Positions 1 to 64,000 are shown, counted from the stretch's first letter. The stretch: 64,000 nucleotides of DNA from a virus (IMGVR_UViG_3300032280_000442:160001-224000), one strand, 5' to 3'. Notes: generated by a model from the sequence alone, not told the origin. Made by a program: numbers and translations.

Positions 1-1335
1 ACTATTGGGACCTAATCCACTACCAGGTATTGTCTGATAAGTCCCCAAAGAATATGGTTGATTATTTTCGTCAACAAAATTAGATGTTGTATTATTTGAT
101 TTCCACCAAGTACTCGGAAAACCAAGAGAGGTTAAAGGTAAATTAAACTCATAACCCTGTTTTAACCCAACATATTGACCGGTATTAACATTTTTTATAC
201 CAAATGTTAACCCAAAATAACCTTTCCATAATGTTGTTATATATAACTCACTTATTGGTCTTTTTTGGTTATCTCTTAATGGATTAACGTCAATATCTTT
301 ATTAAACGATAAACTATATGATTGAGCCCCTTCTTTAATTGAAACTCTTTTATTATTATTTGGAGTATAAACCGGACTTTCAAATTTCTTTTTTGAACCA
401 AATATATTTTGTTCAAATCCCGCATTAACCATAACAGCATCATTAACATTTGTTAATAATTTATGTTGTAACACATAATACTTAGATGTTGTGTCATTAG
501 GATTCTCGTAATTAATTATTCGTTTGAAAGTTCCATTTAAACCTGACACAAATTTTGTAGACGGATATCCAATATCATAGATGTTAAACATATATTCATC
601 AGTTCCCGGCATACCATCACCTAAGTCAAACACCTGAAATGTATCATTTGTAGTTACCACTCCATTAACAACTATTTTAATTTTAGCAAATTCACTAATG
701 GATAATCCGTGCTTAACCGGACACACAAACCTTATAACTTTATTACCATTAATGAACGTACTACCGGTTGGAATCACAAATGGAATACCATCAGAAATTG
801 TCCATTGAACTGGTTGTGAGTTTGGTCCATCGTAATATTCCAAAACTTTATTATAAGAATTTTTATAAGGATAACTTACAAAAAAATTCCAATTGTACGT
901 TGAAGCACTTCTTGATATAAAATTTATATGATTGTTTGGTGGTTGAGTGTATCCACTAACATTATAATCACTACGAACAAAATCAAATTCGTGATATTGG
1001 GGAAATCCTTGCCAATTAACATTTGCGGAACCTACATTACATTGTTGTAACAATGAGGCGTTTTGATTAATATAATATAAATTATTTTCTAATGGGGTAT
1101 ATCGTGTTGACCCTGTATACGCATTTTCATACAATAATTGAAATTTACAAACAGGTCTAAAAGTTGTTGATTTTTGTCTTTCATCATCAAATAATTGAGC
1201 AAGATTAACATCAATACTTCTATCAAACTCTAGTAAATTCTTTGAATTTTGAACTAAAGGTGTCGGTATAGACAAATCGGTATTAGTTGACGTTTTGTAT
1301 CTTAATGAACCTAAAACAATTCTAATATTATCCAT
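1..1335 (-). CDS. Hypothetical (probably structural) protein, 3' end truncated by the window edge
   Basis: Not in the ORF track. ATG at 1335 reads MDNIRIVLGSLRYKTSTNTDLSIPTPLVQNSKNLLEFDRSIDVNLAQLFDDERQKS..., starting 1 nt after the stop of the 1750-aa gene. Appears to stay open to the window edge (not every codon checked). Confidence 0.75.
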   Translation of the reverse strand, partial: MDNIRIVLGSLRYKTSTNTDLSIPTPLVQNSKNLLEFDRSIDVNLAQLFDDERQKSTTFRPVCKFQLLYENAYTGSTRYTPLENNLYYINQNASLLQQCNVGSANVNWQGFPQYHEFDFVRSDYNVSGYTQPPNNHINFISRSASTYNWNFFVSYPYKNSYNKVLEYYDGPNSQPVQWTISDGIPFVIPTGSTFINGNKVIRFVCPVKHGLSISEFAKIKIVVNGVVTTNDTFQVFDLGDGMPGTDEYMFNIYDIGYPSTKFVSGLNGTFKRIINYENPNDTTSKYYVLQHKLLTNVNDAVMVNAGFEQNIFGSKKKFESPVYTPNNNKRVSIKEGAQSYSLSFNKDIDVNPLRDNQKRPISELYITTLWKGYFGLTFGIKNVNTGQYVGLKQGYEFNLPLTSLGFPSTWWKSNNTTSNFVDENNQPYSLGTYQTIPGSGLGPNS

Positions 1336-1336
1336 A

Positions 1337-4300
1337 TTAATTTACTACATTATTTGTGTTTATCCATTTAACTCTAAATCTATCAAATGCTGATGCTCCT
1401 CGTCTTAAACCAAAATAAAAATGAAATGGTGCTCCTGTAGTCACTAACTTATCATCACTAGGATTTCTTTGCCAATCACCTGACGCTGCACTTAATTCAA
1501 AACCACCATTAACACTAGGTTTAATCGCATATATATATCCTTTATAATACTGAGTTATTTGAGTAACGTCATTTCTAAAATACCTTGAAGATTGGGCTAC
1601 TCTATCTAATGACTGATATTTATGTGAGAACACCGTACTACCATTAACTGTGAAATCCCAATTATTATATTGTTTACCAAAAATAGAGTCATTTTCTTCA
1701 ATAGCCCATTGTGATAATGGAACTCTTTGAGAGTATACCGGAAAATTATTAAAGGTACAGTTACTATTTGTAACACCTGAAGGATTAATAATTGTTCTTT
1801 TTGGTGTTATATAATCTCTCAATTGAGTATCTGAAGAAAAGAAAATACCTAAAACATTACTACAATCAAAATAAATTGGATTTTGACCGGTAGGACTATC
1901 CGGATAATTTGATGCCACGAATGGTGCAACACCTAACTCTGAATTAATTGAAATTAATTGAGCGTAATCCGCATCAATCATTAATTTAGTCCCTCCAGCA
2001 CCTCTACCTGGTCGACCATTAGAAAAATAAGCTAAAATGTTAGACTTAACTATTAAACCTAAAACATCATTACCAACAAATCTACTTACTATAAACAAAT
2101 TAAGAATGTCATCAACAGTACCAAAAGAAGACGTTTCTAATCTATTAGCAATATACCCGTCATAATCATCCGACATTACCAACTCTTGTAAATAATCAGC
2201 TCTTGGCCCTAAATCCATTATTGTTGTTGGGAACCCAATATTACCCGTTCCAATCTGTTCAAACTCATTTGTTGTTGTGTCATAAGGTGTTGCTCTATAA
2301 TAAAAGTTTCTTGTTTGATTATGATACATTAAAACACTATCACAATAGTCAAATATTGGTTGATTTGGTGTTGGACTAGTCGGCGAAGTATACGCCCCAA
2401 TTTGATTTTTAAATGGAAAAGCGTATAACACCCCATTAACCCAATTATTCACAAATCTATGTGAAAACACGTTTCGACAAGCACCAAGTATAACCAAATT
2501 TCGAGCAATCCACTCAAACATTAGTTTCCAATCATAACCTAATGATAAAAAGATTGTTGTTACAAATTTATAACAACCAAATTCAAAAATTGTTTGACCC
2601 AAATATCTTTGACAATCGGAACCAGCAATATTTATTGTACCATTATTACAACCATAACAAGATAAATTAACAGAACCATTACAAGTAAACGAGTCAAACA
2701 CCCTATTAATTGCCGGAGAACCCGCTAAGTCTTGGAAAGTATACTGTAAGTCACCAGAACCCGCACTTGCGGAGCTACCTTGACTACTAGATACCACTAA
2801 AACACCATCTTCAGGTATTAAAAATATTTTAAAATTAGTATTTTTTTGTAATACCATACCATTACAACAATATTCTTCAACATTAGTTGAGGTAGGCAAT
2901 CTATCACCTCTCATAACAGTTTCATAACCACCTTTAGGATTAATAGATGGATTTAAATTACCTAAGGTAAAGTTTATAGTATTACCGGTTGTGTCATAAA
3001 TTCTTGTAAAATAATTTGATGAAATAGAATAGGGACCATTTCCTGTTACATTGTAAACGGTGTCAACATTACCACCACCAGTTGTTTCGTCATAAGCATT
3101 ATAAAGTTCAAGATTACTATACATAATCGGACCTCCCTCAATAATTTCATTTGGAAAATATCCTTGATTATTACCCGTATTTGTAGTGTAAGGATTACTA
3201 ACATTTATAAAATTAATGTTCGCATAACCAAAAAATGTTCGTATATAAAGAGTATAAACTCTCTGGCTAAACCTATTTTGAGGACTAACTCTTAACCCTG
3301 TCTGTACTCCATTTGTTGGGCCTGTATTGGCGACATTAGTAGTAATTGTTGTAACATTATTTATATTACCCCCACAATTAGCTTTCCACCCCATCGCGGT
3401 TTTATCCATATAAGAATAGTAACTAATTAAATTGGAACTAAAACCTGAGTATTTCGACACCAACAACCCATTTTGATTTACCTGAGGTTGACCAAACTCA
3501 TATGTTGTTACAGGACCTCTTACTTCAGTTATTTGTGGTCTATACGAAAATGAATTAAAATATAATTTTTGACTTGAATATGAATCTGTACTAATATTAC
3601 TATTATTTAAATGACTATTTAAATGACTAACATTTAAAAATTTACCCTGAATTGGTATGTTCATATGGTAAAGACCTGTAACTGTTTTACTATTATAAGA
3701 TGTGTTCCCAAACAATCTACCTAAACCATATGATATTTTTACTTTTGGGGTATAAGGGTCAACACCTCTATTTAAAATTAAAACACACATATTTTGAACA
3801 TCCTCAATAAAATCTAAACAATTAATTATTTGATTTTCGGCTTCATTAAGACGGTTAGAAACGCGACCTTCAGTTTCCTCAATAGCCATAAGTGTTGGAT
3901 TATTAATATAACGACTATTTAAAGAATCTCTACCTATTTGATTACTACACTGACCACTGAATTGACTATAAGTCATACCTGTTATTACTTGGAAATACTC
4001 TACATCTGTCGGAAACTTATGATAATTATTTGTAGTGTCCGCAGTAATATTAACTGAATATGTTTTTTGTAAATTACTACCTGAACTACCATCAGGATTA
4101 GCATAAAAAACTGTTATATTTGTTTGACCTGTTGAGGTTACACCAGTAATTGCATTATTACCATATGTATTTAAAACACCACCTGTAAGATTGACGTCTT
4201 TGGTTAATGTTGGATTTTGAAACGCAATTAATTGACCTGCTGGTAAATTTTGAATACTACTTTTATCACAAAGTATTACAATAGTATTATCAGTATGATA

Positions 4301-6589
4301 CTCTGATTGTTGAGGATTAAAATTAACAGAAATTATATTTACCCCACCACCCGGGTTATTTGTACTACTATTAAAATATTTTGCTTTAACATTAAATAAA
4401 TTAATTTTATCAGAAATTGGTAAATTAGTCGTATAACAAAATCTTGTATTATTCGGGTCTGTTGGATAAGTAAAACTTTGTACATAAGGTGCACCAATGT
4501 TATTTGAGGCATATTGATTATCATATAAAACCCCTGTTAAATTTTGATTAAAAATTTGAGCGACGACCGATTCATATCCATTAGGTGTGTTAGGACCTCT
4601 TGTCGGAATATTAAACGATGCCGGACTAAATAATGATAACATACCAGGAGATAAATCTATTGAGGTAATATCAGTATTAGACACAATAGACACACAACTA
4701 TCAACTTTATTTCCAGCATTTGCTGATGGAGCACCTGTGGCTTCACCAATATCCTCACTTGTGTTTGAATCCGGACTACAAGGACATAGTTCACAATCAG
4801 GATAAGTTAAAATAGGTACTTTAACACCCGATAAATCAATTTTAAATAACTGTTTAACAATAAGAAAAAGAAGTCCTGCCAAAGCAAGATACGCCAATCC
4901 CGCTAAAAATGTTCCAATACTAAATGTCACACCAAGCCCAATACCTGTCGCCCCCGCACACGTTAAAAGACCAATTATACCATAATATGCAACTAATAAA
5001 GGTAATAATATTGTCCTTAAAATCCAAACAACAAAATATAATATGTGTAGTAATAGTATTAACGCAAAAAATACCGGAGTTAAAATTATACTAAAAAACA
5101 TAAAAATGATATATAAAATATCAAATCTAAAGTTCCCATCATTTGTTGGGAATCTATTATTAACACTCGCACAATTATTGTCTAATATATTTTTAATACC
5201 AATATATCTTTCTATACCACTACCTTCTCTTCTACCTGAAATAAATTGAGAAACCGTATAAACTTTATTATATTGCATTAAATAAAATTTATCATCACAA
5301 TTAATGGCCTCTTGTACTATTTTTTGAGCTAAAATATTATCTGATGTTGTACCTGTACGAGCATAATCATTCCAATCAACACTAAACGCGTAAGATTGTT
5401 GTACATTACTACCTTTGTATTCTTTAATATTTGGTACTAAAAAATACCCTCGTCTTGTAGGCTCACTTAATGATGGTGACTGAGACCACTTAATTTTAAA
5501 TCTATATTTGGCTTTAGTTGGTATACCAACTTCCGGGTCATTAGATAATACTTGTTCACCAAATTCATTAGTGGTATAATAATCTAAATTCATTGGTACA
5601 TCAATTAACCAAGTACCGTTTTCATCTATAACTTTACCACCACCTTCTAAACTAAAATTTTCTAAAATTGGTCGTCCATTTGAATCTTGTAAGATTGTTT
5701 GTCTAATCGCTAATATATCTCCAGGACCTACGGTTAAATCACATAAATGGCCTGAATTACTTGGTGGTCTACATCCTGTTGATAACGCATTACTATTTGT
5801 TGTTGAAATTATTGACCCCATAAAAATAGATGTTGGTCTAATATCCACATTAGCTTCACTAGTTAAATCAAAATCAGTTCTTGTAATACCTAAATTACAA
5901 ATTTCAGGTTGACCCCATAACGGGTCTACCTCAATAGATTTACTAAGATTAATAATTTGAGGTAATTCACGTAAATTATTTGATGACCTAAAATTAGTTC
6001 CAGAAACTTGAGCCTCAGTTGCAAGACCCATTCTAATTAAATCTTGAGGTGATAAAGAAAACTCCCCAATATCAGATAAATCAACGTCCATAACAATAGT
6101 ATGAGACCCCACAGGAACACCAAATATCATATAGTCACCACTTTCATTAGTGATTGCGTTATATTTGTAATATTTGTCGTAAACCTCAATTAATGTTGGG
6201 TCCGTTAAAACATCATTTCTTGTGAAAAAAGTTCCGGTCGGAACGTGAGCACTATATGATTTAACATAAGGTAGTAGATTATATCTATACCCCTCATCAT
6301 TATTATCTAATAATGATTTATATGGATATAATTCGGATATAATAGGATTGTTTTGGTCTACACTATCTATAGGAATAAAGATAGAAACTTTAGCATTTGG
6401 AATACCAAAACCATTATTGACACTAACACGTCCAACAATAACTCCATAATCAGAACATTGTCTTGTATAGATATCACTTTGTAATATTTTTAAGGATAGA
6501 ATTTCTAAATGCTCGAATTCTTGTTCAATTAATACCTTCAAAGAAGTATCGACACCGACCTTCGTTCTTATTCTATATGACTTTGACAT
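1337..6589 (-). CDS. Large putative baseplate/tail-associated protein with an internal multi-helix hydrophobic segment
   Basis: 1750-aa ORF directly after the gp6-like gene. N-terminal beta-sandwich-like region (GVIVGRV...IPNAKVSIF...TNESGDYMIFGVPVG); ~90-aa hydrophobic stretch at aa ~490-585. Confidence 0.6.
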   Translation of the reverse strand: MSKSYRIRTKVGVDTSLKVLIEQEFEHLEILSLKILQSDIYTRQCSDYGVIVGRVSVNNGFGIPNAKVSIFIPIDSVDQNNPIISELYPYKSLLDNNDEGYRYNLLPYVKSYSAHVPTGTFFTRNDVLTDPTLIEVYDKYYKYNAITNESGDYMIFGVPVGSHTIVMDVDLSDIGEFSLSPQDLIRMGLATEAQVSGTNFRSSNNLRELPQIINLSKSIEVDPLWGQPEICNLGITRTDFDLTSEANVDIRPTSIFMGSIISTTNSNALSTGCRPPSNSGHLCDLTVGPGDILAIRQTILQDSNGRPILENFSLEGGGKVIDENGTWLIDVPMNLDYYTTNEFGEQVLSNDPEVGIPTKAKYRFKIKWSQSPSLSEPTRRGYFLVPNIKEYKGSNVQQSYAFSVDWNDYARTGTTSDNILAQKIVQEAINCDDKFYLMQYNKVYTVSQFISGRREGSGIERYIGIKNILDNNCASVNNRFPTNDGNFRFDILYIIFMFFSIILTPVFFALILLLHILYFVVWILRTILLPLLVAYYGIIGLLTCAGATGIGLGVTFSIGTFLAGLAYLALAGLLFLIVKQLFKIDLSGVKVPILTYPDCELCPCSPDSNTSEDIGEATGAPSANAGNKVDSCVSIVSNTDITSIDLSPGMLSLFSPASFNIPTRGPNTPNGYESVVAQIFNQNLTGVLYDNQYASNNIGAPYVQSFTYPTDPNNTRFCYTTNLPISDKINLFNVKAKYFNSSTNNPGGGVNIISVNFNPQQSEYHTDNTIVILCDKSSIQNLPAGQLIAFQNPTLTKDVNLTGGVLNTYGNNAITGVTSTGQTNITVFYANPDGSSGSNLQKTYSVNITADTTNNYHKFPTDVEYFQVITGMTYSQFSGQCSNQIGRDSLNSRYINNPTLMAIEETEGRVSNRLNEAENQIINCLDFIEDVQNMCVLILNRGVDPYTPKVKISYGLGRLFGNTSYNSKTVTGLYHMNIPIQGKFLNVSHLNSHLNNSNISTDSYSSQKLYFNSFSYRPQITEVRGPVTTYEFGQPQVNQNGLLVSKYSGFSSNLISYYSYMDKTAMGWKANCGGNINNVTTITTNVANTGPTNGVQTGLRVSPQNRFSQRVYTLYIRTFFGYANINFINVSNPYTTNTGNNQGYFPNEIIEGGPIMYSNLELYNAYDETTGGGNVDTVYNVTGNGPYSISSNYFTRIYDTTGNTINFTLGNLNPSINPKGGYETVMRGDRLPTSTNVEEYCCNGMVLQKNTNFKIFLIPEDGVLVVSSSQGSSASAGSGDLQYTFQDLAGSPAINRVFDSFTCNGSVNLSCYGCNNGTINIAGSDCQRYLGQTIFEFGCYKFVTTIFLSLGYDWKLMFEWIARNLVILGACRNVFSHRFVNNWVNGVLYAFPFKNQIGAYTSPTSPTPNQPIFDYCDSVLMYHNQTRNFYYRATPYDTTTNEFEQIGTGNIGFPTTIMDLGPRADYLQELVMSDDYDGYIANRLETSSFGTVDDILNLFIVSRFVGNDVLGLIVKSNILAYFSNGRPGRGAGGTKLMIDADYAQLISINSELGVAPFVASNYPDSPTGQNPIYFDCSNVLGIFFSSDTQLRDYITPKRTIINPSGVTNSNCTFNNFPVYSQRVPLSQWAIEENDSIFGKQYNNWDFTVNGSTVFSHKYQSLDRVAQSSRYFRNDVTQITQYYKGYIYAIKPSVNGGFELSAASGDWQRNPSDDKLVTTGAPFHFYFGLRRGASAFDRFRVKWINTNNVVN

Positions 6590-6592
6590 TTT

Positions 6593-6637
6593 TTATCTTT
6601 TTAAATAAATAGTTTATACACTATTTTTAAAAGATAA
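6593..6637 (-). promoter_or_regulatory. Inverted repeat enclosing the TATTTAT motif and the translation initiation region
   Basis: TTATCTTTT (6593-6601) pairs with AAAAGATAA (6629-6637), and AAATAG (6607-6612) with CTATTT (6621-6626). Motif at 6605-6611, ATG at 6589. Confidence 0.5.
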
Positions 6638-6661
6638 TTCATTATTTTAAAAAATAAATTA

Positions 6662-8500
6662 TTATGAAAAGTTAACAGTTTTTAAATTTTTAACTCTAAT
6701 ATTAATATCTTTATTAGGATATTTTATTTGATAAGTTTGATTTGGTTGAGCAAAAATTGTATCATCAATTAATTCAATTTGTTTTGTTGTACTATCAATA
6801 TATCTTTGAGATGTTTGAGATGATGAATATTGTCCACCAACTTGATTAAATACTTGAATATCCGACAATGAAATTACGCCATTTTCACTTTGTATTAATC
6901 TTCTTAATTCAGATATATTAACATTCTCACCCATTTGTCTGTTAAGAGGGTCAAAATACTCAGAAACTATTGTAATTATTTGAGAAATAACGGTTCCTTG
7001 ATTTTGTGTATTATCTAAAACAACATCAATATTAAAACTTAAATCAATAACATTCGCACTTTGAATTGACACATAATCATTAATCATTCGATAATTTGAC
7101 AAATAATTTGCAACATTATTTTTTAGTGTGTTTGAAATAACTTCGGTTAATCTACCGGTTTCATCATAAGATAACATTTGAACTATTATCTTATTATTAT
7201 TTTCAGTTATTGAAACTTTTGCAGGTGCCCCAAATTGTGATGGCATTGTTCTAATTAACGACTCATAATCATTAACAGTAACCGCTCTTTTTTGTGATGA
7301 AAAATTATACGCAACTAAATTTCTAACTTCCTCTGTTGTTGGGAAACTCGCCCCACCAATCGCTGCGGTTACATTAGTACATCTTAACGAATTAACCACA
7401 GTTGTGTTAACACTATCTGATGGACCATTAACAAAAAATGATACGGTGCCTATTTGTGTAATAGCATTCACACCAATATTACTACCAACACCTCCACCAA
7501 CTCTGTATTGAACAAATAAAGTTGTGTTTGCCTTTAAAGAACTACCTAACGCTAAATTATTAGAATACTTATATAAATTTAATTGATAACCATCCCTTGC
7601 AAATTCTCTTAATTGTTCATCTGCCGATTGTGAACCACCACCAAAAGTCATTTTTAAAAATCCTTCAGGTGTAAATTCTGTAATAAATTTACTACTAGTC
7701 TGTAAATATTTTCCAACTTTAATACCCGGTGCGTCCGATACTTTTGTTGGGTCTTCAACAAATACTCTATCTTCCGCTAAAGAATCCACTTCATACCATC
7801 TATTATCTAAACCTAAAAACTCTTGTACTGATGGGATATTTGTGTATTGTGTACTATCTTTTAACAATACACTAGTCACCCCCAACACATTTTTATCCGG
7901 TAAAAATAATTCATAAAAAGGTCTAACATCATTTGGCGTTATAACTTTTTTAAATACTTTTGTGGTACCATTAACCACAGTTTCTCGTTTAGTGATTGTA
8001 TAATTTAATAATTTATTATTAGAATCAAAATTAGGTATTTTTAACCTATTAGGAAATCCCTCACCATTTATTGGCGACGCAAAATCAATATCGTAAACCG
8101 TTTCAAATACTTGTCCCGCACCATTTACTTGAGAACCTCTACGTAATATACCACAATATCTCAAATCTTCTTTATCTCCAAAAGCAGGAACTGTAATTGA
8201 GAAATCAACTAAAGCAACTGATGGTCTCATACCCGGAACTTTCAATCCATAGGTTTTTGCAATATTAAATATGGATGACCTTTGTTGTGCATATTGAAGA
8301 ACAGTCTCTTGAATACTTCTATCAATATTAAACTGTAAGTTGTCGGTTACCGCAGCATTTAAATCCAATAATACCGAAAAAACAGACGCATCGTTAAAGT
8401 TTTGAATAGTGTCCGGATAATAGGTTTTAGTAAAGTTAATTAACTCTGTTCTAATTGATTGGAAATCTCTTGTAGTATAGGAAATTTTTTTGTTTGCCAT
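6662..8500 (-). CDS. Baseplate wedge protein (T4 gp6 / baseplate J-like)
   Basis: YTTRDFQSIRTEL N-terminus, QYRVGGGVGSN and QKRAVTVNDYE motifs typical of gp6/J; adjacent to the gp25-like gene. Confidence 0.9.
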   Translation of the reverse strand: MANKKISYTTRDFQSIRTELINFTKTYYPDTIQNFNDASVFSVLLDLNAAVTDNLQFNIDRSIQETVLQYAQQRSSIFNIAKTYGLKVPGMRPSVALVDFSITVPAFGDKEDLRYCGILRRGSQVNGAGQVFETVYDIDFASPINGEGFPNRLKIPNFDSNNKLLNYTITKRETVVNGTTKVFKKVITPNDVRPFYELFLPDKNVLGVTSVLLKDSTQYTNIPSVQEFLGLDNRWYEVDSLAEDRVFVEDPTKVSDAPGIKVGKYLQTSSKFITEFTPEGFLKMTFGGGSQSADEQLREFARDGYQLNLYKYSNNLALGSSLKANTTLFVQYRVGGGVGSNIGVNAITQIGTVSFFVNGPSDSVNTTVVNSLRCTNVTAAIGGASFPTTEEVRNLVAYNFSSQKRAVTVNDYESLIRTMPSQFGAPAKVSITENNNKIIVQMLSYDETGRLTEVISNTLKNNVANYLSNYRMINDYVSIQSANVIDLSFNIDVVLDNTQNQGTVISQIITIVSEYFDPLNRQMGENVNISELRRLIQSENGVISLSDIQVFNQVGGQYSSSQTSQRYIDSTTKQIELIDDTIFAQPNQTYQIKYPNKDINIRVKNLKTVNFS

Positions 8501-8504
8501 AATT

Positions 8505-8963
8505 TTATATATTAATAATTACAAAATCGCTACTATTAAACACATCATTATTAATGATATAATCAATTTTAACTTTTGCAGTATGTTCATTATTTGAGAT
8601 GTTAGGTACACGAAATACTCTTTCATCATTATCGTTTATATAACTACCTTTATCTTCGTCAGTATCTGAAGCCGCTCCAATAGAAATATTAGTAATTCTT
8701 ATACCCGGTAGATATATTCCGGCAGCCTCTCTTATTTCCGTTTCTATTTCTGAAAAAGTAGGACCGTCTAACGGTTCAAAGATAAATTCATATAATCTTG
8801 TCCCAAAATCAGGTAAATAATATCTACTACCTTTTTTTGATAATAAAAGGTGTATTAAATTAGACCTAATTTCTTGGTCACTATAATCCGATAAATCTAA
8901 ATATTTTCCATCATAAGAATCTCTGAAAGGAAAAGTTAACCCATATGTTGTTCCATCTGCCAT
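8505..8963 (-). CDS. Baseplate wedge / sheath initiator (T4 gp25-like)
   Basis: IRSNLIHLLLSKKGSRYYLPDFGTRLYEFIFEP motif. Start moved to ATG 8963 (MADGTTYG) because the TATTTAT motif lies at 8968-8974. Confidence 0.88.
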   Translation of the reverse strand: MADGTTYGLTFPFRDSYDGKYLDLSDYSDQEIRSNLIHLLLSKKGSRYYLPDFGTRLYEFIFEPLDGPTFSEIETEIREAAGIYLPGIRITNISIGAASDTDEDKGSYINDNDERVFRVPNISNNEHTAKVKIDYIINNDVFNSSDFVIINI

Positions 8964-9011
8964 AACTATAAATATAGTGTCGTCATTATTTTTTATAAAT
9001 ACCCCCAAAAT

Positions 9012-9038
9012 AAAAAATCACGACCTAAGTCGTGATTT
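9012..9038 (-). terminator. Intrinsic terminator after nrdA
   Basis: Minus strand AAATCACGAC-TTAG-GTCGTGATTT followed by T run. Confidence 0.8.
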
Positions 9039-9047
9039 ATATTCTTG

Positions 9048-11462
9048 TTAAGAACCACATCCGAAACATTCAAATTCCGTATCTGTTGGTTTTAAAGTTA
9101 GTTCAACTGTTGGTTTCTCAATTTGTTTTGGTTGACCTACTTTTGAAATGTCCACCGCCAAGTGTTTAGCTCCGGTTGATATCGCTTTTGTTCTAACATA
9201 ATAACAAAGAGTTTTTAATCCTTTACCCCAAGAATGGAAGTGTGATGATGAAATCTTTGATAATGTTGGGTTTGACATATAGATATTCATTGATTGTGAT
9301 TGGTCAATGAATGGTGCTCTGTCAGCCGCCATATCAATAAGCTCTCTTTGAGATATTTCCCAAATTGTTTTGTATTTTGGAATTAAATGTTCAATCCTTT
9401 TAACTTTCTTGTTATAATTTTTATCTTCTTGGTCAAGATAATTATTAAAGTTAATATTTTGAATTGACCCTTCATTCATAATGATTTCGTTTTTCAAATC
9501 TTCAGACCAAATACCAATTTTCTCAAAATCGTTAATTAAGTATTTGTTAACAATTAAAATCTCACCACCAACAACACGACGATTAAATAAAGCCGAGTGA
9601 GCCGGTTCTGTCATTTCAAATGAACCTGTGATTTTAGCCGAAGAAGCTACTGGCATCTGAGCCGTGAATAACGAGTTACAAACCCCGTGATTGGATACTT
9701 CTAACTTAAGTGAGTCCCAATCCCACATTCTACCTAACCCTTCGTAATCTAATCCCCACATATCAAATTGGAATATACCTTTTGACATTGGTGAACCTTT
9801 AAAGAATTCGTATGGTTTATATTCGCCTGATTTACATAACTCCATACTCTCAGTGATTGCTGCAAAATAGATGGTTTCAAAGATTTCTTTGTTTAATTGT
9901 TTTGCCTCTTCAGATGTGAATATGTAATCCATTAAGAAAAACACGTCGGCAAGACCTTGAGTTCCAATAGCAATCGCTCTTTGTTCTAACCCACCTTTTC
10001 TACCTTGTTCAGTTGAATAACTATTAATGTCAACAACTTTGTTAAGTGCTCTAACAACCTTTCTAACTTCACTATAAAGTAATTTGAAATCAAACTCTCC
10101 TTTAACAATAAAGTTCTTCAATACCATAGATGATAATGTACAGATTGCGGTAGTATTCTCATCAGTATATTGGTAAATCTCATTACATAAGTTAGATTGT
10201 TTAATCACCCCAATATTTTGATGGTTAGTTTTTCTGTTAGCACTATCTTTAGAACATAAGTAAGGAACTCCGGTTTCAACCTGAGATTCAATAATCTTAT
10301 TCCAAATTGTTTGTGCTTTTACTTTTTTACCAAGACCAAGTTCAACCGCTTTATTATAGTTTGATTCATACTCATCACCATAAGTTTCCTGCAATGGTTT
10401 GATACCCGCTTTTTTAATATCGTTAGGACAGAACAAATACCAATCCGCATTGTCCTTAACCGCATTCATAAAGTTGTCCGGTAACCATATTGAGGTAAAT
10501 AAATCTTTTGCTCTTAATTCTTCAGCCCCCGTATTCTTTTTGATTTCAAGTAAATCAATAATATCTTTGTGCCAAGGTTCAATGTATATAGCAGCACTAC
10601 CCGGTCTTCTACCTTGTTGATTAAAGAATCTTAACCCTTCGTTAACAATCTTTAGGTATTTTAATAAACCACCGGCAAATCCACCTGATGAGTTAATACG
10701 ACTCTCTTTACTACGAATGTTTGACATACATAATCCAATACCCGCAGCATCTGACGAATATGTTGAAATATCGTTGAATGTTTGTAATAACCCTTCTCTT
10801 GAATCTCCGTGATTGTATTTCAATACACAAGACGCTAGTTGAGGAGTTCTAGTCCCCGCATTAATCATAATTGGTGTTGCAGGAGATATAACTTGATTTG
10901 ATAATGATTGATAATACTCAACCGCTTGTTCAAATGATTTAGTAACCCATAAAGCAACTCTCATATACATATGTTGAGGTCTTTCAATTACTCTACCTTC
11001 AGGATTTTTTAACAAATACATTTCTTGTAATGATTTCCACGCAAAATAATCAAAATTGTAATCATTCTCGTGATTTATTACAGAATCAATATTTTCCGTA
11101 CCATATAGTTCAATAGTCTCCATTAACTTATCGTTAATGATACCATCAACGTGTAAGGTGTGCATTGTGTTACAAAAACTATCATCAGTTTCTTTGTGGT
11201 ATGCAGAAATAGCCACAGAAGACGCCAATCTTGAATAATCGTGGTGACTTCCGGTATATGCTGCAGCAATCTCGTAAACCAATTTATCCAACTCTTTGGT
11301 TGTAATAACACCCTCTGTTGGAACCGAAGTAATCACCTTAATGAATACCTCGTCAGCATTTACATTTAATCCTCTTGCCGCTCGTTTAACTCTATTATAA
11401 ATTTTTTGGGGGTTGAACGAAACTTCGTCCCCCCCTCTTTTTCTTATCTTTAGTGACATCAT
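9048..11462 (-). CDS. nrdA: Ribonucleotide reductase class Ia alpha subunit
   Basis: N-terminal ATP cone, SPATP, QLASC, SNLCNEI, PVASS, CYYVR and C-terminal CFGC; no intein. Confidence 0.97.
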   Translation of the reverse strand: MMSLKIRKRGGDEVSFNPQKIYNRVKRAARGLNVNADEVFIKVITSVPTEGVITTKELDKLVYEIAAAYTGSHHDYSRLASSVAISAYHKETDDSFCNTMHTLHVDGIINDKLMETIELYGTENIDSVINHENDYNFDYFAWKSLQEMYLLKNPEGRVIERPQHMYMRVALWVTKSFEQAVEYYQSLSNQVISPATPIMINAGTRTPQLASCVLKYNHGDSREGLLQTFNDISTYSSDAAGIGLCMSNIRSKESRINSSGGFAGGLLKYLKIVNEGLRFFNQQGRRPGSAAIYIEPWHKDIIDLLEIKKNTGAEELRAKDLFTSIWLPDNFMNAVKDNADWYLFCPNDIKKAGIKPLQETYGDEYESNYNKAVELGLGKKVKAQTIWNKIIESQVETGVPYLCSKDSANRKTNHQNIGVIKQSNLCNEIYQYTDENTTAICTLSSMVLKNFIVKGEFDFKLLYSEVRKVVRALNKVVDINSYSTEQGRKGGLEQRAIAIGTQGLADVFFLMDYIFTSEEAKQLNKEIFETIYFAAITESMELCKSGEYKPYEFFKGSPMSKGIFQFDMWGLDYEGLGRMWDWDSLKLEVSNHGVCNSLFTAQMPVASSAKITGSFEMTEPAHSALFNRRVVGGEILIVNKYLINDFEKIGIWSEDLKNEIIMNEGSIQNINFNNYLDQEDKNYNKKVKRIEHLIPKYKTIWEISQRELIDMAADRAPFIDQSQSMNIYMSNPTLSKISSSHFHSWGKGLKTLCYYVRTKAISTGAKHLAVDISKVGQPKQIEKPTVELTLKPTDTEFECFGCGS

Positions 11463-11463
11463 A

Positions 11464-12417
11464 TTAAAAATCGTCTGTAAATGTTAATGACTCACCTAAC
11501 TTAGCCTTTTGATACTCCATTGTTCTTGATTCAAAGAAGTTACCTTTTGTTTCAACAGCAATCTGTTCCATAAATTTAAATGGTTGTTCCACATTAAAGT
11601 GTTTTTTACAACCAAATTTAACTAATAAACCATCAGTAACAAATTCAAGGTATTGTTTCATTAAATTTGAGTTCATACCAATTAAAGACACTGGTAATGA
11701 TTCTGTTATAAATTCTTTTTCAATCTCTAACGCAGATAGTAAAATTTCTTTAATTCTTTTTTCTGTTGGTTTGTTCTCAACGTGATTATTAATCAAATGA
11801 ATTGCAAAATCACAATGTAAATTCTCATCTTTAAAGATTAATGAGTTAGCATTACATAATCCTTGCATAATACCTCTTGATTTCATCCAAAAGATAGAAC
11901 AGAACGAACCTGAGAAGAAGATACCTTCAACCGCAGCGAACGCCACTAATCTTTCTTGGAAAGAAGCGTTCTCAATCCAATCAAGAGCCCATTTAGCTTT
12001 CTTTTGAACTGCCGGTAATCTATCAATTGCGTGGAAACATTCATCTTTCTCTTTATCATCAGACACATAAGTATCAATCAACAATGAATACATTAACGAG
12101 TGAATGTTCTCCATCATAATTTGGAATCCGTAAAAGAACTTTGCTTCAGCATATTGAACCTCTTTTAAGAAATTCTCAGCCAAGTTTTCATTTACAATAC
12201 CATCAGATGCCGCAAAAAACGCTAATATATTTTTAAGGAAATATCTTTCATTATCAGATAGGTTTTCCCAATCTCTAATATCGTTAGATAAATCTACTTC
12301 TTCTGCCGTCCAAAAAGCCGCTTGATGTTGTTTGTAAAATTCCCATATATCATTATGTTCGATTGGGAAAATAACGAATCTGTCGTTATTCGGTTGTAAT
12401 ATTTTTTCTTCTTTCAT
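11464..12417 (-). CDS. nrdB: Ribonucleotide reductase class Ia beta subunit
   Basis: [40 protein letters not shown] and DENLH diiron motifs. Confidence 0.97.
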
Positions 12418-12418
12418 A

Positions 12419-13804
12419 TTAATTGTTTTGTGTTTGTTCTTTTTGTTTTCTCTTGTCTAACAAGTCTTTTATTCTTTGTCTATTTCTTTCCTCAGTTTGT
12501 TCTTCTAATCCTAAGAACGTTACCGAACTTTCTGTATCAATCTCTAACATACCATTATCAAATTTACAATTCTCAAATACAACACCATCATCACCAATAC
12601 GTGATTTAGTAATTGCAATCGTTGCTAGTTTCATTTCTTTTTGTTGTAGAGATTTAGCCACGGAAATGATTACGTGCCCAACCTGTGCTTTTTTGATAGA
12701 ACCACCCATTTGGTCAGTTGTTACAACATCAGAAGATATTGAACTTCTATTACCTTGAGTTGCAGTCCATCCAACTAAATTAAGTTCGTGACACATAGCC
12801 TCAAATGCTCTCATAACAGACCCTTCAGATTTCCATTCATCCCCCAAGTTTTTATCAGGAACCACACAATCAATGTAGTCCAATAATACCATATCAATTT
12901 TGTTTCCTTCAGAAATCATTTTTCTAATTTGATTCTTAATTTGCATCATTGTTACAGTATCAGATGGAAGTTTTTTAAGTATAAGTTCGTTAGTCATTTT
13001 TTCCTTAACTTCTTTTACTTTATCCATAACTTCATCTTTTCTAATAGACAATTCATCCGGATGGATTTTTGTCCATAAAGTAATGTGTTTACGTTGAATA
13101 ATCTTTGGGTTATCCTCAAAGAAAATTTGTAAAACATTGTATCCCAAATTAAACGCGTGATTTGAGATTTTTGTTAGTAAAGTTGATTTACCAACACCTG
13201 TTGGTGCTAATACTACACCGATTTCACCTTTTGCAAGACCACCTTTTAAGAGTCTATCTATCCCCGGAATACCCATTGGTATTGGATGACGATAATCCTC
13301 GTTTAAAACATCATCTAAGTTACTGAAAACACTCTCAGTTCCCTTATCGTGTTCCCCTACTTGAAGAGCTTTACTCACCATCTCTTCTAATGTGTCATAA
13401 CTCTCAAATTCACCCGTGTCGATGATTTTTTGAGCTTTAACCATTACTTTCTGTAACTCCTGTTGTTTACAGAACTTCATCGATTTTTCTTGTACAAATT
13501 CAGCCCCTTCAAGTGTAGACTCCTTAACTTTTGTAAGGGTATCAATAATGATTTTTGCCGCTAAGGGTTGTTGTATCTCAGATTTTGTAATTTGTTCTAA
13601 GGTGTCAAAGGTTGGTGTGTGTTCGTATTTTGTATAATACTCTTTAATCATTTGAATGATTAATTTGAAGTATTTATTCTCAAAATAACTTGTTTCAATC
13701 ACATCTATAATAGACCTTGAGAAATCTTTGTCGATAATGATTTGGTTTAATAATTGTATCTGAAAGGTACTACCTAGATACTCGAAATTTTTGTTTGACG
13801 CCAT
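12419..13804 (-). CDS. dnaB: Replicative DNA helicase (DnaB / T4 gp41-like)
   Basis: Walker [15 protein letters not shown] and WTATQGNR motifs. Confidence 0.93.
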
Positions 13805-13834
13805 ATATTTTTTCTTTTAGTGTAATAATAAATA

Positions 13835-14287
13835 CTACACACTTAGGGTAACATCTAGATATTTTTTTGTTAAATTTTTAGATGAAAAGATGTCAGTCAA
13901 CTCCATCAATAAGTTTTTTAGGTGTGGGCGTACATCCACAGTATATCTTATCTTTGGAGGGTATACTTTAGCATCCACCTGTCTATGACAAATTGTCATA
14001 TCATTTTGTTTAATAAAGATGTTAAAGTACTCAGGACCATCCGTATAAGACGTTTCCAAAATAGCCGGATTGTTAATAATTTCGTACATATTGTCCGTCA
14101 TATACGTCACGGTTTTCAATGATAATTGTGTGTGAATATCGTCTCTAAATTCACGAAGTAATTCATAAAGTTCTAATGAGTTTTTTGCCTCACTGTTAAA
14201 CTCTCTCACGTTAAAAAATCTCTGTACAATGATGTTATCATTTACCATCATTAAGAATTCTAATTTTACCGATTCTTGGTCTTTCAT
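13835..14287 (-). CDS. Hypothetical protein
   Basis: 150-aa ORF tightly packed in the replication operon. Confidence 0.75.
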   Translation of the reverse strand: MKDQESVKLEFLMMVNDNIIVQRFFNVREFNSEAKNSLELYELLREFRDDIHTQLSLKTVTYMTDNMYEIINNPAILETSYTDGPEYFNIFIKQNDMTICHRQVDAKVYPPKIRYTVDVRPHLKNLLMELTDIFSSKNLTKKYLDVTLSV

Positions 14288-14295
14288 AGTTTTAA

Positions 14296-15300
14296 TTAAT
14301 TGTTGTTATAATTTCTTTTTTCTTTTCTTGTTAGTTTCATAAAGGGTCTAACAAAATTTACCCACGCATCATCCCCCTTTGGTAGATATTTAAAAAAACC
14401 GTCTTCCATCATCATCTTTATAAGATTCCTATGACCCCTTCCATCAGGGTCTAAAGTTTCTCTATAATATAACTCTACAAGTTCTTTAGCATCATCAGTA
14501 ATTAACGGATTTGATAGATTTATTATTTTCTCATTAATAGTGAAAAATTCCTCCCCATATATACCGGTTTTTGTTTTACCCGATAATAAGTTTTGTAGTG
14601 TTTTATTGTTTTTGTTCTCCTTTAGTAAGTTTTCAGTTTTTTCTAAAATATCGGTAATTGAAACCGGTTTTTCAAGTAGTTCAGGAAAAAACTTGATGAG
14701 AGTTTTTTCACCTAACCCTGAAATACCATCGATGTTATCAGATTTATCTCCCGATAAAATTTTATAAGTTTTAATATTTTGATGAGGAAATTCGTAAATT
14801 TCACATTTGATTTTACTACCAAGAGTATACGTCTCTTTAGTTCTTGGATAATAAACCGATACCTTATCTGATATAAGTTGTGTAAGGTCTTTATCCCCCG
14901 AATAGATGGTTTTTTGTTCGTTCTCAGAGATTTGGCAATAATAAGAAATCAAATCATCCGCTTCATTATTATCTACGTTGATTTGTCTTATATAACAATC
15001 CTCCAAGTATTGTTTGATTCTCTCTTTCTGCTCAGTGAAAGAATCTAACTTATACTCGTTGTCTCTGTCTCTACGTTGTTCTTTATATTGGGGATAAATA
15101 AGTTTGCGAGCTGAAGAGTTATCATCACCATCCCACATAACAACAACTTTATCAAAGTTTTGTTCATCTATCAAACGTCTAATTGTATTGATAAAATGCC
15201 ATAACCCACCTATGTGTTTTGTTCCGTTAAAAAAATCTTTAACTCCGCAAATACCAACCTTTAATAGGTAATTTCCGTCGACCAAAAGTGTTTTAGTCAT
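14296..15300 (-). CDS. 5'-3' exonuclease / flap endonuclease (T4 RNase H, PolI N-terminal-like)
   Basis: LLVDGN, YPQYK, EADDLI, SGDKDL and GDKSDNIDGISGLGEKT motifs. Confidence 0.93.
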   Translation of the reverse strand: MTKTLLVDGNYLLKVGICGVKDFFNGTKHIGGLWHFINTIRRLIDEQNFDKVVVMWDGDDNSSARKLIYPQYKEQRRDRDNEYKLDSFTEQKERIKQYLEDCYIRQINVDNNEADDLISYYCQISENEQKTIYSGDKDLTQLISDKVSVYYPRTKETYTLGSKIKCEIYEFPHQNIKTYKILSGDKSDNIDGISGLGEKTLIKFFPELLEKPVSITDILEKTENLLKENKNNKTLQNLLSGKTKTGIYGEEFFTINEKIINLSNPLITDDAKELVELYYRETLDPDGRGHRNLIKMMMEDGFFKYLPKGDDAWVNFVRPFMKLTRKEKRNYNNN

Positions 15301-15321
15301 TTGTTTTGTTTGTATTCGTTA

Positions 15322-16050
15322 CTATAAAATTTTGTTACTTTTTTTCAAATTATCTTCCGCCCATAATGGTTGGAGATTTTCATAATGACACAACTTATAA
15401 AGTTCGTCTTCTGTTTTCGCCGATGATAATGGAATGATGTGGTCAATATGCCACTCACTCCTGTTATCCCAACTCATACCATCAGTAAATTGGGTTTCTA
15501 AATGTTCTTTTAAAAATTGGGGAGAACACCCTACGATTTCGAAGGTTTTGTTTTTTTTGGTTATGTTTCGGGTTTTAAGAAACGATAAAAGTCTAGACCT
15601 CATTACACATTTTAATCTAAAAATAACATCATTTTTTAATCTTAAAGAATGATAAAGATTTCTTTTTACTTTAATTTTTTCCTTATTTTTTTCTGACCAT
15701 TCTTTTTTATAAGTTAAAATATTTTCTTTATTCTTCTCATAATATATTTTATACCTGTTTGGGTCTTTTTGATATCTTTTTTTTGACCTATCATTATCTT
15801 TTATCCTAATAACATCAATATTTTCTTCTCGGTAATTTTTAACTTTTAATAATATTTTTTCCCGGTTATCAACATATTCTTTTCTTTTTTGGTCTTTTAT
15901 TTTTTCATCGTTATTATCCCTATATTTTTTCCAAACAAGATAAGAACATTGTTTACATTCAGTTCTAAACCCATCTTTAGAATCTTTTCTTTTTCTAAAA
16001 TTAGACAATTCTTTTTCAATATTACACTTACCACAAACTTTAGTTTCCAT
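15322..16050 (-). CDS. Free-standing HNH endonuclease with N-terminal Cys4 zinc finger (copy 1)
   Basis: CGKC...CKQC; C-terminal WHIDHIIPLSS...HYENLQPLWAEDNLKK. Confidence 0.85.
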   Translation of the reverse strand: METKVCGKCNIEKELSNFRKRKDSKDGFRTECKQCSYLVWKKYRDNNDEKIKDQKRKEYVDNREKILLKVKNYREENIDVIRIKDNDRSKKRYQKDPNRYKIYYEKNKENILTYKKEWSEKNKEKIKVKRNLYHSLRLKNDVIFRLKCVMRSRLLSFLKTRNITKKNKTFEIVGCSPQFLKEHLETQFTDGMSWDNRSEWHIDHIIPLSSAKTEDELYKLCHYENLQPLWAEDNLKKSNKIL

Positions 16051-16192
16051 TTTTAATATATTCTTTTAATAATTTATTAACAAGGGAAGATAAGTTTATA
16101 GATTTATCCTTAAAGTATTGAGGTAATTGGGGGTCAATCGCAACCGAAACCTTTACCTTTTTTTTATCTTCATCAATTTTATGTCTTCCCAT
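16040..16192 (-). CDS. Small ribbon-helix-helix (CopG/Arc-like) protein, 50 aa
   Basis: Not in the ORF track. MGRHKIDEDKKKVKVSVAIDPQLPQYFKDKSINLSSLVNKLLKEYIKNGN: alternating beta strand then two helices. Overlaps the HNH start by 11 nt; TATTTAT motif at 16198-16204. Confidence 0.75.
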   Translation of the reverse strand: MGRHKIDEDKKKVKVSVAIDPQLPQYFKDKSINLSSLVNKLLKEYIKNGN

Positions 16193-16244
16193 ATTATATA
16201 AATATCTTAAAAATACTTAAAAGTAGTAATAGTATCAATTTTTT

Positions 16245-17231
16245 TTAACTAAAATCTTCTTCTTCAGTTTCACCCAAAATAATCTCACCTGTTCCACTAA
16301 GAATCGCATTCCAATAACCAGAATATTCTTTTTTATATTTATCTAAAGCTTCTTTTGTATCAGATATATAACCGTGAGGAACCGCAATAATCTTACCATC
16401 CTTGTATGCAATCCCATTTACGTGATTTTTCAAAATAGAAATTTTAGTTCGTATAGCATAGGAAATTGTTCTTCCATTTTTTGTTGCCGTTATATGATTT
16501 ACCCCCGCCTTTTTTTGATTACCAAATAGAAATACTAATGAAGACGCTAAATATAATGCCTCACCACCTTTGGGTTTAATTTCTGGTTGACCAAAAGGTC
16601 CATCAGGAAGGAGAACCCAAGGCTGATTACAAACAACTAAAGTATTATAATAAGGATAATCTTCTTTTTTAGATTTAGAAATTCTAGAATGAATCCCCAT
16701 ACCTATTTTATCCGCAAGTACTTTAGCGTTAAACATACCCCCACCTTTACCATCAAATGTCATCTGACACGGTATACTTCCAATTGAGTCCCATAGGAAC
16801 AATAAACTATAAGGTATATCTCCCTTTTCTTGAGCATCTAATATATCATTTATAAAATCAGTTGCTTGTTCAATAACATCAAAAGAATCGTTAAATATAA
16901 AATGACCGTCCCATTCCCCATCTTCATTTTGTTCAGCTTGTAATCCTAATTCTACTGCGTGAAACCAGGACCATTTTTTTTCTGTTATAATTAACACCGG
17001 TAAATGTCCTTTTTTTTGAGCATCAACAGCCGCTAATATCATAGCCGTTGTTTTTGAAGCATTACTATGCCCCAAGAACATATTAATACCCCCCATTACA
17101 GGACCTGGTAAACCGCAAGCATCCATAAAAGCTTCACCGCAGTTATAGAAACTCTCAGGTTTGTATTTTGTTTTTGTCGAGAATTTACCTTTTATATCCT
17201 CTAACGAAAATGTTTTCTTTTTAATCGCCAT
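16245..17231 (-). CDS. recA: RecA/UvsX-like recombinase
   Basis: Variant Walker A GHSNASKT, Walker B FLWDSIGS, VCNQ, KPKGGEAL and KNHV motifs. Confidence 0.88.
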   Translation of the reverse strand: MAIKKKTFSLEDIKGKFSTKTKYKPESFYNCGEAFMDACGLPGPVMGGINMFLGHSNASKTTAMILAAVDAQKKGHLPVLIITEKKWSWFHAVELGLQAEQNEDGEWDGHFIFNDSFDVIEQATDFINDILDAQEKGDIPYSLLFLWDSIGSIPCQMTFDGKGGGMFNAKVLADKIGMGIHSRISKSKKEDYPYYNTLVVCNQPWVLLPDGPFGQPEIKPKGGEALYLASSLVFLFGNQKKAGVNHITATKNGRTISYAIRTKISILKNHVNGIAYKDGKIIAVPHGYISDTKEALDKYKKEYSGYWNAILSGTGEIILGETEEEDFS

Positions 17232-17270
17232 ATGTCTAATTAATTTATTTTTTTAGTTTGTTTAGACAAG

Positions 17271-17298
17271 TTGGACACCGAGTAATCTCAGTGCCCAA
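17271..17298 (-). promoter_or_regulatory. RNA stem-loop between ssb and recA
   Basis: mRNA UUGGGCACUGAG-AUUA-CUCGGUGUCCAA forms 12 bp with two G-U pairs, fully paired only on the minus strand. Confidence 0.65.
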
Positions 17299-17322
17299 GT
17301 TATATGTCCAAGTTTTGTTTGA

Positions 17323-18177
17323 CTAAAATGGCATATCATCGTCCTCTTCAGCACCAGCTTGTGGGTCAATCGGAGCAGATGGTTTAGAACCACCAAATGA
17401 CATTTCATCTTCGTCAGAGTTACCATAATCATAACCACCTTTATCTGAGTTCCATTTTGGAGTTTCTCCTCTTGCAATAGCCTCTAAGTATTCAACAGGT
17501 TTTTTAGAATAAACATCTTCCCAAGTTAACTCATCGTTAATCCAAGATTCCGCAATTCCTTTATCTTCGTGAACCGGAGTTGCATCATCATACATAACTG
17601 TCTGAATTACTGTGTAGTAAGCACCTTTTGGAGTTTTCGCTTTAGTTAATTCTAAGATAATATCTCTACCTTTTTCAGGGTCTGCAATATCACCTTTGTT
17701 TCTGTAGATTGGAATAATTTTGTCGTATATTCCCTCATTTTTGTAGTTAGACTTAAATCTCCAAAATTTAACACCGTCTTCTTCATTATCTCTATCGATA
17801 ACTTTAACAATGTAAAATTTACGTGATAAGTAATTTGACGCTAATTTTTTATCAGCCTCTTTACCTGTTGAACGTAATTCTTCGTAAACCTCTGTTAAAG
17901 GTGAACGTTCACTGTCGTTTTTTCCCGGGTCATAAAATTTTTGGAATTTTCCGTCTACTTGAATCTCGTGGTACCAAACTTCTTTAAATGGTGAAGAACC
18001 ATCTTTTGTTGGTAAGATTCTTAATCGTTTTTGTCCTTGAGTTTCCTTATCAGTAAGGATTGCTGCAAAGTATTTTTTCATTCTTTCTTCTTGTGTGAAT
18101 TTTGAGGTAGAAGAAGTACTACCTTGTTTTGCTTTCTCGTATTGAGCCAAAACTGCGTCTAATGAATTTGTCGCCAT
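17323..18177 (-). CDS. ssb: Single-stranded DNA-binding protein (T4 gp32-like)
   Basis: LRILP, FYIVKVIDRD...GVKFWRF, DIADPEKGRDIIL; acidic C-terminus EEDDDMPF. Confidence 0.85.
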   Translation of the reverse strand: MATNSLDAVLAQYEKAKQGSTSSTSKFTQEERMKKYFAAILTDKETQGQKRLRILPTKDGSSPFKEVWYHEIQVDGKFQKFYDPGKNDSERSPLTEVYEELRSTGKEADKKLASNYLSRKFYIVKVIDRDNEEDGVKFWRFKSNYKNEGIYDKIIPIYRNKGDIADPEKGRDIILELTKAKTPKGAYYTVIQTVMYDDATPVHEDKGIAESWINDELTWEDVYSKKPVEYLEAIARGETPKWNSDKGGYDYGNSDEDEMSFGGSKPSAPIDPQAGAEEDDDMPF

Positions 18178-18206
18178 AGTGTTTAAAATATTTAAAGGTT
18201 TATAAA

Positions 18207-18235
18207 AGTATAAGTGTCAGCCGTGTGTTTGTCAA
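18207..18235 (-). promoter_or_regulatory. sigma70-type promoter for the ssb-recA replication operon
   Basis: TTGACA-17 bp-TATACT on the minus strand, just downstream of a terminator. Confidence 0.8.
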
Positions 18236-18246
18236 ATTGTTTTGTG

Positions 18247-18271
18247 AAAAAAAGGGTCCGAAGACCCTTTT
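18247..18271 (-). terminator. Intrinsic terminator with UUCG tetraloop
   Basis: Minus strand AAAAGGGTC-TTCG-GACCC-TTTTTTT. Confidence 0.88.
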
Positions 18272-18273
18272 AA

Positions 18274-18924
18274 TTATCTTACTTGTTGAAACCCTGATAT
18301 ACTATCATCAAAATTTCTAAATGTTTTTTTAATTTCTATTGGTGAATAATCTTCAACCTCATCTTGAGTTAAAATATATTCATTTTTTCCTGATTTTTCC
18401 ATATCTTCTTCTTTGTCATCAAAGAATTGACTTAATTTTTGATTGAATGGACCTGAGTCTAAAGTTCTTAACTCTAATTTTTCTTGAGGAGTTTTTTCTC
18501 TATATTTTTCAATCTTCATTTCTAAATCATTTAATTTAGACATAATACCATCCATTTCACCTAACTTAGATTCTAAGTTATCTAAATGTTGGAATAAGTT
18601 CTCAAAATATTCTTCTTGTTTCTCTTCAACTTTTTTCTGAGATTTTACTAAATCAGTAATATCCATTTCTTCAGTCTTACCTTTGTCATCACCTTCACCA
18701 ACTTTTTCAACATCAGGGTCATTTTCTAAATCAACCGGTTGTGGTCCAGCAGGTGCCGCAGGTGTTGCAGGGGCAACAGGTGCCGGTGCTCCACCAGCAG
18801 GTGGTAAAGCGTTTGGGTCTTCACCCGGAGGTGGTGGTAATGTAGCGTCTTGTTCTACAATATAACTATTAATTGAATTGTATCTAGCAATTTCTTCTAA
18901 AATTCTATTATCTACTTTTTTCAT
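18274..18924 (-). CDS. Hypothetical acidic coiled-coil protein with Pro/Ala linker
   Basis: 216-aa ORF, acidic; possibly a head or scaffold-related protein (inference). Confidence 0.7.
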   Translation of the reverse strand: MKKVDNRILEEIARYNSINSYIVEQDATLPPPPGEDPNALPPAGGAPAPVAPATPAAPAGPQPVDLENDPDVEKVGEGDDKGKTEEMDITDLVKSQKKVEEKQEEYFENLFQHLDNLESKLGEMDGIMSKLNDLEMKIEKYREKTPQEKLELRTLDSGPFNQKLSQFFDDKEEDMEKSGKNEYILTQDEVEDYSPIEIKKTFRNFDDSISGFQQVR

Positions 18925-18925
18925 T

Positions 18926-19150
18926 TTATCCGTTTAATAATTGTTTTACACCAGTTGTTGTTTCAACTTGTATTTTTCTATTTTGACTCATTGTATTGTC
19001 AACTCTTTCAATTAAACCGTCTTTCATTCTAATTGTATAACAATCTCCCGAATCCAAGTCACAAACTTGCTTTGAACCGTTACCCATATCTTTTTCTGTA
19101 GTACGGGTTTTTTTACCTAAGTAATTCTCTAATAATGATTTTGTATCCAT
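18926..19150 (-). CDS. Hypothetical protein
   Basis: 74-aa ORF preceded by the TATTTAT motif (19164-19170). Confidence 0.7.
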   Translation of the reverse strand: MDTKSLLENYLGKKTRTTEKDMGNGSKQVCDLDSGDCYTIRMKDGLIERVDNTMSQNRKIQVETTTGVKQLLNG

Positions 19151-19194
19151 AATCTTTTTATATATAAATATCTGTTAGTTAAGAAAAATTTAAA

Positions 19195-22100
19195 TTAACA
19201 ACTTGTTCCATTTTTAGAACAAGGTTTTCCGTCCCAAACAATTTGAGTACCGGTGTATGGTTTAGAATAACAATTACAACAAATATCATTTTTAATTGCA
19301 TCCCACTCACCAACACCAATTATCTGACGATAATCTAACCCTTCATCCGGACAATCTAATGGCATAATAACTTTATGACGTACAAACGATATATCAGAAA
19401 ATGCGTTAATTTTAACAATAAAAGTACTTTTATAAGTACTCTCGTCACGAACCAGTTCTATAGCTTCAATAGCATTAGCATTAGTTATAAATGAACCTGT
19501 ATTGTTTTTATTAGTATTAAAAGTAAATGACGCAATTTCAACTAACGTTATTTGACCCGGAAGATATAATTTAGCCGGATATGATTGACTTAATATATTA
19601 TCACTAGTAACTACAAAATCACCACTTAAAGACCCATTACTATTTATTTTTAAATTTCTAAAGAAATAATCTCCAAGAGCATATGATGTTTCAAGAATAC
19701 TTTTATCCCCACTAGTTGTTGGTGGTGGTGTTGATGATGCCGGTGGATTTGCCGGTGGTGTTTGATTAGTATTGTTTCCACTTGCCGGATTGTATTCATT
19801 AATCGCCTTTTGAACATTATTTTCTATTGTTTTAATATCAGTAGAACTCATTGAGGTATAAACTGAATCCGGACTTATTCCCGCATCACCATTTAGTATA
19901 ATGAATTTAGTGATATCTGTTGCCGATATACTATTAATTGTTGCAACTCTATCTTTATATCTAGAAATTAAGAAATCAATATTTTGATTTAAACTAGTAA
20001 ATGTAACATATGGTGTGTTTGAATCACTACAATAATATTTCTTAGTTGTAAAGAAAGGTTCAACAGATGGTCCCCAATCTTGTAATAAATCCACACTACT
20101 GTAATTATTAAATTGAGATTGTAACATACCTGCTTGAGATGACCTTAGATACATTATAGAAAATACAACGTAACTTAGTTTTTGGTCAACTTGTTTTGAG
20201 GTAATGATATCAACAACTTCTTTATAAGTTGCACTAGTACTTAATTTATCATTAGTAACTGTAAACTTATCGTATTTATTCTGTTTTGCAACCATAGGTT
20301 TACAATTCTGACTATTACTTTGATTCACCGCATCTTGTTTTGTATTTTTTTCAGCTTTCTCATCAGTTTGTTTTTGAACACTAGTATTAGCAGTAGTCGC
20401 TGTAGTTGATTTAACCGCCTTTTCTTTCTCTTGTCTATCTTTTTTATTTTTTTCTTGAATTGATTTTAATAATGTTGTCTTTAACGATTGAAGATAATTA
20501 TCTATCTTAGGTAGAGACGCTGTTGGTTGTCTAATACCTTCAAACACAGTATCAAAATGTCCTGGTGTTATAGTATGGTTAACTTTTTGTATCATATATG
20601 GACCACTAAACATTGGAACGTGTCTTAAATTAAAATACATCGTTGGTTGTATCATAGCGTTACCCATCATAGTTACAGTACAAGCATAACTTCTATTTTT
20701 ATATAAATTATATAATGAATTATTTTGAGTGGCCCCACCTCTATTGTTTGCCTGATTAGCCATTTGATTTAACACTTCTAAAGATTCTGCGGTTGCTAAT
20801 CCAGGATTTTGAGCAACATTAAATCCTTGAAATATAGATTGGTTTTGAGGTCCAAAATCAACATTAAACCCGACAACTTTATTTGATTTATCCCAATCAT
20901 TTTTACCTATTTGATTTTCAACCAATGGATTATCAACACGTCTTAAATCAAAAGCATCATTTCGATATCTAAAATCAACATTTTCTTTAATATCAAGTTG
21001 TTCACTTGGTTTTCCAGCATAAAAACAAACCATCTTAGCGGATGAATTTCTAGTATCAACATTCATAAAAGTACCAAACAATGTGTTAGCAAACTCTAAA
21101 GTCCCCTCCGGTTTTGGTTTAGGGTTTTTTACCGCATCTTGAACATTATAAAAATTAACATATGAAGGTATATTCATAACCACAAAGTTATTTTCAACTA
21201 ATATTGTTTGAACATATGTTAACATTGTGGTTTTAACATTAATGTTTGTTAAATTATCTTTTAATTTTTCAACATCAACAAGGATTAAATTACCAATATC
21301 TCTACTCGCTCTATCCAATAATAATATGTCCTCAAATAATGTTTTTTGTTTAAAATCAAATCCGGAAATCCATTTATCGTTTGTTGCTTTAAATGATTCC
21401 CATAATTCAAGTTTAGTTTGTTTACTTTCCAAAACTGTTTTAGCTTCAGGTTGAGGGGTAAAATTAACATTAGGTAATGATTTTTGTAATTTAATCATAA
21501 GACTATTAATTACTCTGTCAGTAAACGAGTCCAAATTATCTAAATACCCATTCATTAATTTAACAAACTTTTGATAATTTAATGTATTATCTTTTAATTT
21601 TTGAGTTGCATAAATTTTAATAATTGGTGCTAACTTTTCAATATTATATACATCAAAAGCTACGTTACAATCAATAAAGAAGTCAGTAATATATGAACCA
21701 CCATCTTTATAAGATAATTCAGGTATCTCAGAAAAACCAACATATGTGTCAAGAGCCTTCCATTCTAATGGGTAATTATTAACAGAATTAATATATGTTG
21801 TTCCACTAGGTAATGCGTTTGGTGTATTATAATTATAATAATCCCACGTAATAGGAGTTTCAATTCTATGATTATTTGAAAATGTATAAAACAATTGTTT
21901 ATTAAACGAAGATGGATTACCTAATTTAAAATAAACATCGTAATTTAAAAATTGAGAGATTATATTACTTATACCCGTTAATTGTTTTGACTGAACATCA
22001 CTAACAAATTGATTATCATTGGTTGTTGTATTAGTAACTTTCATCATTGTTCTCATTAATGATTGAAAATTTTTAAATGATTTTTGAGTATCAGTTTCCG

Positions 22101-25100
22101 TTGAATTTTTATCCACATCGTAATCATAAACAGAAATCGTAAATTTTAAAAATTCTGATTCAAAATTATCTAAAGCATCCCTATCAAAAACTGAAAAAAT
22201 TTCACTCATTTTTGTATAATCAGTAGATACTCCATTAATTGAAAAATTCTCTTGAGCACTTTGACCCGCAAAAATTTGTTTTAAATAACGAATAGGGTCT
22301 GGTTTAACAACCTTACCATTATCAAAATACCCATAATTAGGTGCCGTCCAAAATAATCTAACAGACCCATTATACATAGATGTATTACCCGTAACTTGAT
22401 AAACTATATTACCTGAGTTATCAAAACACTCATTCTTAGTTTGATTTATTAACCCTCCGTGAGAAGGTACCACATAAGAATATTGTCCGTAATCTGTGGT
22501 GAGTGAAACCGACCAGGGAATTACAGATATAGTTTTACTATTTCCGGTAGTTGTACCAACAACATTATTAATAATCGCTTCCGGTACACTATTTAACTTA
22601 ACACCTTTACTAAAACCATTTTGAATGTCCGAACTTGTATAATCAGTATAAACATTATATCCTTGATAAAAGACACTAAAGTCATTTATCAATTTAGGGT
22701 AAAAACCGGTATTAATTATTGTTTGAATACTAGTTGCACCTATTGGATATGCCGGTATCACATCGACATTTTCTAACACCATAGTAGTTGCAGATGTTTG
22801 TCCCGGAATTGTAAAATTATAAACAGTCGATGTTTTACCACTAACCGGGTCATAATTAGTTACGTAATCAAAATCTTTCCAACAATTATTTAATATATCT
22901 ACATTAGTATTAACATATGTTTTATATCGATACCAAATAGACCCTATTTTTAGTACCCACGCATATGGGACTTTATGTATAGCCGCAAATTTTTTCATAG
23001 ACGCAAAAATGTAATCTAAATTTTCGTCAGAATAATTTGATTGGTTACCATTGTATGTTTTATATTTCTCTCTTAATGTGGATAACGGTAAACTATTAAT
23101 AAACAAATACGCCGAACTAACATAAGGATTTTTAACACTATTTTTATAATTTTCAACACCTTCCTGAATTGAGTTAATAAAATATGGTGTATTTAAAATT
23201 GATGTGGTCTGATAATTACTAACAAGTCCGGTATAATTTAAATATTTAACATCACCCTCTGTAGGTAATTGATTTGTATATGTTCTAGTACTATAAAAGT
23301 CTCTCAAATCATCATTAATAATTGTTGGCATTACAACATTTTTATACACAAAATTAGTAATTGGTTTTTTAACGTCTTCAGATTGTGAATCACTAAAGTT
23401 AGTAATTACCTTTTTAGTTGGATTATATAATAATGTTTTAGTAGTATTAAACGCCAATTTTTCATCGGTAGCAACCCCATTGGCCAACCCTGTTTGAACC
23501 CAATTTTTATCAGTAAAAGGATAAGTGTCAGTAAAATCATATTTGTTTGAGGTAGTTGAATTTGAAACATAATCTATAATGTCTTTTTCACTTGTCACCG
23601 AAACCAATGGTTGTGCTTTAGAACTATTTATAGTTTCACTAGAAATAAATTCAAATGAAGCATTTTCAACAATATTTTTAATATATGGTGTGTTAAAAAT
23701 TCCCCTTATGTAATTTTGCCAACTAATAGAAACCCCTTCATTTGAAATATGTTTTAGCACATTTTCAAAATTAGCAGAGGTAAGATTATACTCTTTTAAA
23801 GTTTTAATTAATTCAACATCACTATTATCAGATACACTAATATTAATATTATTACTTTCACCCTCGGCAATTACATTTGAAATTTTATCAGCATCCGATG
23901 TTAAATTATTAACTCTATCTAATTTAGTATAATTTGAGGTTAGTAGGGTTCTTTCATAAATTTCATACAGATATTTACTAACAACTTTATTTGCGTAAAC
24001 ATCATCACTTATAGGAAATTCAATAGCACTTGAAGATACTCTATTTGGTTCTGTACCAGGATTTGATGTTTTAGTTGGTGGAGGTGGTGGTGGAGTTTTC
24101 TGAGTCATACCTTTAATGAATTCTTCAACAAACTCAATTTCAGGCCAAACATCATATAAATAACCTTTAGTATCACCAATAATATCACTATCACCCGGAT
24201 ATCTTAATTCGTATTTCTCTTGACCATTTTCACCCGGAGTTTCTTTAATAACTTGAGGCCAAGGATAAACCGGTTGATTTTTATCATCACCTGACTCTTT
24301 ACTGTCCGCGCTAGCATTTGCAATCTGTTTATTAAAAATGACACCTTTTCTAATTTTAGAATCTCTTTGGTCCCAAGCTTTAGTATGAACATCGTCTAAT
24401 AAACGTAAGAATGCCTCACCATTAGCAAAAACAACAGCTAAGACATTTCTAATTGTAGGGACAAATCCAATACCGTTATCTTTATTTTCTAATAATGATG
24501 CTAAGGCCTTTGTTAATTCGTCTTCAATTTTATCTCTCCAAGTTTTTAAATCTTTATTCATTCTATCGGTTAAATCGATAAATGAACCTGTACCTTCAAA
24601 TACAAAGTAATTTGATACAATTTGTTTAGCACCATTTTTAAGTGTTACAGTAGTATTATCAAATATATTTGAGTTTTGTAATTCAGCTTGAAATTTTGTT
24701 AAATCTTCAGGCGTAGGTTGGCTGTTTTTTTTCTGTAATTTATAAGTTTCAGTTAAATCAATATCACTCGGATTAATATTAATAACAAATACTCCCTGAG
24801 TTTCATATTTAATACTATTAGGTATTGAACATTTAGTTACTTTACCATTAATAGTGTAACTACCTTTACCATTAACATTACCACAAGTAACATTCTCATT
24901 AAGTAATTTATTATACTTATCAATAATACCTTTTAATTTTGAAATTGCCTCACTTTTCTTTTGAGCGTCTAAACCTTTTTTAAAAGTATAAATTTTTTGA
25001 CCAGTTTTGTTTTTAATATAATAATTCTCAGTATCCATAAATTCATTGAACCAAGATGTTTTTACATTATAAAACACTTCTTTTTGATAGTTAAATAAAT

Positions 25101-26121
25101 ATGTGCCGTATGTTTCTAAATTAGTTAATGGGTCTAAGTTTTGTTTTATAAAAGAATCAAGAATATTTTTAATAAAATTTTCAAGTCTATCTCTCATTTG
25201 CATTAAAGTAATTTCAGGAAAATCATCAGGTATCAAACCTTTTGATTTATATTCACTATACATTTCTCTAATTTTTTGATAACCTCGTTCAACCACAACA
25301 TTTTCTGTTTGTGTTGTTTTACTTGGACCTCCACTAGTTTTACTAATATTAAATCTTGATTGATACATATGTGGGGTTGCTAATAAAGCACCCATAGTTA
25401 TATCAGTTAATACCGTATATTTGTATGTGTAAAATTTTAAATCAACCGTAAAATTAGAAGTTTCCGCATTATAAGTTGTTGTGAAATTTTGTAACATTAA
25501 AGCCAATTTAACCGCTTTACCAAAATATCCTTTAATTGTTAAATAAAATAATGGATATGGTAAATTAAAAAAGGCTGCGTATGGTGAATTATCTCCCGCT
25601 TCAAATAATGCTCGTCCTTTAATATCTACTAACTTAATATCAATCGTTGGCATAAAATCCAATCCTTGTCTAATATTAATTGATGTCACCCCCAATAAAC
25701 CGTTATCGGTTGAACCAGGTTTACCCCCTGAACTAATAGTTTGTTTAATATAAAAATCATCACTATTATTTGGATTAGTGACTCCTTGAAACGTTGGTTG
25801 ATTAACACCCTCACCTTTGATAGCACCTTTACCGGTTATCTCATCAGTATACGAATTATCCAAATAGGCTTTATCACCCGGTTTTAAAAAATTAATTTTA
25901 GCAATAGATACAGTTCTAATTGAATCGTTGTTTCCAACTCCAATAGCTAATTTAGTTCTTGGTAATACACTACACTCAAGATTAGCATACATTACTAAAT
26001 CTTCTTGACTAACATATCTATCCAATACTTTATCATTACTATCAATAACTTTGTTTGGGTCAATAATTGTAATATTATTGTAGTCAAATTCGACCAATAT
26101 ATTTTCGGGTTTACCTACCAT
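19195..26121 (-). CDS. Large baseplate hub protein (gp27 / late-control D-like) with extensions
   Basis: CTVTMMGNAMIQPTMYFNL...GPYMIQKVNHTITPGHFDTVFEGIR hub-like motif; directly follows the LysM/gp53-like gene. Confidence 0.7.
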   Translation of the reverse strand: MVGKPENILVEFDYNNITIIDPNKVIDSNDKVLDRYVSQEDLVMYANLECSVLPRTKLAIGVGNNDSIRTVSIAKINFLKPGDKAYLDNSYTDEITGKGAIKGEGVNQPTFQGVTNPNNSDDFYIKQTISSGGKPGSTDNGLLGVTSINIRQGLDFMPTIDIKLVDIKGRALFEAGDNSPYAAFFNLPYPLFYLTIKGYFGKAVKLALMLQNFTTTYNAETSNFTVDLKFYTYKYTVLTDITMGALLATPHMYQSRFNISKTSGGPSKTTQTENVVVERGYQKIREMYSEYKSKGLIPDDFPEITLMQMRDRLENFIKNILDSFIKQNLDPLTNLETYGTYLFNYQKEVFYNVKTSWFNEFMDTENYYIKNKTGQKIYTFKKGLDAQKKSEAISKLKGIIDKYNKLLNENVTCGNVNGKGSYTINGKVTKCSIPNSIKYETQGVFVININPSDIDLTETYKLQKKNSQPTPEDLTKFQAELQNSNIFDNTTVTLKNGAKQIVSNYFVFEGTGSFIDLTDRMNKDLKTWRDKIEDELTKALASLLENKDNGIGFVPTIRNVLAVVFANGEAFLRLLDDVHTKAWDQRDSKIRKGVIFNKQIANASADSKESGDDKNQPVYPWPQVIKETPGENGQEKYELRYPGDSDIIGDTKGYLYDVWPEIEFVEEFIKGMTQKTPPPPPPTKTSNPGTEPNRVSSSAIEFPISDDVYANKVVSKYLYEIYERTLLTSNYTKLDRVNNLTSDADKISNVIAEGESNNINISVSDNSDVELIKTLKEYNLTSANFENVLKHISNEGVSISWQNYIRGIFNTPYIKNIVENASFEFISSETINSSKAQPLVSVTSEKDIIDYVSNSTTSNKYDFTDTYPFTDKNWVQTGLANGVATDEKLAFNTTKTLLYNPTKKVITNFSDSQSEDVKKPITNFVYKNVVMPTIINDDLRDFYSTRTYTNQLPTEGDVKYLNYTGLVSNYQTTSILNTPYFINSIQEGVENYKNSVKNPYVSSAYLFINSLPLSTLREKYKTYNGNQSNYSDENLDYIFASMKKFAAIHKVPYAWVLKIGSIWYRYKTYVNTNVDILNNCWKDFDYVTNYDPVSGKTSTVYNFTIPGQTSATTMVLENVDVIPAYPIGATSIQTIINTGFYPKLINDFSVFYQGYNVYTDYTSSDIQNGFSKGVKLNSVPEAIINNVVGTTTGNSKTISVIPWSVSLTTDYGQYSYVVPSHGGLINQTKNECFDNSGNIVYQVTGNTSMYNGSVRLFWTAPNYGYFDNGKVVKPDPIRYLKQIFAGQSAQENFSINGVSTDYTKMSEIFSVFDRDALDNFESEFLKFTISVYDYDVDKNSTETDTQKSFKNFQSLMRTMMKVTNTTTNDNQFVSDVQSKQLTGISNIISQFLNYDVYFKLGNPSSFNKQLFYTFSNNHRIETPITWDYYNYNTPNALPSGTTYINSVNNYPLEWKALDTYVGFSEIPELSYKDGGSYITDFFIDCNVAFDVYNIEKLAPIIKIYATQKLKDNTLNYQKFVKLMNGYLDNLDSFTDRVINSLMIKLQKSLPNVNFTPQPEAKTVLESKQTKLELWESFKATNDKWISGFDFKQKTLFEDILLLDRASRDIGNLILVDVEKLKDNLTNINVKTTMLTYVQTILVENNFVVMNIPSYVNFYNVQDAVKNPKPKPEGTLEFANTLFGTFMNVDTRNSSAKMVCFYAGKPSEQLDIKENVDFRYRNDAFDLRRVDNPLVENQIGKNDWDKSNKVVGFNVDFGPQNQSIFQGFNVAQNPGLATAESLEVLNQMANQANNRGGATQNNSLYNLYKNRSYACTVTMMGNAMIQPTMYFNLRHVPMFSGPYMIQKVNHTITPGHFDTVFEGIRQPTASLPKIDNYLQSLKTTLLKSIQEKNKKDRQEKEKAVKSTTATTANTSVQKQTDEKAEKNTKQDAVNQSNSQNCKPMVAKQNKYDKFTVTNDKLSTSATYKEVVDIITSKQVDQKLSYVVFSIMYLRSSQAGMLQSQFNNYSSVDLLQDWGPSVEPFFTTKKYYCSDSNTPYVTFTSLNQNIDFLISRYKDRVATINSISATDITKFIILNGDAGISPDSVYTSMSSTDIKTIENNVQKAINEYNPASGNNTNQTPPANPPASSTPPPTTSGDKSILETSYALGDYFFRNLKINSNGSLSGDFVVTSDNILSQSYPAKLYLPGQITLVEIASFTFNTNKNNTGSFITNANAIEAIELVRDESTYKSTFIVKINAFSDISFVRHKVIMPLDCPDEGLDYRQIIGVGEWDAIKNDICCNCYSKPYTGTQIVWDGKPCSKNGTSC

Positions 26122-26437
26122 AATAATAGAAATGATTATCTAATTGAGATTTATATTCTTGTAAAGATGATACTAAAGGAAATGGAATTGTCAATATACC
26201 ACCATCCGGTATAGACCACTCATTACCCCCAAAAATTGGATTTGCCGCAAGTATTAACCACCCAAAAGTAGGTGTTCCATAGTATTGTTGAGATATCTTA
26301 TCTAATCTAGATTGACCAATCTTGTAAATATATCTTTTATCTGAAGATTTACTAGAAATTGATATATACGGAACAACGGTTTGTTCCCCATTTAATAAAA
26401 ATTGATTATATCGATTATAATTTTGTCTATTATCCAT
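26111..26437 (-). CDS. LysM-type baseplate wedge protein (T4 gp53 / P2 X-like)
   Basis: RLDKISQQYYGTPTFGWLILAANP...GGILTIP. Confidence 0.85.
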   Translation of the reverse strand: MDNRQNYNRYNQFLLNGEQTVVPYISISSKSSDKRYIYKIGQSRLDKISQQYYGTPTFGWLILAANPIFGGNEWSIPDGGILTIPFPLVSSLQEYKSQLDNHFYYYGR

Positions 26438-26440
26438 TTT

Positions 26441-29400
26441 TTAATTAAATTGAGTTTTATCAGTCCAAGTTGTTTTATCACCACCATTATTACCATTATA
26501 TAGTAAAGTTAAATTTTTAATTTGTTGGTCATTCATTGAAGATGGTTCTGTAGTATAATTAAATTTACGTATTTTACCTTTTTTATAAAGGTTTTCAACC
26601 ACAAGATAATTTCTATATTTTTCACTTTTTTTAAGTGTTTTATAATATTTTTCTTCAGCATCTAATTCATCTTTAACTTTATCTCTAAAATTATTAACTA
26701 TTTTATTAAATTTTTTACTTAGATTTGGTGTTGATTTGTCTAACTCATTAGTGACTATTGTTGATTTAAACGTGTTAAATTTATCACTATTATTGAATAC
26801 TTGAGCCATAATCATAAAAAATCTTTTATCTGTAATATCACTAATTTCAGTTGTGAATGGGTTAAAATCACCAGGACTATCATAGTCATTATATATTACA
26901 CCTTCATCAATTAAGAATTGATTGAATGTTTGAAAATCTGTAGAAACTTTTTCATAATCTCTCCACAATTCTTCATATGTATTTGCGGGTATTGGGAAAC
27001 TTGAACTATCAGTTTCCGTTGTTGCCGAAATGTTATATATTTTTGATTTTGCATCAACAAAAATACCGTCCGATAATGTTGTTACAAAATTAATTTTTCT
27101 GAATACTTGAACCATATCAACTTGTTGTTGAACGACATTACTAATAATACTATTTACACCTAAACTAAAATCTGCTTGATAATCAGTTAAATATTTTTTT
27201 AGATTTGTTTTAACACTTCTAAGAGTTGAGTCGTTAAAATTATCCGCAATTAATCCTAAAATAATAAAATTAGTATCATTATCCACATCATTAATTGTCT
27301 CGGTAAATAAATCATCAATTCTAGATTCAAAAACAGATTTCCCAAAAATTTTGACCGTAGCGGGAACAGGTAAGTTTGTAGTATTAAAGTTAAATAAACC
27401 ATCCGGATATTGTCTTTCTTTTGAAATTAATTGCCAAATACCGTCATTATATGATTTCGACATACTTTCCGCCTGATTTATAATATTAGTATAATAATCT
27501 TTAGTTACATCCAATAAACTATCCATAATTTTTGTATAGGTTATATCACCTGTTTGACCACTAGTACCATTAACAGTTGTTTGAATCTGACCTATAGTCT
27601 CTCCCGCAGGATTTGTTTGTTGATTATCAACCGTTGTTTGTTGAGGTTGTTCATCAATTAAAGATTGGAAATATTGCTTATCTAATTTCTTCCAACTATC
27701 ATCTGTTGCCGTAGCTCTTTCATCGTAAATTTCCGTATTTGCATAATAGTTAAAAGATAACGCGTTTTGTAATTGTTCAACAGGTTTTTCAAGACCCATA
27801 CCACCAATCATATCAAAATTCATTGTTACGTTAGCAATCATTGGTTGTATACCAATACCTTCAGGATTCATATCAAATACTAATGGTTCATAACTAAATG
27901 AAACCGCTCTAGGTATTATTTTACAATGATAAAAATCACCTATTCTTAAAACTAACACAGGAGGAGCACCAAATGAGGTGTTTAACGCATCATTAGCAAC
28001 TATTTGACCTTTATCACCAATAACCGGAATTGTTTCACCAGGTCTAACACATTGATTTAAGAATGTTAAACGAGAGTTTAATCCTTCAGGTGTAATAGAG
28101 TGAAAAGCAGGGTTAAAATATTTAATTTTTTCCTGTATTGAGTCATATAACATTGGGACCTCTTTTTTAACCACATCAAAATAATCACATTCAGAAAGTA
28201 ATCTTCTTAAGATTAATTTACTAATACCTTCTTTAATTGTTTTTTCAGTTCTAAAAGTCGGTACAGGTTTAGGTTTTTGTTCTGTTGATGTTGTTGTTGT
28301 TTTTTGGTCAATAATTGGTTTTTCTACAGGTACAACCGGTTTATCTTGAGGTATTGCTGTCACAGTTATATCTGTAATAACAACTCTTCTACAAGCCATT
28401 GCCGATACGGAATACCATTGAGAATCTTTAGTTACTTTACCGTTTTTATCTTTAATATCTTCAGTACAATTAATCGCACCACCAAAACCATTTTTTGATG
28501 ACTTAGGTGTAGCAGTATCATCTTCACCAAGAGTATCAATATTAGGAAATGTTAAAGTTTTATCTTCAGTTATAAATTTACCTAATTTAGTTGTTTTAAA
28601 ATATTCGATAACTGAATTAGCTCTTCTTTTTGATAACGTAACATTATACGTTTTATTAGCTGGTGCTGATGCAGCAGCTCTTAACGACACTTTAATTATC
28701 CCCGTTTTCTCACTTAATATTTTAAAAGCATCCTCAACAAACCCTGTATTTATATAATTAAAATTATCAATAACAACATTTTCAAAAAATTGTTTAACAT
28801 TAAGATTTGTACTACCTGACGCAAATGTTTTACTTGAAATTGCAACATATTGGTCTTGATTCATACTGTAGGTGTAGTTATCATAATCAGCCTTATATGT
28901 TGAATTAGGAATTGGATTTGTTCGATTACTAGGACCCGGAATATCATTATCAAAATAAAACCCAAAATTATTATATTTTGAATCTAAATCACAAGAAGGT
29001 TCAGGGTTTGTTTGAGGGGTACTATTTCCAGCAGTTGTTTCAGTTCCAACAGATGCTGCACCTACCGCACTTTCTATAACCGTTTTAGCAGTTTCTTTAT
29101 CTAAATTAGGGTTGTTTAATATTTGTTGATAAGTGTACAAATCTTTAGTTGGAACCGTATTAAATTTCTTAGCCAACTCATAGATATCATACTTAACACA
29201 TCCCGCAAAAAATGAATCAATTATAGAATTTATTCTTTCTTTATTTTGTCCTTTTAATTGTTTTTCAACAAGAACATTCATAACAGAAGGATGGTCAACA
29301 ATAATTTTCCAACTTAATGTTCCGGTTCTTTGAGTATCCTTATACGTATATATTGGTTCAGGTCTTCCTAAGAATGTTGTTGGAGTCCAATTCGCAGTAC

Positions 29401-31381
29401 TCGTATCGTTAAATTTAATATCATACGGTGGGAACCACATAACTCTACCCCCGTTTGGTCCTTTTTCACAAACAGGTAATTCATCATATGTAAACCCTTG
29501 TTTACTTGATGTTCTCCAAGCCAAATTCTCAATTGAGAACATATATTTTTTAGCATACCCACCAATTCCATTTGGACCATCAGCAATAATGTTTGTTGAC
29601 CCCGGATTTCTTGTTGGTGAAATGTTTAAATTGAATGTATTATCAAATACCGAACCCGCGTATTGTCGTCCACTTGTTGTTATACCATCAACTTTTTGTA
29701 AATCATTGTAAGTATAATATGGGGTATCTTTAGTGAAAACCCTACAATATTCAATACCCGCTTCACCACCTGTTGTTTGGTCAGTGTACGACACAACTTG
29801 AGAACCTTTAGTAATTTCTTTATAACCGTCGTGGAATACCTTACTAACTTGATTAATAGCATTACCTACGTGTTTTAATCTTGTAATACCTTGTACATTA
29901 TCCGCAGAATCAACCAATCTTTGTGTTTGGTCTAAAATAGATGTTTTCTTAAATGTAAAATTAGTTGACTCATCACGAGTATAGTTACTACTAATTAAAT
30001 TATATTCAGGGTCAGCAGAACCTGAACCCCCACCGGGAGTGGCTTTAAAACCTGCGTTTGCTTTATATTTTGGAGATGTCCAAACAAATTGACCATCAAT
30101 ACCTCCACCATCACTTAATGATTTAGCCGCTAACCCAAAATTAAGAGTATCTTGGTTACCTTCATATAAAATACCTAATTCGGATGGTCCATACACTGGA
30201 ACATCATCTTGTTGTCCAAAAGCGTTAACAGGAACTTGATTTGGAGGTGAAGTTATTGTTGATGGTTCAGAATTTCTACTACCAACATAATAACCCCCAA
30301 CTAATGTTCCATTATCGGGATTTATTAAACTAACTATCGCTTGTCCAATACCTAATAACCCACCAAAATTTTTGTCATAACTTGGCTGATAACGGTTATA
30401 ATTAAGATTTCTAAATAAAACAGACCTTTGACCATTTCCGGTATTTGCTAAAAATATTTCAGATGGGTTTCTTTTAATATTTAATATTGGACCTAAAAAT
30501 CCACCGGTTAATTGGTTAACAACATTTAAAGCGGTAGATGTTTGTTGTGTTTGACCATTTCTTGTATTATCCGTAAAATAATCTCCCGGAATTAATGAAA
30601 CCGGCCAATACGCACCACCTAATCTTGTAATTAAATCTGCCGCCGCAGTAATAGGGTCTTCCGGTGATGTAATCTTCCAATTTCTATAAACTAAAGGTTC
30701 TTGTCCTGATATAATTAGACTAGCCTCAAAAGGGTCGGATAATGATTCTAAATTTACTTGACCAACAGTGTTAATAAAAATTTGTCTATTAATTCTATCT
30801 TGAAATAATTCATTAAGATATGTCGCACCTAATCTCGCTAAATAAGAATCTTGAGATAATGAACCATTATCACCCGTTGGATTTGTAGATAATAAAATCT
30901 CATACGGAGAATATGATGATGCAACAAAATTTGTTGGTAAATAAGGTTGATGTATTGGTTGACCTAATATTTGAGTCGTAACCCCATACATATCATTAAA
31001 ACCACCAACAGGTCCGTAGTAATTATCAATATACGCAGCGTCAATGAAAAATTCATTAACTAAATCTAAAGCAGTATCGGTCGGTGCGTATTCACCCTGA
31101 TTTGAGTTTACCGGAAGTAGAGGTCCATTAAAATTAATATTTAAATCATATCCACCGTTAGGACCGTATTCATTTAACGGATATAATAATTGAGCAAAAG
31201 GGTCGTTAGCAATTAAATCATTTGGAGAATCAACAACACTAAAGTTATTCAAAGATACTTCTGTGTTTATATTAGATGCTGGCGGTGTATAAACACCACT
31301 AACAGTATATGGAACTAAATTTTTAGCCAATAAAATATCTCTAAATGAAGATGATGATGCAAATGATAATGTACTTGGCAT
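26441..31381 (-). CDS. Baseplate tube-initiator-like protein with inserted OmpA-like domain
   Basis: Directly after the tape measure gene. FLGRPEPIYTYKDTQR and FGAPPVLVLRIGDFY tube-initiator-like motifs; central ASAPANKTYNVTLSKRRANSV...CRRV. Confidence 0.65.
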   Translation of the reverse strand: MPSTLSFASSSSFRDILLAKNLVPYTVSGVYTPPASNINTEVSLNNFSVVDSPNDLIANDPFAQLLYPLNEYGPNGGYDLNINFNGPLLPVNSNQGEYAPTDTALDLVNEFFIDAAYIDNYYGPVGGFNDMYGVTTQILGQPIHQPYLPTNFVASSYSPYEILLSTNPTGDNGSLSQDSYLARLGATYLNELFQDRINRQIFINTVGQVNLESLSDPFEASLIISGQEPLVYRNWKITSPEDPITAAADLITRLGGAYWPVSLIPGDYFTDNTRNGQTQQTSTALNVVNQLTGGFLGPILNIKRNPSEIFLANTGNGQRSVLFRNLNYNRYQPSYDKNFGGLLGIGQAIVSLINPDNGTLVGGYYVGSRNSEPSTITSPPNQVPVNAFGQQDDVPVYGPSELGILYEGNQDTLNFGLAAKSLSDGGGIDGQFVWTSPKYKANAGFKATPGGGSGSADPEYNLISSNYTRDESTNFTFKKTSILDQTQRLVDSADNVQGITRLKHVGNAINQVSKVFHDGYKEITKGSQVVSYTDQTTGGEAGIEYCRVFTKDTPYYTYNDLQKVDGITTSGRQYAGSVFDNTFNLNISPTRNPGSTNIIADGPNGIGGYAKKYMFSIENLAWRTSSKQGFTYDELPVCEKGPNGGRVMWFPPYDIKFNDTSTANWTPTTFLGRPEPIYTYKDTQRTGTLSWKIIVDHPSVMNVLVEKQLKGQNKERINSIIDSFFAGCVKYDIYELAKKFNTVPTKDLYTYQQILNNPNLDKETAKTVIESAVGAASVGTETTAGNSTPQTNPEPSCDLDSKYNNFGFYFDNDIPGPSNRTNPIPNSTYKADYDNYTYSMNQDQYVAISSKTFASGSTNLNVKQFFENVVIDNFNYINTGFVEDAFKILSEKTGIIKVSLRAAASAPANKTYNVTLSKRRANSVIEYFKTTKLGKFITEDKTLTFPNIDTLGEDDTATPKSSKNGFGGAINCTEDIKDKNGKVTKDSQWYSVSAMACRRVVITDITVTAIPQDKPVVPVEKPIIDQKTTTTSTEQKPKPVPTFRTEKTIKEGISKLILRRLLSECDYFDVVKKEVPMLYDSIQEKIKYFNPAFHSITPEGLNSRLTFLNQCVRPGETIPVIGDKGQIVANDALNTSFGAPPVLVLRIGDFYHCKIIPRAVSFSYEPLVFDMNPEGIGIQPMIANVTMNFDMIGGMGLEKPVEQLQNALSFNYYANTEIYDERATATDDSWKKLDKQYFQSLIDEQPQQTTVDNQQTNPAGETIGQIQTTVNGTSGQTGDITYTKIMDSLLDVTKDYYTNIINQAESMSKSYNDGIWQLISKERQYPDGLFNFNTTNLPVPATVKIFGKSVFESRIDDLFTETINDVDNDTNFIILGLIADNFNDSTLRSVKTNLKKYLTDYQADFSLGVNSIISNVVQQQVDMVQVFRKINFVTTLSDGIFVDAKSKIYNISATTETDSSSFPIPANTYEELWRDYEKVSTDFQTFNQFLIDEGVIYNDYDSPGDFNPFTTEISDITDKRFFMIMAQVFNNSDKFNTFKSTIVTNELDKSTPNLSKKFNKIVNNFRDKVKDELDAEEKYYKTLKKSEKYRNYLVVENLYKKGKIRKFNYTTEPSSMNDQQIKNLTLLYNGNNGGDKTTWTDKTQFN

Positions 31382-31445
31382 ATTTTTTTTCTTTTATAAT
31401 AAATAGATTAATAACCTATTTTTAATGTGGTTTTACTATTATTCA

Positions 31446-33197
31446 TTATTTTTTAGGCATTGGTCCAAAATTAGCATCAGCAAACGCAGTTTTAACTTGA
31501 CTCACAATTTGTTGTTGAACTTCAGGTTCTTTTAAAACTCTCTGAAGTGACGCGGCGTCCACCCCATTAGGTGTTGTAACATTAACATTTAAATTTACAT
31601 CAACAGTTGATTTATTATTTACAGATTGACTTCCAACAGTATTATTTGTTGAATTAGTTCCTGTTGGAATGTTTGAATTTTCAGGTGGCAAGGTCCCTGT
31701 TGCTCGTTGAACGGATTTAGCAATATCTTTAAAAATTGGAAACGCCTCAGAAATTTCATTTGCTTGTTTTTCCACATTTGAAAATGCGGTAGTCATTTCA
31801 TTTTTAACAAAACTACCAAAATTAGTTAAAATACCACCTAAATCAGCAGTGACTTGACCTGTTTCTGCATATTGATGAATAGCATTACCTAATGTATCTA
31901 GTGTCTTATCAACACCTTTAGCAATGTTTTTTGCCGATAAATTTTCACCAGGAATTTCCTTTACAGCCTCCGCGATTGCTTTACCACCTTTTAAACCTTG
32001 TCCAACAGTTTTAGTTGCGGCTAACCCTAAACCTGTTCTATCCCCTAAACTATTAATTGCCGCCGCCACATCTTTTGTTGCACTTAATTGTTCTTTAGCC
32101 AAATCCTCCATTGATTTTGGTGCGGTGTTGGCCATTTTCTCAATTGCCGCAACATCATCTTTACTTAATTCAGAAACCGATTTTTGTTGTTCATTACCTT
32201 TTTCATCAGTAAATTTAACAGTATATTCCCCATTCGCACCCATTTCTGCCATATTGGCAATCATTTTCTTTTGGTCTTCGGGTACATCCGGAAATGAAAT
32301 TTCTTTCATTTTCTTATCTAAATCCGCACTACCTAATGCCATTTTAGCTAAAGTACCACTAGCTAACCCCATAGCCTGTTCAACTTCTCTTAATTGTCGT
32401 TTGGCACCCGGCATAATCTCAAAATGCCCATCTTTACCAAGTTGAACAAATTGTTTACTCATTTGAGCAATTTGATTTTGTAACTCAGCAGGGTCATTTT
32501 GAGATAAATCCATTAATTTTAATGGGTCTAATAATGCACTCTGAGAAACACCTAATCGTTGCATTGCCGCAGCAACTTCAATAGCGCCTTCAGGATTAAA
32601 TACTTTTTCAGCAAACTGTAATGTTTGTGACATATCAATCCTTAAAGATGTTGCTTGTGCCGCCATTTTAGCCAAACCTTCAACACCACCGGCAAAATTA
32701 TATTTGTTAAGAGCCTGCATATTATCCAAAACTGTTTTAGAAACCGCTTGAGCATTTACACCCGACTCTCTCGCAACATTAACAACTTTTAACATTTCTC
32801 CCGCAGCTTTTCCTGCACCAATACCTGCGTCAGCCATACCACCAACTATTTTACTTGTCTCTTGACCGGTAACTTTCATTGTTGCATATAAATCTTTGGT
32901 TGTTTCTTCAGTTAACACAACGTTTCTACCTAATTCTTTAGACGCCTCTTGCTGAATTTTAAGAACATCAACAATATCCCCACCTAATTTTCTTACTGAT
33001 GTCACAGACTCAGCCATACTCATCCTCAATATATCGGACATTTGTTGACCTTGTCCAAACTGTTTGAGCATAGTACTTGCAGCCTCATCAAGTTTTAATA
33101 CTATTTTAGCAATCGATTCAGGATTAAAATTAGAACCAATTGCCTCTCCTAATCCTCTTGTGGTTGAACTATCTTCCGGTGTTACAGGGTCTGCCAT
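31446..33197 (-). CDS. Tape measure protein
   Basis: Ala/Gln/Met-rich helical 583-aa protein downstream of the tail chaperone. Confidence 0.75.
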   Translation of the reverse strand: MADPVTPEDSSTTRGLGEAIGSNFNPESIAKIVLKLDEAASTMLKQFGQGQQMSDILRMSMAESVTSVRKLGGDIVDVLKIQQEASKELGRNVVLTEETTKDLYATMKVTGQETSKIVGGMADAGIGAGKAAGEMLKVVNVARESGVNAQAVSKTVLDNMQALNKYNFAGGVEGLAKMAAQATSLRIDMSQTLQFAEKVFNPEGAIEVAAAMQRLGVSQSALLDPLKLMDLSQNDPAELQNQIAQMSKQFVQLGKDGHFEIMPGAKRQLREVEQAMGLASGTLAKMALGSADLDKKMKEISFPDVPEDQKKMIANMAEMGANGEYTVKFTDEKGNEQQKSVSELSKDDVAAIEKMANTAPKSMEDLAKEQLSATKDVAAAINSLGDRTGLGLAATKTVGQGLKGGKAIAEAVKEIPGENLSAKNIAKGVDKTLDTLGNAIHQYAETGQVTADLGGILTNFGSFVKNEMTTAFSNVEKQANEISEAFPIFKDIAKSVQRATGTLPPENSNIPTGTNSTNNTVGSQSVNNKSTVDVNLNVNVTTPNGVDAASLQRVLKEPEVQQQIVSQVKTAFADANFGPMPKK

Positions 33198-33218
33198 ATT
33201 AAAATGTTTTTATAAATA

Positions 33219-33260
33219 AATACACCAAACATAGTTTTTAAATCACTAGTTTGGTGTATT
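33219..33260 (-). terminator. Hairpin (possible terminator) at the end of the chaperone extension, abutting the TATTTAT motif
   Basis: AATACACCAAAC (33219-33230) / GTTTGGTGTATT (33249-33260), a perfect 12-bp inverted repeat. Confidence 0.5.
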
Positions 33261-33398
33261 ATTCTCGATTAGTCTAGTTATTAGGTGTTTTCTAAAATAT
33301 GTTGGCATAGAATGAAAATCCGAATATGATACGTGGATTGATTGAGCCAAATACAAATATTCCTCAATCAACATTTGCCTATGATTAGAAGAAAGGGC
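33246..33398 (-). CDS. Tail chaperone extension (gpT / T4 gp51-like), probably reached by +1 frameshift; alternative independent ATG at 33374
   Basis: Not in the ORF track. The +1 frame reads ALSSNHRQMLIEEYLYLAQSIHVSYSDFHSMPTYFRKHLITRLIENNTPN*; the SYSDFxxMPxxxR pattern is typical of chaperone C-terminal extensions. Confidence 0.7.
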   Translation of the reverse strand, partial: ALSSNHRQMLIEEYLYLAQSIHVSYSDFHSMPTYFRKHLITRLIENNTPN

Positions 33399-34140
33399 GA
33401 AAAAAGTCCACCCCAAAGGCAATCTCGAAAGATACCAATTCTCCTGATGGGGCGATTACACTTCTTTTTAAATCCAATGACGGCTCATTATCTTTTAAAA
33501 ACTTTCTTATGTATTTTGAATCCATAATTGGTAAAGTATCAATAAATAAACTTATTTTTGATTTATCTTGTTCACCATCAATTTCAACAATATGTTTTAG
33601 TAATTTCCAAGTAATTCTTGGAGCTTGTCTACCAGCAGGATATTGGTCAGCCATTTTATCTAACTCAATTGTATCATTAAAAGTTGTTGGTCTTAATTTA
33701 ACCGTAACACCTGTTTTTGGTAATTTAGTAGTAAATGTTCCGTCCTCATCAGGTTTAACTTCAGTTTTTCTAATATTTAATTCGTCTAATAAAATAGTAC
33801 CAACAAATGGTTTATCTGTTGCCGGGTCAATTAAATTTATACTATATTCCGGACCAAATGACGTATTTCTTAAAAATATTAAAATAGCCTCAACATCACC
33901 GTCTAAAAGTTCTTCAGGACGTAAGTCGTGTTCATACAATTTATTTCTTAATAATTTTAATATAATATTTTCACTACTACGACCAGCACCAATTAAATAA
34001 TTCTCGTCATTTGCCGTTAAGTACCCAATCTTAACCGACTTCTTTTTTGATTTGTAAAAAATACCACCTGTAGGTAATTGAACCATATCGTGAGGTAAAT
34101 TAAAATTTTGAGTTGCTGCATCAATTAAATTTTGTTCCAT
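33385..34140 (-). CDS. Tail/baseplate assembly chaperone (T4 gp26-like)
   Basis: VQLPTGGIFY...YLTANDENYL...GDVEAILIFLRNTSFG; ends GVDFFRPFF; lies between the tube and tape measure genes. Confidence 0.8.
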   Translation of the reverse strand: MEQNLIDAATQNFNLPHDMVQLPTGGIFYKSKKKSVKIGYLTANDENYLIGAGRSSENIILKLLRNKLYEHDLRPEELLDGDVEAILIFLRNTSFGPEYSINLIDPATDKPFVGTILLDELNIRKTEVKPDEDGTFTTKLPKTGVTVKLRPTTFNDTIELDKMADQYPAGRQAPRITWKLLKHIVEIDGEQDKSKISLFIDTLPIMDSKYIRKFLKDNEPSLDLKRSVIAPSGELVSFEIAFGVDFFRPFF

Positions 34141-34190
34141 ATAATTTTGTTTTTATTATAAATAATAGAATATGTTTTTTTAAACTAAAT

Positions 34191-34216
34191 AAAAAACCCA
34201 CTTAAAAGTGGGTTTT
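34191..34216 (-). terminator. Intrinsic terminator
   Basis: AAAACCCACT-TAAA-AGTGGGTTTT with a T run on the minus strand. Confidence 0.75.
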
Positions 34217-34421
34217 ATCTAAAATATAATACACATATTTTTTTTTCGACTATTAATTTATTAATATACTCTACTCGAGTCATAAATTCTGTATTAATAT
34301 CCATATGTTCTGTTAAAGCAAGAACTTTTTTATAAAGTCTTGGTTCATTGGTTGAAAACCATTTTTCATTACTTAATGTTGGAGAATTACGAATTTTTTC
34401 AATTGTTATCCCTCGATACAT
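34215..34421 (-). CDS. Small hypothetical protein (possible remnant of an inserted gene)
   Basis: 68-aa ORF starting 1 nt after the tube gene stop. Confidence 0.5.
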   Translation of the reverse strand: MYRGITIEKIRNSPTLSNEKWFSTNEPRLYKKVLALTEHMDINTEFMTRVEYINKLIVEKKICVLYFR

Positions 34422-34422
34422 A

Positions 34423-34911
34423 TTAGTAAACTAAAATACATCTATCCATACGAATAGTTGTTGAAATACCCGCAATAGCATCATCCGCATATCCTAAACT
34501 ATCAAAGTTAACATCACTTAAAAAAGCACCTTCCAAAATCCATTTTTCAACAACAACTCCTGTTGGGTCTAACATCTCTAAATCAATGTTTTTCTTGTAT
34601 CCCGCAGCATACCCCATACGACCTGTTACTGACTCAGCACATAAACGAACCCATTCCATAAGAGCTTGTGACGCTGAAGGACCAATAGGGTCTCTAAATT
34701 TAACTTGAATTGTCCCCCAAGTAAAACGACCCGCAACATATGTTGAAGTGTTTAAAAAAGGTATCTCAATGTCTTTAATTGTTATATGTGGTCTTGCAGC
34801 CGTTTCTACGAACCATTCGTTAATCCCTAAAGTAGATGGAAATCGTACAATAAACCTATTTTTTCTTTTTGGTTCATACGGTATGGGCATTTTCATTAAT
34901 AAATCAGCCAT
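34423..34911 (-). CDS. Tail tube protein (T4 gp19-like)
   Basis: EPKRKNRF...YVAGRFTWGTIQVKFRD...ALMEW...GYKKNIDLEMLDPTG...W.LEGAF. Confidence 0.9.
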   Translation of the reverse strand: MADLLMKMPIPYEPKRKNRFIVRFPSTLGINEWFVETAARPHITIKDIEIPFLNTSTYVAGRFTWGTIQVKFRDPIGPSASQALMEWVRLCAESVTGRMGYAAGYKKNIDLEMLDPTGVVVEKWILEGAFLSDVNFDSLGYADDAIAGISTTIRMDRCILVY

Positions 34912-34983
34912 TTTTTAATTTGTTTTTAAATTTTATTGTTTTATCTTGTTTATTATAAATATAATCTATTTAATTTTTTTATC

Positions 34984-35012
34984 TTGACTTTTAGAATTAA
35001 AATTTGTATAAT
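34984..35012 (+). promoter_or_regulatory. Orphan near-consensus sigma70-type promoter, antisense to the tail operon
   Basis: TTGACT (34984-34989)-17 bp-TATAAT (35007-35012); no plus-strand ORF downstream. Confidence 0.7.
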
Positions 35013-35026
35013 TCTAGAAATTCTAG

Positions 35027-35098
35027 TTTTTATATTAATATTTTATTAATTAGTTTTTTTATTAAATATTTTTTATTAATAATAATTAGTTTAATATT
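35027..35098. repeat. Extremely AT-rich tract with TTTTATTAA repeats
   Basis: Only two G/C in ~72 bp; TTTTATTAA at 35041, 35057 and 35071; ATTAGTTT twice. Confidence 0.65.
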
Positions 35099-35909
35099 CT
35101 TTTTTAATGCCTCCTGCTGTTGAATATGTTTTAATAATATTCTCTGGGTCATCCTCAAAATGTTTCTTAACAACTTCCACATTTTTTAAATCGTCATCTG
35201 AAAAACCTATTTTAGGGACAAAATAATTGTTTATTTTATTTTTTAAGAAAGCTTTCTTTTGTATATGTTGAGACATTGCTTTGACATAACTAACAAATTC
35301 TTTTAAAGCTTTGATTTTACCTTCTTCGGGATTTGTTGCTGAACCTTCACCATAAGTAACCGGATAGAATTTACATAAATCTAAATACTCTCGAATCATT
35401 TCTCTTTTAGAAGTGTTTTCCTCATCAGCTAAATCTCTATATTTTTCTAAATTTTTAACTAACTCATCCGAATCAATACCATTAAGGTTTGATACAATAT
35501 AGTTGTAACAAGCTTCTTTAATAACTGATGGTGTATGTCCTCTAGCGGTCACAATTGAAAATATTGAACCGTTATTAATCGCCTCAACAAAATCATTCCA
35601 AGCAGGTCCCGGTTTTGCTAACATAGTATCAATAATGAACTGTCTATCACCTTTAACACCAAAGTATCTAAAAGGTTCATCAGCAAATCCAACTATTGTA
35701 TGTCCATCAAATTCAAACGGTTCTTTACCAATTTGTTCTCTATAAGTCGCAAAATCTTCAGTAGACATTCCAACCTCATCACCGTCTTCATCTTTTAATA
35801 TAATTTTGGTTGGCATTGAAACTATATTATCATCCCAATCAAATGCGTAATACTTTTCATCCGGAGCACCAAATTCATCAATACCCTCTACAATTTTATT
35901 TTTTAACAT
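35091..35909 (-). CDS. HAD-superfamily hydrolase-like protein
   Basis: Motif I FDWDDNI, motif II IVTARG, Lys in EEGKIK, motif IV FSDDD. Confidence 0.75.
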   Translation of the reverse strand: MLKNKIVEGIDEFGAPDEKYYAFDWDDNIVSMPTKIILKDEDGDEVGMSTEDFATYREQIGKEPFEFDGHTIVGFADEPFRYFGVKGDRQFIIDTMLAKPGPAWNDFVEAINNGSIFSIVTARGHTPSVIKEACYNYIVSNLNGIDSDELVKNLEKYRDLADEENTSKREMIREYLDLCKFYPVTYGEGSATNPEEGKIKALKEFVSYVKAMSQHIQKKAFLKNKINNYFVPKIGFSDDDLKNVEVVKKHFEDDPENIIKTYSTAGGIKKEY

Positions 35910-35927
35910 AATATTAAATTAAGGCTT

Positions 35928-35960
35928 AATTATGACCCACTATTACAATGGGTCATAATT
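35928..35960 (-). terminator. Stem-loop after the sheath gene (weak terminator or mRNA stabiliser)
   Basis: AATTATGACCCA / TGGGTCATAATT 12-bp inverted repeat with a poor U-tract. Confidence 0.55.
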
Positions 35961-35967
35961 TTATTTA

Positions 35968-38900
35968 TTATATATTCTCGAAAGAAGCTCCGGTTGGAGT
36001 AATATAGAACGTAATATCTATAAATTCTAACGATTTGGTTGGTTTGATGTAAATCTTACCAGTCATTTGATTTCTGTCTAAATCAGCCGTATCTGATGAT
36101 ACTGTAACTCGGAAATCATATAAACCTCTGTCTCTTCTGATAGCGTCCAAGATAGGGTTAACCGCGTCTAAGAAGTCTTGTCTTACTTTTTGGTCGTTTT
36201 GTTCAAACAATAATCTTACAGATACTGCTGAAATCAATTTACGAGCTTGAAGTAATAATCTTCTTACATTAATTCTATCAAGAGCAGATTGTGCTACTTG
36301 TAGAGTTTTATTACCCCAAATTACTGTACCAACATCAGAGAAAGTTGCAATTGGATTAATACGTCCTTGATAAAGAGTGTCTCTATCCTCTTGAGTAAGT
36401 TTCTTTCTCGCTTTAACAGCGTTTACAATACCTCTTGTGTAACCTGCCGCCGCGAACCAAGGGAACGCAATGTTATCGGTTAACGCCAAGTTTCTTACAA
36501 CCTCAGCTGTTGGTGGTAAATAGATTTGTGTATTATTAACACTATCTCTAGTTAATACCCAAGGGTAATAAGTTGCTGTGTAGTTAGAGTCAATACCACT
36601 ATCTTCTAAAGTATTTACCGCCTCTTGTGGATAAACTAACTGAGTTGGGTCATAAGTTGGTAAAAGTAAATTACTATCAGCCGTTGTACAAATATACAAT
36701 GAGTCAGCTCTATTAAACTCAATCATTTCAATTGCCTCTTCCACTAAATCAGAGTTATTAGTATAATCAATACCTGGAGTCACAAATAAATTGATATTAA
36801 CTGCCTCAGGATTTGAGAATGTTTGTTGTCCTAATAAGTATGCGTAGTAGTCCGTGTTTGCCCAATCAACACTATTGTTTCCAACAGTAATTTTCTTGAA
36901 TGCACCCCAACCTGTTGCAGTTGGGTATTGAATATCTGAACAAGCCCCATTTAAGTAACCTCTTCGACCTAATTTAAATAAGTCACCATTTGTTCTACGT
37001 TCTGTATAGATATCCCATCCATCAAACCCTCCTTGAACTAATAAAGAGAATTTACGAGAATATATTCTGTAATAAGGACTAGCCTCACTTGAAGGGTCCG
37101 ATGTAAATGTTGCATCACCTACATAATAAGCCGGAGTTCCACTTGTTGTATATGCGTTTGAAATAGTAATACCACTAGCGTTTTTATCCATATGGAAACC
37201 TTTAGTTAACGTTAACCATTCAGCCGCGTCACTATCAATACATAAATTTAATGGTTTTTGTTTTCCTTTATATCGGAAGAAATCAACATCATATCCCGCA
37301 CCGTTTCCTGTAGAAATACCTAAATAAGTTCTACGAACATTATCACCCGGACTTAATGTAGCATCATTACTACCTGAACTTAATCCAAATGGTGGGTCAA
37401 ACACAACTTCACCAGGGTAATCGTATTTAGTTTTATAGATAGGGAATGGAGACCTTGACGAACCATATTGTCTAAATTTAAATCCTTTAAACCCACAAGG
37501 TAATGTATCAATAGGTGCGTCCTCATTCATTTCAACCATAATGTATTTTGAATTCAATGCGTATTCACCATCACTTGTACCAATTTTTTGAGCCACAAAT
37601 GAATTACTATTAGGGTCCATTGTACAATTTGTAAATTTCTCAATAACTACAGGATTATTATCAGTATCGTAGAAATCTCTAACTAACACGTCAAATGTTA
37701 AATTACCAAAAGACATATTTGCGATTGAAATTTTAACTTCTGTGTTAGCAGAATCTCCATCGGAAATAGTTGCAAATCTAAATAAGTCAAATACTTTATT
37801 ACCTCTTACCTCAGAAACAACCCACGGAGATACCGGAGTTTGATATTTTTCTAAATAATAAGCTATTGATGATGAGTTACCACCTGCAGCTCTTGGTAAA
37901 TCCAATAAATTACAATTTAAACCTCGAATATAACCTTTATTGTAACCATAGTTTAATAATGTTTGGAATCTTTCTTCAACAAACAATGGAACTGTAGTTC
38001 TTGGTTTAGCGAAATTTGAAGAACCAAATACTTTAGGTAAATATTTTGAATCCGATTCACTAAATGATGTTTCAAAGAAGAATGTATTACCATCGTAATC
38101 TGTCACATTAAGACCAAATGTTGAATATGGGTTTTTAGCAATATCAGAATATGTTGATGCTGTACAATTAATTGAAACGTCGGTTAATCCTGTTACTTCA
38201 TAAGCAGGTCCATCACTATTGGTACCATAAGTTGCAATACCTCTTGAACGAAGTGTTGCTATAACCATATCATCAAAATCAGTATACGAAACACCTGAAT
38301 ATGTGTAAATTTTACCACTTACCGTACCACTATAACAAGTTGTTAATATTCCCGTATTGCGAGTTCCTGTGTTACCTGTTGTAGAAGGATTACAAGGATT
38401 ATTTATAATTACATTAACTATCCAAGATTGTATATTAGAACCATCCTGAGATGTTAATACGTAAGTTTTAGTTCTCGCTGAAAAGTTTTGAGTAGTTCCT
38501 GTACTTTGTTGTGTAACACCACTAACTGTAACACCTGTTGTACAAGCACTAAATGTAACGGTTAACGCTGTTAATCCTGATGTCGGTGTGTTAGACGGTA
38601 ATACAACATCGATTGTGTTAGTATTATAATTTATACTACCTACAGTGTTTGAAACTGTTGCAGAACTCATAGATAACGAATAGAATGACGCACAATTTGA
38701 TGATGATGTTGTGGCTGTTAAAGTATTTACAACATTATAGAATGAGAAACCACTATATGAACCACTATTATTATCAAATAAAGAATAATACCAAGGGTCA
38801 TTGTTTGCATCCGTATAATCTGCATTAGTTGAACTTACACTATCAACACCATAAACATTAGTTGAGTTTGTGTAACCCGTACTTAACGTATTATAATCAG

Positions 38901-39555
38901 AACCTGAAATTGTTCCGTAATAATTTATAGATGTTGCTGAACTACTTGGTGTTGTAAGAACATTAAACAGTTGTGTTTGAATGTTATCTAAAATTCTTGA
39001 CGTACTACCATTGAAGGTTTCATACGTATCATTAATTTTATTTGATATTAATGGTGGTACGTTAGACACTTGAATTGTTTCAATACCACTATTACAACCT
39101 GTAAAAGTAAATGTAAACGGTGTTATTGTATAACCTGTACATACATTAGCACATAATGCTAAGTCATATGTAAAACCTGAACATTGGAACCCCACTGTTG
39201 ATTTATCTACGTTCGCAATTGTAGTAATAGACCAAGATGGTCCCGCGTCATATCCTGATAATCCCAAAATTCTTGTAACAAACAATTGATTAGATTGTTG
39301 TAAATAAGCCTTTGCGATATACGAAGCTTCATACTTCGGTATTTGTGTATTAATAAACTTTTCAGGGGATGTTCCTCCAAAAAAAGTTGAGAATTCATCG
39401 AAGTTACGTATAAAAATAGGTTCAAAGGCAGGACCTTTTTGTGTCTCACCTACAATACCTAATGTGGTTACACCCACACTCTGTGCTACGAAACTTAAAT
39501 CAACTTCGGAAGTATATACCCCTGGAGATACGAATACTTTGCTGTTTGTTGCCAT
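35968..39555 (-). CDS. Contractile tail sheath protein (T4 gp18-like) with large insertions
   Basis: FVSPGVYTSEVD N-terminus; ATYYPWV, PWFAAAG, INPI, IWGNKTL, RINVRRL and LFEQND motifs. Confidence 0.95.
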   Translation of the reverse strand: MATNSKVFVSPGVYTSEVDLSFVAQSVGVTTLGIVGETQKGPAFEPIFIRNFDEFSTFFGGTSPEKFINTQIPKYEASYIAKAYLQQSNQLFVTRILGLSGYDAGPSWSITTIANVDKSTVGFQCSGFTYDLALCANVCTGYTITPFTFTFTGCNSGIETIQVSNVPPLISNKINDTYETFNGSTSRILDNIQTQLFNVLTTPSSSATSINYYGTISGSDYNTLSTGYTNSTNVYGVDSVSSTNADYTDANNDPWYYSLFDNNSGSYSGFSFYNVVNTLTATTSSSNCASFYSLSMSSATVSNTVGSINYNTNTIDVVLPSNTPTSGLTALTVTFSACTTGVTVSGVTQQSTGTTQNFSARTKTYVLTSQDGSNIQSWIVNVIINNPCNPSTTGNTGTRNTGILTTCYSGTVSGKIYTYSGVSYTDFDDMVIATLRSRGIATYGTNSDGPAYEVTGLTDVSINCTASTYSDIAKNPYSTFGLNVTDYDGNTFFFETSFSESDSKYLPKVFGSSNFAKPRTTVPLFVEERFQTLLNYGYNKGYIRGLNCNLLDLPRAAGGNSSSIAYYLEKYQTPVSPWVVSEVRGNKVFDLFRFATISDGDSANTEVKISIANMSFGNLTFDVLVRDFYDTDNNPVVIEKFTNCTMDPNSNSFVAQKIGTSDGEYALNSKYIMVEMNEDAPIDTLPCGFKGFKFRQYGSSRSPFPIYKTKYDYPGEVVFDPPFGLSSGSNDATLSPGDNVRRTYLGISTGNGAGYDVDFFRYKGKQKPLNLCIDSDAAEWLTLTKGFHMDKNASGITISNAYTTSGTPAYYVGDATFTSDPSSEASPYYRIYSRKFSLLVQGGFDGWDIYTERRTNGDLFKLGRRGYLNGACSDIQYPTATGWGAFKKITVGNNSVDWANTDYYAYLLGQQTFSNPEAVNINLFVTPGIDYTNNSDLVEEAIEMIEFNRADSLYICTTADSNLLLPTYDPTQLVYPQEAVNTLEDSGIDSNYTATYYPWVLTRDSVNNTQIYLPPTAEVVRNLALTDNIAFPWFAAAGYTRGIVNAVKARKKLTQEDRDTLYQGRINPIATFSDVGTVIWGNKTLQVAQSALDRINVRRLLLQARKLISAVSVRLLFEQNDQKVRQDFLDAVNPILDAIRRDRGLYDFRVTVSSDTADLDRNQMTGKIYIKPTKSLEFIDITFYITPTGASFENI

Positions 39556-39672
39556 TAGTTTGTCTTGTTTATAATTTTATTTATATATAAATATTAAAAA
39601 AAAATCAAAATACTTTACTTCGTAGCAACTATTTATATTTTAGGTAGATTATTTTCTGCCTTTTTTCTACTT

Positions 39673-39837
39673 ATGGATAAAGACATCAAAAAGATTAAAA
39701 ATTTAAAGATATCAGTGGAGACACACGAGATTCTTAAAACTTATTGTGAAAAGAGGGGTATAAAAATGTATCGTTTTTTAGAAAGGTTAATTATTGAAAA
39801 ATGCAAACCTAAAAAAGATGTATATGGTGAGGATTAA
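39673..39837 (+). CDS. Small ribbon-helix-helix regulator, 54 aa
   Basis: Not in the ORF track. MDKDIKKIKNLKISVETHEILKTYCEKRGIKMYRFLERLIIEKCKPKKDVYGED; divergent from the sheath gene; TATTTAT at 39630-39636. Confidence 0.75.
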   Translation: MDKDIKKIKNLKISVETHEILKTYCEKRGIKMYRFLERLIIEKCKPKKDVYGED

Positions 39838-40868
39838 AATATCTTATCAATAAATTGAATAGTTGATTCTAATGATGGATTATCCTTAACTATTTCTAAT
39901 CTTAACACATCTCCTGAATTAATTTGTATTAATTCCAAATCAGAACCATAATAGTCATCATTAATGTAAACATCAAATGAATCAACATTAATAGTGTTAC
40001 CTATTTTAATGTCAACAACATAACTAAATAATTGAGTTAAACTTGTGTTACCTGATAAAAACAACGCCTGACTTCCGGGACCTTCCTCAATAGGTTTTTT
40101 CTTATTACGTCTTGTTGTCTTTTTTTCAAATTCAACAACTTGTAAAACTCTTGTTATAGCAGGTGACACTTCAAATTCATCTTCGTCAATTAAAAATCCT
40201 AACATTGTAAATTCATAACTTTGGATGTAGTATTTTCTTTTTTCAACCTCCATAACGGATTCGTCGGTAATATTACCCATAATGATTGGAATATAGTGTC
40301 CTTTGATAACCGCATAAGCTTGTCTTGATGCAAATTTTTCAAGAATAACTTGATTGAGTTTATTTAACTCCCTCATTCTATTACAAATAATTTTAATAGA
40401 GTAAGTAATATCTACAGGTACCGGTTGAGGTATTGTATAAACATCCATACCATTTCTTTGACCATCCCAAGTTGGAACTTGAGCATAAAAATATTGTCTT
40501 CTATTTGGTATGTTATATAATAACGAAGGGTTTGTCCCAAATTTAACTTCCGGATTTCTGATTGTTGTTATAAATGGGGGTTCAGCGTTTTTATCTATGT
40601 TTTGGAAATTCCAAGTTTCGGTAAAATTAGCCCAATTCTGAGTTGTAACAATAATATCCACAGTTGGAATTGTTTTACCTTCAACCACTACTTTTAACTC
40701 GTCTTTAACAAAATCTAAAAAACCTCTGTCTAAGTCGGCGTGCAATAAAGATTTTGGAAGATAAGTTCCATCTTTATTAATTTTTTCTAACAACTCTTTT
40801 CTTCTTGGTAAAAGAGTTTTTGTTTCTGTTAGGGGTAAATTTTTCTTTATTTTACTTGGTAAACCCAT
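39834..40868 (-). CDS. Tail terminator / sheath stabiliser (T4 gp15-like)
   Basis: PQPVPVDITYSIKI motif; directly upstream of the sheath gene. Confidence 0.65.
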   Translation of the reverse strand: MGLPSKIKKNLPLTETKTLLPRRKELLEKINKDGTYLPKSLLHADLDRGFLDFVKDELKVVVEGKTIPTVDIIVTTQNWANFTETWNFQNIDKNAEPPFITTIRNPEVKFGTNPSLLYNIPNRRQYFYAQVPTWDGQRNGMDVYTIPQPVPVDITYSIKIICNRMRELNKLNQVILEKFASRQAYAVIKGHYIPIIMGNITDESVMEVEKRKYYIQSYEFTMLGFLIDEDEFEVSPAITRVLQVVEFEKKTTRRNKKKPIEEGPGSQALFLSGNTSLTQLFSYVVDIKIGNTINVDSFDVYINDDYYGSDLELIQINSGDVLRLEIVKDNPSLESTIQFIDKIF

Positions 40869-40869
40869 T

Positions 40870-41316
40870 TTATTGTTTTGTTATAAATATTTTGTTTCTT
40901 GAATTTATCATTTTAACTTCACTGCTACGATATATTGGTTCTTCAGTATCTTTCATAACAAATGAATTATACTTATATGGGTTATAAGTCACAATATTGT
41001 TGTTAGGTTCACTTGGTATATTAATACAAGGGTAACTACAATAATCAACTAAATAACCAATAACAAATGAATGAACATTTTTTCTTTTGTCTTGTAATAC
41101 CTTATCTCTACCACCTTGTCTAACTCTAAATTCAACATCAACTAATTTAACATAATCTGCGTGAGTAATTACTCTACCGTTATAAGTTACTGAAAAAGTG
41201 TGTTTATGTAAGTTATAATAAACCATAACTTTATCACCAATATGTTGTTTTTCTTCATCATTGGTGATAGTTTCTAATAACTGTTTATATTGATTTTCTT
41301 TAATTATAATTTTCAT
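40870..41316 (-). CDS. Conserved phage protein with MKIIIKENQ-type N-terminal leader
   Basis: VYYNLHKHTFSV...FRVRQGGRDKVLQDKRKNVHSFVIG...VTYNPYK, recognisable as a widespread phage domain of unknown function. Confidence 0.7.
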   Translation of the reverse strand: MKIIIKENQYKQLLETITNDEEKQHIGDKVMVYYNLHKHTFSVTYNGRVITHADYVKLVDVEFRVRQGGRDKVLQDKRKNVHSFVIGYLVDYCSYPCINIPSEPNNNIVTYNPYKYNSFVMKDTEEPIYRSSEVKMINSRNKIFITKQ

Positions 41317-41722
41317 AATTGTAATATGTTGATAATGTTTTAACTGGTAAATAAAAATTATCTTGGAACCATTTTTTCATTGGTTCGTGCCAATGGTTAT
41401 CAAACATAGAGTCTAAGTGTCTTCCATACTCACCCAAAACTTCTAAAGTTGGTGATTTGTCTCTAAACGGTTTATGTGAAGGGTCATTTTTATCATAGTA
41501 GTCAACATCAAAATAATGAAAAACACAATCAGAATCTTCTTCACCTTCCCACTCACCTTTAAAGAAAATTAAAAAGTTTTCATTTTCCATATCAATATCA
41601 ACATATCCGTCATCATCTACACCAAGACCATAAACCCAATCCATATCATTTGAGTTAAAGGTTTCATCAATATATTTGTAGATTGAATTAAATAATCTAT
41701 TTTCTGTTATTACTACTTTCAT
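41300..41722 (-). CDS. Acidic hypothetical protein with MKVVITEN-type leader
   Basis: 140-aa ORF, translationally coupled to both neighbours. Confidence 0.7.
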   Translation of the reverse strand: MKVVITENRLFNSIYKYIDETFNSNDMDWVYGLGVDDDGYVDIDMENENFLIFFKGEWEGEEDSDCVFHYFDVDYYDKNDPSHKPFRDKSPTLEVLGEYGRHLDSMFDNHWHEPMKKWFQDNFYLPVKTLSTYYNYENYN

Positions 41723-42237
41723 TATAGACCTCTAAATTCGTTATTTGTAACCGGAGACGCCATAATAGTTCTATAAAACGGTTTGTAACCCCCAATTGTA
41801 TGCTTGTTATCTGAAGTCACCCTTCCATCGTTATTAACCGTATAATATCTAACTTTATCTTCCGTTTCATAGTATCCGATGTAATCACCATAACTAATAT
41901 CAATTTCTAACTCTTCTAAATCTCTTTGATAAACAGATACTTTCATATTACCCGGTTCCATTTGGTCTATTTTAGAATTACCTAAATATTTGTTTTCAGG
42001 TGCCATAATTTGAACGTAACCTTTGAATTCAACCGGTGGTAAAAACTTAATACCGTCAGATACGGTCTCACCATAGACATCATCCGTTTTGGTCTTATAT
42101 CTATCAACACGATATAGAACTAATGTAAAGTTCATATCCCCGTGTAACCATTCTTGTCCAAATGATAACTCTAAATTAAAATCTTCAGCCCCAAAAAATT
42201 TCCCAATTCTCGTGATGGGCACTTTTGAATTACTCAT
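41722..42237 (-). CDS. Neck / head-closure protein (T4 gp14-like)
   Basis: LYRVD..KTKTDDVYGE...PVEFKG...GDYIGY pattern; position upstream of the tail terminator. Confidence 0.65.
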   Translation of the reverse strand: MSNSKVPITRIGKFFGAEDFNLELSFGQEWLHGDMNFTLVLYRVDRYKTKTDDVYGETVSDGIKFLPPVEFKGYVQIMAPENKYLGNSKIDQMEPGNMKVSVYQRDLEELEIDISYGDYIGYYETEDKVRYYTVNNDGRVTSDNKHTIGGYKPFYRTIMASPVTNNEFRGL

Positions 42238-42247
42238 AGTGTTTTTA

Positions 42248-42276
42248 TTGATAAATATTATAAAATGTGTTATATT
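42248..42276 (+). promoter_or_regulatory. sigma70-type promoter for the SNF2 helicase, overlapping the opposite-strand TATTTAT motif
   Basis: TTGATA-17 bp-TATATT; implies the true start is TTG at 42295. Confidence 0.55.
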
Positions 42277-42294
42277 TCTACTAAAAGATTAAAT

Positions 42295-44070
42295 TTGGAA
42301 AACAATACATCTGAAAATTCTAATTTAACAATAGAACAACGAGCGATATCTCTCCTTGAAACTTATCAAGGGGCAAATAACTATATCCTTAAATTAAAAC
42401 ACCAAAAAGAGACCAATAAAAGATTCTTCCCTACAAGGTCTCAATGTGATTACATTATAAATTATTACGAAGTTACACCTAAGGTAGCCAAACGATGGGT
42501 TGATTTAGACCCCTACTTTGCCAAAAAAATTGCCGACGAAAAATTGTTACTTAAAATCCCCGAACAGGTATGGGTGGAAAAGCTATTAGTTGAGAAAGAA
42601 AAATCCTACCACGTTTGGGGGAAAGTATTAGATTCTGAAACTATCCACGATTTTTGGCTACCAAAAGGTGCTTTAATTAAAACACACACAATTAAGAATG
42701 TCGAAATTGATTATGAAAAATATTCTCATCGACCACCACTCGCACATCAAAAAGAGGCTATTGAGAAATTGGCGGGGTCCAAACGATTCATTCTTGCTGA
42801 CGATATGGGTCTTGGGAAAACAACTTCAACAATTATTGCTGCATTAGAGACAGGTGCGAAAAAAATATTAATTGTTTGTCCGGCATCTCTTAAGATTAAC
42901 TGGCAGAGAGAGATTGAGAATTATTCAGATAGAAGTGTTTATATCTCTGAAGGTAAGAATTTTTCAATTGAACACGATTTTGTGATTGTAAATTATGATA
43001 TTCTTAAAAACTTTTATGACCTTAAAGATAAGGACAATTCATTAATCACACAAGGTAATTTTGATTTAATTATTTTGGATGAAGCTCATTATGTTAGTAA
43101 TGGACAAGCGGCAAGAACAAAATTAGTTAATAGTTTTTCTAAAAAATGTGAGAGAGTATGGTTGTTAACGGGAACACCAATGACCAACCGACCAATGAAC
43201 TATTTCAACTTATTATCCCTAATTGAAAGTCCAGCAGCGTTAAATTGGATGGCTTATGCTATACGATATTGTGGTGGTTATCAATTTACCGCAGGAACTC
43301 GTAAAATATGGAATGTTGCAGGAGCAACCAATTTAGAAGAATTGAGAGACCGGACATCCCGACAAGTTTTAAGACGATTAAAGACAGAAGTTTTAGATTT
43401 ACCTGAAAAAATTATCACACCTGTTTATCTAAGATTAAAGTCAAAACTTTATGAAGGATTGATGGGAGAATACTACGATTGGTATAATAAGAACCCTGAT
43501 GAAAGTACCTCGTTGACGGTTCAGTTCAGTAAGTTAATGAAAGTTCGTCAGGTGATTGCTGAAGAAAAAATCAAAGACACTATAGAATTAGCTGAAAATA
43601 TTTTAGAACAAGACAAAAAAGTTATTATCTTTACCAACTTTACCGAAACATTAAATAGAATTGCCGACCATTTTGGAAAACAAGCGGTTAAATTAGATGG
43701 TTCGACACCAAAACCTCAACGACAATATGCTGTCGACCAATTTCAAGATAACGAAAAGATTAAAGTGTTTGTTGGTAACGTAAAGGCTTCTGGCGTGGGA
43801 ATCACATTAACCGCCGCTGAAGCCGTAATCATAAACGACTTATCATTTGTTCCGGGTGACTTAGCACAAGCAGAAGATAGAGCGTATAGATACGGACAAA
43901 AAAATTCGGTATCAGTTTATTACCCAATATTTGATAACTCAATTGAGGCAATCATCTATGATATGGTAAACCAAAAGAAACAAAACATTGGAACCGTGAT
44001 GGGTGACGATATAGATAATAGAGGTGATTTTATCGGAGAAATTATGAATAAAATAAACAATCGAGGTTAA
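42295..44070 (+). CDS. SNF2-family helicase (SMARCAL1/HARP-like)
   Basis: LADDMGLGKT, DEAH, LTGTP, GVGITLT and QAEDRAYRYGQ motifs; start probably TTG 42295 rather than ATG 42265. Confidence 0.92.
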   Translation: MENNTSENSNLTIEQRAISLLETYQGANNYILKLKHQKETNKRFFPTRSQCDYIINYYEVTPKVAKRWVDLDPYFAKKIADEKLLLKIPEQVWVEKLLVEKEKSYHVWGKVLDSETIHDFWLPKGALIKTHTIKNVEIDYEKYSHRPPLAHQKEAIEKLAGSKRFILADDMGLGKTTSTIIAALETGAKKILIVCPASLKINWQREIENYSDRSVYISEGKNFSIEHDFVIVNYDILKNFYDLKDKDNSLITQGNFDLIILDEAHYVSNGQAARTKLVNSFSKKCERVWLLTGTPMTNRPMNYFNLLSLIESPAALNWMAYAIRYCGGYQFTAGTRKIWNVAGATNLEELRDRTSRQVLRRLKTEVLDLPEKIITPVYLRLKSKLYEGLMGEYYDWYNKNPDESTSLTVQFSKLMKVRQVIAEEKIKDTIELAENILEQDKKVIIFTNFTETLNRIADHFGKQAVKLDGSTPKPQRQYAVDQFQDNEKIKVFVGNVKASGVGITLTAAEAVIINDLSFVPGDLAQAEDRAYRYGQKNSVSVYYPIFDNSIEAIIYDMVNQKKQNIGTVMGDDIDNRGDFIGEIMNKINNRG

Positions 44071-44081
44071 TTCGGTTGTTT
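44055..44081 (+). terminator. Hairpin at the helicase stop codon
   Basis: AAACAATCGA / TCGGTTGTTT 10-bp stem with one G-U pair. Confidence 0.45.
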
Positions 44082-44111
44082 AGATATTTATCATAATAAA
44101 CACAAGCCTAT

Positions 44112-44996
44112 ATGAAAAATACAGAAAACAAAGTTAATCTTATTATTGAAGAGATTAAAAAAAATGAAACTGATAGAAAAGTAACCCTAATACTATCTGA
44201 ATCCAAAGCTGAGAAATGTTCAACATCCAAAGTTGAAGAAATTAGACAATTATTTAATAAAAACCCAAAAGTTAAAGATTTATTTAAATACGCAATCAAT
44301 AGAATATTAAGAGATGTCTTTCCTGACAATTACTACAATAGAGGTGCATATGGTGAAGGTGAAATGTCCGGAATATACGATTTAGAACAAGAAGGTCGTT
44401 CGGTGATTAACAAATTAAACACAAATTATAGTTGTTTTTGTGTATTACTTAGAGACGTTAACAAAGTGTTAAAATCTAAAAAACAACAACCAATATCATT
44501 TCAAAACATAACCGAACTAGAACAAATCAATCAAGTTAAACGATTTGTTAATATAATTGACCAATATAAATCAAGAGTCTTTAATCCTGAATCTTCAACA
44601 TTCCAATCTCTTATGATGGTGTTAGGTCAAACCCACGCTTGGGGTCAAAAAAGAGAAGACACAACAGTAGAAATACTTAAAAAACAATTTGGTGAAGAAA
44701 ACGTAAACGCAGTTGGAAAACTCGGAAGTAGTGAAGATATGATTGGTGGAATTGATTGTGAGATAATTGTTGATGGTGTAACCAAAACCGCACAAATTAA
44801 ACCTTTCGGGTCTATCAGCGAGGAACATCATTTTATAATTGTATTAGGTTCCGGTAATGTTAAAAAATACAATACTGACTGGTTAATTTTTTCTAAAAAT
44901 AATAAAGAAATTTTAATATTTGATAATAACAATACAACAATTGTTGGTGGTAATTTCGTTTTCCCTGAAAAAAGTTTAATTTATACTCTTAGCTGA
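44112..44996 (+). CDS. Putative PD-(D/E)XK-fold nuclease
   Basis: GQKREDT...EDMIGGIDCEI...TAQIK resembles the E...D...QxK restriction-endonuclease-like active site. Confidence 0.55.
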   Translation: MKNTENKVNLIIEEIKKNETDRKVTLILSESKAEKCSTSKVEEIRQLFNKNPKVKDLFKYAINRILRDVFPDNYYNRGAYGEGEMSGIYDLEQEGRSVINKLNTNYSCFCVLLRDVNKVLKSKKQQPISFQNITELEQINQVKRFVNIIDQYKSRVFNPESSTFQSLMMVLGQTHAWGQKREDTTVEILKKQFGEENVNAVGKLGSSEDMIGGIDCEIIVDGVTKTAQIKPFGSISEEHHFIIVLGSGNVKKYNTDWLIFSKNNKEILIFDNNNTTIVGGNFVFPEKSLIYTLS

Positions 44997-45021
44997 TATT
45001 TATATAGAAACACAAATCTAT

Positions 45022-46143
45022 ATGGCAGTTATCGCAGAACCGGAAAGAACCAAACTCTATACAAGAATTAGACACCTTTTAGGTGCTCCTCTTCGTTCAA
45101 TAGAAATTGAAGATGAGATGATGGATAGTTTATTAGAACTATCTATTAGTGACTATTCCCAATATGTTCAAGATTGGTTAATTGAATCACAATGGACTTC
45201 ATTATATAATCTTAATTTAGATACACAATCATTATCTCGAGCATTTATAACTAAAAGTTTAGATTATGAAACTCGTTACACATATGCTTATTCTAAAATT
45301 GTTGGACTACAAGCCGGTGGTGAGTGGGAACTTAAAAAAGATTATGTACAATTAGTTAAAGGACAACAAATTTATGAAATTCCTGCGGGAAGAGAAATAA
45401 ATGAAGTAATGTGGTTTACACCTGCAGAACTTAACAACCTATTATTTGACCCCTGGTCTTTTGGTTCATTAGGGGGTATTGGTCTTGGGGGTCCGGGAGG
45501 TTTCTCACAAATGGGTATGTCGGGTTCATATTTTATGATGCCGGCATTTGATATGTTATTAAGAATGCAAGAAACCAATATTCAAAGAAGAATTATTGCG
45601 GGTGATTTAACTTATAGAATTACCGCTTTACCTGAAGGAAAAAAGGCATTACATTTAATGAATACACCAGGTGGGAAATTTGATTTTGGAAATGCAACTA
45701 TGACTCGTGGAAAAGTATGGTATTGGTATTATGATATCGGACCTGAAGATAGAGACAAATGTTTAAAAAATAATCCCGATATTATTAAATTACCATCAGA
45801 TGTTCCGTTCGATGAGATTGATTGGGTTGATTTAAATAATCCAGCACAAGTTTGGGTTCGTCGTTGGTTTACCGCATATGTGAAAGAAACTTTAGCAAGG
45901 GTTCGTGGTAAATTCAGTGGAAACATCAAAACTCCGGATAGTGAATTAACAATGGATTATCAATCATTAGCAACAGAAGCTAAAGATGAAAAAACAAAAT
46001 TAATTGAGGAGTTAATTGGTGCTGAAGGGAGATTAACTCGTTTAAAACCTGAAAAAGTAATGGAACGAGAGGCACAAATTGCTGAGAATCTTAACAAACA
46101 ATTAAAGTTCAGAGCAATGCCAAGACAAATATACGTAATTTAA
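45022..46143 (+). CDS. Neck / head-tail adaptor protein (T4 gp13-like)
   Basis: RHLLGAPLRSIEI N-terminus and WVRRWFTAYVKETLARVRGKF...L..EAKDEK C-terminus typical of gp13. Confidence 0.85.
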   Translation: MAVIAEPERTKLYTRIRHLLGAPLRSIEIEDEMMDSLLELSISDYSQYVQDWLIESQWTSLYNLNLDTQSLSRAFITKSLDYETRYTYAYSKIVGLQAGGEWELKKDYVQLVKGQQIYEIPAGREINEVMWFTPAELNNLLFDPWSFGSLGGIGLGGPGGFSQMGMSGSYFMMPAFDMLLRMQETNIQRRIIAGDLTYRITALPEGKKALHLMNTPGGKFDFGNATMTRGKVWYWYYDIGPEDRDKCLKNNPDIIKLPSDVPFDEIDWVDLNNPAQVWVRRWFTAYVKETLARVRGKFSGNIKTPDSELTMDYQSLATEAKDEKTKLIEELIGAEGRLTRLKPEKVMEREAQIAENLNKQLKFRAMPRQIYVI

Positions 46144-46148
46144 TTTAT

Positions 46149-46493
46149 ATGACATTTATAACAAGAACAAAAACAGGTAAAAAATTATTTGGGACAATGT
46201 CCAATTTACCAACACAACCACCAATCAAAACAATTGTAATTCCAGAACATAGAACAAATGGTGAAGAATTTATTTTGGTTAAAGATGTTGATTATTGTAA
46301 GATACTTTTAGACCAAAATACTACTGAACATATTGTAATTAAAACATTAACAAAAGTGTTAATCCTACCAATGATGGGTCAAATAGATGAACAATACGAT
46401 GAAATCCTAATCGATAAAGGTGCCGCGGTTGAGTTCTTTAGAGTAGATGGGAATTGGTATATAATTTCATCTGATGGATTAAAATTAGAATAA
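46149..46493 (+). CDS. Hypothetical protein
   Basis: 114-aa beta-rich ORF ending ...DGNWYIISSDG; followed by a terminator. Confidence 0.7.
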   Translation: MTFITRTKTGKKLFGTMSNLPTQPPIKTIVIPEHRTNGEEFILVKDVDYCKILLDQNTTEHIVIKTLTKVLILPMMGQIDEQYDEILIDKGAAVEFFRVDGNWYIISSDGLKLE

Positions 46494-46520
46494 AAAAAAA
46501 GGTGTCGTTAGACACCTTTT
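46494..46520. terminator. Bidirectional intrinsic terminator
   Basis: AAAAAAAGGTGTC-GTTA-GACACCTTTT between convergent genes. Confidence 0.85.
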
Positions 46521-46524
46521 CTGT

Positions 46525-47172
46525 TTATAACATTTTACTTCCTTTTTTTAAATTATCTTCAGCCCATAATGGTTGTAGATTTGTATAATGACAAAGTTTA
46601 TAAATTTCTTCTTCGGTATTTGCCGATGATAATGGAACTATGTGGTCAATATGCCACTCACTTCTAGTATCCCAACTCATACCATCAATAAATTGTTTTT
46701 CTAAATATTCTTTAAGAAATTCCGGAGAACAACCTATAATATCAAATGTATTATTTTTTTTTGTAATATTATTTAGTAACGCGTATTTTCGTAATCTTGA
46801 TGATAAATTTATCTTTAATCTAAATAAAATATCTGTTTTATATTTATTTTTAATATATTTATTTCTTTTTTCTTTATTTTCATCGTCATATTTCTTTTTT
46901 TTTAATCTTATTTTTTCATTATTTATTTCTCGATATTTTCGCATATAATCCGGATTAGACTCTCTTCTTTTTTTTTGTTTTTCTTTATTTTCTGAATGGT
47001 TTTTATAATAACGTTCTGATGACTGTTTTTTTAGTTTTTCTGAATTTTCTAAATAATATTTTTTTTCACATTCTTTACATTGATAATTAAAACCATCTTT
47101 ATTTCTACTTTTTTTAGTGTATTCACAAATATTTTTTTCTTCTTTACACTTACCGCAAATCTTTGTTTCCAT
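46525..47172 (-). CDS. Free-standing HNH endonuclease with N-terminal Cys4 zinc finger (copy 2)
   Basis: METKICGKC...CKEC; WHIDHIVPLSS...HYTNLQPLWAEDNLKK; paralogue of 15322-16050. Confidence 0.85.
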   Translation of the reverse strand: METKICGKCKEEKNICEYTKKSRNKDGFNYQCKECEKKYYLENSEKLKKQSSERYYKNHSENKEKQKKRRESNPDYMRKYREINNEKIRLKKKKYDDENKEKRNKYIKNKYKTDILFRLKINLSSRLRKYALLNNITKKNNTFDIIGCSPEFLKEYLEKQFIDGMSWDTRSEWHIDHIVPLSSANTEEEIYKLCHYTNLQPLWAEDNLKKGSKML

Positions 47173-47308
47173 AATAATCTTTTAACAATTTTTCAATAAT
47201 ACGAGAAGGTTTTTCACCATCATTTTTCATCCGATAATATATCCCCTTATCTAAACTTATACTGAGGTTTATTTTTTTATCATTATAATCTTTTGTTGGT
47301 CTTCCCAT
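47150..47308 (-). CDS. Small ribbon-helix-helix protein, 52 aa
   Basis: Not in the ORF track. MGRPTKDYNDKKINLSISLDKGIYYRMKNDGEKPSRIIEKLLKDYYGNKDLR; overlaps the HNH start by 23 nt; motif at 47313-47319. Confidence 0.75.
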   Translation of the reverse strand: MGRPTKDYNDKKINLSISLDKGIYYRMKNDGEKPSRIIEKLLKDYYGNKDLR

Positions 47309-47361
47309 ATTTATAAATATCTGCTTTTTATGTAAAAATATTATTTTAACTATTTTTTAAC

Positions 47362-50148
47362 TTAATCAATATATTGTTCCCACCCTTCGGATGCCAAATC
47401 ATAAATATAATTTGGACTCATACCTCGTTTATCCCAATATTTAACTTCCCCATCAGATAAAGTTAATACTTCTTCTAACTTATCTTGGTCCCCATCATTA
47501 AATGGAACACCATTTATAAGTTCAGATTGTTCTTTAGTGAAAAACCCTCTATCTTCAGGATTTGTCACGATTAATTGTTCTCTAACTTCTTCTTTAAATA
47601 CAACTAATAACGGACCGATTCTTTTATTAAATGTTGCAATTGCTCTTGCCACATTATAATCACCTCTCATATCTGGATTGTTCTCAATCTCGGTTTGGTC
47701 TAACATATAACAATTAAGTTGTGTTGTTGAGGTTGATTTATCTTCAGGTTCCTTACCATTCGTTGAAGTAAATAAATCCAATTCTTTTTTGGTATAATTG
47801 TTTTTAGTAATCTTTTGAACATCCCCGTGTGAAGCTTTAATACCATTATTAACATAACTAATCACATCACCCAATGAAACTTTTAAATTGTGTTTGATTG
47901 CGAGTTCCATATGTGCCATTTTACTCATTAACGAACCCGCCTTTGTTTTTTGGCTACATCGTTTTTTATAATCATCAATAGATAATTTAACTTTAGCTCT
48001 CTGAGCAATCTTCATAAGTGGAATATCTTTATCATAGATTTTTTGTAGGTATTCATAATACCACTCAATAAATTCTTGTCCTTTACCTTCCAATAACATT
48101 TTAACCCCCTTGTCTAAGAAGTCCTCAATATATAATGGAAGTTTTTTAGATTTAATGGTGTTTCCGGTTAGTTTAATTTTACCACTCGCCTCCATAACAG
48201 CATAATTCTTACGAGCCAAGTTAATACACGAAGGCCAAGTACCATCGGTATCCAACGCCATCTCACCTCTCATAAACATATCGTTAAACTCGGCAACGTC
48301 AGCATCATCACCAGTGTATTCTTTACCCTCTTTAACTTTCCAATTCAAACCTTTACCAACATAACGTCTGTTCTCCCACCCCTCAGGTTTTGAGAAGTTC
48401 ACACCATCGGTATCCATTACAAGTGGTGTATATCCTTTCTTCATAAAGAACTTAATCATCTGACGAAGATATTGTCTTCCGGTACAAGTAATCTGTTCCC
48501 CCATAAACATATCCCCCCATTCATAAACGTGTGGAGCCGATAACGCCCCAAACATCGAGTTAATGAAAATCTTAATAGGTAATTGTTTTCGGTCATATGA
48601 TAAAGACTTTTTACGGTCAGTTTCATAATATTCCGAAGCCAAGTTTTTATACATAATACGAGAGTTACGGAAATAAGCTAACATACCTTTCATTCCACCC
48701 ATTACATCACACTCAGGGAACACGTCGTGTACCAACTGAATAGAGGGGTATAGAGAAGAGTAATCGAGTTTAAGTACATTGGTGGAGTAACCCACCCTAA
48801 GTAGTCGTGAGAGACCTCCTACGAAGTCAGTTTTATCTTCTTTAGCCGGAATTGCCAAATTGTTTTTATAGGACCAAGCCAACATAATCATTCTCCATAG
48901 AGTTGCAGTTCCCATAGTGGAAACTCTCTCGTAAGTTGTTGGTACCATAGATGCTAATAGAAACGTTCCTTGGTTGAATTCATCATCCACTGTCAACGTC
49001 TCCTCTAAATCGTCGTCAAGATATCTCTCCACAATATTATCTCCTGTAACCTTTAGATATTTACCCGGGAATCTTGTGTCTAAGTTATTAAAATCGGGAT
49101 TATCCGCTTTCTTATATTTTCCATTCTCAACATTTAACCAATATTCCTCTTTTTTAGCATACATTGGTCCAATCTCTAAGTGGTCAATATAAACTCGGTC
49201 GGGAGCCTCAGCTTTAATATATTGAGTAATATATTTAAGACCCGCCGATTTAATACTTGAATTGATTGCTTGAGCTCTACGAACTGAATGAATAATATCA
49301 ATAACATTATAACCCCACAATTGAGTTTGTGAGAATCTTTCTACTTCGTTAGCAAGTTTTAACATACCATCCTTTTGAGAGATAGGTCTTGCCGGGTTTA
49401 GTGATTTAGCAATCTTTTTGATGTCTAAGTTAAGTGCTTTACATCTCTCAAATATCCAAAACCAGTCAAAGTTTGCTGAATTATATCCACCAATGATTGA
49501 TGGTTTAAGTTCATCGATAATATTGAAGAACTCAACTAATCCTTTTCGTTCTTGGTCTTCATCGGCACACTCAATAACTTTTTGATATCCTTTATTGGTT
49601 TTAATTCCAATCATAAATATACGACCATCCTTTGGTTCCAAAGCGGTCGTCTCCAAGTCAAATCCGAGTCGGGTAATATCGTTGTATTCTTCATACCCTT
49701 TGAATAATCTTTTCTCTCTTGAGATAAGGAACTGTTCAACCGGTGGAAGAACCGTTAGTTTCCCTTTTGTTTTTTCACCCCAAGGGTCCACACCACCCTC
49801 TTTAAAGAATTGGATGAGTGAACGATAACCCTTCATTGATTTAACCATAAACTTAAGACCTTTCTCTAATCTTTCATTACCTTTGGTTTCTAACTTATCA
49901 ATGATGATTCCGTGTTTTTTCATTGCTTCTTTTTGTTGGTCTTTAGATTTTGAATAAAAATTCAAATCTCTAAGGTCTCCAACCCAAGCAAATGCCGTAA
50001 ATGTGTCTTTTTTGATTATCTTTCCCTGACCAGGGACTTCTTTGATTTTGTAGATTGCGTCGGTGACGTAATCATACTCGATAGCAACTATGTGCTCTTC
50101 GGGGTCATTCCCTTCAAGGAATGCCTTAATTTCTTCTTGTGTTACCAT
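47362..50148 (-). CDS. polB: DNA polymerase family B
   Basis: Exo motifs FDLET, GYNSANFD and RYLDDD; polymerase motifs LDYSSLYPS, KIFINSMFG and DTDG; no intein. Confidence 0.96.
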   Translation of the reverse strand: MVTQEEIKAFLEGNDPEEHIVAIEYDYVTDAIYKIKEVPGQGKIIKKDTFTAFAWVGDLRDLNFYSKSKDQQKEAMKKHGIIIDKLETKGNERLEKGLKFMVKSMKGYRSLIQFFKEGGVDPWGEKTKGKLTVLPPVEQFLISREKRLFKGYEEYNDITRLGFDLETTALEPKDGRIFMIGIKTNKGYQKVIECADEDQERKGLVEFFNIIDELKPSIIGGYNSANFDWFWIFERCKALNLDIKKIAKSLNPARPISQKDGMLKLANEVERFSQTQLWGYNVIDIIHSVRRAQAINSSIKSAGLKYITQYIKAEAPDRVYIDHLEIGPMYAKKEEYWLNVENGKYKKADNPDFNNLDTRFPGKYLKVTGDNIVERYLDDDLEETLTVDDEFNQGTFLLASMVPTTYERVSTMGTATLWRMIMLAWSYKNNLAIPAKEDKTDFVGGLSRLLRVGYSTNVLKLDYSSLYPSIQLVHDVFPECDVMGGMKGMLAYFRNSRIMYKNLASEYYETDRKKSLSYDRKQLPIKIFINSMFGALSAPHVYEWGDMFMGEQITCTGRQYLRQMIKFFMKKGYTPLVMDTDGVNFSKPEGWENRRYVGKGLNWKVKEGKEYTGDDADVAEFNDMFMRGEMALDTDGTWPSCINLARKNYAVMEASGKIKLTGNTIKSKKLPLYIEDFLDKGVKMLLEGKGQEFIEWYYEYLQKIYDKDIPLMKIAQRAKVKLSIDDYKKRCSQKTKAGSLMSKMAHMELAIKHNLKVSLGDVISYVNNGIKASHGDVQKITKNNYTKKELDLFTSTNGKEPEDKSTSTTQLNCYMLDQTEIENNPDMRGDYNVARAIATFNKRIGPLLVVFKEEVREQLIVTNPEDRGFFTKEQSELINGVPFNDGDQDKLEEVLTLSDGEVKYWDKRGMSPNYIYDLASEGWEQYID

Positions 50149-50211
50149 AATTATATTTTTTTAGATTGACATATTGGCTCCGACATAAGTCAGGTTTGTC
50201 TTGTTTCTATA

Positions 50212-50240
50212 AATATATTGGAAATCTTTGAGTAAGTCAA
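50212..50240 (-). promoter_or_regulatory. sigma70-type promoter for DNA polymerase, overlapping the TATTTAT motif
   Basis: TTGACT-17 bp-TATATT on the minus strand; motif at 50209-50215. Confidence 0.7.
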
Positions 50241-50246
50241 ATGTAT

Positions 50247-50275
50247 AAAAAAACCCTCCTTTTTAGGGGAGGGGT
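50247..50275 (-). terminator. Intrinsic terminator ending the mucin-like/protease operon
   Basis: Minus strand CCCTCC-loop-GGAGGG-TTTTTTT. Confidence 0.75.
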
Positions 50276-50283
50276 ATGTTTTA

Positions 50284-52497
50284 TTAAATAAAATAAGTTG
50301 AGTTTTTATATAACAATGTGTTGGTGTTTAAATCATAACTAAAAATTAAAAGTGAGTCCCCATTATTAATAGATGTGTAAATATTATAAATATTTAATGT
50401 TGTTACTTCTGTACCATAAGTCCAAGCATATTTTACGTAACTTTTGACACCATAATACATACCAGTATATTTATAACTTGAAAAATCACAAGTTTGTGCG
50501 GACAATGATGGTATTATTGTGTAACTATCTCCCGACATTGGGATTGTGTCATTTACTAAATCGGTTAATCTTAAAAATGCTGACCGTTGTAGTAGTGTGG
50601 GACCTGAAGTGATTTTAACAAGTTTTGAGTAGTCAGAAATTGGATTTAATTTTTTCGCACCAACATTACTATAAAAGTTATATTGATTACCTGACGCTAT
50701 TGAAATATTATTAACAGCGTTAACTCCCGTCTCCGCATTACTTAAACATCTTAAATCACACTCATTAAAAGTAATTCCTAAAGTCATTAATGGCATAGTA
50801 ATGTTTAAAAAATAAAAATTACCCGTAATACCTGTTGTTACAACACTTGATGTGTGAATTGAATATTGAGCAACATTATTTGCATCAGAGGCACAAGTTC
50901 TATCAGGGTCATTAGATGGTATTATAGGGACAACTAAAGAAAAATAACGATAATAGTTAATATTTGTATTATCAAATGGGGTTCCTAATCCATATCTTAA
51001 AACGTTATTTAAATATGATTGATAATATAATTCTAAATCCGACAAATATTGAAATTGCATATTAATGTTTCCGGGCCCACCTACAGTGGCGTTTGTTTTA
51101 TTAAAACTAATGAACCCACCTGGTGCTCCATCACAATTATATGGAGATTGTGAACACGAGGAATTATCCTCAGCACAAACTGTATAATTACCACAAAACG
51201 ACGAACCACTACTATCAATCGAATTATAAGAAATTTGTCCATTCAGAGATGAACATATCCCATAAAATTCAGAGTTTAATGCTGCGGGTGCGGCTATTGA
51301 CGAACTCTGTGTTAAATATTTGAAAATATCACTACTTTCTAATACGCTATTAGTACATCCAGACAGATTCGAATTAAAACTATATTGACCACACACTAAT
51401 GAAGTTATACTCACACTTGAATCAATAAATTTATAAGGCGCTAATGAATCTAAACAGGTTTCACAATTAAAAGTGTTTAAACATCCAAAATATATTTCCC
51501 AATTAGTTCTACTTATGTTAGGGTTAGGTGTTATCTCAATTGTTAAAAAATCATTTTCAGTTCTTAATAATTTACTAATGTTTGTCACCTTTTTAAAAAA
51601 ACCGTTAGTAGCAACTTTTATTACTTTTGGGGTAACAAAAACATTAAAATCAGTAAATTCATCTCCGACAATATAATACTCTAAAACAATCGGTGTTGGG
51701 TAATTACCTCCATTAAAACTTATTTTTATAGTGTCACTAACAGTATATGCTCGGAATTGCCAAGCAAAATAATTAGTATTTATATCTAAATCAAATCCCA
51801 AAGATAATGATTCAGGGGGTGTATTAAACGCGGCAGTATTTGAAAAATAATAATTATTATATCCGGAGTAAAGATAAACAGGTTCTACCCTATTCCCTGA
51901 ACAAATTGACGGAAACACTTCAACTGTCTGATTCGACAAACAATTAATGTTTGCTTGGACAAATCCTGTCCCACCTGTTATTGAATAATTAATATTGTTA
52001 ATTCGTATTTGTCTAATCATTGGAATATAATATCCCGGTAAAGATATTCTATTAAATGGGTGTGTTTGTTGATAGGGTCCAAATAATGTTCCAAAACCTG
52101 AGGTAAAGGCGATTGTTGTATTATTCTCGGGTCCATACCAATCAATTAGGTAATCGGTTATATTTGCACCAACAGAGCTAACTAAAAGTCCTGCAATAAT
52201 TTGACTAACTGTTGTGGATGAAAAATTAGATAACTGAATTCCAAATAAATCACATAAGTTATTTGGTGATATTGGAAGGTTATAACAACAATGAGACACA
52301 ATATCTTGAAATTTAATTTCTGTAGTTCCGTCAGGTATATTAGTCAAAATATATGGACAATTTGATGTTAATAGAGAAAGAGATATATTTGTTTGAAACG
52401 GTACCGAGTAACTATCCGAGTTAGAATAAATATCTACACTACTACCTAATGGTAATGTTCCGGTATTAGTTAAACAAATTGATGATGAAAATGGCAT
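50284..52497 (-). CDS. Cys/Asn/Ser/Thr-rich hypothetical protein (putative virion appendage)
   Basis: 737 aa, beta-rich composition; last gene of the operon starting at 59083. Confidence 0.65.
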   Translation of the reverse strand: MPFSSSICLTNTGTLPLGSSVDIYSNSDSYSVPFQTNISLSLLTSNCPYILTNIPDGTTEIKFQDIVSHCCYNLPISPNNLCDLFGIQLSNFSSTTVSQIIAGLLVSSVGANITDYLIDWYGPENNTTIAFTSGFGTLFGPYQQTHPFNRISLPGYYIPMIRQIRINNINYSITGGTGFVQANINCLSNQTVEVFPSICSGNRVEPVYLYSGYNNYYFSNTAAFNTPPESLSLGFDLDINTNYFAWQFRAYTVSDTIKISFNGGNYPTPIVLEYYIVGDEFTDFNVFVTPKVIKVATNGFFKKVTNISKLLRTENDFLTIEITPNPNISRTNWEIYFGCLNTFNCETCLDSLAPYKFIDSSVSITSLVCGQYSFNSNLSGCTNSVLESSDIFKYLTQSSSIAAPAALNSEFYGICSSLNGQISYNSIDSSGSSFCGNYTVCAEDNSSCSQSPYNCDGAPGGFISFNKTNATVGGPGNINMQFQYLSDLELYYQSYLNNVLRYGLGTPFDNTNINYYRYFSLVVPIIPSNDPDRTCASDANNVAQYSIHTSSVVTTGITGNFYFLNITMPLMTLGITFNECDLRCLSNAETGVNAVNNISIASGNQYNFYSNVGAKKLNPISDYSKLVKITSGPTLLQRSAFLRLTDLVNDTIPMSGDSYTIIPSLSAQTCDFSSYKYTGMYYGVKSYVKYAWTYGTEVTTLNIYNIYTSINNGDSLLIFSYDLNTNTLLYKNSTYFI

Positions 52498-52522
52498 AAA
52501 ATATTTTGTTAATTTTGTTTAT

Positions 52523-53782
52523 TTAGTTTAAATAAGGTGATAGTCCTACTTGCCAATATGTTTTACCATCGACAATAATTGTCTTATTAGGACTACCTCC
52601 AGGGGTTATTACTTTTTCAATAGTTGACACCGTATCTTTAGGTGTTCCATCCCAAGCTTGGATACCTAATTCAAAGGCAACATTATCTATTCTACAAGCA
52701 TATCCAAATTGACCAATTTGAGTTGTTGAACCGGGAACTTGAGATGACCCAGCAAAATTTAATCCAATTATTTTATAAACACCGTCAAAATCCGCAATAA
52801 GGACAGAACCGGAATCACCACCATAAATTGGGAAATTACAGCTCTCGCTTAATCTAGTAAACACAATTAAATCATTATACGAAATTACCCTACCAACACC
52901 TTGTAAAGGATACGAACCAACGTCCGCAGTTGCACCTAAAAGTTTTATTTTTAATCCACAATCACCAGATTTTACACCTGATGTTCTACCACTACTTAAA
53001 ATTGTTCTTTGGGTAACTAGTAAACTATCTATTTCAGCTGTTGTTGCAAATGGCATTGGTTGACTATAATTAATACCTAGTTGAGTAAAAGATGTTGTGT
53101 CACTAACAGTATTAGCACATAATGAAACTAATGCACCGTCTACAGTGTTTAATTCAGGTTGACTCTTTAATGGTACATATCGAATAACTTCACCAATTTG
53201 ATTACCAACAACAGGTGTCGATATTTCTCCATTTTGATACGCTATTGATTTGTATTCGTTTACAATTGGACCTGATAGATTTCTGGCACTAGTATATGAT
53301 GCGTCTTGAATAACTACGTGATTATTAGTTAGACCTACAAGTTTTTGACTTAAACTATCCACAACAATTAAACCTAATGTCCCAACAGACCCTAATAAAC
53401 GTTGAGCGGTTAATGATATACCACCAACTAATGGTCTAAGTGTGTTTCTATTAGGAGGGTTAACAGACCCTAATGGACTCCAAGTATAACAATTTGGGGC
53501 AATTAAAGGGTTATCACAAATAGGGTAATCAATCATTGGGACAACTTCTTCAATTTCAAGAACATCTGTTCTATAGATTGTTCCACTAATTTCAACAAAT
53601 TCCGGTAAACGTTCATCAAATGGAATCTCATTTAACGGTCTCTTTTTTGGAACTGTAAAAACAATTGATTTATCAGGTGTTTCAACACCCTTAATTGTTT
53701 TATGACCATACGCGACACCAACATAATTAGGTGTGTTTTGATATAATTCGTTTAATTTATTTTTTATCTCTTGTGTTAACAT
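52523..53782 (-). CDS. Trypsin-like serine protease, Nal1-like
   Basis: Catalytic triad TNNHV / VDGAL / GDSGS; N-terminal VGVAYGHK...IVFTVPKK...TDVLE domain as seen in Nal1-type proteases. Confidence 0.82.
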   Translation of the reverse strand: MLTQEIKNKLNELYQNTPNYVGVAYGHKTIKGVETPDKSIVFTVPKKRPLNEIPFDERLPEFVEISGTIYRTDVLEIEEVVPMIDYPICDNPLIAPNCYTWSPLGSVNPPNRNTLRPLVGGISLTAQRLLGSVGTLGLIVVDSLSQKLVGLTNNHVVIQDASYTSARNLSGPIVNEYKSIAYQNGEISTPVVGNQIGEVIRYVPLKSQPELNTVDGALVSLCANTVSDTTSFTQLGINYSQPMPFATTAEIDSLLVTQRTILSSGRTSGVKSGDCGLKIKLLGATADVGSYPLQGVGRVISYNDLIVFTRLSESCNFPIYGGDSGSVLIADFDGVYKIIGLNFAGSSQVPGSTTQIGQFGYACRIDNVAFELGIQAWDGTPKDTVSTIEKVITPGGSPNKTIIVDGKTYWQVGLSPYLN

Positions 53783-53800
53783 AATTAGTTGTTTTTTATA

Positions 53801-55759
53801 TTATTCAATATGAACCCATATTGTGTAAACTGTGTTATCCGGTGTATTTGTTGGTGTTGGTGTTGGTGTCCCTGTTGGTCTTGGTGATGGAAGAATTATT
53901 GGGTCCGATATTATATAAGTATATCCTGATATATTACAATTAATACACACCTCACCACTTGGTGAAGGAGTGATTGTTGGTGTAAGTGTTGGGGTTGAAG
54001 TATTTGTCGGTGTTAAAGTTGGAGTTTCTGTAACTGTTGTTGTAGGGGTAACTGTTGAAGTATTTGTTGGTGTTAAAGTTAGTGTTGATGTCGGAGTAAG
54101 AGTTGGTGTTGATGTAACTGTCGGTGTAGGTGTTACAGTTGGAGTTACTGTACTTGTTATAGTTGGGGTTGGGGTTGGGGTTGGACAAACTATAGAGTAT
54201 TTAACATTACAACTATTACAATTACCTTCATTATTTAAAATAATTGCCGTTGTATATCCTGTCGAAACCTGTGTCTCATTAATTGCACTTGTACATCCCG
54301 TATATCCAATAGTTTGTACATAATAAGACTCACCAACAGTTACTGGTTGAACCAATGAACCAATTTTAAATTTTATATTACTATCACAACAATCTTGGAA
54401 ATAACCAATAATTGGAGGTAATGGTGATGACGTAACAGTTGGTGTTGGTGTTAGTGTTGGTGTTTGTGTTACAGTTTGAGTTGGTGTTGGTGTCGTAGTT
54501 GATGTTTGAGTAACTGTTGGCGTTTGAGTTATAGTTTGAGTCGGGGTTTGAGTTATAGTTTGAGTCGGGGTTTGAGTTGGTGTTGGCGTTGATGTTGGCG
54601 TTGATGTTAATGTATTTGTAGGTGTTACAGTTGGTGTTACGGTAGCCGTTGGTGTTGGTGTTGGTGTTGGACAATCAATTAATCTTACACTAAAGTAAGT
54701 GTCTGTAGATAAACAAGTACATCCTGATGTTGGAGGTAGTGTTGAAACCCATTCGGTATAATCACCAACAGGATATTCCGAATTAATGAATAATTTAGAA
54801 CATTGTTCATTTGTGTCAGTATTTTTAACAACCCAACAAACTTGAATATTATCCCAATATAATATAAAAGGGTTACCATCAATTATTCCGGTCCAATATT
54901 TTTTACCATTAATCAATTCATTTCCTTGAGTAGGATAGTTATAAGTCCCACAACCAGATTCGTTAGTTATTTGTAAACAATAATTTGTTGCGGGTGTTTG
55001 AGTCATTGTTGGAGTTGGTGTTGGAGTTTGTGTTGGTTGAATACATTCACCGTTTACGGTGTACCTACCCGGACCGGATACTATCACAATACCATAATAA
55101 CATTCCGCACAAACGGTAAGAGTATTTCCAGGTATTGTATCTGTTACATCTATAAAAACGGTAACAGGTGTTCGTTCACCACAAGGAATGTAACTAAATT
55201 CAGTATATCCACGTCTACCTAAACCACCATCTAAGGTATAACTTTGACAACCTTTACAATTAGTTTGTGTTGGTGTTGGTGTTGGTAGAGGATTACAAGG
55301 ATAATCTTCCAAACATTTTTCACAACCTTCACCATATGAAATACCCGACCAAGTAAATGTTGGAATACTACCTTTCGGTGCAAAACCTGTAATTGTCATA
55401 CATAATTTACTTGTGGTTAATATAGTTTCCCCAATATTAAAAGTTGAGGGTAATATTATAACACCTGAAAGTCTACTACAACAAGATAATACATTGTAGG
55501 CCAAATTTCTTATTTTTGGCGTTGGCGTTGGTGTAGGTGTAGGTGTTGACGTTGGTGTTGGGCAAGGAATTACTAAGTCACAATATTTATCATATTTTAG
55601 TATGTAAATTTGAAATGTTCCATAATAATAATCATTATCATAATAATAAGGTAATATGACTTGACCTAGATTTATACTTCCCCCTGAACAAGGGAAAAAG
55701 GTAATGGCGGCCAATTGTCCGTTATAGTTTGTTGTCGTTATTTCTAAAAATATTCCCAT
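53801..55759 (-). CDS. Mucin-like Thr/Pro-repeat protein with Cys-rich domains
   Basis: Several TPTP/QTPT tracts (longest ~85 aa) separated by domains with CC...C...CxxC...C spacing. Confidence 0.8.
54522..54578. repeat. 24-bp exact tandem repeat within a Thr/Pro tract
   Basis: GTTTGAGTTATAGTTTGAGTCGGG twice plus a partial copy; encodes PTQTITQT. Confidence 0.85.
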
Positions 55760-55771
55760 ATTGTTTTATTA

Positions 55772-58700
55772 TTATGATTGTGTTGTTAAGCAAATAGCCA
55801 ATGTAATACCTGATAATTCACCAACACCCGCAATAGTTATTTGATTATATGGGGTGTTAGAGTTAACCGAAATTAACGCACTACCACCATTAGGTGTGTC
55901 ACTAACATAAGTTAATGATACAGAATTTCCATTTATTGTAACCCCACAAGACGTACCACAAATAGATAGTGTTGGAGTTCCCCCGTTAGTTCCAAAAGTG
56001 TATGTTTCAATACTACTTGGTTGAGAGGTACGACCACCTTGAGACATTAAAAATTTAATATTATTAACAGGTTGATTAAAATTTAAAGTATATGTAAATA
56101 ATCCAGGATTAAACCCTATTATTAATGTATTCGAAGGTGTAATATATGAGGTACAATTTGATTGTGCTGGTACGGTATTCAATGGTATTAATGGACCACT
56201 ATATGTGGTAGTAACTGTCAAACCATTAACTGTTAAACTACCTACACCACTATTAGGTAAAGCATATGTGATACAATAAGGACAAGTTTGTGTTGATGTT
56301 ATAAATGTTACGTTATTACAACTTGGTACCTGTGATGCACCTGACACTGCCCTTCCAATGTTATTAATTAATGTAATTGTATACGGGAATACCGTGTTTA
56401 TTCTATAAATGTCAGGTCCATTAGTAATATAAATACCACCATCTATTGTCGCAAGACCAAAAGGTGTTAGTGTTGGGATACTAATTTGTTTATCAAATTC
56501 TAATACCCAAGTATTACCATTTAAACTATATTGAGAAATGTATGAATTATAAACACCACTTGTATAAGTTGTTAAAATAATTTTACCATTTGTTGTGTAT
56601 AGTATATCCCCGGATATTAACCTTCCTGTAGGTAAAGTAAATAATGTTTCCGATGTGGCTATATTATTTGAATTTAATGTTAATTTAATTATTAAATTAC
56701 CCGTGCTACTAATTAGTTGTGTATCATTAATGGCAGCTAAACCATTTCCTAATGGAACACCTGAATTTATCGCTCTATTATATGTTTTAGTAAATGGACT
56801 CAAAGTTATGTTCCACTCATAAATAAGTAATCCCGCATATAACCATAATTTATTGTTGGTATGAGCAATATCTGAAGATGTAGATGGTTGAGGTGGACTA
56901 GGGTTAAATAATAATGTTGAAACATTAGTTGTTAAATTATAAGAATAAACTTTACCAATTTCTGGCTGATTTGGAGCATCAACATATATAACCGAACATT
57001 GAGGTACCACTATCGCACCTTGTGTTTGAGTAGGTGTTGGAGTTAGGGTAGGTGTTTTGGTTTGAGTTATTGTTGGAGTTTGAGTCGGTGTTAATGTTTT
57101 AGTTGTTGTTGGCGTAGGTGTTAGTGTTGTAGTTGATGTCGGTGTTTTAGTCGTAGTCGGAGTTGGTGTAACTGTTAGTCCAATAGTTCTTGTTGGTGTA
57201 GGTGTTTTGGTTTGAGTTATAGTGGGAGTTTGAGTTGAAGTTTTTGTTATAGTTGGAGTTTGAGTTGGTGTTTTAGTTGGAGTAACCGTCGGTGTTGTTG
57301 TTGGTGTTGAAGTTGGTGTAGGACTTAATGACACAGTTTCAAATTCAAAATCGCAAGACAATGATGTAACCGTCGGTGTTGGTGTAGTTGTAGGTGTTGG
57401 GGTTGGAGTTGGAGTAAGACAAAGAGTATCAGTATTATTAAAACAAGTATTACAATCTTCTTGTTTAATTAATCCAACATATGCGTAAGCTAAATTAGGT
57501 CTATTTTGCGGAACAATTACTGTCGCGCAACCATTAAAACCAGAACTTTGAATATAATACGTACCTTCATAAGCAATACCCAATGAAGGTGCTCCATAAA
57601 TAATAAAAATGTTTGACCTATCACAACAATCAACAAAAGATACCGGAATTGACGGTAACGGAGTCCCTGTCGGTGTTGGTGTATTAGTTCGTGTTGGTGT
57701 TGGAGTTCTAGTGACAGGTATAACATTATACGTTATTGTATTTGAAATAAATGAAGGACAATCATTACTAAACTGTTGAATATAAAAATATATTGTTGGT
57801 GGTAATGTACCCGGTATTGTAATACTTCTTGGTGATGAGCAACCTCCCGCACTACTATTCCAATTAACATTATCCACAGACCAATACACTAAAATTGTTC
57901 CACAAGGTCCTGTAACATTAAAATACAATAAAAATGTATTACCACCACTATTTAATACTGTTTGTAAAATCGGTGCTTGACAATTCTTTGTTTGTGTTGG
58001 TGTTGGTGTTGGAGTTATTAAACAAGGATTTGGTGTTGATGTTGGAGTTGGTGTTGGAGTTACTTGAATAACATTACACGGATATTTTGAAAGACAATAA
58101 CTACAGTTTTTATAAATTGACACATTAAAAGCTATAGTTTCTGTACATTCTAATACATTAAAATCTTGAATCACATAACATACACCATCACTACCTAAAA
58201 TACCTACTCCGACAGCCGCACCAATATTTGATGGGATTCCTGTCATACACTTTTGTTTATCGTCACAACAACTTATAACATTTGCAGACAATTTTCTTGG
58301 TCTTGGTCTTGGCTCTATGGGGTCAATAATAACAGGACCACCAATAACCGGAACATTATCATATTGTGAATCCCCATTATCTGTTAATATGATATCAGAA
58401 AATAATGTATATAAATTTAATCTATTAAAATCATCATCAATAATAAGTTCTGTTATACCCTCTTTACTACCAGTATATATTGAAACTGACGAATTTATTA
58501 TAATTGGGTCACCTGTAGTAACACCTAATACATTTTTAAATGTAACGGTAATGTCGGTATCCACAGGATATCTTGATGTTGCAGTATATAACACACCAAT
58601 AGAACTTGGATAATACTGAGGAACAATAGTAATTGTATTTTCATCAGGATTATCAACAATATTTGGATTCCCACAACAAGGGAATGTTGAGGTATAACAA

Positions 58701-59083
58701 GTGTTATATTCTAAATCGTCAGCAATAAACGATTCTTGTACATATATGTATAACTTTTCTCTAATTGGTAATATAACATTACCGTCAAATGTCTTAACTA
58801 AAAACTGACCCTCATATCTACCTTCAATACTAGTATCTTGTTTGGTAAATTGATAGTAAATATAATATTCTGGCTCAGCATTTGGGTCATCAAATATTTT
58901 TTCAACAAAACCTCCCGGTCTTGAAGTTATCTTAGGAATCCCTGTTTCAGAATTAACCATAGAAAAGAAAATTGTAGAAGTTTCCAATAATTCCATAAAA
59001 TTATTGTAATCACTTCTACCATCTTTTACTACTTGTAATTTTAATAGGGGTAAGGTTGCGTTTTTCTTTATAAAAAATTCCAT
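55772..59083 (-). CDS. Mucin-like Thr/Pro-repeat protein with BppU-like N-terminal domain and C-terminal beta-rich (propeller-like) region
   Basis: MEFFIKKNATLPLLKLQV...YYQF..QDT...GRYEGQF...ILP resembles BppU N-terminal virion-attachment domains; ~100-aa Thr/Pro tract; two CCD Cys-rich domains. Confidence 0.75.
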   Translation of the reverse strand: MEFFIKKNATLPLLKLQVVKDGRSDYNNFMELLETSTIFFSMVNSETGIPKITSRPGGFVEKIFDDPNAEPEYYIYYQFTKQDTSIEGRYEGQFLVKTFDGNVILPIREKLYIYVQESFIADDLEYNTCYTSTFPCCGNPNIVDNPDENTITIVPQYYPSSIGVLYTATSRYPVDTDITVTFKNVLGVTTGDPIIINSSVSIYTGSKEGITELIIDDDFNRLNLYTLFSDIILTDNGDSQYDNVPVIGGPVIIDPIEPRPRPRKLSANVISCCDDKQKCMTGIPSNIGAAVGVGILGSDGVCYVIQDFNVLECTETIAFNVSIYKNCSYCLSKYPCNVIQVTPTPTPTSTPNPCLITPTPTPTQTKNCQAPILQTVLNSGGNTFLLYFNVTGPCGTILVYWSVDNVNWNSSAGGCSSPRSITIPGTLPPTIYFYIQQFSNDCPSFISNTITYNVIPVTRTPTPTRTNTPTPTGTPLPSIPVSFVDCCDRSNIFIIYGAPSLGIAYEGTYYIQSSGFNGCATVIVPQNRPNLAYAYVGLIKQEDCNTCFNNTDTLCLTPTPTPTPTTTPTPTVTSLSCDFEFETVSLSPTPTSTPTTTPTVTPTKTPTQTPTITKTSTQTPTITQTKTPTPTRTIGLTVTPTPTTTKTPTSTTTLTPTPTTTKTLTPTQTPTITQTKTPTLTPTPTQTQGAIVVPQCSVIYVDAPNQPEIGKVYSYNLTTNVSTLLFNPSPPQPSTSSDIAHTNNKLWLYAGLLIYEWNITLSPFTKTYNRAINSGVPLGNGLAAINDTQLISSTGNLIIKLTLNSNNIATSETLFTLPTGRLISGDILYTTNGKIILTTYTSGVYNSYISQYSLNGNTWVLEFDKQISIPTLTPFGLATIDGGIYITNGPDIYRINTVFPYTITLINNIGRAVSGASQVPSCNNVTFITSTQTCPYCITYALPNSGVGSLTVNGLTVTTTYSGPLIPLNTVPAQSNCTSYITPSNTLIIGFNPGLFTYTLNFNQPVNNIKFLMSQGGRTSQPSSIETYTFGTNGGTPTLSICGTSCGVTINGNSVSLTYVSDTPNGGSALISVNSNTPYNQITIAGVGELSGITLAICLTTQS

Positions 59084-59119
59084 CTAAAGTTTTTATTATA
59101 AATACTTCATAATACGGAA

Positions 59120-60796
59120 TTAGCTTTCTTTTCTTAAAGAACCATCATAATGTTCAAATCGATTATGTTCCGTTGGTGTTAGTAATAACAAACCGGGTTT
59201 AATATTACCTTTAACAGTTTCCTGATAAGCGTAAGACATAAGTGTTTGTTCAAAAGGGTGAGCCCATTTAGTTTCTAAATAACATTTATAATTACCTTGT
59301 TTTGTTAAGACAATTGGCCAATTACATAAATAAATTTCACCTGATACATATGGTAATCCGTTATGAATATTAACCTCATTAAATTTTGTTCTTGGTGAAT
59401 TTGGGTCTAACCCTTGTACAGGTAGTTTTGAGTTATTAGGCCAATGTGATTGTCTAAAATCTTGAGGGACATTATACCAACTCCACTGAACACTATTATC
59501 ACCAAAAAATTCACTAAAATTTAATTTTAAAAAATCAAAATTTTCTTTATCAACAATCTCTAACGATTTTTGATATAAATTATCGACAAATCTTGGGAAT
59601 CCATTTCTACAAACTTCTCCTTTACTAAGATAAAATGCCATATCATCTTCAAACCACCAACAAAAATCTAAACCAGTTTCATCAAAATGTTCGGCAACAA
59701 ATACTCTACCTCCAACAATACCAATGTTATCTTTCTTAATATGTTCAAAACCATATTGTTCACATAACTCAATATATCTTGGCGTTGTAGATAAATCTGT
59801 TGAATTGTCCAATAAAAATTTTCTTGGTTTTTCAATAAAATCTTTATCATAATCTAACATTGATTGAATTAAAACTTCTAATTGTTTTGGTGAGTTAAAT
59901 GTTATAATATAAAGTCCAACTTTTGAATCATCCAAATTATTTATAACAACATCTTTTGACACCTCAGATTTAACTTCAACTGTCATATCTTTTAAATCTT
60001 CAAAAAATTTACCCATTAAACCATTACCCTCAATTTCAGAATAGGTAATAAGATTAGGATATTTGTATGTCATAATTGTAAATAAAGACTCTTCAGTTCC
60101 CATTAAACCATTTGAAAGAGTTTCATTCATTAGTCCGTAATAGATACTGTTAATTTCAGATATAACATTTTTTTTACCACCAAAGAAACCTGCTCGAGCA
60201 ACCATATTAACTTGTTTTCCGGCTAAATCACATAACTCTTGGTATTTGAATCCGTGAATCTCACTATTAGCTTCGTAAGGAAAACAAACAAAATGAAAGT
60301 TTTTAACTAATTGTGGTAATTTGTCTAAAACTTTGTCGTGTGTGAAGTATCCGGGATGGATTGTGTTTGTTAAACCTGCGTCAATCCAAAACATATATTC
60401 CGAATTAAACTTATCTAAAATTTTAGCATCGTGTAACAAATAAACTTTAGACATAACTAAAGGATTATACATCTCTAATTTAGCCTGTGTTGATTCTGTT
60501 AACCAACCAACTTGATTATACCAATCAGGATTAGTCCTAATTTTTTGTATTTTATCGTATAATTCATTATTCTTAAACCAAGATAAATCTCTACGAATAA
60601 ATTGTGTATTATCGTCGCGTCTATTATTAAAAACAAATTTTTCTAATTCTTCATCACCAAATATTATCATATTCACATCAACTTGTAATAGTTGTTGGAA
60701 TTTATCTAAATAATGTTGGAATGAACGAGACCACCCTTCTTGAAGGTCTCCTCTACCAATATCCCATAATCCGGTTACTAATGTTATATTATTCAT
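59120..60796 (-). CDS. Two-domain glycosyltransferase-like protein: HtrL/YibB-like + GT-A (GT2-like)
   Basis: N-terminal ITLVTGLWDIGR...YNPLVMSK...FWIDAG...AGFFGG...TEES; C-terminal YIITFN...LLDNST...NIGIVGGR...FEDDM. Confidence 0.78.
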   Translation of the reverse strand: MNNITLVTGLWDIGRGDLQEGWSRSFQHYLDKFQQLLQVDVNMIIFGDEELEKFVFNNRRDDNTQFIRRDLSWFKNNELYDKIQKIRTNPDWYNQVGWLTESTQAKLEMYNPLVMSKVYLLHDAKILDKFNSEYMFWIDAGLTNTIHPGYFTHDKVLDKLPQLVKNFHFVCFPYEANSEIHGFKYQELCDLAGKQVNMVARAGFFGGKKNVISEINSIYYGLMNETLSNGLMGTEESLFTIMTYKYPNLITYSEIEGNGLMGKFFEDLKDMTVEVKSEVSKDVVINNLDDSKVGLYIITFNSPKQLEVLIQSMLDYDKDFIEKPRKFLLDNSTDLSTTPRYIELCEQYGFEHIKKDNIGIVGGRVFVAEHFDETGLDFCWWFEDDMAFYLSKGEVCRNGFPRFVDNLYQKSLEIVDKENFDFLKLNFSEFFGDNSVQWSWYNVPQDFRQSHWPNNSKLPVQGLDPNSPRTKFNEVNIHNGLPYVSGEIYLCNWPIVLTKQGNYKCYLETKWAHPFEQTLMSYAYQETVKGNIKPGLLLLTPTEHNRFEHYDGSLRKES

Positions 60797-62459
60797 ATAT
60801 GTTGTTAAGTTCTGTTAATATTTTATAAAAACTTCTATTTTTTTTAACGTGTTCCGCCATATCAGTTCCGGCAATTCTTTCGTCTTCGTGCCACCAAGTT
60901 TCAAAATAATAATTGTAAAATAATTCAGGATGATTTCTAAACATTAATGTTATAATATCTTCCTCGTGGTATAATCGTTTATCGTGTTCAGAAACCGTAT
61001 AAACATAATTTCTAAATAATTCAATAATTGGGTCCCATAATTCTTTTCTACCACCAAACATTCCACCAATAATGTGAATACTTCGATTATAATCTATAAA
61101 ATGTATTGGATTTACCGTTCCTGACCAAAAATTTCGTTCATTCTCTTTTCCGATAAGAGTAAATTTGTCACCTGTAGTTTTAATTAAATTATTTAAAAAT
61201 AGATTATTAAATAATGGACTTTCATAATAACCTTGATTATGAGGTCCGGTTAGTGAAAGATGTTTATTTGGAATTAAACCACAGTGAGATAATCCAGCAT
61301 CAATCCAAAAATAGTAATCGTAAGATTTATCTTCATTTAAAAACCAAATAAATTTCATATATTGAATTTCAATACATCTATCTCCTCTCTTAATGCCTTC
61401 AATATCTTTATATTGATTAATTATTTCAGAAAATTCATTATCATATAGATTAAATTTAACTATTTGTAATTTTTCTCGACTAATATTATTTTCTTCGTAA
61501 AAAAATTGTTCTAAACCATCAAATTCCTCATCTGAAGTATAACAAATGAAATCGGCATTAGTCATTTTTAATATTGATAATAAACTCCATCGATAATGTC
61601 CGTGACGATTTGGTCTTCCACCTAATTCAGTTCCATATAAATTAGAATAAATTGCAGTAATAAATTTAACACTATACTCCGATTCAATATCTAATGATGG
61701 TAAATCAATTTCTAATGGTTGAAATATTGGTTTTAAAATTTTAGTTTCTTTTTTAATTAAATTTTCGGGGTATTTTTTTTCATTTTCACAATAACCCATA
61801 TCATAATATAAACCACTAATTTTGTTTTCAGTATATAAATTCCAATTATATGTAATCATATAATGATTATTATCGTTTGTTTGATTAATATCAGAAAAAC
61901 CACCTCTTTGAGTAATTACAGGTAATGACGTTGAATAACATTTAAAGTTTGAAAACACATCTTCATCAAGATATTGGTCTATTGCTTTTTGACTTTCTAA
62001 CTTGAATTTTAAGATTTCTTCACCAAATTTACGATTTATTATATAACACGCTAAATTATAAATCCCTCTATGATGAGGTTCTTTTTCAGGTAAATTAGAC
62101 AAATCCAATAAATTTTCAGAATAGTTGTTTACAGGTCTATTTAAACTAGGACCTAAATGAAAAAAATCCCATTCAATATTATTTAGTTCATTTAAAGATT
62201 TTTCTAATTGAGTTTTAGCATAAGGCATAAAGAAACAATCATCTTCGAGTATCATTATATATTCATCATTAGAATTTATAAAATCCTCAACAATTTTTAA
62301 ATGTGATAACGCACAACCATCATAACCTCCTTTATCAATACCTTCAAAAATTTCATAATCCCAACCAATATATTCCATTTCACGATTAAATTCTTCTAAT
62401 CTGTCTGTCCTACGTTTAAGATTTATTACAACTTTTCTAATATTATTAATGTCCACCAT
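60789..62459 (-). CDS. Two-domain glycosyltransferase-like protein: GT25 + HtrL/YibB-like
   Basis: N-terminal VINLKRRTDR...FEGID...GCALSH...ILEDD (GT25); C-terminal FITAIY...QYMK...FWIDAG...GGMFGG...EED. Confidence 0.82.
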   Translation of the reverse strand: MVDINNIRKVVINLKRRTDRLEEFNREMEYIGWDYEIFEGIDKGGYDGCALSHLKIVEDFINSNDEYIMILEDDCFFMPYAKTQLEKSLNELNNIEWDFFHLGPSLNRPVNNYSENLLDLSNLPEKEPHHRGIYNLACYIINRKFGEEILKFKLESQKAIDQYLDEDVFSNFKCYSTSLPVITQRGGFSDINQTNDNNHYMITYNWNLYTENKISGLYYDMGYCENEKKYPENLIKKETKILKPIFQPLEIDLPSLDIESEYSVKFITAIYSNLYGTELGGRPNRHGHYRWSLLSILKMTNADFICYTSDEEFDGLEQFFYEENNISREKLQIVKFNLYDNEFSEIINQYKDIEGIKRGDRCIEIQYMKFIWFLNEDKSYDYYFWIDAGLSHCGLIPNKHLSLTGPHNQGYYESPLFNNLFLNNLIKTTGDKFTLIGKENERNFWSGTVNPIHFIDYNRSIHIIGGMFGGRKELWDPIIELFRNYVYTVSEHDKRLYHEEDIITLMFRNHPELFYNYYFETWWHEDERIAGTDMAEHVKKNRSFYKILTELNNIYE

Positions 62460-63706
62460 TATAAATTACCTGTTATTCTATCACACCAACCTTTTGACTT
62501 ACTAAATGGCCAAACAACCCAGTATTTTGGTTTATGAACTGTTTGGAAATCTCTCCAAACTTTACAATACCCATCAGGGTCATTCATCATCATATTGATT
62601 TCATTGATGTCAGCATCTTTTCTAAAGATTGTTTCATCATTTTCATCGTGAAATGCTACAACCCAAAAATCATAATCTTTTTCCGGAACTTGATGAAATC
62701 CAATATCAATACAGTGTTTAAAGATACTGGCATAACTTGCCAACCATTCTTCCTCAGTTTCAAATATTTGAGGGTTAGGTGCATAATGTTTATCTAAAGT
62801 ATATTGTTGAACAGCTCTATTTGAAAATTTAAGACCTGAATAAATTTCATAATCTCTTAAAGTTCTTTCAGTTCCAAAACCATAATAACTAAAATCCAAA
62901 GTAACTTCTTCTCCGTCCATACCAAATAATTGACGATTTTTCTTATGAGATAATTCATTTTTCTTACCCCACTCTTTATCATCATCCCATTGTTTAGTTC
63001 TACCCTTACGAGTATATTCGTGCCAAATAACGGTTTTGTGTGGATGGAATAAATCATATCCGTGAGTGAATGCCCTAACGGCGATAGATATTTCTTCTCC
63101 GTGAAAATAAAACTCAGGGTCGTGTTGAACCTCAACACTAAATTGTCCTAATGTAAATGCCATATGGGCAGAATAAAATCGTGAAGTAACCGGTTCGGTA
63201 AGTGTTTCCCATCCCGGAATTGTTTCAGGTAAGAAGAATACAGCACCTTCAGGAATGAATCTATCAAAAGCCATTCTCCAAGGCTCCTTAACTCTACCTG
63301 CCGGGTCATTGTCCGGGTCAAATGATGATACATATCCCGTCAATAAAGGTTTCTTAAATCCTTTCTTTTGAAGTTGTTTAATCATTTTAATTAAGGTATC
63401 GTCCCAATCCTTTTCAAATCTCATATGAGAATCAATTTGTAAAGTATATTCTTCACCTTTATATAATTGTTGAACTTGATTTCTTGCCCAACAAACACCT
63501 TTTGACTCTGTATATAAGACATCAATAACTCTAAAACGTTTGTCACCTTTGAATTCGTCTAAGTTATCAAACCCATCTTCAGGATGGTATTGACGACAAA
63601 TTCCGATTATTAAATTTTTTGGCTTTTTAGCATTTTCCAACATAGATTTAATTGTTGGGATAAGTTGGGGGTCACGATAGGACGCAATTTGGACAAATAT
63701 TTTCAT
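62459..63706 (-). CDS. GT60-like polypeptide N-acetylglucosaminyltransferase (Gnt1/Skp1 GlcNAc-transferase family)
   Basis: IFVQIASYRDP, GVCWAR, LQIDSHMRF (DSH metal motif), FHGEEISIAVRAFTHGYD and IWHEY. Confidence 0.85.
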   Translation of the reverse strand: MKIFVQIASYRDPQLIPTIKSMLENAKKPKNLIIGICRQYHPEDGFDNLDEFKGDKRFRVIDVLYTESKGVCWARNQVQQLYKGEEYTLQIDSHMRFEKDWDDTLIKMIKQLQKKGFKKPLLTGYVSSFDPDNDPAGRVKEPWRMAFDRFIPEGAVFFLPETIPGWETLTEPVTSRFYSAHMAFTLGQFSVEVQHDPEFYFHGEEISIAVRAFTHGYDLFHPHKTVIWHEYTRKGRTKQWDDDKEWGKKNELSHKKNRQLFGMDGEEVTLDFSYYGFGTERTLRDYEIYSGLKFSNRAVQQYTLDKHYAPNPQIFETEEEWLASYASIFKHCIDIGFHQVPEKDYDFWVVAFHDENDETIFRKDADINEINMMMNDPDGYCKVWRDFQTVHKPKYWVVWPFSKSKGWCDRITGNL

Positions 63707-63710
63707 TTAA

Positions 63711-63751
63711 TATCTTTTTATTAAAAAAATAATATTTTTTATAAAAAGATA
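63711..63751 (-). promoter_or_regulatory. Inverted repeat occluding the translation start of the glycosyltransferase operon
   Basis: TATCTTTTTAT (63711-63721) / ATAAAAAGATA (63741-63751) plus an inner A6/T6 stem; TATTTAT motif at 63749-63755. Confidence 0.5.
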
Positions 63752-63759
63752 AATAGAAA

Positions 63760-63999
63760 TTATATACCACCGTCGGTTATTGTCCAAAATTTTGGTGCCG
63801 CTTGAAGTATTGCTTTTCCTGCCGAACCGGCTGCAGTATATTTAATTGTGTTAAAGGTAATATTTATTCCTGATTGAACAGATGGTAACGAACTCCAACC
63901 ATTGTATATCGCATTCAAGTTTGTTGTTGAATAATCACTAAACGTTTTATCCGCCATAAAATTGGTGAAATTTGTAACACCACTAACATTCCAACCACC
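63760..63999 (-). CDS. C-terminus of a DUF285/BspA-like repeat protein (5' end truncated)
   Basis: The frame extends to the window end: GGWNVSGVTNFTNFMADK...LNAIYNGWS...WTITDGG, typical of the WnVSxVTn repeat and its C-terminal cap. Confidence 0.7.
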   Translation of the reverse strand, partial: GGWNVSGVTNFTNFMADKTFSDYSTTNLNAIYNGWSSLPSVQSGINITFNTIKYTAAGSAGKAILQAAPKFWTITDGGI

Positions 64000-64000
64000 A

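Follow-up and report, generated by a model that had tools for sequence, protein, structure and literature searches.

Known glycosylation systems

All of the characterized GT60 enzymes move GlcNAc to polypeptide, either to Thr or Ser of mucin domains or to the hydroxyproline of Skp1 (PMC8724618, PMC6939170). We describe a locus from an uncultured freshwater jumbo phage (308 kb, 372 genes) that encodes a member of this family, P0001. It shares PF11397 and a DxH-type motif (here DSH) with the protist enzymes Dictyostelium Gnt1, Golgi pp-alphaGlcNAcT, and Trypanosoma cruzi OGNT; it has no transmembrane segment and is predicted to be soluble, like the cytoplasmic Gnt1. The acceptors that we propose for it are Thr/Pro-rich tracts, similar to the mucin domains found in Dictyostelium and T. 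cruzi. Multi-domain transferases and fucose also lengthen the glycans of Skp1 and of Dictyostelium, and the phage encodes GDP-6-deoxyhexose and GT11-type enzymes. Unlike the protist systems, this one is phage-encoded and has neither a prolyl hydroxylase partner nor a Golgi; its partner enzymes are of the HtrL/WlaTC type and GT25 instead of the GT2/GT74 enzyme PgtA; and P0001 carries an additional domain of some 115 amino acids at its C-terminus.

The first-pass annotation of this DNA held that no phage pathway was known in which GT60 is paired with mucin-like substrates. This is overstated in the light of phage XacN1, whose virions contain glycoproteins that were detected by Schiff staining, and whose two glycosyltransferases were proposed by the authors as the makers (PMC5852040). 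We found that one of these two is a GT60 homologue. The XacN1 work recognized neither the GT60 identity nor the link to Thr/Pro tracts.

Freeman and colleagues are said to have reported, in 2023, virion glycosylation in the mycobacteriophages Che8, Corndog, and Myrna (cited in PMC12619734). As is proposed for our locus, phage-encoded cytoplasmic glycosyltransferases lie beside structural genes, and O-glycosylation of virion proteins by them is either presumed or demonstrated. The mycobacteriophage glycans are on the C-termini of capsid and tail-tube proteins (as cited in PMC12619734). The mycobacteriophage systems differ from ours in that they use other glycosyltransferase families, modify short C-terminal extensions instead of long mucin-like fibre linkers, and have actinobacterial hosts. 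Giant viruses (chlorovirus PBCV-1 with Vp54, and Mimivirus with its fibrils and R655/R699) are similar to this phage in combining multi-domain soluble glycosyltransferases with virus-encoded nucleotide-sugar enzymes: GDP-mannose dehydratase is encoded by both this phage and PBCV-1, and our model of P0002 resembles the structures of Mimivirus R655/R699. However, their hosts are eukaryotic and their linkages are different (atypical N-glycans in PBCV-1). We know of no description of a GT60 enzyme paired with Thr/Pro tracts in a giant virus. Up to now, most demonstrations of glycosylated phage particles come from mycobacteriophages, with a hint from XacN1.

As argued below, the locus may well be a virion-fibre module that carries its own cytoplasmic O-glycosylation enzymes, which would coat the phage's own Thr/Pro fibres; we give this reading about an even chance.

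A row of seven genes

The window that we analysed is a stretch of 64,000 nucleotides from this genome (IMGVR_UViG_3300032280_000442:160001-224000). Seven genes form a co-directional row on its minus strand: three glycosyltransferase genes (63706-59120) and then four more, down to 50284. The first-pass annotation saw about five glycosyltransferase-like domains in the three overlapping genes, and Pfam, hhalign, and a structure model bear this out: the genes encode GT60, then GT25 and HtrL-like, then HtrL and GT2-like domains, with the GT2-like part being weak. The overlaps are of 1 nt (P0001/P0002) and 8 nt (P0002/P0003). The features are:

63760..64000, minus strand: 3' end of a gene for a 981-aa protein with Thr/Pro (TP) tracts and DUF285 repeats, directly upstream of the GT60 gene; it extends past the window (genome 223760-226705)
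63759..63786, minus strand: sigma-70-like promoter match upstream of the GT60 gene, TGGACA-16-TATAAT (11/12), the best in the region, a consensus match only
63749-63755: TATTTAT copy near this promoter-like site
62459..63706, minus strand: P0001, 415 aa, GT60-family glycosyltransferase (PF11397, phrog_24687), proposed initiating polypeptide HexNAc-transferase
60789-62459, minus strand: P0002, 556 aa, two-domain transferase
61896..62459, minus strand: GT25 domain of P0002 (PF01755, E 2e-16)
60792..61727, minus strand: HtrL-like second GT-A domain of P0002 (hhalign to the HtrL domain of P0003)
59120-60796, minus strand: P0003, 558-aa transferase
60017..60796, minus strand: HtrL_YibB (WlaTC/HtrL) domain of P0003 (PF09612, E 2e-21)
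59123..59941, minus strand: GT2/GT-A-like C-terminal domain of P0003 (weak)
55772-59083, minus strand: 1103-aa Cys-rich fibre-like protein with an Ig-like/BppU-N-like start (aa 1-120), Cys-rich modules, Thr/Pro tracts, and a large C-terminal domain
53801-55759, minus strand: 652-aa modular protein rich in Cys, with a third of its length in Thr/Pro tracts (the main ones at 54407-54676 and 53954-54196)
52523..53782, minus strand: 419-aa putative protease (phrog_20754, annotated protease, E 1e-14; no Pfam match)
50284..52497, minus strand: 737-aa Cys/Asn/Ser-rich protein, the last gene of the row, with no family in Pfam or PHROGs
50254..50273, minus strand: terminator-like GC hairpin with T-run directly 3' of the 737-aa gene, ending the row

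The short gaps, the promoter-like site, and the terminator-like hairpin are consistent with a single transcription unit. When the whole region was used as a DNA query against the phage collection, there was no match.

The motif TATTTAT had been described as preceding both gene blocks and as shared with structural genes. It is indeed present, at a distance of 14 nt from the start of the 1103-aa gene and 42 nt from that of the GT60 gene, upstream in both cases, but the link to structural genes did not survive. We rejected TATTTAT as a mark of a structural or late class because its count in the window is not above chance (54 observed, 61 expected) and because one gene in four has it in front (93 of 372). 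These include the DnaB and helicase genes, so it does not mark structural genes; TATTTAT is a general start-proximal motif. Because it is general, it does not tie the glycosyltransferase row to the late class, which counts against our preferred reading.

The transferases and their partners

The assignment of P0001 to GT60 is firm: it matches PF11397 with E 1.4e-69 (235.7 bits, cut-off 21; 195 bits in the genome scan) and phrog_24687 with E 1e-167. The motif is D92-S93-H94 (63425-63433), a DxH-type metal and nucleotide-sugar motif that is common to the GT27 ppGalNAc-transferases. QxDSH is invariant across 11 diverse GT60 homologues (30-49% identity), as is GEE. A sequence search of the PDB with the GT60 protein matched no solved structure.

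The N-terminus of P0002 scores 60.7 bits against PF01755 (cut-off 24), and its AlphaFold model (pLDDT 83) resembles two-domain GT-A enzymes; the Foldseek matches were COLGALT1, Mimivirus R655 (24% identity), and a bacterial beta-1,4-GalT. Profile-profile comparison (hhalign, 97.8%, E 9e-13) relates its residues 258-519 to the HtrL domain of P0003. This kinship is visible only with profiles, as BLASTP of the P0002 C-terminus gave no significant match to the N-terminus of P0003 (E 0.06). In relatives, the HtrL-like domain of the P0002 type stands alone or is joined in one protein with a GT7C, sulfotransferase, or CmcI domain.

The N-terminus of P0003 scores 77.7 bits against PF09612 (cut-off 24.1). 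The score against the NCBIfam YibB equivalog, 76.6, is below the threshold of 264.9, which implies that the HtrL domains are members of the family and not YibB orthologues; NCBIfam otherwise added nothing new. The C-terminal half of P0003 is weakly GT2/GT-A-like. P0003 itself has no match to Pfam GT2, its C-terminal profile matches a GT2 Dol-P-Man synthase weakly (E 0.09), and there is a weak match to TAGT, the TET-associated glycosyltransferase (E 0.034; 8e-4 for one homologue). PF00535 (GT2) matched somewhere along the protein in 7 of the 56 P0003 homologues that we scanned, and the Atlas neighbours of this domain are mostly GT2. The annotation of P0002 and P0003 as multi-domain enzymes of an elongating type stands, with predicted GT25 + HtrL-like and HtrL + GT2-like domains.

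A second island, 18 kb away, encodes GT2, GT25, and two GT11 fucosyltransferase-type enzymes along with a GDP-mannose dehydratase, an epimerase, and an aminotransferase. A search of the genome for nucleotide-sugar or prolyl hydroxylase genes had been suggested as a check: the former are present in this island, but a prolyl hydroxylase (PF13640) was not found, which favours Thr over hydroxyproline as the acceptor. A scan for membrane segments found none in any of the glycosyltransferases, no polytopic membrane protein among the 372 genes, and no flippase-like protein.

Proteins with Thr/Pro tracts

As first noted from the sequence, two proteins with long Thr/Pro tracts are encoded directly downstream on the same strand. 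Counting windows with at least 70% T/S/P, tract residues make up 192 of 1103 and 219 of 652 amino acids. In the 1103-aa protein, the tracts sit between Cys-rich modules (main tract 57020-57427). The tracts are encoded by degenerate repeats of 6-36 nt.

The 1103-aa protein had been said to start with a BppU-like domain. By structure, the domain is closest to BppU: the best solved structure is BppU of TP901-1 (4v96, Z 8.4, rmsd 3.2 A over 100 residues; 3uh8 has Z 7.6), and in BFVD the domain matches several "BppU domain" proteins (E 3e-5 to 7e-4). However, antibody V domains do nearly as well (Z 7.3-7.5), and Pfam at E<=1 found no family, BppU included, in residues 1-130 or 1-280. The modelled domain is BppU-like in structure, which favours our reading, but its match has a slight margin over generic Ig folds, which counts against it. 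It is 59-98% conserved in relatives, while the C-termini are variable.

Pfam and PHROGs identified no family in the 1103-, 652-, and 737-aa proteins except for a TP-tract PHROG, and neither matched any of this genome's TP proteins to a virion-annotated family, which counts against our preferred reading. The 419-aa protein has, as judged by eye, the His/Asp/Ser motifs of a chymotrypsin-type fold.

Conservation of the locus

Most of 84 relatives share the gene order TP protein, GT60, variable cassette (0.85-9.8 kb), P0003 homologue (HtrL/GT2), and BppU-like TP protein; genes for carbamoyl-, methyl-, and sulfotransferases also occur with the module in relatives. The lineage is frequent in lake metagenomes, with over 7,000 GT60 protein clusters (E<=1e-10) and 399 IMG/VR loci. 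Among the 150 P0003 homologues listed, ten have GT60 fused at the N- or C-terminus of the HtrL/GT2-like part, an arrangement seen in several metagenomic relatives, and a Pfam scan of 56 homologues found a GT60 domain in 7. These fusions imply that GT60 and P0003 act in one pathway.

The first-pass annotation asked whether GT60 occurs together with Thr/Pro-repeat proteins across related phages. It does: in 68 of the 84 relatives' loci, the immediate upstream neighbour of GT60 encodes a TP tract, as compared to 86 of 621 other genes, and in more distant phages the counts are 22 of 85 and 32 of 584. Adjacency to GT60 is thus enriched 4- to 6-fold over other genes, in counts that are inflated by the common ancestry of the loci. 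Large proteins with TP tracts are also present in all six GT60-positive genomes that we read at the protein level (G000, XacN1, RAS14, and three complete genomes in which no TP gene lies near GT60); in three GT60-positive genomes, a strict (TP)4 DNA pattern had missed tracts of the TxP type that protein reading revealed. But the association is not exclusive. About 35 of 77 distant GT60 loci (roughly 45%) have no TP gene within 10 kb, most bacterial GT60 loci have none, and the TP-tract neighbours of bacterial GT60 genes have no Pfam family in common. Among 33 viral contigs chosen only by a (TP)6 tract, 9 encode GT60, which we count in favour of the association, but 5 of 6 complete phage genomes chosen in this way do not. 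Thr/Pro tracts are common linkers, and their occurrence in complete genomes that lack GT60 speaks against our reading.

In XacN1, Xoo-sp13, and the Stenotrophomonas phages CM1/RAS14, a single operon (ORF334-ORF330) encodes homologues of both GT60 (46-49% identity) and, over its full length, P0003 (39-43%); for XacN1, the identities are 48% and 42%. In this group too, a giant PT-tract protein adjoins baseplate genes. The group differs in having a carbamoyltransferase in place of GT25 and in having the TP protein on the opposite strand, about 9 kb off. The Schiff-positive virion proteins of XacN1, a phage with both of these genes, favour our reading; the stained bands were not assigned to proteins. 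We rejected the idea that this phage is a relative of XacN1, as PolB gave no match at E<1e-20; what they have in common is the transferase module. The module is found in phages of very different hosts, Xanthomonas/Stenotrophomonas on one side and a lineage with 31% GC on the other, which argues against a host-specific glycan as the acceptor.

Which molecules would be glycosylated?

The transferases might instead modify the phage's proteins at sites other than the Thr/Pro tracts (on capsid or sheath, on folded domains of the fibres, or on a single dedicated target like Skp1), leaving the tracts as plain flexible linkers. Many phages that lack GT60 have such linkers, almost half of the distant GT60 loci are without a TP gene nearby, the mycobacteriophage sites as cited in PMC12619734 are capsid and tail-tube C-termini, and the Schiff-positive bands of XacN1 were not tied to named proteins. 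We nevertheless consider this explanation unlikely, given the TP-tract proteins in every GT60-positive genome that we read, the enriched adjacency, and the use of Thr-rich mucin-type domains by the characterized GT60 enzymes other than those acting on Skp1.

That the enzymes act on envelope glycans of the host or their cytoplasmic precursors (LPS/LOS core, O-antigen, or capsule), perhaps to keep out superinfecting phages or to change the surface of the infected cell, seems to us quite improbable. GT25, HtrL/YibB (WlaTC), GT9, and GT11 are best known from LPS/LOS synthesis and are typical of such loci, which counts against our preferred reading, and the carbamoyl-, methyl-, and sulfotransferases near the module in relatives recall the decoration of polysaccharides. 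However, no polytopic membrane protein was found in the genome, and so no candidate for a lipid-carrier transferase, flippase, or polymerase; the module lies among fibre-like genes of apparently lytic jumbo phages; and action of GT60 on lipid-linked glycans is not known. We have very little confidence in hypermodification of phage DNA with sugars, as an evasion of restriction. Phage transferases are known to make DNA glycans (Pyle 2024, cited in PMC12619734), the C-terminal domain of P0003 has its weak TAGT match, and a thymidylate-synthase-family gene could in principle encode a hydroxymethylase. But this ThyA-like gene is 170 kb away and its product, by eye, keeps the dUMP-type Asn; a search of the genome for TET/JBP (PF12851), run without a positive control, had no match; DNA modification is not known to involve GT60, GT11, or a GDP-6-deoxyhexose pathway; and the genes lie among fibre-like genes and not replication genes.

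Implications

If the row is a module for glycosylating Thr/Pro fibres, the acceptor, sugar, timing, and virion location that we infer are as follows. Late in infection, the soluble GT60 would attach a HexNAc (GlcNAc donated by UDP-GlcNAc is the likeliest) to Thr in the Thr/Pro tracts, which would connect one Cys-rich module to the next in the fibre-like proteins. P0002 and P0003, each of them bifunctional (GT25 + HtrL-like and HtrL + GT2-like), would extend the first sugar, and the enzymes of the second island would probably elongate the glycan further. Fibres attached to the baseplate would in this way have linkers that are stiff, resistant to proteases, and coated with glycans specific to the strain.

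More tentatively, and with some doubt, we suggest that phage and many bacterial GT60s start true cytoplasmic mucin-type O-glycosylation, with HexNAc on Thr of Thr/Pro tracts in fibre- or adhesin-like proteins; that the hypervariable cassette between the conserved GT60 and HtrL/GT2 genes builds strain-specific glycans; that mucin-type initiation is older than eukaryotes; and that one of the most abundant lineages of freshwater jumbo phages is glycan-coated on its fibres.

For a lineage that is very common in lake metagenomes, the locus thus offers a definite hypothesis on enzyme and substrate. If it is true, phage fibres would bear dense, variable O-glycans, with possible effects on how virions recognize hosts, withstand proteases, are grazed, and stick, and a locus with conserved flanks and a variable middle would be a generator of glycan diversity, comparable to O-antigen loci. 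The protist family that initiates mucin-type glycans would then have a prokaryotic and viral counterpart that acts on the same type of Thr/Pro sequence, which would bear on the origin of mucin-type O-glycosylation.

The phage and its likely host

The source record (IMG/VR) is 308,574 bp long with direct terminal repeats, is rated complete, and has a GC content of 31.5%. The phage is a jumbo myovirus: besides the genes listed here, it encodes a baseplate wedge protein, a ribonucleotide reductase and a DnaB-type helicase.

35968-39555 (-), tail sheath
47362-50148, family-B DNA polymerase (PolB)

The sheath protein has 1195 residues, and sheath families match only residues 897-1193; the roughly 900 N-terminal residues are extra domains. 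Between PolB and plus-strand helicase-like genes lies a 215-aa Lys-rich ORF (46525-47172, minus strand) whose C-terminus looks by eye like an HNH-type endonuclease; it is probably a homing endonuclease.

The host is likely a member of the Bacteroidota, as we infer from three observations. Several phage proteins contain SprB repeats, DUF285 repeats or the Fibrobacter major domain; among binned genomes, the best GT60 matches lie in Saprospiraceae and Cytophagaceae MAGs; and the nearest PolB matches are from Salinibacter phages, at just 23% identity. The contigs of these closest binned homologues (comparison loci L332-L340, L346, L347 and L352, from GTDB) are low in GC and fall in bins of Saprospiraceae, Cytophagaceae, Arcticibacterium and other Bacteroidota. 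Probably they are of phage origin and were binned with their hosts, which hints at the host.

A row of seven genes

Seven minus-strand genes run from 63706 to 50284, and neighbors overlap or stand 12-36 nt apart. The region's best promoter-like site is directly upstream of gene 1, and gene 7 is directly followed by a GC hairpin and T-run.

62459-63706 (-), gene 1, GT60 transferase, 415 aa
60789-62459 (-), gene 2, GT25 and HtrL-like domains, 556 aa
59120-60796 (-), gene 3, HtrL_YibB and probably GT2-like domains, 558 aa
55772-59083 (-), gene 4, Thr/Pro-tract protein, 1103 aa
53801-55759 (-), gene 5, Thr/Pro-tract protein, 652 aa
52523-53782 (-), gene 6, protease-like by PHROG match only, 419 aa
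50284-52497 (-), gene 7, no family assigned by Pfam or PHROGs, 737 aa

The first-pass annotation took the motif TATTTAT as a mark shared with structural genes. This did not hold: the motif precedes 93 of 372 genes, replication genes included, and is no evidence for a shared late class. The window has 54 copies versus 61 expected, so it is not over-represented. Genome-wide there are 289 copies, of which 102 lie within 80 nt upstream of those 93 genes; these peak 10-20 nt before the start codon and follow gene orientation (upstream regions have 102 forward versus 51 reverse copies). TATTTAT is a general start-proximal signal in this genome; it could be a -10-like promoter element or a leader element, either of this phage or of its host. 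Examples in the window are at 6605, 31399, 33212, 34158, 40883, 42251 and 59098 (-).

The transferases

Gene 1 belongs to the GT60 family (PF11397, E 1.4e-69). When it is aligned with ten homologues of 30-49% identity, QxDSH, GEE and further positions are invariant; DSH is residues 92-94. Gene 2 has a GT25 domain at its N-terminus, followed by a second domain that profile comparison shows to be homologous to HtrL (97.8%, E 9e-13). Its AlphaFold model (pLDDT 83) matches human LH3, COLGALT1, Mimivirus R655/R699 and LARGE1, which are enzymes with two GT-A domains. Gene 3 begins with an HtrL_YibB domain; its C-terminal domain is, on weak evidence, probably GT2-like. The first-pass annotation's GT60 identification and its count of about five transferase-type domains in three genes both stand.

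Gene 3 has 1,001 relatives among the 1.8 billion representative proteins searched, with 217 of them below E 1e-30; most of the relatives combine both domains. Among 56 diverse relatives, 55 contain HtrL and 7 have a fused GT60 domain; other fusions are to FkbM/TylF methyltransferase, carbamoyltransferase, sulfotransferase, GT2 or GT17. GT60 occurs in ten of the 150 relatives listed, either N- or C-terminal to the HtrL part. Fusion of this kind is evidence that GT60 and the HtrL/GT2-like enzyme share a pathway. Gene 2's HtrL-like domain is found elsewhere by itself or joined to a GT7C, sulfotransferase or CmcI domain. Other phage lineages have one or two GT60 genes beside an HtrL enzyme, carbamoyltransferase, epimerase and methyltransferases. 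So do the cultured jumbo phages XacN1 and Xoo-sp13 (Xanthomonas) and CM1 and RAS14 (Stenotrophomonas), in which, over the full lengths, GT60 is 46-49% and gene 3 is 39-43% identical.

The Thr/Pro proteins

Genes 4 and 5 encode Cys-rich modules linked by Thr/Pro tracts, which are encoded by degenerate short repeats. In the 1103-aa protein, residues 1-120 are 59-98% identical among relatives and the remainder is variable, as is usual for fibers with a conserved attachment domain. The BppU-like start proposed earlier is a resemblance in predicted structure; Pfam detects no BppU there. The model of the N-terminal domain is an Ig-like sandwich whose best solved match is the N-terminal domain of TP901-1 BppU (Z 8.4, rmsd 3.2 Å over 100 residues), but antibody domains are close behind at Z 7.3-7.5. 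Matches among viral models include several labelled BppU domain, baseplate component or tail fiber. A role in virion attachment seems likely.

The genome has 11 ORFs with Thr/Pro tracts. Five of them are no more than 12 kb from GT60, and one of these five, for a 981-aa protein with DUF285 repeats, is its immediate upstream neighbor. Another fiber-like Thr/Pro protein (962 aa, genome 139,371-142,259, outside the window; L099:3371-6259) has a Hint/intein-like C-terminal end (Intein_splicing E 1.6e-4, below the cut-off; C-terminal THN by eye), which suggests that it may cleave itself.

Co-occurrence of GT60 and Thr/Pro tracts

The first-pass annotation expected GT60 to accompany Thr/Pro proteins in related phages. 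Each of the 84 close relatives, whose GT60 is 77-96% identical, has an ORF with a Thr/Pro tract within 10 kb of GT60. The order in most of them is a Thr/Pro protein, GT60, a variable stretch of 0.85-9.8 kb, the gene 3 homologue, and a BppU-like Thr/Pro protein. Thus, the flanks of the locus are fixed and its middle varies between strains; the middle looks like a glycan-diversity cassette. In some of these phages (among L003-L086), six small genes stand in for the GT25/HtrL-like gene.

By raw counts, which include shared ancestry, the gene directly upstream of GT60 has a Thr/Pro tract in 68/84 close relatives versus 86/621 other locus genes, in 22/85 versus 32/584 for the viral loci of a second, more distant set, and in 5/70 versus 10/582 for bacterial genomes. 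Three complete GT60-positive genomes without a nearby Thr/Pro gene encode large proteins with such tracts elsewhere, and in XacN1 and RAS14, giant proteins adjoining baseplate genes contain PT tracts. Conversely, 9 of 33 viral contigs (at least 35 kb each) picked solely for a (TP)6 tract contain GT60. GT60 is far rarer in the whole collection of 2.9 million contigs, where two scans gave 399 and at least 591 GT60 loci. But five of the six complete genomes in the (TP)6 sample lack GT60. The association is real, and it is neither universal nor exclusive.

There is also a bacterial case. In six Sphingomonas/Novosphingobium contigs (L390, L396, L400, L403, L407 and L410), the gene for a protein of about 1200 aa is immediately followed by GT60 paralogues, two or three in tandem. 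This protein has two Pro/Thr-rich tracts flanking a hydrophobic segment and a Rv2525c-like glycoside-hydrolase-like domain at its C-terminus.

What the transferases might modify

The most likely reading, to which we give about an even chance, is that GT60 would start O-glycosylation in the cytoplasm, on the Thr/Pro linkers of virion fibers, and that the adjoining multi-domain transferases would extend the glycan. Modification of protein sites other than the Thr/Pro tracts is an unlikely alternative. A search of the rest of the genome gave no match to a prolyl hydroxylase family. The other half of that search, for nucleotide-sugar genes, succeeded: a second glycan island encodes a GDP-mannose 4,6-dehydratase (E 3e-118) and a GDP-fucose-synthase-like epimerase.

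genome 241,984-257,680 (+; window scale 81,984-97,680, outside the window), second glycan island (L089, L098)
genome 48,716-50,731 (outside the window), split thymidylate-synthase-family gene (L103-L105)

The island also encodes a double GT2 enzyme (a Glyco_tranf_2_5+GT2 fusion), GT25, two GT11 (fucosyltransferase-type) enzymes, two redox enzymes (an FAD oxidoreductase and a Gfo/Idh/MocA oxidoreductase), DUF6492 and a DegT aminotransferase; after the dehydratase, it ends with PhoH and another GT2. That the transferases act on host envelope glycans is rather less probable still: by a hydropathy scan, none of the 372 genes encodes a polytopic membrane protein and the transferases all lack membrane segments, which argues against a phage-run lipid-linked polysaccharide pathway. 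Modification of phage DNA is very improbable; a search for TET/JBP, run with no positive control, gave no match. Part of the probability goes to none of these readings. The thymidylate-synthase-family gene is far from the row and is broken (into 109 and 312 aa) by a gene for a 240-aa GIY-YIG-like endonuclease; this recalls the intron/homing arrangement of T4 td.

The GT60 family consists of the Skp1 hydroxyproline GlcNAc-transferase and of the polypeptide alpha-GlcNAc-transferases with which Dictyostelium and T. cruzi initiate their mucin-type O-glycans (PMC8724618, PMC6939170). In T. cruzi, gp72 is glycosylated on a domain of the PTVTPT type (PMC3630849). XacN1 virions contain at least two Schiff-stained proteins, which were proposed to be made by ORF328 and ORF334 (PMC5852040); our sequence search identified ORF334 as a GT60 homologue. 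Our literature search found no paper linking GT60 to phages. Compared to known virion glycosylation in phages and giant viruses, the enzyme family, the proposed mucin-like substrate and the variable cassette differ; on the most likely reading, the system would be a variant of virion glycosylation rather than a new kind of system.
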